This document shows positions 1 to 64,000 of a DNA stretch of 64,000 nt, piece after piece. The notes below the pieces were generated by a model. It was not told the origin of the DNA. It saw only the letters and a list, made by a program, of their open reading frames with translations, and made no database searches. Both the position numbers and the translations under genes were made by a program. The first letter of the stretch is position 1. Each line of letters starts with the position of its first letter. Source of the stretch: Styela clava (lineage: Eukaryota); assembly GCF_964204865.1 (NCBI RefSeq), contig NC_135256.1, positions 5,642,001 through 5,706,000 of the forward strand, read 5' to 3'.

Positions 1-357
1 CAATAGTCTACCAAGGTGTTTGTTTCAGATGCATGGACTTGGTTATAACAAGTTGGTTTAATTCAATGGATATGTTTCTGTATGTAGAATATAGTCATTT
101 TCATACTGTTGTGGGTATTCCAACTGTTTCACCCTGCTTTGTTATTGGGTTCGGGGTTTGCTTATATATATACACAATCATGCGCATACACCTGAAAAAA
201 TTTTGGAAAGAATATTTCCCCGATAATTCGCAGTGTTGCCAGATTGTAACTAAAGCAAATATTTAAATAGAAAACAGCAGTTGTAAACCATGAATATAAA
301 CACAGTATGTTAGTCGTTGTCGTTGATATAAACCAAGGATATGTAAAATATTCTTAC

Positions 358-1266
358 CTGCATCAACATCACAAAATTGGCAATGGTTAGTGCAGATATG
401 AAGATTAGAACAACTGCTATGACAACGGTAGATTTGTTGATGTCGCATCTCAGCGTTGAAGTTGCGGCTGTTGGTTTATTCGATGATTGTGCTGTAAAAT
501 TTTTAAAAAATGCATCCCAATTCTGTGTATGCTTACATGATTCGATCAACGATCGCTTTCCGTATGTAGAACCCTTATTTACGACGTTTGCTAGGCACAA
601 GACTCGCTAAACGTAAACGTGAGAGCTCGGAATCTTCCCGGTTCGGCCGAACCTAGCCCGGTGAGGTCGTATGCATGTGGCTCGTACACGAGAGGTACAA
701 CCTGCGATGCCAACATGGTCTATTCAAATGCTTTGACCACTTTGGGCCATTGCGCAATGCGCACACATGCAAATATCTTTTTTGAATACATATAGTGTTA
801 TTGCTGGTCCTGTTTCTTATCACCATTGCATTGCATAGAAAAGCATTACCGTATACGCAAACCATTGATCTTAAATTTCTCTAATACTACAAGCATTCAA
901 ACTTCGATTTCCCCGATCAATATATTCTAGTTGCATTAACCATATATTGCTACATTCAATATCCACGCATCGGCAAGATTAGTAACATTTACTTACAAAT
1001 TATTTCAAATTTGTCCGTTGCACGAATGCTTATGGAACGTATACTTATATACATATATTCTTGTAATGTAGCAAATATATAACATATATATAGCATTCTT
1101 CAAACAGACTCATAACCAACCAATATATTTAAAACATATTTATATTTTACTGACCTCCTCCGTTTGTACCAAAATGTACATTTCCTTCTGGTTTTGGCGT
1201 GGTAGAATCTGTTGCAACTGTTCCCTGTTCTTGAGCTTCAGTCGCATCAGAAAATTGTGCATACAT
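358..1266 (-). CDS. 5' part of an unidentified type II transmembrane protein gene (coding exons 1266-1155 and 491-358; continues beyond the left edge)
   Basis: Exon 1 gives MYAQFSDATEAQEQGTVATDSTTPKPEGNVHFGTNGG, then a phase-1 GTCAGT donor. The acceptor ttttacag leads in frame into (A)QSSNKPTAATSTLRCDINKSTVVIAVVLIFISALTIANFVMLMQ, which has one hydrophobic TM stretch and ends at a CAG|GTAAGA donor. An acceptor (tttctag) lies 26 nt before the ATG. Confidence 0.65.
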
Positions 1267-2987
1267 TTTCAATTCCTATTTTGGGCAATGACCTAGAAAC
1301 TATAGCAATTATGAACAAAAACAATTTCCAGTTTTGTCGACTTAGCTACAACGGCGAGTTAAAGACTCGCCTTAGGCTGTAGTTTTGTGCGATAAACTAT
1401 ATTGACGCATTTTACTTGTCTGGCTGATAACTTCAAAATACTACTTTGTGTAAAATGAGATTGTATTATGTTACATTCAAAAATTGAGTAACTTTAACTG
1501 AAATTTCCATATAGCCTGACAATCGACATTTCGACCAGAATAATTGACAATTTACTCATATCTCATATTTAAATGGAATGAAATGTACAAAATATAAAAT
1601 TATGTTACCCAACAAGACACAATAGCAGATGGCCATGACTGAAACTGGTCTTTTTGATTGGAACATTTACTATATTATGTCTGTTCGTTGCAAAATATCC
1701 ATAAAGGTTCCTAAAATCTTATTTGTAATCGTTCCTATACCAAAAACTTTCTATGCCTATGTTTTGAAGTGTGTGTCTATTTCCATACTAACGTTAGGAA
1801 TTGCTTGGCCGTGTATATTATATATATACATGTTGCTCCCTAGTTCAAGGTGATATGAACTCTGAAACCATTATTGGACACGGATTCTCTTTGTTAAATA
1901 TTTGTTGTTTTCGTCGCTTTTCTGTGTGATAACATCATCGCATTTCTGTGGGCTCTATGGGATTTGTCTTTCACATTGAAGTTTTGTGTGGAAGCGTCAT
2001 CATAATTAAAAATAAAAATTACGCACCGTGTTGCAAAATCTAATATGAGGAAAACTACTAGCCCCGTAATTGATTTACTGCTACTTTGTTTTGGTCTTCG
2101 TGTCCAAATATTTGAGCATTGCTCTTCTGACATTTGTAAAATTATTGCAACCACAAACACATCATTAACATGTTCATTTGCCGTACTTTCCGTCTCATAG
2201 CCCTAGGCTAAAATTGATAAAAAGAAAAAAAAATTGAACTTACATAACCTAAAAGGTATGTGTCTTTTGGTGAAATAAAATTCAGCTTATTTTGCAAATT
2301 TGATCATTAATCCAGAAGTGTACCTAGGCTGTAATTTTTTAGTCATCTCGTCTCAATGCACTTCCGGTACTTTTCATTGGTAAAGGAAAACCCATATACA
2401 TTTTTTAAATTATATATCATTTAAAACGTGTAAGAGAGATTTCTCGCTACCGACTAGATAAAAAATTGCCTTATCAATAGGTCTTATTTTAACAGGGGTT
2501 GGGGCCCATATTAAAATTCTTTTTAAAAAACAGTTCGTAATAACACGGTATGTATAAAAGGCTATGTACTAGGCTACTTTATTTCTTCAATGTTTCATAG
2601 GTGTTCAGCCAGCGTTATGCGCAAGTCGCACTCCAGTACAGTTTGAGTATTTCATAGTGCGTGCATTATTAAGTCTTATAAGTAAAATAAAAAGTGTTGT
2701 GCGTTTCAAAAAGAAAATGACTGACCGACCACTAGCGTACGCCTGTGATTCATAACATGGTTAGGAACGATATTTTCCAATGTAGTAGCGCCCAAGTAGT
2801 CACTTTGGTGGCGCCCAAGAGCCGTCGTCATAGTTACATCAAAGCGGCGGGGATTCTCGTTGTCTGCCAGTATTGCAGTACTGTACTGTGTGGCCAACCA
2901 CTTGTTTTGTAGTCCTGAACTCAGAAAGTAGATTTATTTTTGATAAAATATAAATTTCTTGCACTCATTTAAATAAAATAATCGATA

Positions 2988-5900
2988 ATGGCAGACGATA
3001 AGACCGATGAAACGATCGATGTAATTTCCACAGCATCTTCCGGAGAAAAAGTTGAAGATAACGAAAAAGAAAATTGTGAGTCCAACAACATACCAGTAGT
3101 CTAATGTTTATTGTCAAAAAATGTCAATTCTGGTGTCTTATAAGAACAATTTCCCATTTTTTTTAAAAACGGGAAAATATACCGGCAGCGTATCCGTACC
3201 GTACTTTTCCTAAGTTTAGACTTTAGAATATTACGATACGTACATCCTACGACTGCTGATTACCTACGTAAGCTTCGAAAATTAGGGGGGGGGGGGGAGA
3301 GGGGGAGTGGTTGGCTCCAATCCAATATTCTACCAAACATGATGTTAATATAGTCTAAGTGCACGCATTTTTCTCAGTTAGAATGAACATCTACATCTTT
3401 TGGCAACATTCTCTTATTTACACTGTGTACGTTTAATTTCTTTATCTTACTCGAGGTTATGTTTCATGATTCTATAATCAGTTTGTATTTGCTTTAGTTT
3501 ATCGATTTATTTTATTGGCGTCATTGCTGATAATGGAGTTCAAATAAACCTATACACATTATTTCTAGCATCTAAAGTGAAGACTCCAATTGATCCAACA
3601 GAAAAATTGATGATTGTATTCAGCTGTTCTGTTATTCTTGTCGTCATCATTTTTGTTGTTGTTCTAGTTACGAATGGTAAGAAAGTTAACGTTTGATCAA
3701 CTTACGGTAAGTTTGTTCAGAACCGGCCACGGCACCTCTGATTACCCCACGAGGGTTCGCAGGTTCGAATCAGATGTGAGAATAGTTATGGGCGAGAGGA
3801 TTGCTGGACCTGCCGCCGTAGGGTGGTTCATGTAAACACTGGGCGGTTACGGCACTCTCCACTATCAAGTCCATGCATCTGAAAACAAATAACTAACTAA
3901 CTCCATACCCAACTTGGGCTGGTAACCAGACAAAATGCTCCGGTATGCCATATCATTAAGGCGTCTTATCGCTTTTCTCTCCCCTGGGACAAATATGTAA
4001 ATCTTATCGAACCTATCCTATCCTAACCAAGCATGAGTACTAAACCTTGTTTGGATTTAATCTGAAATGTTAAATGGAGTGAACGTCATTCTCCCTCAAA
4101 GATGGTTTGAATTTACATGAACTGCTTTGAATCTTGCGTCAAACAGTATTGACAAACGTGTGATTCTAAACTGTTATGAATTATGTGGTCCCAGTAGCTT
4201 TTGACACATGATTGTTCGCATGTTTCTTCACCTAGATATTTGCTTTTTTCTATAAAAAGTATCTCTCAGTTTAAATGTTCTCGGGTAATGTTTTGTTAGA
4301 GTATCCAGTTTGACAAGAGCCCACCAACCTACAAAGCATAAAAGGAAAAATAGCGATGCTGCTATCACATGTGTGTTAAAATGAAATTGTTCTCAATTTA
4401 TTGTTCATAATAATTAACATAGAATAGACATCAAGAAAGATTAGAAAGTGACTGCTTCCTATTTTTTGAGCTATGAGAAAGTGTTCTTTCATTTTTTGTA
4501 CTTTTTATATAACTGATTATCTTTTGCAGGAATAAAAACAGCAGCGTTGAGAAGTGTTTGTGAAGAAATTGAATCGAGAAAAAATACAGGAAAAAGTGCT
4601 GGAACGTCAGTCCAACAACCGTCTGTAGAAGATATTATGTTTTGTCAAAGTAAGCAAGTTCTAAGCTTCATCATCCAGAGTGTAATGTATCGGGTAGGCC
4701 GAACTCAGACATTTCACTAATTGAAAGATATTTCGCTGATCACAATACACTAATCATCAATAAAATTGATGATAAACAATGAAAGTTGTGAGCTTCGAAA
4801 TGAGCTTGGTCTGTGATGTAATCACTTATTAAAATTTTTATTTGGGATCTGCATGAGAAGCCGATAGGACAGCTTAATCCTATGGCGAACCACGGCCTCT
4901 TGTCCGGTTACCATTGCATCTTGGGGGCTCCCGAAGTATGCGAACCAAGATGGCGGACATCGGAATGTAATATGTGTACTAGGTAAGGGTTAGGCCATAA
5001 TTTTAGCTATAAATACTACGGGAGGCTCTTGGCTAGTCTTCGAACTGATAATAGGACAAAAATAAGAAAAATTGAAAAAAAATTATTGCCTAACCCTAAC
5101 CTGTTACCCATGTTACGTTCCGATGTCCGCCATCTTGGTTCGCATACTTCGGGAGCACCGCAGCTTGGGTATGGGATTAGATAGCCAGTTATTTATTTCA
5201 GATGCATGGACTTGATTCCGGTCCTTTCAGAAATAGGTTTTGTCACAAACAAGATTACGAAGTTTGAAGATTTATTTGACACATTTTTGTTATGGTATAA
5301 TTATGCATAAACCTGCTTATCCCTAAAACATATCACTTTTCTCTTCGATATATTTCGAGGATTCCAAGGCAAGAAAGAGTATTTCAATAAAATGTTATGT
5401 GTGTTTCAAAGTTGAAATAAATGTTGCCCTGCTGTCTTTATTATACAGATATTACAACTTCTGAACTTTTGGTGGAGTATTAATGAGCTTGGCAAGTTCA
5501 TTTAAAAAAGTGATTTTTTGGAAGTCCCTTTTGATCATTTTGAGTTGAAATTTCGACTATAAGCATTCACATAGGTCTATGTGTTTCAAAGAATTTCCAT
5601 CTTACATTATTTTTTTCAGGTATAAAGTGCAAATTTGATGTTCTGAATTGTAAAGTGCCTTGTCCTTTTGGATTCCAAGTAGATTCAGATGGTTGTGCCA
5701 CTGGTTGCCAATGCGGAGGAAGAGGAATATTGCAAGGAGATATCGCATTTGATGAAGCAGATGTTCCAGTCATGATGGATGTGAGACATCTTTTATTTTT
5801 TTATATAGAAGTTGATTCGATACAAATAATTGTTAATCATGAAGAATAAATGCACGGCTGTTTTTAGTACATTGTTTCCCTGAAAATAAGACTGGGTCCT

Positions 5901-8900
5901 ATTTTAATTCTGTATAGAAAAATGACACTAGGGCTTTTTTGGGGGGTGTCTTATAGTAAAATCATTTTTAAAATTCAGAGCAGGTCTTATTTTCAGGCTA
6001 GGTCTTATTTTCGAGGAAACACGGTAGTTTGTAGTACAGATGGAAAATCAGAGGCAGGCATAGCCAAAGCCTTTTCATATAAATTAACAAAAGAGCAATG
6101 CTCAAGGTTCTAAAATGGTACCAATACTGTCATGTAGGGGTTGCGTAGACCATAGGTTCTCAAAGTGCTCCGTACGGAGCCCCAGGGCTCCGCGAGAGAA
6201 AACCAGGGGCTCCGCGAACTATTCGATTACTTTTCAGAATACTGACTTGGCTAATTTTGTAACTGTTCAAAGAATCAATGACAGCTTTGATAAAATTTGA
6301 CAACAATATAGCCTCGAAATATGGCAAAGTGGCGGAATTAAAATGATATTATTTATAAGCAGGAGCGCAGCCAGGATTTTTAAGAGGGAGGAGATTCACC
6401 ATTGGAATCCGAAATTTCCGCGCAACATTCTTTGCGATTAAAAAAAAACGGATAACGAGATTTCTGTTGCGTAAAATATTCAATTCATGACCGATGCGAC
6501 CATTTGAAGTGTCTTGTCGCAATAATTTAATTGTGCTCATCGTTACTCACGTTCGAGACTACTATTAGGATTACTGAAATGAAAAAATACTATTGTAAAA
6601 TAACATAAACTGCGTGATAAACTGCCAACTATAAATAAATTGGAGTCTTATTTTTGCGATCTTGGGATTTGTTAAATTTGATTTGTTCTTTCGCACTCGA
6701 GATTATTTTTAAGCAAGATATCGCCGTTTGAAAAATCACAAGGTCTTGGCAAAATTTATTTTGGTGCATGCGGCTCCGTCGGTAGTTTCAGAATGGAAAA
6801 ATGATACATCGTGCGCATAATTAATTGACTGTGTTTCAATTTCGCAGTCACTACGATGAATAACCGAAGAAAACCTAACATAACACCAAATTTTGTGATT
6901 TACAATGTCTATTAAAGCGTTTTTATTCTAATGTGAGTCTGCTGAAACAAAACTTATAGTGTTATCTTTCATTTTAAGTTTTAGTTCTAATATTTTAGAA
7001 CGCCGCTTTTCAATCAAGAAATTTGAATTGCGGACCTCTTTACTAACTATTATTTTGTAGTATTTCGTCGCCGATGATTATATTATGGTAACATGTTTTT
7101 CACATTGAACTCATAATTCCCCACGAGAACGAAAAAGCATTTGTCGTCGTCATTGTGGAACAATACATGTATATGCCGAGGGAAATTTTTGATTTAGGAA
7201 GAATAAACACCGGCGTAAAGATGTTTGAGGTTTAAAAACACGCCATGCTGACGAAAACAATCGGCGATTGTAACAAAATGCAATCGCGCACGTTATTAGA
7301 GGCCTTTTAAGTCTTCCAAAAATGTCAAGAGGGGAAAAGATTAGACCCCTAATTTACAGCCTTAATATATACAATTTATCTTTGAAATTTAGATTTATTC
7401 ATGACTTGTATTAACCCTATTGAAAGGGTATAGTATTTAAATTGAGTTAAAGTTATATTAATCGGAAAGTAACAATTTTAACGTTTATTTTGGGGCTCCG
7501 TGAATGATAGTCAACCTTTCCAAAGGCTCCTCAGCACCAAAAGTTTGAGATCCCCTGGCGTAGACAGTTTTTCGAGAGGGCATGAAGCTTATTAAAAATA
7601 AATATATTTGTTGGATTTGATCTTGCCTGCCTCATTCTGCATATTTACATTTCAAATCATTCGATTTATTTCAATATCAACGTTCCATCCACGTATTTTC
7701 AACATGCTTTTGGAATGAAACATACTATCGCCTTACCATCTGTTTGTTACTTGTTGCTTAGTGAAATATCTGGTCCCATATAACTCATACGTAATTTGAA
7801 AATAAAATGAAAGTAATAGTCTTTTAGCGACTTTACTGGAATTTAGTGAGACTTTGACACTTAGTTGAATGGGACAAACATCAAACTATTCCTCAAAATC
7901 GAACCAGCTGACACTGATCTAACTAACATTCAAAAATTGAGTAACTTTAACTGAAATTTCCATATAGCCCGACAATCGACATTTCGACCAGAATAATTGA
8001 CAATTTACTCATATCTCATATTTAAATGAAATCTTATGTCATGAGTGCGCGTAACAATCTTTGATTTGCACTCAAATTTTGTACAAAAAAAAGTTTTTGT
8101 TCCTAGGAATTTGGTCTATCCAATGAGCGACAGGATTTTAATATTGAAGGACAAGATGTAGGAATTCCATTGTGGACACGAGACAAATTTGAAGGAGAGG
8201 AAAATCACCTGACTATTGCCTATAACTTGGATGCTGATTTAAGTATGTTATTTCAGTATTTGTTTTTTTGTTGAGTGTTTTCATTCAGAACAATGCTATA
8301 CATAGGCAACCAGTGATATGTATATATATATATATAAGCCTATACTATTTTTGAAGCATTCATCACACCTTATGTGAGGTGGCAGGCATGAAAATTGAAT
8401 TTGAGAACAGTAACCTGCTATGCAAACATAGTTTTTTCCAACAAGTAAACAATCGGGCAATTGCACCATTTTATTAAAATTGTTGGAGCTTGATTGAAAC
8501 TCTCAAATGACCATTTGCGCTGTTGGGACGAATGGGACTTGAGTCACATTTATTTGAAGATTTAGCTCGACCTGAGTCAAAGAAGGTCGCTTATCCCAAG
8601 TCTTTACTTCTTCCAATTGCCTTGATTGAATATCTTTTGGCATGACCTCAGGCCAGGTGAACTGATATTTCAACCTGGGCTGCTCCAATCATAATTTCAC
8701 TGGTGATTGTTTGCTAGAGAGAGAGAGAGAGAGAGATTTAATATCTTGTCATTTAAAAAGAATATAGTCATCAATGCAGTTAAAAAGATACCGCAATAGA
8801 ATGTCGATGTTACCAAAAATCTCAAACTCAACCATATTCTTGAAAGATTTAATCATTTTATGCCAAATCTAAACAACGCCAGACAAAAAGTAATTTCGCG

Positions 8901-11900
8901 TCACAACGCACAGTTTAGGAACCACTGGTTTACACATTTGATTACAAGCTTTCATTTTCCATCACAGCTGAAGAACAAATCTCTTCATGGAAACGAGCTA
9001 TTGGACAACTTGAGAAGGAAACTTGCATCAGATTTAAAGATCGGAAACATGAAGAATTGGATTATTTATTTGTAACAAAAACAGAATCCCCTGATTGCAC
9101 GTAGGTAGATTTTATTCTGGAATTCTTCTCTGTGAAGAGTACGCTTTCACTCTTTCTTCAACAAAAGGCTGTAGCTCGCCATATATTTGATTAAACTGTC
9201 TTATTAGCTTTCCTCTACAGATGCCTTGTCAGCAGTTGGCGCATTGTTCCTAATCATTAGAAATATGCTTGCCATCACACTACTGATGACCCTTCGTGAG
9301 GTTCGAATTCTACATAGGATACTTATATGCGAAAGGATTGCTGGTCTCCTCATGGCTGTAGGGGGGTTCACGTTCCCTGAAAATCCCACGCTGTTAGTTA
9401 TAAACAAGAAATCTATTTAATAATGCACCATCTCAGATGTAAAGCTTTCTGTCTCTATATTTTAACAGATCCTTCATTGGACGCAAGGGAGGTCAACAAA
9501 AGATAGTGATGGGCGATTGTTTCTCATCTCGACATGTAGAACACATGCTCATGCATGCTTTAGGATTTCAACATGAACATGCAAGACATGACAGAGAAGC
9601 TTATATTGAGATTAAATTGGATAATGTAATGGCAGGTTGGTGCTGATTATAATTGTGGATGTCGTTGTCTGGTGTTCAAACCAGGGGTGGGCAAGGTATT
9701 TAAACCAGGTGCCAAAAATGTTGCCGACCCAGACTGGCGGGCCATGAAAGTCTGACATAAAAAAGTTACATTTCATGAACAATATTTTCAGGGTTACAAA
9801 AGCAAGAGTAGAAAACAATAAGCCTTGTGCCAAAAGTAAATTTATTCGCAATTTAAACAAATTCCTTGAGCTATTTTTTTGCTAATGCATCAAAATTTGA
9901 TTTTAGTTTGGCTGTGGCGGGCCAGATTGAATTACCAAACGAGCCAATTTGCCCCGTGTGCCGTAGTTTGACCCTGTCAGGGTTAAATAATAAGATTTAT
10001 TCTTAAGACTTCAACTCAAGTTTAAACTCCCGAGTTTAAATCCCATGCCACCTCACCAAGGGTGTAATAAATTCGCAATGCCAAAACGAGAAGATTGTGG
10101 TTTTTACAAACTAAACTACAATAAAACTTAAATGGCATTGGCTACCGTACTTGTTTCGAAGTGAGAGGCATATAAATACATAGTATAGAATCAATTTTAA
10201 GAAAATATGAATGCTAACAATATTGGGGCCAAGTGATAATATCAGTTCAGGCAGTGGCACAAGCTTGGACAAAGCCTGATTATTGTAATTGACCGTCTGA
10301 CTGTTTGTCATTGTTACAATTCGGTTACTTCCTCGAACATTTAAAGCATTGAAGCAGAGAAAAACAAATAATCCACAATAATATTGAATACATTCTACAA
10401 TAATATTTTGAATATGGAATATTGATAATATTCTAAATTGTGTCATTTCAACTAACAAAAGTTAAACCATATTCAACAAGTTAAACTTTGAAAATGCAGA
10501 AATGAATGTGAGAGTTACAGCATAGCCTATAGCAGTGGTTCCTAACCGAGAGCAGTTGGAGGGGGCCATTATGCCATGCGCAAAACTGCCGTGGGTGTTT
10601 TCATTTTGTTGAGCATGAATTGTTTGAACATAATGGGATTTGAAATCTACCAATCAAATTAACAATATAAATATTTCTGGAATGATAAATAAGGGGGCCA
10701 TGAGTGCTAAAAGCAAGTCTACTATTTCAGAACACAAGGACAAGTTCAATGCAGTTTCTAAAGATCGTACAGAACCATACACAACAGATTTTGACAAAGA
10801 TAGTGTCACGATGTTCAGTGGATATGCCTACTCAATAGCAGAAGACAAACCAACGATTATTGATCTCGAAACATCACAACCTCTAGTTGTTTCAGATCAC
10901 GGCTTGTTCTCTGAGAACGATGTGTTGGATATCAATGGTCTCTACTGCAAAGGAATCGATCCTGAATCTGCTGGTAAATAAGAATTTTTTATAATAATTT
11001 AGAAAGAAGGAATATACATGTTGTGACAGTTATTTATTATTACCAAAATTAATGGCTTTGAGAAACTAAAAACACATCTTAGCCTAAACACAAGAACATG
11101 CAACATAATTACAGTCACTCAGTATAGCCAAACTCAAATGGACCACCGTCTAATACTCATAACAGCAGTGATACGGATGCAATCCATTGTCGCTTGACAA
11201 TAATCAGTGAATTAATTCTCATAACAATATATTATGATAATTATGATAAATACACTAAACCAGCGGTTCCCAAACTATGGGTCGCGACCCACTGGTGAGT
11301 CGCAAGAGGAATTTCAGTGGGTCGTGAAAAGATGTAGAAAGCTTTGATCAATTATACTGGTGATTAGGATCGGTGGCAAAGCAAATTTAAAAGCTAATTT
11401 CGAAATAAACTGCAACTTTTCAATTTTTTACGTCTAAAACTATCTGAAATTGAAATAAATGTCAAGTCTATTATGGAAAATAGCAAGAAACAATCTCATC
11501 TTTCTCACTAGCTTCACTGAAAATTCAATTTGAGAAATTAAATTTGTTTCCTCCATCAATGTTTTACTAATTTATTAAAGTTAAATGGGTCGCCATAAGC
11601 TGTGGTAAAAAATAGTGGGTACCAACTCTAAAAAGTTTGGGAACCACTGCACTAAACCAATAACTACTCGGTAAGTAAGTCCAGAAAGATAACTGTAATC
11701 ACAATAAAGGAATAAAATTAGAAGAGCTAATTACTTTCAATGATTCAAATTCAAGATTCAATTTCATATTTTTCTGACTCATATCTTTTGATTCCTTCTC
11801 ATTCATGGCTTCAAGTTCATTTTCAAGTTCTTTATTATTATAATATCTAAATATTGTAATTGTAACTGAGACAGAAATTGGAGTTACAGGTGCAAAGTTT

Positions 11901-14900
11901 CAATTCAAAGTTTAATGTGGCGATTGTTTATATGCGGAATCAAAGCATACTCATTGTGCATATTTGGCCCAGCAGTACATAATGTTTACCTGTTGATCAC
12001 TTGTGTAAACTATTATTTTGTATTTACATAAAGTTTTTCATTCTGTATTAATTATTCAGAAATGGAAATTGTGGAACAAGAGACTGTGTTGGGAAACAAT
12101 ACAGACGAAATTATGGAAACAATGGTCAGGTCTGCTCATCAAGTTCAGGGTAAGCATAGGATAGCAAGTGTATTCCTATTTCTCAGCACAATGCGGCATA
12201 CTGCCGACTTCTGATCCTTCTTAGTAGAGTGATGTCTGGTAGAGATAAAATTCAGTAAGATGGCCAAATCATATTGCTGTCCCAGGTCTTTTGTCTAATT
12301 ACAAGTCCAGGTCAGCAATAGTTACCCAATTGTGCATTCATTGTATACAGATACTTGAAGCAGTATATTCTTTTCTGCGTTTCTCAATATTATTTGCATA
12401 AAGTAGAAAGAAGTTCTTTGGGCCCGCGTACAATGCAGCTTATTGTAGCAACACAACTTGTAGCTAATTTACAACATTTCATTTATGCTTTTTGCCTTGA
12501 ACAAGGCCAAAGTATCCAGTGATATCTGACAAGCTACTGTTTTTGGCCGAAAAACCGAAATTGCCTACCCAAAATATTACACCTTTGGTGAAGTGGTGGT
12601 GAGCATGGACTTTGAACCCACGATATATACTCTGCGATGCAAACAAAGTTTAGTCTAACGCTTTAACCACTTCAGCCACATACTAGTCCTCTAACCATTC
12701 TATTTTATCATTGTCCGTTCCAGCATTCTGGACAAATTGGGCGAGTTGGGGGAAATGTGACCACACCTGTGGACCGAGAGCAATTATGAGTCGATATCGT
12801 AAATGTAAAACAGAGAAAGGACATACAGTAGCAGGGATGTGCCGAGGTGGGAGTGTGATGACTCTTCCATGTAAAGATATTCCTTGTCCGATGAGAAGTT
12901 CTTTGAAGCCGAGATGGTCAAAGTGGTCAGATTGGTCTGAGTGTTCTGAAACGTGTGGCGGTGGAGCAACATTCAGGTGAACAAATTTGTCATTTTGCGC
13001 TATTACATTTTGTGGCGCTCCCGAAGTATGTGCACCAAGATGACGCACAACCTGAACCCCAACCTGGTACACATACTATGTTCAGGTTGTGCACCATCTT
13101 GGTGCTTATACTTCCGGAGCACCCATTTTGTACACATTGAACTTTTAGTTATTTTGTGAGAATAAGATTGGCGATCTGTTACACTGCTTGTTTTGATGGA
13201 CTCTAAATGGAACTCATGTTTGTGCATCTGAAACAAATAAATCGTAAACTATTTCTATACCCGACATTTCTAGTAACCAAATGAGATGCCGTGGTTTGCC
13301 ATACGCTTAAGTCGTTTAATCGGTTTTGCTAAATTGCTATTAATGTTAGGGTGAACAATAATGAGTGAACTGCGGATTTGAATATAAGTTAGATTTATTA
13401 CAAGGTTGCTATTATGATTGGTATAAAACATTAGGGAAATTGTTAAAGTAATCTTTGAATGGTGAATTCATGGTAAAATTGGTGGTTTGAACATTGGGGA
13501 TTCTTATGAAGGGCACCAACCCTTCCTGTGTTTTTAAGTTTCTAGTTTCTGTATTGTAATATGACCAACTTTGCATTTTTCTCAGATCTCGAGAATGTAG
13601 CAGAGGGAAATGCAGAGGAGATCATTATCAATATGAAATGTGCAATACAATGGAGTGTAGATCAAGTAGGTTTGCTTATCAAGGGGTGATTAGTTTTGCA
13701 CAGGGCAATGGAGAACAAAAAGTCTTTACCAAAGTCTAAATCAGTGGTACTCAAACGGTGGGGCGTGCCCCACAAGGGGGGGCGTAGACAATTTTTTAGG
13801 GGGCATGAAGCTAATTAAAAATAAAAATATTTGATTTGATCTTGCGCGCCTTATTTTGGATATTTACTTTTCTTCATTGTTCAGAAATTGCAATTCTATC
13901 CACAGATTTTCAACGTGTTTTTTGAACAAAACATACTTTCGCCTTACTATCTGTTATTTGTATCTTATTGTTAGCTAAATATTTTTGAGGTGGGGTGTGG
14001 GACATGGCAAATTTTAAAAGGGGGCGCGACCCAAGGAGTTTGAGAACCACCGGTCTAAATTATATTGATAGTACTACGGAATTTGAATGCAGCATCATTT
14101 TTTCATTAGCCATCTTCACTCCAAACAAGGCCATGTATAAGCAGCCAATGATGAGTAAGGTATCTTGTATACCTGTGTCAAAAAGGGACAGGCTCAGGAA
14201 TAAAAGTGGATGAAGTGAAATTGATTTAAAATCTTATGTTTTATTTCTTCTGTAATGGACCAAGATTTTTTTCAGTGCTCCAGAAGTGTGTGTACCAATA
14301 TGAGGGGAAATTAGTTTTGTTCGCCTACATCAAGTTGTGTAAAACTGTAAAGGGACTGAAACCTATGGGCAGGGGGTATATTCACTTGGCTAACACAGTC
14401 AGGCCCTGAACTCGCAATAGAATTAAAATAAGGAAAATCAGAGTAAAATTATGGCCCAACCTTAACCTGGTACATACACTACAGGAGTACAGTTTTTTTA
14501 GCAGAATAGAAAAAGAACGGCTTTTACTTTGACTCAATTAGCACTTCTTATTTGGCTATGGGATGCTATGCAAGACATCTTGATAACGTAGATATATCAA
14601 CATGCTGTTGTTAGTTGAGGCTTCCACTAGATTGTATTTCTCCCATAAAGCTATACCGTACATACCTGTACCTTAGGATGAGTGGAAATATAAATTATTC
14701 ATTCTGAAGTACTTTTCAAACGTCAGGCGAATTCAATAGATTTGATCCATGGAGTGATTGGAGTCAATGTTCAGTTGAATGTGGTGGTGGACTGAGATCT
14801 AGATTCAGAGAATGCAAAACAATTTCAAGAAAGAGATCTAGAGAATGTGGAGGAATCGTGGACGATGATGGAATACAGTCAGTCTAGAAAGTATTTTTAA

Positions 14901-17900
14901 CATGAACTATCTGATTTCAATATCAGTATTAGATTTTATTTTAAATAAAGTGCAGAATAGTGTAGTGAATCGAGTTGAGTGCTCGCTCCACTTGGCTGCT
15001 GGGAGTCTGGCATATTGAAACTCACTAACACGAAAGCAGTTGAGGGTTTTGAATTTTGAATCGATTTCTAGAGACAATATTGTTGTAAGTGGAAAGTCTA
15101 GGATAAGCTTGACATTGCTTGTTATGTCATTACAAAAGTTGATGTATGTTAGTATATGAACAAGAACAACGTATGCGCAGAAAGTTCAGGAAGGAACATT
15201 AAACCCAATCATATTACAGTGATAACTCAATAGTCGAGCGACTCGATACTCGAACAATTCGGTCGTCGACCGAAAAATTCTGGTGAAAAATGATGTGGTA
15301 CACGAATTCGGTGATCAAACACCCTAGCGCCGCCAATGTGAGATGACGTCTTTGCAAAACAAAAAAGGAATCCCATAGAGCCCTCAGTAATTCGCTTGAA
15401 CATTCAGTACTTATGCAAAAAAAAAAATTATAAATTCATCTCTATTATGTACGCATTTAAATAATTATTTTTTGTTTTGGTACATATTTATTTAATATTT
15501 TGGGTATTTTGGAATAAATTAAAATAATTACCATTGTTTCTCAAGGCAAAAAGGGTTTTGTTACTGAAACAAATCAGTAGTCGAACACCAATCCTGAACG
15601 GATTATGTCTGAGTACCGAGGTATCACGGTATTAACCTAATGATACATACGTGTCCATTATTAACATAAATATGGAAATAACTTTTTCATTCTTATTTAT
15701 TTTTAATATCAACTCTCCCTTAAATAGGATATCATTTCCATGAAAATGAATTGGCTTTTAAACTATCTTTCTTTTTGTTTATCGATGACCATCGTGCCAT
15801 GCATTTCACTTTTTCAGGTATCAATCTGAGGTTTGCTCTGATGTTCAATGTCCTTATGGTGAGTGTTGTTAATACTAATCCTCTCATCCAGTTACTAGTC
15901 CATGCAGGGTATGGGATTAGTTAACCAGTTATTCATTTCAGATGTAGGCTATGGCTTGACTTTTACAAATTGCAACTCCTGCATATCCTTCCAGTGTTGT
16001 CTATCGTTTGAAATTAGAAATATAAGGTGGACCTATTTCTATCTAAGATGGGGACAAAATGACTGGTTAGTAATTTTGCTTTATCATATTATAAGGTGCA
16101 ATCCCTGACAAATGGTTTGATAACTCAGCTATATCGAAGGCAATGGAAGAACCTGCTTGGTTTTTGAGATCAGAAAACCAGGTTAGTTATATTGAAACTC
16201 ATCAAATTCAACTCCTGATAATTTAAAAGCACTTATATGTTCTGACTGATCCTGGATTATGACCGTGGCAAATGTTGAATGCGAAGGGTAAAACCAGATA
16301 AGCATTTCGATTGTTAGATTCTGTAAGGTCATCAAAACTTGAGAATCAATGTAACTTTTTTTTAAACATGTTCGATTATTAGAATTGTTTTTGACATAAC
16401 AGCATTTTTATCATCTATTTACTTATTCTGCTATCCTTGAAAATTTTGTAAAATTTGAAGTTAAATTGTTCTATCATCAGATTGAAGTTAATATTCCTAT
16501 AATTGATGTATTATGTATCACATCAGAGGTTCTCAAACGTTTGGGCGGCTATGGAGCCCATGAAAACGTTGACTATTATTTACGAAGCCCCGCAAAATAT
16601 CTAAAAAAAAAAAGATTAATGTTCTTTAGTAAATTAAAATTACTTTATTTAATGACTCCGATGTATTTATTGCTTTTTTGGACAGTTACAAAATTAGCCA
16701 AGTCAGAATTTTAATAAGTAAACGGATAGCTCTCATAACCCCTAGGTTTCTCTCAAGAAGCCCTGGGGCTCCATATAGAGCATTTTGAGAACCTATTTAT
16801 TACATTATTTTGTCTAAAATATGGTCATATATTACGTGTAACGGCCTCAGTTGGACCGCACCATGTTCATTTTACTACAAACGACAAATATTTGTTTCAG
16901 CTTCCAGTATCAGTCTGTGAACCAGGATTGAAAACTCAGTGGTTGTTTGGAGATTTTAATGGAGATCGAAGGAGTGACATCTTGTGTAGGAATGAAGAAG
17001 GAGATGTGTAAGTATTTTGTTGATGTTTTCTTGGCGATATGGTGTATCATGCTAAGCCTTAGAGGAATAAGCTCGCCACAGCACCTCTGATTACTCTGCG
17101 AGGATTGCAGGTTTGAATCCCATTTAGTTATGTGCGAGAGTATTGCTGAACTCCTTGCCTCTGCAGGGTGGTTCACGTAACCACTGGTCGATTGCGGCTA
17201 CTTCCACCATCCTGTCCATGCTTCCGAAAACAAATAACTGACTGACTTATTCCATATCCGACATGGACGATAGATTGTGGTTCGCCATATGATTAAGCAG
17301 TCTTATCGGCTTCCCTCGCCCCGAGATGAATATGTGAATCGGGACAGTAGAGTCAAAGACAAGTTTCATCCAATTCCGACTTCAAGCCATTCAAAAAATG
17401 AGTCCCAGATAAGTGTTATCAAGAATTTTTTCTTCAACCCGGGTTCAGTTAAATCAATTCCGACACAAGCTCTAGTCAAACCTTCCTTCCTAGTGTCTAT
17501 TGAAATTTCAAAGTGAGCTTCTATTCAACTACATAAAGCATTCAGGCCCACAATATCTATTCGATAATTATGGAAATCAAAGTTGATTGTGGAAATGGAA
17601 CTGCTTAAAAAAAATTCATTTGCGGCATAAAATATTCAGATTGTAAGCAATGCCTCACGTCTCTGACATTCTGCAATCTAAGTCTAATCTTCGCTTTCGT
17701 TGAAGGTTTAAAAACGTTATTTTTCTAGAGATAGGAAGACCCTGCGAAGTTCCGGGACTGTATGTGTGAGCCAATAGAATATACCCCCTCACCTGTCCAT
17801 AGGCTTCAGTCCCTTTACACAACTTGATGTAAAGTAGGCGAACAAAATTAGTTATATCCATATTGGTAAACATACTTCTGGAGTGCCAATAAAATTATTC

Positions 17901-18697
17901 ATAGAGTCTTGTAGATAGAGATGCAGTCTTGTACTTTCAACATATTTAGAATCATGTTGTTCAACCAAACTGTAATAATATTGATAACTAATCATTGTTA
18001 TTTCAGAAAGATAGTACTAGCCGGCCGAGGCAACAGACTTGATAAAATATCTTGGGAAGGGAAGTTACATAATTGCATTTTAAAAAGTTTACACACTGGA
18101 GATTTTGATGGAGATGGAACAACTGATGTCCTATGTGTTGCAGTAGATGGTGTCGAAACGTAAGTGGTGTCTTGGATTAAAGATGAAATTCCATTTATTC
18201 ATTGTGAAATGTTGACCACAGTCCCACGCCTGGTTATTGATCCTGTGGTGGTAGAGAATAGGTCAGTGGCTCCCAACCTTTAGGCTAGGAGAGGATTTAC
18301 ATATTTAGGTTGTGAAACACTGAAATAGATCACAACCCATTTTATACTGGAAGCAGGACGAGATATAATTATGATCACACCTTATTTTGTGTCCTTATGT
18401 GTTAAGTTTTTTAAATTCTCCCAACACACAAATGAATGATAATTTTGGAAGAATTGAAAAAGAACATTATTTATGTCTCTCAAATAAAAAACTTTTTTCA
18501 GAGACATGATACTCTTCCCAATTCGACGTGGAGAACCCAAAGATCCGGTGATGATCGGCAATCTTTGTGTTGATAGTAATTGGAAAGTTTACGTCGTTGA
18601 TGCAAACGGAGATGGAAAAGATGATATTTTATGTCGAGATGAAACAGTCGAACCAAAGAAATTTTCAAAGATTCATTTAAATATTTACGAAATCTAA
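2988..18697 (+). CDS. Type II membrane astacin-like (M12A) pseudo-metalloprotease with antistasin-like, 3x TSP1 and 3x FG-GAP/VCBS-like repeats; 17 exons, 770 aa
   Basis: Exons: 2988-3075, 3569-3676 (TM, LMIVFSCSVILVVIIFVVVLV), 4530-4649, 5620-5780 (CKVPCPFGFQVDSDGCATGCQC and QGDI), 8107-8242, 8968-9100 (ETCIRF), 9469-9635 (HMLMHALGFQHEHARHDREAY), 10731-10973 (DSVTMF...INGLYC), 12060-12149, 12724-12976, 13586-13665, 14727-14877, 15818-15858 (TSP1 WxxWxxWxxCxxxCGGG), 16096-16181, 16901-17007, 18007-18159, 18502-18697 (GDFNGD/GDFDGDG/DANGDG). All introns are GT-AG with compatible phases. The total of 2313 nt is an uninterrupted ORF ending in TAA. Confidence 0.9.
3721..4026 (+). mobile_element. 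tRNA-derived SINE, 5'-truncated diverged copy
   Basis: Box B-like GGTTCGAATC, a body similar to the 18953-19293 copy, and an (ATCCT)n-type tail. Confidence 0.75.
4924..5159. mobile_element. Merlin-like palindromic MITE (subfamily A), inserted into a SINE
   Basis: Near-perfect TIRs of about 50 bp (GGgGCTCCCGAAGTATGCGAACCAAGATGGCGGACATCGGAA). TSD GCATCTTG/GCAGCTTG (8 bp, 1 mismatch). Both flanks are contiguous SINE sequence. Confidence 0.85.
5870..6024. mobile_element. Tc1/pogo-like MITE
   Basis: Imperfect inverted termini TA-CAtTGTTTCCcTGAAAATAAGAC ... GTCTTATTTTCGAGGAAACACGG-TA. Confidence 0.6.
6151..7557. mobile_element. Non-autonomous hAT-like element nested in another hAT MITE
   Basis: Termini CATAGGTTCTCAAA...TTTGAGATCCCCTG. 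Perfect 8-bp TSD GCGTAGAC (6143-6150 and 7558-7565). The flanks match the interior of the 13742-14052 family. Confidence 0.8.
11261..11649. mobile_element. hAT-like MITE
   Basis: TIR CAGCGGTTCCCAAACT/AGTTTGGGAACCACTG; perfect 8-bp TSD CACTAAAC. Confidence 0.85.
13014..13123. mobile_element. Short (110 bp) palindromic Merlin-like MITE
   Basis: Termini GGCGCTCCCGAAGTAT...ATACTTCCGGAGCACC; perfect 8-bp TSD CATTTTGT. Confidence 0.85.
13742..14052. mobile_element. hAT-like MITE
   Basis: TIR CAGTGGTACTCAAAC/GTTTGAGAACCACCG; perfect 8-bp TSD GTCTAAAT. Related fragments lie at ~7560-7770 and ~63565-63680. Confidence 0.85.
14274..14491. mobile_element. Merlin-like MITE, subfamily B
   Basis: Aligns by eye with 36117-36330 (CATCAAGTTGTGTAAA..GGGACTGAAACCTATGGGCAGGGGTATATTCACTTGGCTAACAC). 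Confidence 0.7.
17033..17339 (+). mobile_element. tRNA-derived SINE, diverged copy
   Basis: Same head (GCACCTCTGATTACTCTGCG..GGTTTGAATCCC) and body as the 18953-19293 copy. Confidence 0.75.
17745..17887. mobile_element. Partial Merlin-like MITE subfamily B, reverse orientation
   Basis: Reverse complement of the 36117 element's first ~140 bp, ending ...ACATACTTCTGGAGTGCC. Confidence 0.65.
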
Positions 18698-18952
18698 TTC
18701 GAGTTTTTTAACGTTTTGCTTTTATTTTTCGATGCTGGTATTGAATGTAGATGAATATAATATATACGCAAACAGGTAAAAAATATGTAAGACGTTTGTT
18801 TCTATAAATGAGCACCATTCTGATATTCGTCCAGAGGACAGGAAAGCTAACAAGGCGGCTTAGGGTTTACATATTTAATCCGGGCAGGGGGAAAGCCGTT
18901 AAGACAACTTAATCATATGGTTAACCACGATGTCAGGTCCGGTTACCAGTCC

Positions 18953-19293
18953 ATAGGATAGGATTTACATATTTATCCCGGGGAGAGGAAAGCCGATAAG
19001 ACGGCTTATCTATATGACGAACCACGGCCTCTCGTCCGGTTACCATTCCAAGTCGGGTATGGGATTAGTTTTACTGTATTGTTTGTTTTCGGAAGCATGG
19101 ACTTGGTGGTGGATGAAGCCGTAACCGACCAGCGGTTACGTGAACCACCCAACGACGGCGAGGAGTCCAGCAATCCTCTCGCACATAACCATCCCTGCAT
19201 GGGATTCGAACCTGTGAACCCACGCAGAGTAATTAGAGGTGCGGTGGCCAGCGTATTCCTAACGCTTAGCCCGTTGAGCCACACCGCCGCGCC
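18953..19293 (-). mobile_element. Full-length, young-looking tRNA-derived SINE (~340 bp) nested in an older copy of the same family
   Basis: The minus strand begins GGCGCGGCGGTGTGGCTCAACGGGCTAAGCG (box A), contains GGTTCGAATCCC (box B) and ends in an ATCCTATCCTAT tail. The flanks 18862-18952 and 19294-19520 are the two halves of an older copy. Confidence 0.88.
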
Positions 19294-19778
19294 AATGTCA
19301 GGTATGGAATTAGTTAGCCAGTTATTTTGCTTCCAGATGCATGAACTTGGTGGAGGAATCCGACCAGCGGTTACGTGAACCACCCTATGCCCTCGAGGAG
19401 TCCAGCAACCCTCTCCCACATAATTATCACCCACGGGATGCGAACCTACGCAGGGTAATCAGAGGTGCTGTGCCGTGGCAAGCGTACTCCTAACGCTTAG
19501 CACATTACGCCTCACCGCCGAGCTTAATAATATTTTCAACCTCTCGTCCTGTTTCCAGCCGATGGCGCGTATAGCGATAGTTCTGTATCCCATCATATAT
19601 ACCAGATGGTGAGATGCATCATATATACAGTTATGCAAAGAAAATGATTGATATAACAAAACATGGTAGCTAATCTTTATGTTGCATTCTTTGATGGTGT
19701 TTAGACAGGGGAGTATTGAAATTTTTACCTCAATCAGCGTTCAGTCAGGGATACCGTAGGTTTTTAGATGATCTATTT

Positions 19779-20645
19779 CAGGGATGGCGAACCTTTTTCA
19801 ATGAATGGGTCAAAAATTATAATTTTATCGTGGAACAGAAGAGAGTGGGTCACAGATATTTAATTCACGTTTGTATCTATAAGAAACTTCTGAAACAAAT
19901 CTTATAAGCTGGTGTTGGTGTAGTTTTGGGCTTTACTTATGCAGCACTTCTATCAGGGACTTTTCATGGCACTCGGTTTTATGATATTAGAGTACGAAAA
20001 CACGAAAACGTTTAGGATGATGCGTTAAATTATTCTACGGTTCTAGTGTTTGGAGGTAATTCCGCTTTGATAGCGTTATAATTTTCGATCAGCTTTCAAC
20101 CACATTAAGCCACTTTTACACTGCCCCATTGTTTCATCAGATTTCTAGATTTTTATTTCAAGACTGAAAGTTTTTGTTTTCACAACAGCATTGTAGACGA
20201 GAAACTAATAAAATGCAAAGTAGCATCTAGTTCTCGTATAACCCCTAAAACAGTCTGCAGATGCAATTCCAAAAAAGACAGGCGTTGCGAGAAATGAACA
20301 GATCAATTGCATTGTTATGTCATAAACGATGTCAGGCCCAATAGCTGAATAACGGTACACAGCGGTGCATACATGCGTACAAGATTAGGGGTTTTGAAAA
20401 TTACCATACCGGCCCAAAAATCAACATTTTGAACTTGAGCGATCGCAGCCCTTCCTGACTGTCCAATTGACGGTACATTATAATAGTTTAGCTATTGTTA
20501 GATTAATTTAAGGCCGGTTTTATCAATTTTTATCACTGATATGTTAGCATTTTTTTTAATTTTATTCGTGCCTTCGCTTGGCGGGTCACAAATAAAACGC
20601 AGTGGGTCACTTTGTGACCCGCGGGTCAGTGGTTCGCCATCCCTG
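19779..20645. mobile_element. Non-autonomous hAT-like element (867 bp)
   Basis: Perfect 15-bp TIR CAGGGATGGCGAACC; perfect 8-bp TSD ATCTATTT. Confidence 0.88.
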
Positions 20646-21145
20646 ATCTATTTCAATGCAGATTCGCTAAAATAAAACGAAACACATTTGAAGAATCTGG
20701 GAAATGAACAAAACCTTCAAAATAAGTTTAAATGCATTATCTCATTTTATACTAATTAGTCGCTCGTTCAAATCTTCTAAATTCGAAAGATAACAAAAAC
20801 CTATAATAGAAGAAAAATCAACATTATTGGCATCCGTAGTGGGGTCATTCCAATTGGGAATAAACCGAAATTCTGCTATTGCAGATAACGTTGTTTTGCG
20901 AAGCTCTTTTACTACGGAGAAGGCTTTTTACTTTGTTCGTTATTTTCCCATTAATTTACAAAAAAGACTTATTGATTTTCAAAAAAGTTTTTTTATTATT
21001 AATATTATTATTGGATACCCCCAATACAATTTCATTATGTTTCAAATTTTAAGGTTCAATCCATACTCAAAGTTTAGCCATAACTATCACCCAAAATTAC
21101 TGCACAGATTCACAGAAATAAAATAATGGTAACACAGTTTCGACA

Positions 21146-21313
21146 TGCATATCACAAAATGTACACTTTGGACTTGGTGTTTTATTTATTCTATATAACG
21201 GCTCATTTGAGCAGAAGTTTTGTTTTGTTTTGCATATCACAAAATGTACACTTTGGACTTGATGTTTTATTTATTCTATATAACGGCTCATTTGAGCAGA
21301 AGTTTTAGGTTTT
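21146..21313. repeat. Tandem duplication of an 85-bp unit upstream of RUVBL1
   Basis: TGCATATCACAAAATGTACACTTTGGACTTG...GAGCAGAAGTTTT occurs at 21146 and 21231, almost identical. Confidence 0.9.
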
Positions 21314-21791
21314 GTTCGCTTTCCCGATTCTATAATCAGTTACTTTTACTTTTGTTTTTATATATTTTTTTATCGTCTATTGCTGATTATGGAGTCGAAA
21401 TAAACTTATAACTTATAACTTATAAGTGAAGTTGAGATCAGAATGAGGTTACACTATTTCGATTTCCCGTCAAGACACATCAGCGATCACAAAAATACGA
21501 TAAAACAATAAAGATATCAGGCCAATCAGTTTACAAAGATTTCTGTATTTTAAAATTGTTCATTACGGATAAGAAAAATGTTTAGAAGTTTTTTTAATAA
21601 TTAGAATTAAATATATTGGTAATGAGAAGACTAGAAATTTCTTCGGTTGCTAATAACGCAATAAATCACGACATGCTTGGCTGGCTTCGTCAACGGGCGC
21701 ACGCTTGTATTTCTTCAATGCTCACTTTGTAAAGCGTCGTTTCCTTGTTCCGCGTTCTGGCTCTGTCTATAATTCAAGCAAATTTTGATAA

Positions 21792-32372
<10,581 letters not shown>

Positions 32373-32435
32373 AAACTTGATTTCATTAGAAATTGTGGGT
32401 TCGGATTCTCCATGAGTCTCTGAGATTGCTTTTTA

Positions 32436-32635
32436 CAGGGTGTCCATATAGTCTTGAAATTTTCTAAAATTGCAAAGGGGATTCATCGAGACCTAATATT
32501 GTTTTGGCCCTCACAGATGTATTAAACGAAGTAAAAATACTTTACAATAATTAATTAAAAAAATAACAAACCTGGTTAAGATGTATTGAGAACTGATTTC
32601 ATAACTAAATTGAAAGGGACTTTATGGACACCCTG
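32436..32635. mobile_element. mariner-like MITE about 60 bp after the RUVBL1 stop codon
   Basis: TIR CAGGGTGTCCATA/TATGGACACCCTG. A related copy in the opposite orientation lies at ~38954-39181. Confidence 0.72.
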
Positions 32636-33222
32636 TGTACAGCAGAATTTTAAGCGTCCGGACTCGCCTGTTGTATGACATCTTTTTTTGTTGAGAAATT
32701 TTCATGTTTTACTCATTAGTTGCTCTTGTAAATAATCTTTCCAGGTTTATTCACTTGATTGCTACAGTAGAATCAGGACCAAAGAGAATTGAATAATTTC
32801 AAACAATACCTTTATCTAACAGGCTCGTGATAGACTCTAGTGACCAATGGTCGACACTACCTTGCTCTGTAACTTGTATTTTCCAATGTACAGTACATTG
32901 GGATTGCTTGGGAATAAATTTTGTAGGTTTTTGTAAATTGTTGGTGTGAGATCTGGCTGTTGGGTAAGATTGAATGTTCATCAATGTCGTGAAACTAAGC
33001 TAACCTGTTCTGTGCAAAATCAAATTTTACTTCTCATTAACTTTGTGATATGGTAAAAAGCCTGAACTGCAACACTCTCTGCAAGGTGGCTTGATCGTGC
33101 ATCCTCAGAAATATGACATCTAAAGACAATCCTATGCCATTCAAAAATCCTGGTGCCACTAACACAAATGTATTTCTATAACATCTCGTCTGACCAAAAT
33201 CAAACAGACAACAATGTCAACA

Positions 33223-33435
33223 AAATAAACAATCATGCAGTTAAGGCGATATATAAATTTGTTCAATATTGAATTCTCGGATTAATTGTGACCAAACAAT
33301 TCCAGCTACTGCATTTTACTCACACGGATCGGGAAATAAACAATCATGCAGTTTAAATATGGCGATAAATGAATTTGTTAATTGAATTCTCAGATTGTGA
33401 CCAAACAATTCCAGCTACAGCATTTTACGCATACG
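33223..33435. repeat. Diverged tandem duplication of a ~110-bp unit
   Basis: AAATAAACAATCATGCAGTT...GTGACCAAACAATTCCAGCTAC.GCATTTTAC repeats at 33223 and 33334. Confidence 0.8.
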
Positions 33436-35291
33436 TCTCCACTAGCACAAAGGCGTTGAGGTAGGGTTGCGTGTCTCACATAATGTCTACTTATAGTTAT
33501 AAAGACTATTCTTTGCTAATTTTGAGAGAGTTGACTTACTACTATATGGTCGCTTCAGCCCTCTCTGTCTATATCCTCTTTGGTAAATTTATATAATCAG
33601 CACCTGAAACAAATTCTCCAAATGGAGTGACACAACCCCTTACACCTATAGCTATGTCACTGCGATCTCTCACACTTCAGACTAACAGTATCTGATATGT
33701 GGAAATTCTTTCTCAATGATAAAACTGTACAACACACCAAAACAAGAGTTTATGTACAATATTGACACATCTATGTATTGAAAGAAATAGCCCACAAAGA
33801 ACAGAAGAGATCACCAAGATAAGATAAGTGCAGAATGGATGGACATAGGACATGTCATTGAAATGCCAATAAAAACTTGTCTTGATTAAATAGTGATGTA
33901 GATATAGAACTAGCATGCGCTATTTTGTCAAACTCTAATTCAAATAAGATACTATACCAGTAATCTAAGTTACATGTTCTAATTTCAATCATCATCCAAT
34001 TCACAATCCAACAATATTTAAAAACTGATTATAAACCCCAATTTGGGATATTATACAAATATCAATAATAATTACAGTATGTTATCTCAGTAGCATGACC
34101 ATCCTACTTTTTATTATTCTTCGATCCATATTTAAGAGCTGATATTTTCAAAATCTGAGTTCAGGTAACAAAGACCGGTGGTAATACTTAAATTTGGGGA
34201 AATATCACTAACAAATTCAAAACTTAACGTGTCAAACAAGGCAAATTCGGAAAGTGAAGAGGAATTGTGACAATATACATGTAAAATTCAAAAAAAATTA
34301 AGCCGCAGCAGGTCAAGGGTGTTAAGGAAATGACTTAAAAGGACTTTATGATTTTATTCATTGGAGATCTGGAATGGTCAAGTCTGACTGTAGCATTGGC
34401 TTATTAATGTGAATTATACAACAGACTATCTCAGTGGGAAAAGAATGATATGGGATTTTTTCTTGAAATAACACGAGAATGAATAGCATTAGAACTTAGA
34501 AACATAGAACAAGTCTCAAACTTGCAAAGAGCATGATCAATGTTACAAATCACAAAATAAAATATGTTACAAATTCTAATGTTTCATTAATATACAAGGG
34601 CAGCGAAAATAGCAAAAAAAATGAAGTGGGCGATCAATGGTCGGTATGTAACAGAATCAAATTATGAACAGAATTAGAAATGCTCACACCTATCATATTG
34701 AGAAATAATAAAATGTAAATTGACAATTACAAAGAGCTGTTATAAAGTCACAATATTCGAGGGTTTGTTAATTGCAGCACGTTGGTGCAAATTGCTATAT
34801 AGCTTTCTAACATTCAAACCATCTATTATCAAATGAATAAAAAAATATTTTTTTGTAATCAAGCATTCAAAAGTTGGACTGAATATAATAGGGCCAAGTG
34901 TGTGATGAAAACGAAAGATATACAATGTCTTGGAAAGTTACTTTTTTTCTAAAACTGCTCACATTTTACTTCGGACATATCAAGAATGGGATTCCAAATT
35001 TATATCAAGAATAAGAAAAGAAAATTTGATCAATTCGCACGCGGTTACCAGTCCAGTGTGAGAAATGGAAAAAAATAACCATTTCATCACTATTTAATAA
35101 AGGATGGCAGTAAATACACTTTCTTATCGTTATATTGCGATTTAAAAACAAAGAAATTTAGGACTGTGGATTTAGGAAAGACACACACCTGACGCGCCCA
35201 CTTAAAATTTGGATAAAAATGAAGACAATAATAATTACAAAGAGAGATAAAAACTTAGAACAGAAATCTTAGTCATCAGAAAAATGCTTGT

Positions 35292-39982
<4,691 letters not shown>

Positions 39983-42900
39983 TTAGAACATGGGTTGGCA
40001 AATTATAGCTCGCGGGCCAGATCCGAACCATCGAAGTGTTTTAACGGACCTATTTGTAATTGCTAAAATTACGACTATAGTTTTTTATGAATATAAATTT
40101 CTGTTGGTAATATCGAAAAAAACAACGTCATAATGACCACGATTGTTACTTTTGCTACTTATTATTGAATAAACGTTAGCCTAGCTGTTGGACTAGCTTT
40201 TGTAAATGAAATGTTTTTTTTTTTTTTTTTTGAGCCTACGGCCCAGTAACCAAGTCTACTGTAACCTGTAATAAGGTAATTATCCACCTCTGGCTTGGAA
40301 TAAAGAACTCTAGTCACGTAAAAGAGGCTATTCATATATAGATTGCATTGATACAAGTTTATTAAAATCAGGCATGGACAAGTGCATGCACATTCCCCAG
40401 AAGTTCAATGTAACACAGTACTGCAGTAACACATTTCTCGAACTATTTGAAAATAACCAGCAAATGCTAATGATTTATGTTATAGAAAGGAAACCTAGAA
40501 ATGATGACTGGTGTTATTAAGCTCCGTTCTATATTCAAAAATGGAAGGACTAAATATAAAGCAAATGATAAGAACATTTTATTTCAAGTGCCTTCAACAA
40601 AAGCTAATAAATTAAAAGTTTAACAACCAAGCAATAGGAGATGCTTTCCAAACATGAAAAATATTTTTGGATAGCGTAATCAGATGGGGGTTAGGATTGG
40701 GATATCGAAAAATTGTTATGCTTCGCTTACTAGAAGTATGTTAGGTACGAAACTACACCAGACCCGATTTAACGAAGTATATACAGATATAGTATACAGG
40801 CTTTGAACTATTCCACAGTCAGGGCCGTCGTAGCTTCATGAAATATATACAGATATAAATGTACATGCTATCCTAAGCCAAATCGAAATGTTAAGGCAAC
40901 CAGCATAGCAAGGTGTGCTATTGAGCAATCAAGCATCTTTGAGTAAGATTTAAAACGTAAGACGTGGTACATGCTCGTTCACAAATCAGCAAGTTGAATA
41001 AAATTAGAACAGAGAAAAGCTAAACATAAGAATATAAGATATATACCTTAGTAAATAGAAAATATACAAACAAAATAAAAAAATAAATTTTGTCAAACCA
41101 TATTAATAATTTTGTAACTGTAATCAGTCAACCACAGTATACTCAACAATAAAATACCTGGTAGACAAATTGCATATTTCTGTTATTGAAAAATTGCAAG
41201 AAGTCACAAACAGACAAAGTCACCAACCATCCATTTACAGAATTAATTACAGCTGTACCAATACAGCCCATAATGTAAAAGTCCAAAATTAATTCGGAAC
41301 AGCAATAATCAGAACAATATCACGCCCTTATAGTCCGACAATATTTATCTGTTTACATTTGTTTCTTTGTCCCCTTCAATCAATCAATTTATTTTGGTCA
41401 CTCTAAAAGAAACAAAACAACAACAAACAGAATGCAGAGGACCTGGAGGACGGGCATAACTTAATAAAAAAAAGTTAAAAGCATACAAGTACGTGCCCGT
41501 CCACCAAAATCAGTCAAAAGAACACAAAATATCTATCTTAAATAAATAAAGACACGATGTAAAATCGTGCAATGCCCCTTCACCGTATCCGCCTATAATA
41601 TCACTGACCTTTTGGGCGAAGGATGGGGAACGAAAAGTGAAGTTAAACAGACAAATTCAGGATATGCAGATTCAGTAATTTCAGAATTTGGAGCATTTAG
41701 ACTACATTACTATAAAGTATTTTACAACTGTCCCAATTTGCGACACAATCTTCTTTTTTTTTTTTTTTTTGTGCCAAATAAATTCCAATGCCAAACGGAA
41801 TTTTCGTATTAATATTTTGGTATCAAATCATTTTATTATAAATATATAAATAGATATTTTTTTGTTTCCATGTTTTTGTTTATCATTTTTTAATTTAATC
41901 CCATTCCCCCCAATACATATGAATAGTAAAAATCAAAATAAAGACAAAATTCATACCATTACCATTGCTTTAGAAACAACCCTTCTGCGATGTCGACTTT
42001 GTATAATGGCAACTAGTTCCTCAAATGCTGACCAACAAATATTTTTAACGCTCGTCACAAAATTTATACTATATTTTAATCATAGGTTATCAATAAATTT
42101 ATATTCAACAAGTTTAAGTGCTATTTTAACATTTCAAACCCCAAAATACCGTCAAATAGCAATAAGTAAGCTTTGTAAATAGTGTCGATGCGGATGAATA
42201 CTAGCAGTCAGGAGAGTAATCATATGATTTCATTTGTTTATATCGATTCGGTTCATTGCATCACCAGGGACTTCCTTGGTGTTCCCTTTGATCGCGTCCT
42301 GTCTGACTTAAAATGAAATTGCACCACAATCAGTAATGGAAATATGACATTTGTATCATCACTGCTGTCAGTAATTCTGTAACGCTATGATGCCATGGGA
42401 AACAATAAGCAATGTTTTCTATGTCGGCCCCGTTTGAAATGTTATATATTCAGATATTTTATTTCTATCGTGCAAGAATCACCACAAAAATTAAAGCACG
42501 TAAAACTGTCAAAAGTATATAAACAATCATGAAAAAATGTAATTATACACAAAGGAAATTAAAGTAATTCGATTTGAACTTCGCTGTGAGACAAAAATGG
42601 CGACACACGAGACAGACATACGGGGGATTCGGGGAAGTTTCTGAAACTTCAAATTTGGTTTTTAAAAAACGAAAAAGTAAAAGCACTACATGGTCAATCT
42701 CACCATGTAACATAGGATGAAAGCAACGACTGGATGAAAGTGAAGAAAACGGGACCATTTCTCTAACTCAACCTGGGGTTTGTGAGCGTTGTGTTAACCA
42801 AATGCCAAACCACCGTTGTGGTTCTTGAGTTTTTCAACACTAAAACACGTGTAGAATTGTGCTTTTTTAGGAGTAATCATTTATCTGTTGTTTTTGTCGT

Positions 42901-43221
42901 TTCTTTGCGATTCGCTTCCTTATATTAATCATAGTGTCACGCATCATAGTGTTTTGAGGGACAAGTAGATGTGATGAACTGAATGAAGATCAACGACTAG
43001 AATATGGAGATATCAGTTAAAATGACAATGGAGAGTTTTATTTCTGTGTGGACAACTTCATAAAAATAATGGTTTATCATTCCGCCAAACGCAATTTATG
43101 TTGACTAAAATATTTCACGGACTGCTTTTATAATGTACCGGTAAATATGCTGCGACCCTTGTTGGGGAAATTCAATTTTGCACAGAATCATGTTCACATT
43201 AGTCGGAACATTTTCTATTAG

Positions 43222-43512
43222 GATTTACATATTTATCCCGGGGGAGAGGCGAACCACGGCCTCTCGTCCGGTTACGTCGGATATGGGATTAGTTATATTG
43301 TTTGTTTTCGGAAGCATGAACTTGGTGGTGGAGGAAGCCGTAACCGACCAGCGTTTACGTGAATCACCCAACGACGGCGAGGAGTCTAGCGATTCTCTCG
43401 CGCATAATCATCCCTGCATGGGATTCGGACCTGCGAACCCACGCAGAGTAATTAGAGGTGCGGTGGCGAGCGTATTCCTAACGCTTAGCCCGTTGAGCCA
43501 CACCGCCGCGCC
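43222..43512 (-). mobile_element. tRNA-derived SINE, young copy with small internal deletions
   Basis: Very similar to 18953-19293 and starts at the same 5' base; candidate TSD TATTAG (43216-43221 and 43513-43518). Confidence 0.85.
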
Positions 43513-44624
43513 TATTAGCGCCAATCAAACAATTACTTCAGTTGTCATTGGGCTGTGAACGTTTCGAATTCAGCCGGTTCTGTTACAAAAAGTCATTGAC
43601 AGGAACCAGTAATGCTAATCGGTTCGCTGATCTCATAAAATTCCGTGAGACGGTTCTATAGAACCGATGCTAACCGGCTGAATCCCACCACTGCCTAAAT
43701 CCCATACAAAACTTTTGAAATCCCAAATATAACGCTACTCGTCAGCTGATAGATAGATAGATATTTTTTTTCGATGACTCCACAATATGATAATACAAGT
43801 AAAATTAAAAATGGAGAATTCTGGAGAGCGAGCGAAACCTTTAAAAAAGTTTAAAACACGATGAGTATCATGTGCCCGCCCACCAACACGCATTCACAAC
43901 AAAAAACACAAATCTTGATAAACAAGGCTTGGGCCAAAAATAAACACACACAAAAATACGCGTATGTAATAAACTTTCGGGGTGTTGTATACTTTTAAAA
44001 TACTCAAGCCAATAAGGACTAATTCGATCTGATACAAAGACAACGTGTGTAGGTATAATGTGATAAGGTGGCGAGAAGGGTCAAAAAACCATGAAAACTA
44101 CATTGATTTGGCATTGGTGAAAATGTGGTACAGTGAATCCAGAAACATACAAAAAAAAATCAAAACAATGCTGGTAAATTCTACGCTCAGGCAATTATGA
44201 AAACAATCTGATCTGACTAATCACTCGTAAATATGTAGGCTCATGTAATCAATGAAGCCAATGTTCTTAAAAACAGTAAACGCACAAAACAAAAACAATA
44301 ATACGCCATAAAATGAATATGTAACAACATTATGAATTGGTATGATTATATCGGATCGTTCGAATGCTCATTTAGCCTGTTATCAAAGTCATTGTGGAGA
44401 AAATTAGTACACATGTGATTATGAAGAGTATTCTGATTCTGTTATATCTGTCCCCAGTGTGTTATATCTGTCTGCGTGCGCATAACCCATTTGTTGCGAT
44501 CGTCTGACGTCTAAAATAAGAACGGATTCGCTGATTATCACGATATTCCAAAAACAGGTTCGCGCGAACGCCCCTAATCCCACCACTGCAACTAGGTATG
44601 AAAGAAACAGACACAAAGTTACTC

Positions 44625-44796
44625 GGCGCTTCGGAAGTATGTGTATCAATATCTAGGTAACTATTTTTGTTCTTGCAGGGGTATATTCACTTGGCTAACA
44701 CACACAGTCCCCGAACTCGTAATCGAACTAACATAAGGAAAATCGTAATAAAATTATGGCCTAACCCTAACCTGGTACACATACTTCGGGAGTACC
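44625..44796. mobile_element. Merlin-like MITE subfamily B; the same insertion is duplicated at 49368-49603 and ~52614-52849
   Basis: All three share the flank AGACACAAAGTTACTC. The 49368 copy keeps a perfect 8-bp TSD AGTTACTC. Confidence 0.75.
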
Positions 44797-45380
44797 CGTC
44801 ACTTAATATCTAATCAAATGTAAAGGATTTTCTGCTAATCTTACAAATTTTTCATGATTGAAAATTTATATAGAGCTAGAGAAGTGGTTGCCAACCTTTT
44901 TTTAAATTGTCCCGTTATTACAAAAACCATTTTTTTATAACTGCCTTTGAGTGCGCTATCACTACTTTTTAATGAGTGCCGTATTTCCCGGCGATTGGGT
45001 CGATTTATTCACAGGACCTAATTTTTCAAACTGATTTACGCGAGTCGGATTATATGGGTTGATTAGCATGGACCAGAAAATACCGGGAGTCAAAATTGGT
45101 CTGGGCGGTAGCGGAAAATACGGTAATGATAATAATACATAACTCGTACTTTCATGTTACTCATTCCATAGAAAGTTTGCCTTTTGTAGACTTTAACTTT
45201 CCATATTAACAATTGAATTGATATTAGAAGATGAACACGAGGTCCCTTACAGTTACGCAATTTACACGCAGCACTTAGAATTAAAAATAAAATGAAAAAC
45301 ACAATTAGATGAAATTTTGAAGCTGCCACATCTGCAAAATTTCCGCGACCGCAAAGTTTCTTGTCAAATAACAATCCAAC

Positions 45381-45583
45381 GGTTCCATTACATTTGAACC
45401 CACGTACATTTGAACCCATGACAATTGCACCTGTATGCTATTGCACCTATGGAATTTTTTTTGTTTTTCGGATAGTTGAACCCATACTAACCCTAACCTA
45501 TGGGTTTTAGCACCCGCATATGGATTAAACCCGTGGATATACACATGGGTTCAAATGTACGTGGGTTCAAATGTACGGCCACC
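45381..45583. mobile_element. Foldback/Mutator-like MITE with internally repetitive TIRs
   Basis: TACATTTGAACCCACGTACATTTGAACCCATG is inverted at the other end; GG..CC termini; perfect 9-bp TSD CAATCCAAC. Confidence 0.82.
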
Positions 45584-46880
45584 CAATCCAACACACACAA
45601 CACATAATCCAAGTGGTAAAATTAGACAACTATGGCGATGCTTCCCAACTGAGAAAATATTCCGCCCAAGGAAGAAATTTAACCGATTAAGAGAGGTATT
45701 TTGCTTTTATATTTATAACGTAAGCATTTCGCATTAAGTACATATCGTGCAGCACAAATATTAATTTATTTTTTTGTAATAAATCACATGAACCGTACAA
45801 AAACGAAAATGCCACTTGCACATTACCATTAGAAAGCGTTTCCCACGACTTGTATTACAAACATAGTCTTTGTTATTTAATTTTATATATATATTCCAGG
45901 AAAATTAGAAACCTGTTAGAGAATGAATAAATAAAGTAGTTAATGTAGTATTCATAACATAACTGTGCTGTCAACAGATAAGATGTCATAACGGTAAGAG
46001 TGTTCTGAAGTGGGAAGTGACAGTTTGTATGGGATTGAACAACCCAAAGCCTCAAATATTTTAATCAGTAATCAGTAGTTTATTTTATCCACGATACATG
46101 AAGTACCATATACTAATTAATACAGTATGTAAAAAGAGGAAAAAACTGGTAAGTCGAGGTGAAAAGGAGTCGCGAGAAACCAAGACTGGTTATCGAGCAG
46201 CGACACCCGTAAAAAAAATTGATTTTGATTATTTCTTGTTTTTAATTTTTCGGCCTATAAACGAATCTATTTTTTCCACCACTGACTAGGTAGATCTTAT
46301 AGAAAAAGTCGCACATGGAATTCTTTTGTTCTACGACCCCCTAAAAAGTGCTTTGCGACCTCCAGGTTGGGAACCAGTGAACCACTGAAAACTCAAAGTT
46401 ACTCTGGGCGAAAGGAAAGGGATATGATGGCTGGCTTAAACATATATATGATATCTCACGTCCTCTTGTCCGATTAACAGTCTGGACATGAGATTAGTTA
46501 GTCAGTTACCCGTTTCATAAACCTCTATAGCGCGAGATTGTTGCATACAAGTTGCAATTTTTCTATCAGCCTTCTTCCCATATTTAGTTGAGAGATCTGA
46601 ACCTCGTTATAAACAATCTTACACACATGTATAAAAAAAAAATGCCGTACTCTCAAATAATTTTCAGTGTAATACATTGCCATAATTATTTTAACATATT
46701 GAACAATCATAAAATCTGGTAATCAAATGAAATAAAATAATTTGTTAAGAAATTCAAACAGTATCCAGTGTATTAAACACCCATATTTGTTATTCTTTAA
46801 TTTTAACATAATAAGCAGTTTAAGATTATCATAAATCTAGCAATAAAAATAAAATAATTTATTAAGAACTTTAGACTGGA

Positions 46881-48317
46881 TTACAAGTTTGTATTTAACT
46901 TCAAGTCCACATTGAGTACATTCGTAAAACATAGAACTCTAATGATATTTGTGCCACATTGTTTCTTTGGTACGCACACTCTCTTATGTGTGTATAGTGA
47001 TTTGCTATGCCCGTACTCTTTCCCGCATGTTTTACATTTATAATTTTTTTCCTGATTGTGAATTGCAATAATGTGAGCTTTCAAGCAGTTGATATATCCA
47101 AATCTCTTCTCGCAAATATCACATTTATATTTCTTTTCACCTAGAACACAATAAAAATACAGCAAGGTAATTCATGTGTCCGTATTATACAAAATAAATC
47201 TTAGCAATACTTGTGGTATGTGAGGATTTAAAATGTTTTAAAGAAATATCTCCAATTTTTCAATTAAGATGGGAGCATGCTTCATTATACTCTCGAAGTA
47301 TGTGAACCAAGATGGCGGACACCCTAACGTAGTAAGTGTACCAAGTTAGGTTTAAGCCATAATTTTATTCCAATTTTCTTATATCAGTTGTTTTACGAGT
47401 TCGGGGACTAGCCAAGTGACTTCCGTATTATTTGTATCTGAAAATTTTGCCTAAACTGGTACACATACTACGTTCCGGTGTCCGCCATCTTGGTTCATTT
47501 ACTTCGGGAGTATCTGATTTGTAAATATGATAAATACAAAACTTGAAAATTTACCTGTGTGTGTTATCATGTGTGATTTTAGATGAGCAAGTTTCCGGAA
47601 TGACTTATTGCATATTTTACATATGCACGGTCTTTCGTTGTTATGAACTCTCATGTGAAGTGTCAAAGACTGATTCCGTTTAAACGATTTCAAGCATACT
47701 TTGCATTGGAATGGTTTTTCATCCGAATGCATTACCATATGGTTATCAACATGAATCTTTTTCCAAAATGCCTTTTCACATATTGGGCATTTATATGACT
47801 TCTCATTATCTGACAAATGGATATTCGTATGACTCGTCAAACCTGACTTTCTTCTAAATGATTTGCCGCAAATATCGCAGTGATGATTTTTTTCCTGAGT
47901 GTGAGTTTTTTTATGTTTAGTCAGGCCTGTTTGGAATCTGAATGATTTTCCACATTCAGTGCAATTGTATTTCTTCTCCTGTACAATATGAATCTTCAAA
48001 TGCTTTTTCATAAATGCATTTTCGCTGAAAATTCTATCACAAACGGGGCATCGATATTCCACTCCAAAGTGTGTCTTCGAATGGTCCTTGAGTCTACATT
48101 CAGTGGTGAACGATTTACCACAGACTTCACACATATAAGGTTTGTCATCATGTGTCAACATATGTTTATGCAATCTTATCTTAAAACGAAAATATTCTCC
48201 ACAAAAACTACACTGTTTCCTTTTTTCATTTAGATGTTGTTCACCTTCACATTGTAACTTTGCCTGCTTAGAAGATAGCATTATTAAACTATTGCCAACA
48301 TCTTCTGCAACAAACAT
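46881..48317 (-). CDS. C2H2 zinc-finger protein copy 1; exons 48317-47555 and 47140-46881, 340 aa, 9 C2H2 + 1 C2HC fingers
   Basis: Eight CxxC..HxxxH fingers lie in exon 1. A phase-1 intron splits the HTG|EKKY linker (G|GTAAAT...TTCTAG|GT). No effector domain is visible. Confidence 0.9.
47288..47514. mobile_element. Merlin-like MITE subfamily A in the ZF intron (also ~50532-50759, and ~53778-53983 with a 23-bp TIR deletion)
   Basis: TIRs CGAAGTATGTGAACCAAGATGGCGGACACC / GGTGTCCGCCATCTTGGTTCATTTACTTCG. Confidence 0.8.
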
Positions 48318-50119
48318 ACATTCAGAGTCAAAGCAACTTTAAAGTCTTGGAAAGAAATGTAGCCTGACTAATTGGGGTGAGGGCTGATTTATAAACTACC
48401 CAGGATGTGAACACACTGTATACCTAACGAAGAATCTAAAACATGATGAGGGCCTAGTGTGGCTGGACTACGTTTTCGCTAACATAAGAAAGAAAATTCA
48501 TTGCATTGCATAAATCTTTCGCAGTTCCAATCATCGAATACGAAAGCAATTTTCGAATTAATTATTACAAACTATTACAATTTTATTGCGTCAAGAAGCG
48601 GAAATTTAGCAGCCAATAGGCAGTGGTGAGATTCAAAATGTTAAGGACAGGTTCCCTCATTTCATAAAACCATGAACTTATAGGGAAAGATTAGTAATTT
48701 GAACGAACATTTTTAAATACATAGAAAAAGGCTGATTATTAGTATTGGAGAAATTCTCCTTCTCTGTAGTATTATCCAGTCTTGTAAATACAACCTTAAC
48801 GTGTATACTGTTCAATAAACTAAAAAAGAATTGTCGTTTGTCCGCTATCATCTATTGTCTGCTGGGGGCGAGCGCCTACATAACTGAACATCGAAGTGAA
48901 GAATAATTTGTGCAAGTTAAAAGACAAGAGCCCGTGATCCTTTAAAAGACCTACGAAAGATCTCGTACGCCGGCTCAATTTATATTTAGGACACCTATTC
49001 TGAAAACTAAAACAAGAAAGAGATCTCGGTTTATCACGACTTTCCAATAACCAGTTCGCGCGGATCCTTGAGTACCCCCTGAATCCCAACACTGCGTTTT
49101 ATCTACTTCTGTCACTCTCAGTCAAAGGTTCAAGCGCACATACACACCTTTTAGAAAAACCCAAGCAATGCTTCAAGGGAAACATTCACAGCCGAATCGA
49201 GACTAAGGTAATTGTTTCAATAGGAAATGTCAACATAATTTTGTTCAAAATACAATTTCCCGTACAAGTGACGCCACGTATTTGTAACATTGAAATATTC
49301 CAAGAACGGATTCGCGCTAATCCCAACACTGCAACTCTGTTTGAGAGCAAAAGACACAAAGTTACTCGGCGCTCCAGAAGTATGTATATCAATATGAAAG
49401 TAACCATTTTTTGTAACGGAACCGGCTAAAAATATGACATTTGTCTGATGAAACCGGCTGACGAAAAAATTTGAATCCCACTACTGGGTATATTCACTTG
49501 GCCAACACAGACAGTCCCCGAACTCGTTATCGAACCAACATAAGGAAAATCGTGATAAAATTATGGCCTAACCCTAACCTGGTACACATAGCACGGGAGT
49601 ACCAGTTACTCAATATATAATCAAATAAAAAGGGTTTTCTGCTAATCTTACAAACTTTTCATGATTGAAATTTTAATATAGAACTAGAGAAGTGGTTGCA
49701 AACCTTTTTTTAAATTGTCCCGTTATCACAAAAAACATTTTTTTTTATAACCGTCTTTGAGTGCACTATCAATACTTTTTAACGAGTGCCGTATTTCCCG
49801 GCGATCAGCCTTTTTCCCATATTTAGTTGAGAGATCTGAACCTCGTTATAAACAATTTTACACACATGTATAAAAAAAAAATGCCGTACTCTCAAATAAT
49901 TTTCAGTGTAATACATTGCCATAATTATTTTAACATATTGAACAATCATAAAATCTGGTAATCAAATGAAATAAAATAATTTGTTAAGAATTTCAAACAG
50001 TATCCAGTGTATTAAACTCCCATATTTGTTATTCTTTAATTTTAACATAATAAGCAGTTTAAGATTATCATAAATCTAGCAATAAAAATAAAATAATTTA
50101 TTAAGAATTTTAGACTGGA

Positions 50120-51526
50120 TTACAAGTTTGTATTTGACTTCAAGTCCACATTGAGTACATTCGTAAAACATAGAACTCTAATGATATTTGTGCCACATTG
50201 TTTCTTTGGTACGCACACTCTCTTATGTGTGTATAGTGATTTGCTATGCCCGTACTCTTTCCCGCATGTTTTACATTTATAATTTTTTTCCTGATTGTGA
50301 ATTGCAATAATGTGAGCTTTCAAGCAGTTGATATATCCAAATCTCTTCTCGCAAATATCACATTTATATTTCTTTTCACCTAGAACACAATAAAAATACA
50401 GCAAGGTAATTCATGTTTATGTGTCCGTATTATACAAAATAAATCTTAGAAATACTTGTGGTATGTGAGGATTCAAAATGTTTTAAAGAAATATCTCCAA
50501 TTTTTCAATTAAGATGGGAGCATGCTTCATGATACTCTCGAAGTATGTGAACCAAGATGGCGGACACCCTAACGTAGTAAGTGTACCAAGTTAGGTTTAA
50601 GCCATAATTTTATTCCAATTTTCTTATTTCAGTTCTTTTACGAGTTCGGGGACTAGCCAAGTGACTTCCGTATTATTTGTATCTGAAAATTTTGCCTAAA
50701 CTGGTACACATACTACGTTCCGGTGTCCGCCATCTTGGTTCATTTACTTCGGGAGTATCTGGTTTGTAAATATGATAAATACAAAACTTGAAAATTTACC
50801 TGTGTGTGTTATCATGTGTGATTTTAGATGAGCAAGTTTCCGGAATGACTTATTGCATATTTTACATATGCACGGTCTTTCGTTGTTATGAACTCTCATG
50901 TGAAGTGTCAAAGACTGATTCCGTTTAAACGATTTCAAGCATACTTTGCATTGGAATGGTTTTTCATCCGAATGCATTACCATATGGTTATCAACATGAA
51001 TCTTTTTCCAAAATGCCTTTTCACATATTGGGCATTTATATGACTTCTCATTATCTGGCAAATGGATATTCGTATGACTCGTCAAACCTGACTTTCTTCT
51101 AAATGATTTGCCGCAAATATCGCAGTGATGATTTTTTTCCTGAGTGTGAGTTTTTTTATGTTTAGTCAGGCCTGTTTGGAATCTGAATAATTTTCCACAT
51201 TCAGTGCAATTGTATTTCTTCTCCTGTACAATATGAATCTTCAAATGCTTTTTCATAAATGCATTTTCGCTGAAAATTCTATCACAAACGGGGCATCGAT
51301 ATTCCTCTCCGAAGTGTGTCTTCGAATGGTCCTTGAGTCTACATTCAGTGGTGAAAGATTTACCGCAGACTTCACAAATATAAGGTTTGTCATCATGTGT
51401 CAACATATGTTTATGCAATCTTATCTTAAAACGAAAGTATTTTCCACAAAAACGACACTGTTTCCTTTTTACATTTAGATGTTGTTCACCTTCACATTGT
51501 AACTTTGCCGGCTTAGAAGATAGCAT
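50120..51526 (-). CDS. C2H2 zinc-finger protein copy 2; exons 51526-50800 and 50379-50120, 328 aa if the second Met is used
   Basis: Same structure as copy 1. A TAA at 51530-51532 replaces Leu11, so the ORF starts at the next ATG. Confidence 0.8.
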
Positions 51527-53366
51527 TATTTAACTATTGCCAGCATCTTCTGCAACAAACATACATCAGAGTCAAAGTAACTTTAAAGTCTTGAAAAGAA
51601 ATGTAGCGTGAGTAAATGGAGTGAAGGCTGATTTATAAACCACCCAGGACGTGAACACACAGTATACCTAACAAAGAATCTAAAACATGATGAGGGCCTA
51701 GTGTGGCTGGACTACGTTTTCGCTAACATAAGAAAGAAAATTCATTGCATTGCATAAATCTTTCGCAGTTCCAATCATCGAATACGAAAGCAATTTTCGA
51801 ATTAATTATTACAAACTATTACAATTTTATTGCGTCAAGAAGCGGAAATTTAGCAGCCAATAGGCAGTGGTGAGATTCAAAATGTTAAGGACAGGTTCCC
51901 TCATTTCATAAAACCATGAACTTATAGGGAAAGATTAGTAATTTGAACGAACATTTTTAAATACATAGAAAAAGGCTGATTATTAGTATTGGAGAAATTC
52001 TCCTTCTCTGTAGTATTATCCAGTCTTGTAAATACAACCTTAACGTGTATACTGTTCAATAAACTAAAAAAGAATTGTCGTTTGTCCGCTATCATCTATT
52101 GTCTGCTGGGGGCGAGCGCCTACATAACTGAACATCGAAGTGAAGAATAATTCGTGCAAGTTAAAAGACAAGAGCCCGTGCTCCTTTAAAAGACCTACGA
52201 AAGATCTCGTACGCCGGCTCAATTTATATTTAGGACACCTATTCTAAAAACTAAAACAAGAAAGAGATCTCGGTTTATCACGACTTTCCAATAACCAGTT
52301 CGCGCGGATCCTTGAGTACCCCCTGAATCCCAACACTGCGTTTTATCTACTTCTGTCACTCTCAGTCAAAGGTTCAAGCGCACATACACACCTTTTAGAA
52401 AAACCCAAGCAATGCTTCAAGGGAAACATTCACAGCCGAATCGAGACTAAGGTAATTGTTTCAATAGAATATGTCAACATAATTTTGTTCAAAATACAAT
52501 TTCCCGTACAAGTGTGACGCCACGTATTTGTAACATTGAAATATTCCAAGAACGGATTCGCGCTAATCCCAACACTGCAACTCTGTTTGAGAGCAAAAGA
52601 CACAAAGTTACTCGGCGCTCCAGAAGTATGTATATCAATATGAAAGTAACCATTTTTTGTAACGGAACCGGCTAAAAATATGACATTTGTCTGATGAAAC
52701 CAGCTGACAAAAAAATTTGAATCCCACTATTGGGTATATTCACTTGGCCAACACAGACAGTCCCCGAACTCGTTATCGAACCAACATAAGGAAAATCGTG
52801 ATAAAATTATGGCCTAACCCTAACCTGGTACACATAGCACGGGAGTACCAGTTACTCAATATATAATCAAATAAAAAGGGTTTTCTGCTAATCTCACAAA
52901 CTTTTCATGATTGAAATTTTAATATAGAACTAGAGAAGTGGTTGCAAACCTTTTTTTAAATTGTCCCGTTATCACAAAAAAAAAATTTTTTTTTTATAAC
53001 CGTCTTTGAGTGCACTATCAATACTTTTTAACGAGTGCCGTATTTCCCGGCGATCAGCCTTTTTCCCATATTTAGTTGAGAGATCTGAACCTCGTTATAA
53101 ACAATTTTACACACATGTATAAAAAAAAATGCCGTACTCTCAAATAATTTTCAGTGTAATACATTGCCATAATTATTTTAACATATTGAACAATCATAAA
53201 TCTGGTAATCAAATGAAATAAAATAATTTGTTAAGAAATTCAAACAGTATCCAGTGTATTAAACACCCATATTTGTTATTCTTTAATTTTAACATAATAA
53301 GCAGTTTAAGATTATCATAAATCTAGCAATAAAAATAAAATAATTTATTAAGAATTTTAGACTGGA

Positions 53367-54786
53367 TTACAAGTTTGTATTTAACTTCAAGTCCACATTG
53401 AGTACATTCGTAAAACATAGAACTCTAATGATATTTGTGCCACATTGTTTCTTTGGTACGCACACTCTCTTATGTGTGTATAGTGATTTGCTATGCCCGT
53501 ACTCTTTCCCGCATGTTTTACATTTATAATTTTTTTCCTGATTGTGAATTGCAATAATGTGAGCTTTCAAGCAGTTGATATATCCAAATCTCTTCTCGCA
53601 AATATCACATTTATATTTCTTTTCACCTAGAACACAATAAAAATACAGCAAGGTAATTCATGTTTATGTGCCCGTATTATACAATATAAATCTTAGCAAT
53701 ACTTGTGGTATGTGAGGATTTAAAATGTTTTAAAGAAATATCTCCAATTTTTCAATTAAGATGGGAGCATGCTTCATGATACTCTCGAAGTATGTGAACC
53801 AAGATGGCGGACACCCTAACGTAGTAAGTGTACCAAGTTAGGTTTAAGACATAATTTTATTCCAATTTTCTTATATCAGTTGTTTTACGAGTTCGGGGAC
53901 TAGCCAAGTGACTTCCGTATTATTTGTATCTGAAAATTTTGCCTAAACTGGTACACATACTGTTCATTTACTTCGGGAGTATCTGATTTGTAAATATGAT
54001 AAATACAAAACTTGAAAATTTACCTGTGTGTGTTATCATGTGTGATTTTAGATGAGCAAGTTTCCGGAATGACTTATTGCATATTTTACATATGCACGGT
54101 CTTTCGTTGTTATGAACTCTCATGTGAAGTGTCAAAGACTGATTCCGTTTAAACGATTTCAAGCATACTTTGCATTGGAATGGTTTTTCATCCGAATGCA
54201 TTACCATATGGTTATCAACATGAATCTTTTTCCAAAATGCCTTTTCACATATTGGGCATTTATATGACTTCTCATTATCTGGCAAATGAATATTCGTATG
54301 ACTCGTCAAACCTGACTTTCTTCTAAATGATTTGCCGCAAATATCGCAGTGATGATTTTTTTCCTGAGTGTGAGTTTTTTTATGTTTAGTCAGGCCTGTT
54401 TGGAATCTGAATGATTTTCCACATTCAGTGCAATTGTATTTCTTCTCCTGTACAATATGAATCTTCAAATGCTTTTTCATAAATGCATTTTCGCTGAAAA
54501 TTCTATCACAAACGGGGCATCGATATTCCACTCCAAAGTGTGTCTTCGAATGGTCCTTGAGTCTACATTCAGTGCTGAAAGATTTACCGCAGACTTCACA
54601 AATATAAGGTTTGTCATCATGTGTCAACATATGTTTATGCAATCTTATCTTAAAACGAAAATATTCTCCACAAAAACTACACTGTTTCCTTTTTTCATTT
54701 AGATGTTGTTCACCTTCACATTGTAACTTTGCCTGCTTAGAAGATAGCATTATTAAACTATTGCCAACAACTTCTGCAACAAACAT
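53367..54786 (-). CDS. C2H2 zinc-finger protein copy 3; exons 54786-54024 and 53626-53367, 340 aa
   Basis: Same structure as copy 1, with 4 amino-acid differences visible in the ORF track. Confidence 0.9.
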
Positions 54787-56903
54787 ACATTCAGAGTCAA
54801 AGCAACTTTAAAGTCTTGGAAAGAAATGTAGCCTGACTAATTGGGGTGAGGGCTGATTTATAAACTACCCAGGATGTGAACACACTGTATACCTAACGAA
54901 GAATCTAAAACATGATGAGGGCCTAGTGTGGCTGGACTACGTTTTCGCTAACATAAGAAAGAAAATTCATTGCATTGCATAAATCTTTCGCAGTTCCAAT
55001 CATCGAATACGAAAGCAATTTTCGAATTAATTATTACAAACTATTACAATTTTATTGCGTCAAGAAGCGGAAATTTAGCAGCCAATAGGCAGTGGTGAGA
55101 TTCAAAATGTTAAGGACAGGTTCCCTCATTTCATAAAACCATGAACTTATAGGGAAAGATTAGTAATTTGAACGAACATTTTTAAATACATAGAAAAAGG
55201 CTGATTATTAGTATTGGAGAAATTCTCCTTCTCTGTAGTATTATCCAGTCTTGTAAATACAACCTTAACGTGTATACTGTTCAATAAACCAAAAAAGAAT
55301 TGTCGTTTGTCCGCTATCATCTATTGTCTGCTGGGGGCGAGCGCCTACATAACTGAACATCGAAGTGAAGAATAATTTGTGCAAGTTAAAAGACAAGAGC
55401 CCGTGCTCCTTTAAAAGACCTACGAAAGATCTCGTACGCCGGCTCAATTTATATTTAGGACACCTATTCTGAAAACTAAAACAAGAAAGAGATCTCGGTT
55501 TATCACGACTTTCCAATAACCAGTTCGCGCGGATCCTTGAGTACCCCCTGAATCCCAACACTGCGTTTTATCTACTTCTGTCACTCTCAGTCAAAGGTTC
55601 AAGCGCACATACATACTTTTTAGAAAAACCCAAGCAATGCTTTAAGGGAAACATTCACAGCCGAACCGAGACTAAGGTAATTGTTTCAATAGGAAATGTC
55701 AACATAATTTCGTGCAAAATACGATTTCCCGTACAAGTGACGCCACGTATTTGTAACATTGAAATAAAATTATAAACCACCAAGAGTATCAGTTGCAATA
55801 GGGGAAATATTCCTCAAAGATTGCAATTAATTAATCGATTGTTTGATCTGCTTATTAACCAATCGTTTTGAAGAGCGCGATTATCAAGACAAACTTCCAC
55901 TGAAAAATTTTATACTTAATATATCCCATTTTCATTTTATGATTATCTCCACACGTTTTGTCATATTGCCCTTGTCCTAGTTATTATTATATTAGCTCAC
56001 TGGTTCTCAACCAGTGGGCCATGGCTCACTGCTGGGCCATAGAGACATTTTCAAGTGGGCCACAAGTCCATTAAAAATTACTATGGTTATTGAAAAGTTT
56101 AGTTTTATTTGTGTCATTATACTCAAATTTTTATTGTAGTAGCAATGAATGATGAAGTTGCTTTCATTTCAATCATCAAAGTGAAAGTATCTATTTTTTT
56201 GCAAAAGGAGTCTCGTTTTTCTTGTAGTTTTTCTCTTGCATGAGAAAGTTAGTTGGCCACAAAATATTTTATTGAGAGAGAGGGATAGGGAGACGAATTA
56301 GTATACTTAGCCGACGTATGTCGCGAAACTAGAAGAGATGACATTGATGACCGCATGATTGTATCGCTTCCTCCAGTCTCTAACGAAAAAACATTTTTCT
56401 AGTAGATTCATATATATATATTTTAGTAATTATGGAATATTTAGTCTGGCTGACAAATAATATACCTCTTTCTCTCTCTATGATTTTTATTCCGAAAATA
56501 CATTATCACCCAAAGATGTCCAGAGTTAAAATTTTGACTCCATCCAGTACCGTCATATTCGCCGATTTCAGTGGCATTTTCAAGTAAATTGTTTGGAGGC
56601 CCTTTTCCAATCATTTGAGTTTGTCGTTTACCTTCTTTAAATTACTGTTATATGTGTGTTCAAGGCTGCAGGTTTCTGCTAAATATATATTTATTGGTGG
56701 GTACCCGTACTGATATTACTGTGATAAGATATGAAGCTAGATCTGTAGATCACTAGAATTTTATGTAGCGGCCTTGTGAATTGTGATGGTGACAAGTCCA
56801 AATCTATCACTGTATCAGTATTTCAGATTTTGGTGCATTATTGCTGTATTGAATAGTTGGTATCCGTATCTATCAGTGTGCTGTACTGAAACTTGGTCTA
56901 ATG

Positions 56904-57221
56904 GAGGGCTACTCAACTATTTTCACCAAAGGTCCGTTTAAAAAACTTCAAAATTACTGGGGTCCAGACATTACAGAAAATTTATTTCTTTGAATAAACG
57001 AGACTTCAAATGCAATATTAAATTAAATACAAGAGCAATGAATGGCTCACAAATATGGACACAAATGTTGCACATCGGTAGCTGCGTATTTAAATCGTAT
57101 CAAAGTCATCTAAAACTTTATAACGTTACTTATATTGCCAAAATATATAAGCAGACGCGGTCCAAATTAAATGGTCGAAAGGTCCGGATTTAGACCGCGG
57201 TCCGCTAGTTGAGTAGCCCTG
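56904..57221. mobile_element. hAT-like MITE
   Basis: TIR (g)AGGGCTACTCAACTA/TAGTTGAGTAGCCCTG; perfect 8-bp TSD GTCTAATG. Confidence 0.82.
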
Positions 57222-57749
57222 GTCTAATGTATACACAGAGCTCAGTCATTTTGAAGTGAAGATAGATTTTTTTTTACTCAATTCTGATTAAACCAGTAAA
57301 CTGCACTATGTACGGTATGAATGTAGACTATGTTTATTCGTCTCGTAAAAGCAATATAACTATATAAAAATAATTTAGTCACTAGTCTGCTAGTTGTACC
57401 CAATTCGAACAACAGCCTTGTAATATGCAAAAAATGATTTCCCACTATCATAAATTTTTTTCATTTTTTTGTATAACTTTCCTCATAATTTATATCTTTG
57501 AATAACAACAATGCATCACAAGGTGTCACAGCTTGATGACTCCATTCAATTTAAATTTTATTTTTTTTATAAATGAATGTTCATTTTCAATTTGATTTAC
57601 ACATGGTTGATGAAATGAATAAACATCACTACTGTCTACTAGTTGGATGCAGCATGCAGGTGTGCGAAGTCATAGTCCTTTGGTCTTGTTCAAAATAAAT
57701 GCCCTTTTGTCCACTTGTTAGTGAACGCATGTAACATTACCTATTTGCA

Positions 57750-57913
57750 TTAGGATAGGATTTAAATATTGGGAGAGGAAAGTGAGTCCAGAAATGCCCT
57801 TGCGCATAATTATCCACGCATGGGATTCAAACTTGGGAACCCATGCAAGGTTATCAGAGGTGTGTGGCAGGCGTATTCCTAACGCTTAGCACGATGCGCC
57901 ACTCCGCAGAGCC
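57750..57913 (-). mobile_element. tRNA-derived SINE, internally deleted copy
   Basis: Head (GCGTATTCCTAACGCTTAGC) and tail (TAGGATAGGATTT) of the SINE family are joined, with the core missing. Confidence 0.7.
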
Positions 57914-59706
57914 AAACTTATTGCATTATGATGAGATAATTTATTCCATAATTTTGCATTCAATTCAGGTTATTAATCAAACAATTATTATTTTACCAAA
58001 ACCTCAAACATGATTGACTTTGGCTACTGGAAAGCACTAGCAAGTGCACAATACCATCGAATGAAAGATGGTTACAAGGAAATGTTTTATTTCACTTTGG
58101 ACGACGACCAATTGAAAAGGGATGCAAAGTATGAAATTTTGATAATACGTTTACTTTTTATGAAAATTTACTCAAAGTCATGGTAGACACACTCGCTCAA
58201 AAATAAGGAAATATCATGTTTGAGTTAAGCCATTGTGACCACTGGCATGAGAAAAGCGGGTAAAACCGAACAAAATTATTTTGGTGTTTAGTCTGGTATA
58301 CTTCAATACTCTTCCTATCATTGCCAGGAATTGTTGAAGCCTAATTTGTCCAAATATGCAAGTACAAGTTTTGTTTCTTTTTTCTGTGAAGCCTTAAAAT
58401 TTGTGTGGTGAAGGATGGGTTGCAATCAGCTTTTCTTCACTGACAGACTGCTGGAAATTTAAATCTCGCGATCACGTATAAATTGCAGTTCTCTTATGGT
58501 TATATTGGCGGTTTAGGAAAAATGATTCTTTATATTCATGTAATGAGTGGGTGTTTCTACTTTGTTTGCTCTATGGATATAGGCAGTAACATCAACATTC
58601 TTGTTTTTATTTTCAAATGCAATATTGCGGCATTTGCAGTGAAACACAAATTCTTACACCTTTTCCAATACCATTCGCTCTATTCTTGAACGATTTACTG
58701 AAAACCGGACGTTTTCTGTCTGGATTAATTCCTTTTGCGCATATCAGTTTGGTTGTGAACTTGTGAATTTCACTTACCATTTGCCTCATTCTTATATTTA
58801 TCTTAATCAACAATTCCTATTAATGTGAGCCACCTGTTTATATCGGTTTCGCAATAGCCCTACGTAGAGCGGTAATCGCCCAATATTGTGAGCTTCCATC
58901 CTGGCCAGGATTCAGTATTGTTCTTCGAATGCATGGACTAATCATGTGAAAGATAGAAATACATTTATCTTGGGTGGCAACTGTCTCCGATGAACCCCAA
59001 ATGTCGTATAGTTTCCTCCCAGCCATGTACTGAAAGCACTTTTTTTTATATGTATGCATATAATATTATTTTCTTAGTTTGACAAAATGAAATAAACTCT
59101 CTCAATCCAAACCCACTACCGGTAAGTGAAATCGAACTGCCACCTTGCGTTATCACATTTTCCATATGCTAAGCATGATCCACAATTGCAGTGCCATATA
59201 TAAACAAGGAGAAAAATTAGTTGAATTAGAAAATAAACAAATACAAAAATTTTCGAAAATGAGAGAATATGAGACCTTTTCTTGCTTTGGGTTCACCTTC
59301 AATGACTCCATTATTTATTCATGTATCAAAGCAAGCATTGTGCAGCTGCTTCAATATTAAATACAATCTAAAATTACCTTAGGCTACATTTCTCGCCATG
59401 AAATGACCGAATGCAAGCTGCTTCACAGTGCAATAAGCTGTATTGTACTTTGCATCATCCGAAGCGTTATTTAGAATGGTAATTTAATATTCACCCGGTG
59501 ACAGGTGAAAGTCGCTAGTATGTCTTGATCATCTGAAAGACCTCGACCATGGAGATAGGTAACCAAGCTGTGATGCCTCGAGGCCAGCAATTATCTTTCA
59601 CATTATTATTACAACTCACCGGTATTAAACCTGCTATATCAGTTCTTGGTAATTACTGTGGTACCATCCCAAACCAAAATAATGAAATGTATTAGGGCCT
59701 AGGGGT

Positions 59707-59917
59707 CGCTCTTTGACTTGCGTATCAAACTCCATAATTTCTTGTGTCACAAGCTCTTGGGTTGAAGAGATTCAGCTGGGCATATCTTTGCTTTCCAATT
59801 GCTGAAATCTGGACGCTCTTTGACTTGCGTATCAAACTCCATAATTTCTTGTGTCACAAGCTCTTGGGTTGAAGAGATTCAGCTGGGCATATCTTTGCTT
59901 TCCAATTGCTGAAATCT
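59707..59917. repeat. Perfect 104-bp tandem duplication with a 3-bp spacer
   Basis: CGCTCTTTGACTTGCGTATC...TTGCTGAAATCT occurs at 59707-59810 and 59814-59917. Confidence 0.92.
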
Positions 59918-62900
59918 CTATAATCTACAATTACATATTTTCAAAACAGTTTTAATGATTTTATGTTTAGACTTCCACCAAGGCCTCGGAAATGTTTTGA
60001 ATGCGAAGCGATAGCATGTGGGTTTTTCTACAGTGTATCGGTTTACTTATATTACTTGGCAAGAATGGGGAGAATCAACTTTCCATCTGGAATGGTAATG
60101 GTCAGTAGTAAGTATCAAAAATTTTGGCTATTTATTGGTTATTATTTACTCTCTAGTAAAGCATAAAATGAATGTAAACTTCACCACAAAATTAAATTAG
60201 GCATTACTGGTATCTGCACATAGTCACTAACTCATGGCTGGTAAATCCACAACCTATGCTGAGTTAAAAAAAAAGTTTCAAAACTCCAGTCGTTTATTTT
60301 TTCCAACCAGTAAAAACACATACAATATTTAAAAAAAAGAGATAATTTTATTGGGATAGGGAAGTCGCGGGGAACCAGAGCTGGTTGTCGAGCAGCGACA
60401 CCCAAGTTTCTGATATGTAATTGAAAAGATTGGGAATTTTATTTAAGGAAATGCCGTACTATATAACTGAAATATATTAGTATAGATTGTATTCATGAGC
60501 CAGCAGACCGCAGAGAATACTATTTGGTAATAAAACTTACATGTTTTATATCTATAGCTAAGTGGCCGCACCCAAAACCTAGGTAAGGTTTAAAATAATG
60601 CTTGGGTGTAATTTTCCAAACATGGGATGATAGGCTGGGGCTATACTTACAAAATGTATCCACATGTTTGAAGACTGTTTCGCTTTATATACTGAATAAT
60701 TTATAGCTAATGAAAAGCTAGAAGACAGAAATTTCTTCAAGGATGTAAAACATGTGGCTGTTTGTAATTCTTTTTCAATGTGATCAGCTTCTCTCACTCC
60801 ATTTATTCATGAACTTCTTGCAGCATAGTTTATTCTGAAATACCGTAAGGTCGGTGTGAGCAGAACATTTGAAAAATTTTTGAGTTTTGAGTAATAGCAG
60901 GCAGGAGTTAATTTTCCTTTGATGGGATTCAGTACCTGGAGGTATTAATCATTTCATGGTTCAACAAAAAACCTAATACAGCATCATGGCCTGGCATGAG
61001 CCAACCTATCTTAGATTCAAACTAGTATTGAGCAGTGAATCCAAGGCCCTCCACCGAAAAATCCTGGAAATTCATGCATCATTCCAAAATAATATTTAAC
61101 ACTTAAACGGCAGGCATGGCAGATCTTGATAAAAGATGTCAAATAACTCCATGACATGAATCTCTTTATTTCCAAGACATTGTCCAGATGCTCCTTTTAT
61201 AGAGAGAAAAGATGTAATAGTGTAAACAAAGCACGACAAGCCCTTTAGTCATTCAAAAAGCAGATAACAGTTGCTGCTTATTTTCAGTCAAAACGTGCTA
61301 GCATGATATCTGTAAAGAGTATGCCACTCACCTAATTTGGTGGTGTGTATCGAAAGCAGAAATCGAACAGAAAGGTCCCAAGCTTTAGGCAACATTCTTT
61401 TCAAATTAGTTGACCTTAATCACCACAAGATGGACGCCCACCCCAGTGCTAGCATGATTCACAAAAATTCCAAAGGAGCTGCTATTGTGTATTTATCACA
61501 AAATTGGTTAAATAGAGAAATATCAAAGGCTAATATATACCCAACTAACCGGTTTCCTCCTTATGTCTGTCTGGCCTATCTTTGCCAGACATTTCAGTTA
61601 TCGGATCATATCTGTCCTGCAGATATTTCATAACCAGTTACAGCTGGTTTAGGCCAGATCTGTCTGGTTCATAACTTGAAGATGGACCACACAAGAAGTT
61701 TTATTTAATATTTATGAAAAATTTATATTGTTATGTACTAACATATCCATGAATTGGATTATTCCATTAAAATTTTGGCCAAGTTGTATTTAGAAGGGGA
61801 TAAGTTTGCCTGAAATCGTCTAGGTTGTAGGAACCACCTAGAGAAAATCTATAAATTAATTCATTTTAGCTATTGCATGATTGCCACCAGGTAAACTCAT
61901 GTTGATAATAAATGAAGCACAACCTGTGTTAGCAGGGCTCATGCCCTGATGAAGTTTTTCTGTATAAAAATTCCAAACGTTGGCAAATTACATCGGTTGG
62001 TTTGCTAACACCGGTTGTGCTTCATTTTAGCTATGTCTCAGTGGGCCATGAACCATCTTTTGGTTGAGATTTCAGGTTGTTTTGTCCTTAACAAAAATGC
62101 AACTTCACAAAACCAAATGCAACTTCACAAAACCTTCATTAGATACTTGCTATGTATTAAAAAGCTAACCCAACCAGTTTTATTTATTCTGTCTATATTG
62201 TTATGCATCAAAATATTTTTTAAGGAACTGGTTAGTACAAATGAGGTATTTATCCGATAGTTTTTTTAAACAACCTCCTCTGACATATAGTCGAGTCAAC
62301 ATATCAGCGATTTACATGATGAAATACCTGGGCAGTCCATGATCACTTTTGTTACTATGCAACTATGTGGATATGTTTAAAGTTGCATAGTACGAAAATG
62401 ACACGAAACACCTGGATTAGTGATCACTTTTAAAAAATGACTCATGCATTTTAATTTAAATTAATCCAACACATTGCCACATCTCTCTGCAAGTGATAAA
62501 TCACTACTAAACTATTTTAATAATCAAACAGAGTAAAATGATGACTACCAAAAAAAAGCCATTACTGAATTACCAGACTATATTAACACGCAGCAAGAGT
62601 ACTGACCTATAGCTGTGTTTCGTAGCAAGCAGCCGTAGCAGCACAACTATGTTACAGCGTGACGTCCTTCCCCTATTACATTCAAGAGTGGTCTCACAGG
62701 AAATGCCCTATATGTAATTGAATGCTTTTAGGGACTGCTACACAACCAGTACGTAATTTACAAATTATAATCATATAAAACCTTGCTTGATTAGACTATA
62801 ACTTACCTCTTTATACTTTATCAAGTATGCTGTATAGAAGAACACTTCTGGGTGTGCCAGACGCAGAACTCTGCAAGTTAATTGAAAGCAGTAACATTAA

Positions 62901-64000
62901 ATATCACAGTTAAACGCCAAACTAGAACCAAAATGAATATGAGCTTACCGTACATTGCATTGTACAGCTCTCAACAAGTAGCACTACCCTCCCATGGGAG
63001 AATGCTTTTTAATTTGGTTTCGATATTTCGTTGCCATAGTGAAACTTTCGTAAAAAGTACAATTTGAAACAACACAATGTATGAGTGGTAAAAAGAGGCA
63101 TACACTTAAAAACTTTGGAGGGTTGTTGGCCACGGTTCGAGAAGCACAGACAAAAAAATCATAGTGATTATACCAACACAGACGCAGCGGTAAAAATTAT
63201 AACGCTAACCGAAACAGTGAAAGCCGGCAATTATTTTCTTTGTGTTATTGTTACTCTCAACGGACACAGCTTGGCTTCAAGTGCTGTCCATTTGTGTCAA
63301 GAACCTTTTCAGAAAAAAATAAAAATACTCATTGCGCAACTATTTCAACCAATCAGATTATAGCAAAATAATTTAAAATATCAGACAATGTAACAGTTGA
63401 TTCTTGTCTTTGACATAGTTTGGTATTTTAGATTACATTAGGACGTAATTTTATCTGTATATGATACAAGTTGTAAAGGAATATTTCGGTAGATTTTCTG
63501 TCATATATTATGCATTATCACTTTAACGAACAATTTCCTTCACACACAGTATTTTAAATTAACTTGGGCGTAGAGATTTTTTTGAAAAATATTCGTTAAA
63601 TTTGATCTTGCTCGCCTTATTTTGGATATTTACATTTAAAAACTTTTTATTCATTTCATTATTTACCTTCCCTCCACTGCTCTAGGAAGTCTACTACATT
63701 TGCCAAAGAATTTTTTGAATAGAAATATATATAAACCAGACGCGACCAATGACATTATCAGCGGGTACATTCACTTCAGTTTTAATGAATCACAGGATAT
63801 TCATGTTGTTTTAATAAGTACTTTGGGTGACAAATAAGGGTTGATGATTTCATGCTTATTCAATTTTTTATTCCTTTCTCCTATATTGAATAAACAATTT
63901 ATAATTCATAATGTTGGAAATGTATGTCATTATAATTACATACCTCTGATGGATTTTCAATTCTAAAGTCTGATTAAGCGCTGAGAGTTGAGAGTCCTAC

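What the first reader, a model, noticed from the sequence alone, without database searches (positions are those of the whole stretch)
2988..18697. Unusual mosaic receptor-like protein: type II TM + antistasin-like module + dead astacin + 3 TSP1 + 3 FG-GAP-like repeats
Seen: a clean 17-exon, 770-aa ORF with this domain order; most of it is invisible in the ORF track. The module CKVPCPFGFQVDSDGCATGCQC sits immediately before the astacin propeptide motif (QGDI, equivalent to the F-x-G-D-I aspartate switch). Known: antistasin-type repeats are serine-protease-inhibitor folds. From memory, type II astacin+TSP1 proteins (Tast) were described on ascidian sperm as egg-coat proteases. Inference: this could be a non-catalytic adhesion, decoy or inhibitor counterpart of such proteases at the cell surface, for example in gamete recognition or immunity. 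I do not know of a described protein with this full combination.
Basis: partly seen in the sequence, partly recalled or inferred. Interest (0 to 1): 0.78.

Follow-up and report, generated by a model that had tools for sequence, protein, structure and literature searches.

The report
Dead-enzyme Tast astacin of sea squirt
This is a real, spliced sea-squirt gene for a membrane-anchored member of the 'Tast' astacin protease family that has lost its catalytic residue, so it probably binds rather than cuts; its domain mix is the family norm, not a one-off.

Summary
Seventeen GT-AG exons (2988-18697, + strand) translate exactly to a 770-aa RefSeq protein, 'uncharacterized protein LOC120328125 [Styela clava]'. 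Spliced contigs support all 7 introns in the 6 kb I could lay.

Pfam confirms the parts: an Antistasin-like module, Astacin, 3 TSP1 and FG-GAP-like repeats, after one N-terminal membrane helix.

The catalytic Glu is lost (HMLMH). The loss is conserved in a 62%-identical orthologue (HMLMH) and in the tandem neighbour (HILMH). The astacin domain is among the best-conserved parts, at 75% identity.

The architecture is not unique:
- 15 of 34 astacin loci in this genome carry the antistasin-like module.
- 9 of 11 loci fetched at length also carry the FG-GAP-like tail.
- 31 of 34 loci keep HExxH.

The gene matches the published ascidian Tast family: type II membrane anchor, astacin domain and TSP1 repeats, on sperm (PMC6353882, PMC11673157). 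Those papers' main texts mention neither extra module.

Verdict: a catalytically dead variant of a known family. An earlier follow-up in this scan (s1-813321) reached the same family reading on other DNA of this genome.

The parts
2988..3075 (+). Exon 1: start codon and acidic cytoplasmic N-terminus (residues 1-29)
   Evidence: Read. It is part of the 17-exon set that translates exactly to P0001.
3569..3676 (+). Exon 2: the single transmembrane helix (residues about 43-63), acting as a type II signal-anchor
   Evidence: Highest Kyte-Doolittle 19-residue window 3.46 at residue 45; no other hydrophobic segment. Splice sites read.
4530..4649 (+). Exon 3: juxtamembrane stalk with two Cys (residues 66-105)
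   Evidence: The only AG..GT pair in 4500-4760 that makes the model identical to P0001. 62% identical in orthologue P0006.
5620..5780 (+). Exon 4: six-Cys antistasin-like module, followed directly by the pro-region Asp motif (QGDI)
   Evidence: Pfam Antistasin at 34.4 bits on the exon. The profile of 10 paralogous modules hits hirustasin at E 1.9e-4. The six Cys, one Gly and the Asp are invariant in 10 of 10 paralogues.
8107..8242 (+). Exon 5: rest of the pro-region and start of the astacin domain
   Evidence: Pfam Astacin on P0001 starts at residue 194.
8968..9100 (+). Exon 6: astacin N-terminal subdomain (the TCIRF Cys)
   Evidence: Pfam Astacin on the piece 8919-9101, E 1.1e-4. Splice sites read.
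9469..9635 (+). Exon 7: zinc-site helix HMLMHALGFQHEH. The three His are kept; the catalytic Glu is replaced by Met (codon 9545-9547).
   Evidence: Read. Pfam Astacin E 7.5e-16. Motif position. The same HMLMH is in P0006.
10731..10973 (+). Exon 8: astacin C-terminal subdomain with an altered Met-turn (SVTMF where astacins have SIMHY)
   Evidence: Pfam Astacin E 1.5e-6. Aligned to 3vtg. A phmmer search of this exon found P0001.
12060..12149 (+). Exon 9: 90-nt poorly conserved linker. Its length is a multiple of three, so skipping it would keep the frame.
   Evidence: 13% identity to P0006. Not covered by the laid stretch.
12724..12976 (+). Exon 10: TSP1 repeat 1 and the start of repeat 2
   Evidence: Pfam TSP_1 E 1.1e-10, two stretches. 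Spliced contigs X2 record 9 and X6 record 19.
13586..13665 (+). Exon 11: rest of TSP1 repeat 2
   Evidence: Joined to exons 10 and 12 in X6 record 19.
14727..14877 (+). Exon 12: TSP1 repeat 3, first part. It is absent from one low-depth contig (X2 record 9).
   Evidence: Pfam TSP_1 E 1.2e-8. Joint 14877>15818 in X1 and X6.
15818..15858 (+). Exon 13: end of TSP1 repeat 3
   Evidence: Joints on both sides.
16096..16181 (+). Exon 14: conserved spacer before the propeller blades
   Evidence: 76% identical in P0006. Joints in 3 of 4 runs (upstream side) and 4 of 4 runs (downstream side).
16901..17007 (+). Exon 15: FG-GAP-like blade 1 with Ca-loop motif DFNGDRRSD
   Evidence: Regex map. Pfam FG-GAP_3 on P0001. 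Joint 17007>18007 in 4 of 4 runs.
18007..18159 (+). Exon 16: FG-GAP-like blade 2 with DFDGDGTTD
   Evidence: Joint 18159>18502 in 4 of 4 runs.
18502..18697 (+). Exon 17: FG-GAP-like blade 3 with DANGDGKDD, and the stop codon at 18695-18697
   Evidence: Model residues 618-770 align to three blades of the Psathyrella lectin propeller 2bwm: Z 13.4, rmsd 2.4, 139 residues.

Best explanation
LOC120328125 of the ascidian Styela clava is a member of the tunicate Tast family: type II membrane-anchored astacins with TSP1 repeats. Its protease domain can no longer hydrolyse peptide bonds.

Shown:
- One N-terminal signal-anchor places the rest of the protein outside the cell.
- The pro-region carries a six-Cys antistasin-like knot directly before the conserved Asp that, in astacin zymogens, caps the zinc.
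- The astacin fold, its four disulfide Cys and its three zinc-binding His are kept.
- The general-base Glu is Met, and the Met-turn Tyr is Phe.
- Three TSP1 repeats follow, then three integrin/lectin-type propeller blades, each with a Ca-loop motif.

Inferred: the protein works as a non-catalytic surface binder or partner.
- The pseudo-active cleft, TSP1 repeats and Ca-binding blades would hold extracellular ligands, most plausibly egg-coat or matrix glycoproteins, without cutting them.
- Alternatively, or in addition, the protein pairs with active Tasts and modulates them, much as catalytically dead ADAMs act on mammalian sperm.
- Because the membrane anchor lies N-terminal to the pro-region, activation cleavage would release an active Tast. 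A dead, uncleaved copy would stay tethered.
For: Identity and expression:
- The 17 exons translate exactly to XP_039250464.
- Spliced contigs support 7 of 7 laid introns.

Domains:
- Pfam hits.
- The PDB sequence search gives astacin-family enzymes (3vtg at E 4.4e-22) and TSP1 proteins.
- The C-terminal 150 residues align to three blades of an FG-GAP-type propeller: 2bwm at Z 13.4, with several integrin alpha chains at Z 7.2-8.4.

The dead site is conserved, not decaying:
- HMLMH in this gene and in the 62%-identical orthologue P0006; HILMH in the tandem neighbour at G000:C8:5611420.
- On a 56-column tree of the zinc exon, these three form a clade, with support 83/82 (93/93 for gene plus orthologue).
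- The astacin domain is 75% identical between orthologues, against 13% for the exon-9 linker and 62% overall.
- All four astacin Cys are invariant in the 6-sequence alignment.

Family context:
- 34 astacin zinc-exon matches in the genome. 31 have HExxH; 3 do not (this gene, its neighbour, and one HQIMH locus on C5).
- 15 of 16 antistasin-like exon matches lie 0.9-3.9 kb upstream of an astacin exon match on the same strand.
- Of 11 loci fetched at length, 11 have TSP1 motifs and 9 have FG-GAP-like motifs downstream.

Literature:
- Tasts are type II membrane proteins with an astacin domain and TSP1 repeats. They are on Ciona sperm, and are transcribed in testis and ovary in Halocynthia (PMC6353882 passages; PMC11673157 sections 13 and 25 and passages; PMC9265791 passages).
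- Dead M12 ADAMs that keep their His residues (ADAM7 HQLGH, ADAM29 HHLGH) and act in sperm maturation are reviewed in PMC11266112 (passages).
Against: - No tissue or cell location is known for this gene. The runs are coded, and depth from contigs cannot be used.
- Loss of activity is inferred from established astacin chemistry, not measured.
- I could not place the gene in a tree with published CiTast or HrTast sequences. They are in closed supplements, and the word searches returned none of them. Tast membership therefore rests on architecture and taxon.
- The full-length AlphaFold model is poor (mean pLDDT 45.6; pro-region and most of the astacin C-terminal half below 50). It says nothing about whether the Asp still caps the zinc.
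- The clade that implies a single loss of Glu rests on 56 columns and moderate support.
- Introns 1-9 have no RNA evidence from this species in my hands.
Confidence: 0.62

Rival explanations
1. The protein is mainly a membrane-tethered serine-protease inhibitor. The antistasin-like module would present a canonical binding loop to trypsin-like proteases, and the dead astacin would be only a scaffold.
For: - The module profile matches only antistasin-type leech inhibitors among its better PDB sequence hits: 5 of the 6 sequences at E<=10, led by hirustasin at E 1.9e-4.
- The only 3 Foldseek matches at E<=10 are hirustasin and guamerin.
- In the alignment, the residue after the second Cys sits where those inhibitors have R, M or K. 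Here it is Lys (C-K-V-P-C), like bdellastasin's C-K-V-K-C.
- That this position is the inhibitors' P1 residue is recalled, not from a call.
Against: - The position is not conserved. It is Met in the orthologue, and A, A, D, S, E, F, Q, D and P in nine paralogues.
- Only the C-terminal six-Cys half of the ten-Cys inhibitor domain is present.
- The module belongs to the pro-region of 13 loci with an intact HExxH. It looks like a family-wide pro-domain element rather than a function specific to this gene.
- The Foldseek matches are not significant (E 4.3-6.5).
Confidence: 0.1
2. The gene is a decaying duplicate with no function of its own. Loss of the Glu would be the first step towards a pseudogene.
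For: - It lies in a tandem pair within a large, duplicating family.
- One low-depth contig skips exon 12, which shifts the frame into a stop in exon 14.
Against: - The 17-exon frame is intact, with canonical splice sites.
- Spliced transcripts occur in 4 of 4 runs, from 3 studies.
- The same HMLMH is kept in an orthologue at 62% identity, and the astacin domain is among the best-conserved parts, at 75%.
- The neighbour, also without the Glu, has kept the whole architecture, including a membrane-helix exon.
Confidence: 0.06
3. The 770-aa model is an annotation fusion of two neighbouring genes: an astacin gene and a TSP1/FG-GAP gene.
For: - Introns 1-9 were not checked with reads from this species.
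- Another RefSeq model in the family (P0005, isoform X1) does seem to run on into an EF-hand gene.
Against: - Contigs join exons 10-11-12 (X6), 12-13-14 (X1) and 13 through 17 (X2).
- X3 record 12 carries 312 further letters upstream of exon 10.
- P0006 (867 aa, one 2754-nt contig) and P0026 (1138 aa, one 3794-nt contig) each encode the whole order from membrane helix to third blade.
- The same order recurs at 9 of 11 loci.
Confidence: 0.02
4. The domain is still an active peptidase, using another residue or a bound water without the Glu.
For: The three zinc-binding His, the Glu after the third His, and both disulfides are kept.
Against: - In astacins and other metzincins, the HExxH Glu is the general base. 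This is established knowledge, and the same criterion is used in PMC11266112 Table 2.
- The Met-turn Tyr is also lost.
- 31 of 34 astacin loci in this genome keep the Glu, so its loss is not neutral noise in this genome.
Confidence: 0.03

Closest known systems
Tast proteins of ascidians (CiTast1, 2a-d of Ciona; HrTast1-5 of Halocynthia)
   Same: Tunicate origin. No signal peptide, and one N-terminal transmembrane helix (type II). An astacin-like domain followed by 2-6 TSP1 repeats. Genes lie in tandem clusters. Similar size: HrTast1 is 866 aa, HrTast3b 778 aa and HrTast3c 813 aa, against 770 aa here (PMC11673157 Table 2, read).
   Different: - The published consensus HEXXHXXGXXHE is not met; this gene has HMLMH.
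- The main texts of PMC6353882 and PMC11673157 have 0 occurrences of 'antistasin' and 'FG-GAP'. So the pro-region knot and the three-blade tail are either absent from those proteins or unreported. Their sequences are in supplements I could not open.
- No orthology was shown here. Peptides translated from the 8 printed HrTast primers occur in none of the stored proteins, which at that point included P0001, P0004-P0006, P0012 and P0016.
Catalytically dead ADAMs of the sperm surface (ADAM2, ADAM7, ADAM29 and others; MEROPS family M12B)
   Same: Membrane-anchored metzincin-fold proteins that lack the HExxH Glu. Some keep all their His residues (ADAM7 HQLGH, ADAM29 HHLGH). They act through adhesion domains rather than proteolysis (PMC11266112, passages and Tables 1-2).
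   Different: - A different subfamily: adamalysin, not astacin.
- Type I rather than type II topology.
- Disintegrin, Cys-rich and EGF modules instead of TSP1 repeats and propeller blades.
- The review's Tables 1 and 2, as far as I saw them, list only ADAM-type proteins under M12.
Antistasin-type leech inhibitors (hirustasin, guamerin, bdellastasin)
   Same: The six Cys and the G-[FY]-x-x-D-x-x-G-C core of the module align to residues 22-52 of hirustasin (E 1.9e-4). Pfam Antistasin scores above its cut-off.
   Different: - Only the C-terminal half of the ten-Cys domain is present.
- It sits inside a protease pro-region.
- The position of the inhibitors' reactive residue varies freely among paralogues.
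Integrin-alpha / Psathyrella velutina lectin type (FG-GAP) beta-propellers
   Same: Repeat sequence with D-x-N-G-D-G-x-x-D Ca-loop motifs. Pfam FG-GAP_3 at E 1.5e-11. Structural match to three blades of 2bwm (Z 13.4) and to integrin alpha chains (Z 7.2-8.4).
   Different: Only three blades instead of seven, each bracketed by a Cys pair (positions 625/648, 678/698, 728/750). How, or whether, a ring is closed is unknown.

Membership tests
Tast (tunicate astacin with TSP1 repeats) | Encoded by a tunicate | tested here: met
   The source's name for P0001 is 'uncharacterized protein LOC120328125 [Styela clava]'.
Tast (tunicate astacin with TSP1 repeats) | Astacin-like metalloprotease domain followed by two or more TSP1 repeats | tested here: met
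   Pfam Astacin E 3.1e-39 (residues 194-378), then TSP_1 with 3 stretches.
Tast (tunicate astacin with TSP1 repeats) | Single N-terminal transmembrane helix without a signal peptide (type II) | tested here: met
   One hydrophobic segment at about residues 43-63 (hydropathy 3.46) after a 41-residue polar N-terminus. All the disulfide-rich domains lie C-terminal to it. DeepTMHMM and SignalP, which the papers used, were not available.
Tast (tunicate astacin with TSP1 repeats) | Zinc-site consensus HEXXHXXGXXHE | tested here: not met
   HMLMHALGFQHE: the three His and the final Glu are present, but the first Glu is Met.
Tast (tunicate astacin with TSP1 repeats) | Groups with CiTast/HrTast in a phylogeny | not tested
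   The published sequences are in closed supplements or ANISEED, and the word searches did not return them.
Tast (tunicate astacin with TSP1 repeats) | Present on the sperm surface, or transcribed in the gonad | not testable with these tools
   The runs are coded and kept as contigs. Spliced transcripts exist in 4 of 4 runs, but their tissues are unknown.
Astacin peptidases (MEROPS M12A), active enzyme | General-base Glu in HExxH | tested here: not met
   Met at that position (window 9545-9547). It is also Met in orthologue P0006, and Ile in the tandem paralogue.
Astacin peptidases (MEROPS M12A), active enzyme | Met-turn SxMHY with the zinc-ligand Tyr | tested here: not met
   SVTMF aligns to SIMHY of 3vtg.
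Astacin peptidases (MEROPS M12A), active enzyme | Astacin fold with its two conserved disulfides | tested here: met
   - C224, C248, C266 and C377 are invariant in alignment A1.
- Sequence hits to 17 or more astacin-family PDB sequences.
- The model's residues 193-378 align to astacin 6saz at Z 10.0, though this part of the model is of low to moderate confidence.
Antistasin-type inhibitor domain | Match to the family profile above its threshold | tested here: met
   PF02822 scores 34.4 bits against a cut-off of 21.2 on the exon. 8 of 10 paralogous modules match at E<=0.01.
Antistasin-type inhibitor domain | Complete ten-Cys, two-subdomain unit | tested here: not met
   Six invariant Cys align to hirustasin residues 22-52 only.
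Antistasin-type inhibitor domain | Conserved reactive-site residue and inhibitory activity | tested here: inconclusive
   The position holds K here, M in the orthologue, and nine paralogue residues (A, A, D, S, E, F, Q, D, P). Activity is not testable here.
FG-GAP / integrin-alpha-type beta-propeller | FG-GAP repeat profile and Ca-loop motif | tested here: met
   FG-GAP_3 at E 1.5e-11. There are three D-x-[ND]-G-D-x-x-x-D loops.
FG-GAP / integrin-alpha-type beta-propeller | Seven blades closing a ring | tested here: not met
   Three repeats only, here and typically in the paralogues. The structural alignment covers about three of the blades of 2bwm.

The most novel reading that the evidence does not exclude
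The three-blade tail is a half-propeller that can only close by pairing with the tail of a second family member. On this reading, the Glu-less pair on contig C8 are dedicated non-catalytic partners of active Tasts: they tether, aim or restrain them at the egg coat, as an ascidian counterpart of the fertilin-type dead ADAM heterodimers. In this gene, the antistasin-like loop with Lys at the inhibitors' reactive position would in addition restrain trypsin-like sperm proteases.
Probability: 0.12. Interest if true: 0.7.

Novelty: new variant of a known kind. Interest (0 to 1): 0.42.

Why it matters
Tast proteases are the leading candidates for the enzyme that lets ascidian sperm pass the egg coat, but their activation, substrates and partners are unknown.

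A conserved, expressed family member that keeps the zinc site, the pro-region latch and all binding modules, but cannot cut, is a natural substrate-trap or regulator. Such a protein could be used to fish for Tast ligands.

This would also be a conserved pseudopeptidase in the astacin branch of M12. In the 2024 pseudopeptidase review, the parts of Tables 1-2 that I saw list only ADAM-type proteins under M12.

The family-wide antistasin-like pro-region knot and three-blade Ca-binding tail are absent from the main texts of the Tast papers I could read. Both bear on how a type II anchored zymogen is kept latent, and on what it binds.

Tried and rejected
My first hand model had 15 exons (707 aa). 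It missed exon 3 and exon 9, and used a weaker acceptor for exon 12. Comparison with P0001 corrected it.

I first mis-indexed the donor of exon 9 by one base and thought the exon was out of frame. Recounting gave 90 nt, in frame.

An in-frame alternative acceptor at 8919 was considered and not adopted. P0001 and P0006 both use the exon-5 route.

Two of the five phmmer hits, P0002 and P0003, are unrelated proteins (TIG/VWA and RTX types) and were dropped.

The idea that P0006 (867 aa) is HrTast1 (866 aa) was tested with the paper's primers. No translated primer is found in any stored protein, so it remains unidentified.

The word-based protein searches were too insensitive to survey the family: 17, 4 and 7 hits. 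The survey was made on the genome itself instead.

The full-length AlphaFold model was too poor (mean pLDDT 45.6) to use for the pro-region or the active site. Only the C-terminal blades and part of the astacin domain were used.

Foldseek on the 53-residue module gave no significant match.

There is no paralogue elsewhere in the window.

Paper searches:
- 'antistasin' with 'astacin': 11 papers. I read one of them (PMC9382459), where the two words refer to different proteins; the other ten I saw only as a listing.
- 'Styela clava' with 'astacin': 2 unrelated papers.
- 'astacin' with 'pseudoprotease': 2 papers.
- Tast + astacin + Ciona + FG-GAP: no paper holds all four terms.

Full report
What is there.

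- Antistasin: piece 5544-5846, E 2.2e-7.
- Astacin, in three pieces: 8919-9101 (E 1.1e-4), 9443-9643 (E 7.5e-16) and 10634-10978 (E 1.5e-6).
- TSP_1: pieces 12687-12977 and 14708-14884.
- Weak FG-GAP hits: pieces 16739-17008, 17915-18160 and 18488-18694.

In one search, 6 of 10 pieces had a hit. In one search, 4 of 10 did, and one of those was a spurious phage family.

I searched the model exon by exon and did not submit a joined model.

A phmmer search with exon 8 alone, against 1.84 billion representatives, found 5 proteins at E<=0.001. The best, P0001, is 770 aa and 100% identical over the exon. It is XP_039250464, 'uncharacterized protein LOC120328125 [Styela clava]'. A script showed that 17 GT-AG exons of the window translate exactly to it.

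RNA support.

Nine runs hold 8-14% of the sampled words of 8900-18700, which is about the exonic share. Four further runs hold 87-91% and are DNA-like.

I laid four of the low-share runs, from three studies, on 12700-18699. They gave GT..AG joints at every annotated intron in the stretch:
- Intron 10: X2, X6.
- Intron 11: X6, plus a loose end in X1.
- Intron 12: X1, X6.
- Intron 13: X1, X2, X6.
- Introns 14, 15 and 16: 4 of 4 runs.

One 990-nt contig (X2 record 9) runs from exon 10 to the stop but leaves out exon 12. Read off the three-frame display, that shifts the frame into a stop in exon 14.

They rest on three things:
- The identity to the RefSeq model.
- An 867-aa orthologue (P0006, 62% identity, 98% coverage) encoded on a single 2754-nt contig of an unnamed organism.
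- Contigs that continue upstream of exon 10.

The parts.

Membrane anchor. Residues about 43-63 are the only hydrophobic segment. Everything after them is disulfide-rich, so a type II topology follows.

Antistasin-like module. It has six Cys and is followed at once by A-x-x-G-x-x-x-x-D-[IV].
- In 10 paralogous copies, the six Cys, the Gly and the Asp are invariant.
- 8 of the 10 copies match Pfam Antistasin.
- Their profile hits hirustasin (E 1.9e-4), guamerin, bdellastasin and gigastasin in the PDB sequences. It aligns to the C-terminal half of those inhibitors.
- A 53-residue model (mean pLDDT 69) found only hirustasin and guamerin by Foldseek, and not significantly.

Astacin domain. It keeps three His, the Glu after the third His, and four Cys. 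It has Met for the general-base Glu, and SVTMF where hatching enzyme 3vtg has SIMHY.

C-terminal tail. The last 150 residues carry three D-x-N-G-D-G-x-x-D loops, each between two Cys. They are the better part of an otherwise poor full-length model (mean pLDDT 45.6; about 65-81 over residues 630-750). They align to three blades of the Psathyrella velutina lectin propeller (Z 13.4, rmsd 2.4, 139 residues) and to integrin alpha chains.

Family context.

The architecture is not a one-off.

The genome has 34 matches to the zinc exon and 16 to the antistasin-like exon. Of those 16, 15 lie 0.9-3.9 kb upstream of a zinc-exon match on the same strand.

I fetched 11 such loci at length. All 11 have TSP1 motifs downstream, and 9 have FG-GAP-like motifs, usually three. 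The other two may simply run beyond the DNA I fetched.

One of the 11 is a tandem neighbour 35-42 kb upstream (G000:C8, about 5607-5619 kb). It has the same order of parts, including a membrane-helix exon.

A second Styela gene, LOC120343233 (P0005), and its orthologue P0026 have the same layout with HEIMH and more TSP1 repeats.

What sets this gene apart.

The zinc motif is HExxH at 31 of the 34 loci. The three exceptions are this gene (HMLMH), its tandem neighbour (HILMH) and one locus on C5 (HQIMH). Among the 15 loci with the antistasin-like module, 13 keep the Glu.

On a 56-column tree of the zinc exon, this gene, P0006 and the neighbour form a clade (support 83/82, and 93/93 for gene plus orthologue). 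This suggests one loss of the Glu before the tandem duplication, and before the split from the species of P0006. The alignment is short and the support only moderate.

Between the orthologues, identity varies by part:
- Astacin domain: 75%.
- TSP1 repeats: 70%, 50% and 69%.
- Tail: 60%.
- Exon-9 linker: 13%.

The dead domain is therefore under constraint.

Comparison with what is known.

Tast proteins were named in Ciona as sperm-surface astacins with two or three TSP1 repeats (PMC6353882, passages).
- They were later recognised as type II membrane proteins.
- Ten were listed in Halocynthia. Four of these have a membrane helix and are transcribed in testis and ovary (PMC11673157, sections 13 and 25 and passages; PMC9265791, passages).

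This gene meets the architectural features, but not the zinc-site consensus.

Neither 'antistasin' nor 'FG-GAP' occurs in the main texts of the two primary papers. No paper in the library holds Tast, astacin, Ciona and FG-GAP together. The Tast sequences are in supplements that were closed, so those proteins may well carry the modules unreported.

The 2024 review of metallopeptidase pseudoenzymes mentions astacins once, in passing. The parts of its Tables 1-2 that I saw list only ADAM-type proteins under M12.

An earlier follow-up in this scan (s1-813321) reached the same family reading for another cluster of this genome.

How it most likely works.

Shown: a membrane-tethered ectodomain with a zinc-site scaffold that lacks the general base, a conserved pro-region Asp, three TSP1 repeats and three Ca-loop blades. 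The gene is spliced, expressed, and conserved as a Glu-less lineage.

Inferred: it binds rather than cuts. The ligands would be extracellular, plausibly egg-coat or matrix glycoproteins, since Tasts are sperm-surface proteins and TSP1 repeats and lectin-type blades are binding modules. It may also pair with active Tasts. The anchor lies N-terminal to the pro-region, so removing the pro-region would shed an active Tast, while an uncleaved dead copy would stay on the membrane.

I give the identity claim (a dead member of the Tast-type family) about 0.85. I give the binder or partner mechanism about 0.5, and a specifically gamete-related role about 0.3.

Limits.
- No tissue information.
- No activity data.
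- No tree with published Tasts.
- A poor model for the pro-region and the active site.

Noticed in passing
window 14727-14877 (exon 12): One 990-nt contig of run X2 joins exon 11 directly to exon 13. Runs X2 and X3 have zero depth over exon 12, while X1 and X6 include it. Skipping the 151-nt exon shifts the frame into a stop in exon 14. The product would end after the second TSP1 repeat.
   Followed up: partly
window 8919-8967: The 49 bases upstream of exon 6 are open in the exon's frame and preceded by AG. They read as an astacin-like 'PLVYTFDY' stretch. Used as an acceptor after exon 4, this would stay in frame while skipping exon 5. It may be an alternative or ancestral splice site. It lies outside the stretch I could lay.
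   Followed up: no
G000:C8:5607079-5619500 (L001, L003), 35-42 kb upstream of the gene: A tandem paralogue with the same order of parts: membrane-helix exon, antistasin-like module, astacin, three TSP1 motifs and three FG-GAP-like motifs. Its zinc motif is HILMH, so it too lacks the catalytic Glu. Its Met-turn reads SIMTL.
   Followed up: partly
G000:C5:7319914-7320087 (L048): A third astacin locus without the catalytic Glu (HQIMH). It also has HK where the others have HE after the third His. It is not next to an antistasin-like exon match.
   Followed up: no
G000:C3:10344776-10357800 (L020, L021): RefSeq isoform X1 of LOC120343233 (P0005, 1245 aa) ends in EF-hand domains. Its orthologue P0026 lacks them and ends in a third FG-GAP-like repeat. 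A third such repeat motif does exist in the genome at C3:10357792. The RefSeq model may therefore run on into a neighbouring gene.
   Followed up: partly
window 12900-13099, 13900-14099, 14300-14499, 17700-17899: Intronic bins with summed contig word depth in the thousands to tens of thousands in all four runs, with many partial and inverted joints. They look like copies of abundant, transcribed interspersed repeats.
   Followed up: no
window 47499-54786, minus strand: Three near-identical C2H2 zinc-finger open reading frames of 272, 260 and 272 aa, spaced about 3.2 kb apart.
   Followed up: partly
P0004 (Clavelina lepadiformis, 468 aa): Another ascidian has a secreted astacin that also carries an Antistasin-family module before the Asp motif. 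It has an intact HELMH, a Ser/Thr-rich stretch and a ShK domain. The pro-region knot is therefore not confined to the TSP1-bearing members or to Styela.
   Followed up: partly

Follow-up and report, generated by a model that had tools for sequence, protein, structure and literature searches.

Pseudopeptidases are well documented among the ADAMs and the carboxypeptidases. Some ADAMs (ADAM11, 22, 23 and unc-71; M12B) have lost catalysis and act by protein-protein interactions (PMC11266112). Most of the dead ADAMs in Table 2 of that review miss at least one zinc histidine, with ADAM7 and ADAM29 keeping all three, and the methionine of the Met-turn is kept in every dead ADAM listed. This 2024 review of inactive metallopeptidase homologues has no astacin in its list, and the word ‘inactive’ is absent from a 2023 review of the astacins. 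Our literature searches on astacin pseudoenzymes and on Styela clava astacins gave nothing specific. Here we describe LOC120328125 of S. clava, which we consider likely to encode a conserved, expressed and catalytically dead pseudopeptidase that is anchored in the membrane and serves as a zymogen-like, latched zinc module in a structural or binding role.

Gene structure and domain order

The window, the whole stretch of DNA analysed here, is 64,000 nt long. Placing the 770 aa protein (P0001 = XP_039250464.2) on it exon by exon, with AG/GT flanks, gives a gene of 17 exons at 2988-18697 (+) with an intact reading frame throughout; all features below lie on this strand. The protein comprises, in order, an N-terminal membrane anchor, an antistasin-like module, an astacin prosegment, an astacin domain, three TSP1 repeats and three FG-GAP-like repeats. 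Exon 2 (3569-3678, boundaries ±2 nt) encodes a single hydrophobic segment (residues about 44-66), over which the AF2 model has a helix (residues 39-85). The cysteine-rich extracellular domains recognized by Pfam are all C-terminal to this segment, which we infer to be an N-terminal signal anchor giving a type II topology.

Exon 4 (5620-5780) encodes the antistasin-like module (residues 107-138; PF02822, E 2e-7) and then the prosegment motif ILQGDIAF, in which D146 is the candidate for the Asp switch. Two RNA contigs, X5 record 16 and X10 record 1, match precisely this interval within longer spliced records. Exon 5 (8107-8242) completes the prosegment, contains R167, the one basic residue, and opens the astacin domain (IPLW ... 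TIAYNLD). RNA depth from X10 and X5 is present in its bin, and a tandem paralogue described below has a homologous exon. The domain continues in exon 6 (8968-9100), an open frame matched by PF01400 with TCIRF (C224) and PDC (C248), where the two variant bases listed (9011 T>A, 9059 G>A) leave the protein unchanged. Exon 7 (9469-9635; PF01400, E 2.5e-15) encodes the zinc-site helix, HMLMHALGFQHEH, and exon 8 (10731-10973; PF01400, E 2.4e-6) encodes DSVTMF (10799-10816) and LYC (C377). Between them lies intron 7 (9636-10730, GT..AG), in which high-copy repeats occupy two stretches (about 9640-10030 and about 10425-10714). The original prediction spoke of an intact ORF; the frame of the 17-exon gene is intact, but 9542-10816 is not a single ORF and consists of the end of exon 7, an intron and part of exon 8.

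Exons 9-12 (12060-14878, boundaries ±2 nt) encode a poorly conserved linker and the three TSP1 repeats (PF00090, PF19028, PF22195). Another linker and the three FG-GAP-like repeats (GDFNGD...C; PF13517, PF01839) are encoded by exons 13-17 (15818-18697, boundaries ±2 nt), ending in a TAA stop codon at 18695-18697. In the model, residues 605-770 align to roughly three of the propeller blades in the Psathyrella velutina lectin (Z 13.5).

Active-site residues lost and kept

By profile and predicted fold, the domain is a homologue of the astacin family (MEROPS M12A); PF01400 matches residues 194-378 over profile positions 5-189 of 189 (E 3e-39, 135 bits). Positions 9542-9580, which encode HMLMHALGFQHEH, begin with the codon CAC (9542-9544) followed by ATG (9545-9547), which places Met275 where the general-base Glu is expected, two base changes away from either GAA or GAG. 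The zinc motif of P0001 is HMLMHALGFQHE, and it departs from the HExxHxxGxxHE required of an active astacin at this general base. Positions 10796-10816 translate to KDSVTMF, with the serine codon AGT at 10802-10804 and the phenylalanine codon TTC ending at 10816. In the family alignment SVTMF aligns column for column with the SIMHY of other astacins. An active astacin has SxMHY with a zinc-binding Tyr; here the Met is replaced by Thr, the His by Met, and the Tyr, the fifth zinc ligand, by Phe.

The remainder of the site is kept: the zinc ligands H274, H278 and H284, the family Glu (E285) and RHDREAY (R288, D290, R291, Y294). Four cysteines, C224, C248 (DCTS), C266 (GDC) and C377, align with the family Cys columns and would form both astacin disulfide pairs. 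The original prediction had named the Met for Glu in the zinc motif, the rewritten Met-turn region and the retention of the three His, the family Glu, RxDRxxY and four structural Cys, and direct reading of the window and of P0001 agrees with it on each. Judged from sequence, the domain has probably lost catalysis, and zinc binding is plausible; none of the three zinc histidines varies across the five dead relatives that were compared.

Conservation in an orthologue

P0151, an 867-aa protein encoded on a Logan contig of 2754 nt, is an orthologue from a different species; it is 62% identical to P0001 over 98% of the length of P0001. Both HMLMHALGFQHEH and DFDKDSVTMFSG are unchanged in it, so that HMLMH and SVTMF are conserved exactly, the comparison that had been proposed as a check. 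Its best matches in the Styela genome are the exons of LOC120328125 at 52-78%, with no better match elsewhere, which argues against a contaminating copy from the same species. Identity between the two proteins is 72% in the astacin domain and 74% in the prosegment, compared to 35% in the N-terminal tail and 19% in the linker at residues 379-415 (astacin domain vs. tail and linker, Fisher p about 1e-11). Word searches with P0001 and with alignment A2 recovered no further orthologues, adding only TSP1 proteins and P0167, an active astacin of bacterial type that carries FG-GAP repeats. A word search with exon 7 by itself, whose length filter let through proteins of 31-98 aa, had no hits.

Prosegment and predicted structure

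LQGDIAF in the prosegment aligns with the FEGDI of other astacins, making D146 the FxGD-type Asp, which in zymogens takes the place of the catalytic water (2023 astacin review). The AF2 model is confident over the domain (pLDDT about 88-97, residues 190-378) and over residues 141-150 of the prosegment (91). It has an astacin fold, superposing on hatching enzymes, astacin, BMP1 and meprins with Z 23-24 and rmsd 1.9-2.8 Å over about 190-209 residues. The top match is an astacin zymogen (8a28_B, Z 24.4), but two mature hatching enzymes (3lqb, 3vtg) lie within 1 Z of it, so mature enzymes and zymogen are tied. Alignments that start at model residue 140 were obtained with zymogens only (8a28_B, the promeprins and proastacin 3lq0, the last with Z 23.4 and model residues 140..382 aligned to chain 15P..200). 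The model places the prosegment in the cleft with high confidence, as in the solved zymogens; AlphaFold is prone to reproduce learned zymogen-like poses. The prosegment is also the sole link from the membrane anchor to the astacin domain. Because it is 74% conserved, modelled in the cleft and the only connection between anchor and domain, the protein's own prosegment may occupy the cleft permanently.

On this basis the domain would retain its zinc and remain zymogen-like, with the uncleaved prosegment placing Asp146 on the metal. It would neither cut nor trap substrates, and could act as a rigid structural or binding module that displays the TSP1 and FG-GAP-like repeats on the cell surface, by analogy with the ectodomains of dead ADAMs.

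The original statement that no basic activation site is obvious holds only in part. There is no furin-type site; since we found none in the active paralogues either, its lack is undiagnostic. A single basic residue is nevertheless present, R167, located 15 residues before Trp182; it is Lys in P0151, whereas in the tandem paralogue this position is not basic. With such a residue in the linker between prosegment and domain, cleavage and shedding are conceivable.

In an alternative reading, another protease removes the prosegment and the open, dead cleft holds zinc and acts as a trap or decoy, to which the substrates or the inhibitors of active astacins would bind uncut. Consistent with it are the conserved zinc ligands and cleft-forming residues, the basic residue shared as R167 or Lys, and the presence in the genome of active paralogues next to which exons for the antistasin-like module are likewise matched. 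However, the prosegment is as well conserved as the domain it would have to leave and is modelled in its cleft, cutting it would, given the topology, release the entire ectodomain from the anchor, the basic residue is not conserved in the tandem paralogue, and a furin-type site is absent. The substrate-trapping role originally proposed thus finds no support, and we regard an open-cleft trap as unlikely. The zymogen-like model with the prosegment in the cleft favours a permanently latched, non-catalytic zinc module.

Dead and active relatives

The tandem paralogue lies 30 kb upstream (C8:5.6087-5.6195 Mb) and has collinear exons and the same architecture, with HILMH and SIMTL at the two motifs; its orthologue, P0149, has HVLMH and GIMSL. 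A third dead relative (C2:17.665 Mb) combines an anchor and an antistasin-like module with HMIYH and SLVHL. LOC120328125, the tandem paralogue with its orthologue, and the third relative all retain the zinc histidines (three), the Asp of the prosegment and the cysteines (four). P0001, P0151 and P0149 form a clade in the astacin-domain tree (support 95/88). In this tree, which leaves out the active Styela paralogues, the losses may trace to a single event. The loss of catalysis appears old, preceding both the tandem duplication and the split of the species, in a clade recovered here from two species. Among about 45 astacin zinc exons in the S. clava genome, the Glu is missing in only 4. In annotation, genes of this kind, roughly one in ten of those sampled, are not to be counted as proteases.

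Astacins without the Glu also occur in public data, in an ‘astacin-like metalloprotease toxin 5’ of Clavelina lepadiformis (HLLMH), in Sanderia (HLLLH), and in second astacin domains of Manduca sexta (HIFVH) and Paramacrobiotus (HLVLH). Like LOC120328125, all four have a hydrophobic residue for the Glu and keep the three His, but their architectures are different; the literature searched held no study of any of them. The Clavelina protein keeps SIMHY, unlike LOC120328125. Because neither it nor P0059, also Glu-less, groups with the LOC120328125 clade in the tree, we do not claim a dead family common to ascidians.

Active paralogues reside on C9:6.73-6.80 Mb (L016, L017, L022 and L028) and C4:17.27 Mb (L006). 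Exons adjoining L016, L017, L022 and L006 match the antistasin-like module and prosegment as in LOC120328125, and L006 also has adjoining TSP1 exons. Unlike LOC120328125, all five have HExxH. Their Met-turn regions include SVMHY (L017) and SIMHY (L006), but L022 has SIIHF. A speculative extension, to which we give little weight, is that dead membrane astacins pair with active membrane-anchored paralogues built on a similar architecture, their three-blade FG-GAP-like halves completing one propeller and the latched dead subunit regulating or targeting the active one. The arrangement could be likened to iRhoms for ADAM17, or to pseudokinases for kinases; if true, it would be the first regulatory pseudo-astacin, and specific to tunicates.

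A further alternative is that the domain has remained proteolytic with a different general base, such as a bound partner or Glu273, one helical turn before residue 275. The metal ligands are intact, and Glu273 (VEHMLMH) is kept in the orthologue (TEHMLMH). However, ordinary active HExxH paralogues (L002, L003, L021) have Glu at the same position, which is Leu in the tandem paralogue and in its orthologue. The Tyr ligand is lost as well, and in astacins the role of general base/acid is established for the motif Glu (2023 astacin review), all of which makes residual proteolysis by this route very improbable.

Independent DNA, RNA and protein records

The original prediction would have fallen had the substitutions been assembly errors. 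An older RefSeq protein (P0178) and P0001 differ at 9 residues, all of them outside the two motifs, and a DNA contig (X2 record 13) covers 9447-9841, including the exon 7 codon, with 0 differences; an assembly error is thereby excluded. Expression is indicated by spliced RNA contigs that join exons 7 and 8. In one of these (X10 record 7, 1719 nt), 9469-9632 is followed directly by 10728-10973, a joint made ambiguous by the shared letters CAG and compatible with 9635|10731; in this contig and in X5 record 23 the match ends at 10973 and the contig sequence continues. Over exon 7 and exon 8 the RNA contig has 3 and 8 variant bases, respectively, relative to the window. A run from a relative (X9) has one listed piece on exon 7 (9378-9502), which ends before the ATG codon.

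A neutrally decaying copy or a sequencing or assembly artefact, as three changed active-site elements in a large, duplication-prone astacin family might suggest, is scarcely credible given an intact 17-exon frame, spliced RNA, two protein versions and a DNA contig in agreement, motifs identical in an orthologue only 62% identical overall, and a domain conserved far above the tail and the 379-415 linker. The locus combines a missing catalytic residue with expression and conservation in another species, and because of the latter two it is a pseudoenzyme rather than a dying gene, as first proposed; the predicted astacin fold agrees with this.

Comparison with known systems

LOC120328125 and its relatives represent a small tunicate clade in which the astacin domain has lost the base, the Tyr ligand and the Met of the Met-turn, while the zinc histidines and the latency Asp are kept and the domain is clearly constrained. 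They offer a natural system for studying what purpose the metzincin fold and the metal site in it serve once catalysis is gone, and for asking whether a zymogen-like latch can turn into a permanent structural state.

Among solved structures, the astacin zymogens (proastacin, 3LQ0; promeprin beta, 4GWM; LAST-MAM zymogen, 8A28) have the same fold as the model, with the prosegment running through the cleft, and share with LOC120328125 the FxGD-type Asp, the three zinc His, the family Glu and the two disulfides. LOC120328125 differs from them in the replacement of Glu by Met, of the Tyr ligand by Phe and of the Met-turn Met by Thr, and in having no obvious activation site. Its prosegment is moreover tethered N-terminally to the antistasin-like module and the membrane anchor, and so cannot simply depart. 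The pseudopeptidase ADAMs, like LOC120328125, are membrane-anchored proteins with extracellular metzincin domains devoid of catalysis, but they form another subfamily. LOC120328125 has neither a reprolysin nor a disintegrin domain (Pfam recovers Astacin, Antistasin, TSP1 and FG-GAP families only), and dead ADAMs are type I proteins whereas LOC120328125 appears to be type II. In contrast to most of the dead ADAMs listed it keeps the three zinc histidines, and in contrast to all of them it has a changed Met-turn.

Gene structure and protein architecture

Searches were run exon by exon first and later with the database protein P0001 (XP_039250464.2, 770 aa, 'uncharacterized protein LOC120328125 [Styela clava]'), which a profile search with exon 7 had recovered at 100% identity. 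Mapped back to the window (G000:C8:5642001-5706000, within the 377-Mb genome), P0001 is encoded by 17 exons spanning 2988-18697, each flanked by AG/GT. Pfam detects Antistasin (residues 114-137), Astacin (194-378, E 3e-39), three TSP1 and FG-GAP-like repeats. The charged N-terminal tail is followed by one hydrophobic segment (residues ~44-66), modelled by AlphaFold2 as a helix at 39-85, and since all disulfide-rich domains are C-terminal to this segment, the protein probably has a type II membrane anchor. Downstream of the gene, an open frame at 21792-21950 (plus strand) appears similar to the N-terminus of RuvB-like 1 (pontin); the next gene is probably RUVBL1.

The zinc site is encoded by exon 7 (9469-9635, plus strand) and the Met-turn region by exon 8 (10731-10973, plus strand); they match Pfam Astacin alone, with E-values of 2.5e-15 and 2.4e-6, respectively. 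The TCIRF exon upstream of exon 7 scores 22.4 bits (E 1e-4), 0.1 bit below the Pfam cutoff for Astacin. Translation of 9542-9580 gives HMLMHALGFQHEH, with ATG at 9545-9547, and translation of 10796-10816 gives KDSVTMF, so that the zinc-motif Met and the rewritten Met-turn of the original prediction are read directly from the sequence. The prediction placed them in a single stretch at 9542-10816; the motifs stand, but the interval spans two exons separated by a GT..AG intron (9636-10730, plus strand). High-copy interspersed repeats occupy introns at 5900-7860, 9640-10030, 10425-10714 and 11213-11400, where contig depth is hundreds to thousands of times exon depth in every run, including that of related organism B; one repeat stops only ~15 nt ahead of the exon 8 acceptor.

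Sequence accuracy and expression

A DNA contig from sequencing run X2 spans 9447-9841 with 0 differences from the window, comparison of P0001 with its earlier RefSeq version (P0178, XP_039250464.1) shows 9 residue differences, 0 of them in either motif, and the orthologue P0151 agrees, which rules out a sequencing or assembly error in the motifs. Four of the nine differences (T223S, D229E, K231S and E244G) are grouped in exon 6, one of them at the Thr of TCIRF; the differences suggest high allelic diversity in Styela clava. The exon 6 variant bases listed, 9011 and 9059, are both synonymous.

Contig 7 of run X10 (1719 nt) aligns to 9469-9632 and then directly to 10728-10973; CAG is present on both sides of the joint, which is equivalent to the canonical junction 9635|10731. 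This contig, which begins 78 nt ahead of exon 7 and extends >1200 nt beyond exon 8, is a spliced transcript. Exon 4 (5620-5780) sits within longer contigs of runs X5 and X10, which come from separate studies, and X5 record 23 reaches the exon 8 donor and then continues. The runs were presumed to be RNA by guess; we accept transcription because genomic DNA cannot yield spliced contigs.

Conservation in an orthologue and in catalytically altered relatives

P0151, a protein of 867 aa encoded on a 2754-nt Logan contig, came up in a word search with P0001 and is 62% identical across 98% of it. When the Styela clava genome was searched with P0151, the best matches were exactly the LOC120328125 exons (52-78% identity), with none better, and P0151 itself was not encoded there; it is therefore taken to be the orthologue from another species. 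Both changed motifs are kept: TEHMLMHALGFQHEH and DFDKDSVTMFSG are identical in the two proteins. Identity is 72% in the astacin domain, 74% in the prosegment, 63% in the TSP1 repeats, 60% in the FG-GAP-like repeats, 35% in the N-terminal tail and 19% in the linker 379-415. The astacin domain far exceeds the tail plus linker (Fisher p ~1e-11), which makes it one of the protein's most strongly constrained regions. Residues 1-95 of P0151 include ~94 extra N-terminal residues in the cytoplasmic tail, Lys/Ser/Asp-rich near-repeats (KSSKTKDD-like) that the Styela clava protein has none of.

An Astacin profile scan of the Styela clava genome found ~45 zinc-site exons, nearly all HExxH. A tandem paralogue (G000:C8:5608700-5619530; loci L044, L040, L031) lies 30 kb upstream of the window, with exons 31-51% identical to and collinear with those of LOC120328125: anchor, antistasin-like module, prosegment (MQLDVQF), astacin, TSP1 and FG-GAP-like repeats. 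Its zinc site is HILMHSLGFHHEH and its Met-turn region SIMTL, which marks this paralogue, too, as a dead astacin. A separate orthologue matches it: P0149 (745 aa; 56-89% identity, exon by exon) carries the motifs HVLMH and GIMSL and shares the Pfam families except Antistasin. A third relative (G000:C2:17663000-17671000, minus strand, 17.665 Mb; loci L038, L043, L047) encodes an anchor and an antistasin-like module, has the motifs FQGDLQI, HMIYH...LGFQHEH and SLVHL, and continues into long mucin-like repeats rich in Pro, Ser and Gly and then into TSP1 repeats. An extra intron splits its zinc-site helix.

Across the LOC120328125, tandem and third-relative lineages, the Glu position is M, I/V and M, the Tyr position F, L and L, and the Met-turn Met position T, M and V, respectively. 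These three positions thus seem free to vary from paralogue to paralogue, yet each orthologous pair keeps its changed residues intact or almost intact. All of these relatives retain the prosegment Asp, the family Glu, all three His, RxDR and the four Cys. An astacin-domain tree places P0001 with P0151 (support 100/99), and P0149 is the next to join (95/88). The simplest reading of these sequences, from a tree without active Styela paralogues, would be a single old catalytic loss preceding the duplication and the species split, then purifying selection for a new role.

A fourth gene without the motif Glu, L026 (G000:C5:7318432-7321575, minus strand, 7.32 Mb), has the zinc site HQIMHALGFWHKQ (HQIMH...HKQ), in which the family Glu is also replaced, by Lys, and the Met-turn SLMHF. 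Loci L020, L022, L027 and L032 have intact HExxH with odd Met-turn regions (SVMQG, SIIHF, SLMQY and SVMQY); variation in the Tyr ligand or adjacent residues extends to presumably active Styela clava astacins.

Loss of catalysis and predicted state of the domain

In crayfish astacin, replacement of the Glu reportedly abolishes activity, and Tyr to Phe is said to lower it strongly. The motif Glu is the general base/acid of astacins (2023 astacin review), and both it and the Tyr ligand are absent in LOC120328125. The astacin domain is probably inactive yet still a zinc site. Spliced expression and conservation in the orthologue and paralogues support the proposal of a pseudoenzyme, not a pseudogene.

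An AlphaFold2 model of P0001 (50-sequence alignment) has pLDDT of ~88-97 over residues 190-378 and 91 over 141-150, and low values for the antistasin part, linkers and TSP1 repeats. Its top Foldseek matches are fish hatching enzymes (3vtg: TM 0.88, rmsd 1.7 A). The top VIA-align match is a solved astacin zymogen (8a28_B: Z 24.4, 208 residues, model 140..380); promeprins and proastacin score about equally, with 3lq0 aligning model 140..382 on chain 15P..200. Mature enzymes are within 1 Z of 8a28_B, and hence tied, and align only from model residue 175-177. Because zymogen alignments start at 140, the model puts the prosegment in the cleft, zymogen-like. Simple counting along the 3lq0 alignment sets D146 at position 21P of proastacin, presumably the aspartate-switch residue (Asp21P). 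The 2023 astacin review confirms the aspartate-switch mechanism, without a residue number.

The prosegment, which equals the astacin domain in conservation, is the sole covalent link from the anchor to the rest of P0001. The most likely state would be permanent latching in a zymogen-like form, with Asp146 bound to the zinc; the latched domain may act as a stiff structural or binding module at the cell surface, in a protein that would turn its TSP1 and FG-GAP-like parts towards the matrix. The original prediction instead proposed a substrate trap. This would require an open cleft and so prosegment cleavage, which in turn would shed the ectodomain. Such cleavage is kept possible by basic residue R167, conserved as Lys in P0151, but the basic residue is missing at this position in the tandem paralogue. 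The LOC120328125 protein also has no furin-type site, an absence that does not discriminate, since active paralogues lack such sites too. Substrate trapping is unsupported, and the latched zymogen-like state, with the conserved prosegment modelled in the cleft, appears to fit better.

Comparison with known inactive metallopeptidases

By homology and predicted fold the LOC120328125 protein is a member of the astacin family, and it fails two defining features of active astacins, the motif Glu and SxMHY. Databases already contain dead astacins as such: a hydrophobic residue takes the place of this Glu in other public homologues, from Clavelina, Manduca, tardigrades and a jellyfish. Our literature search found no study of any Glu-less astacin homologue; the 2024 pseudopeptidase review (PMC11266112) has no astacin in its list, and the 2023 astacin review is silent on inactive members. 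LOC120328125 would represent a metzincin pseudopeptidase of the astacin subfamily, within an unusual type II mosaic. In its way of working it may be closest to the dead ADAMs, which belong to another subfamily and have another topology; most of the dead ADAMs listed in PMC11266112 lack one or more zinc His and all keep the Met-turn Met, whereas the LOC120328125 protein keeps the zinc His and has a changed Met-turn.
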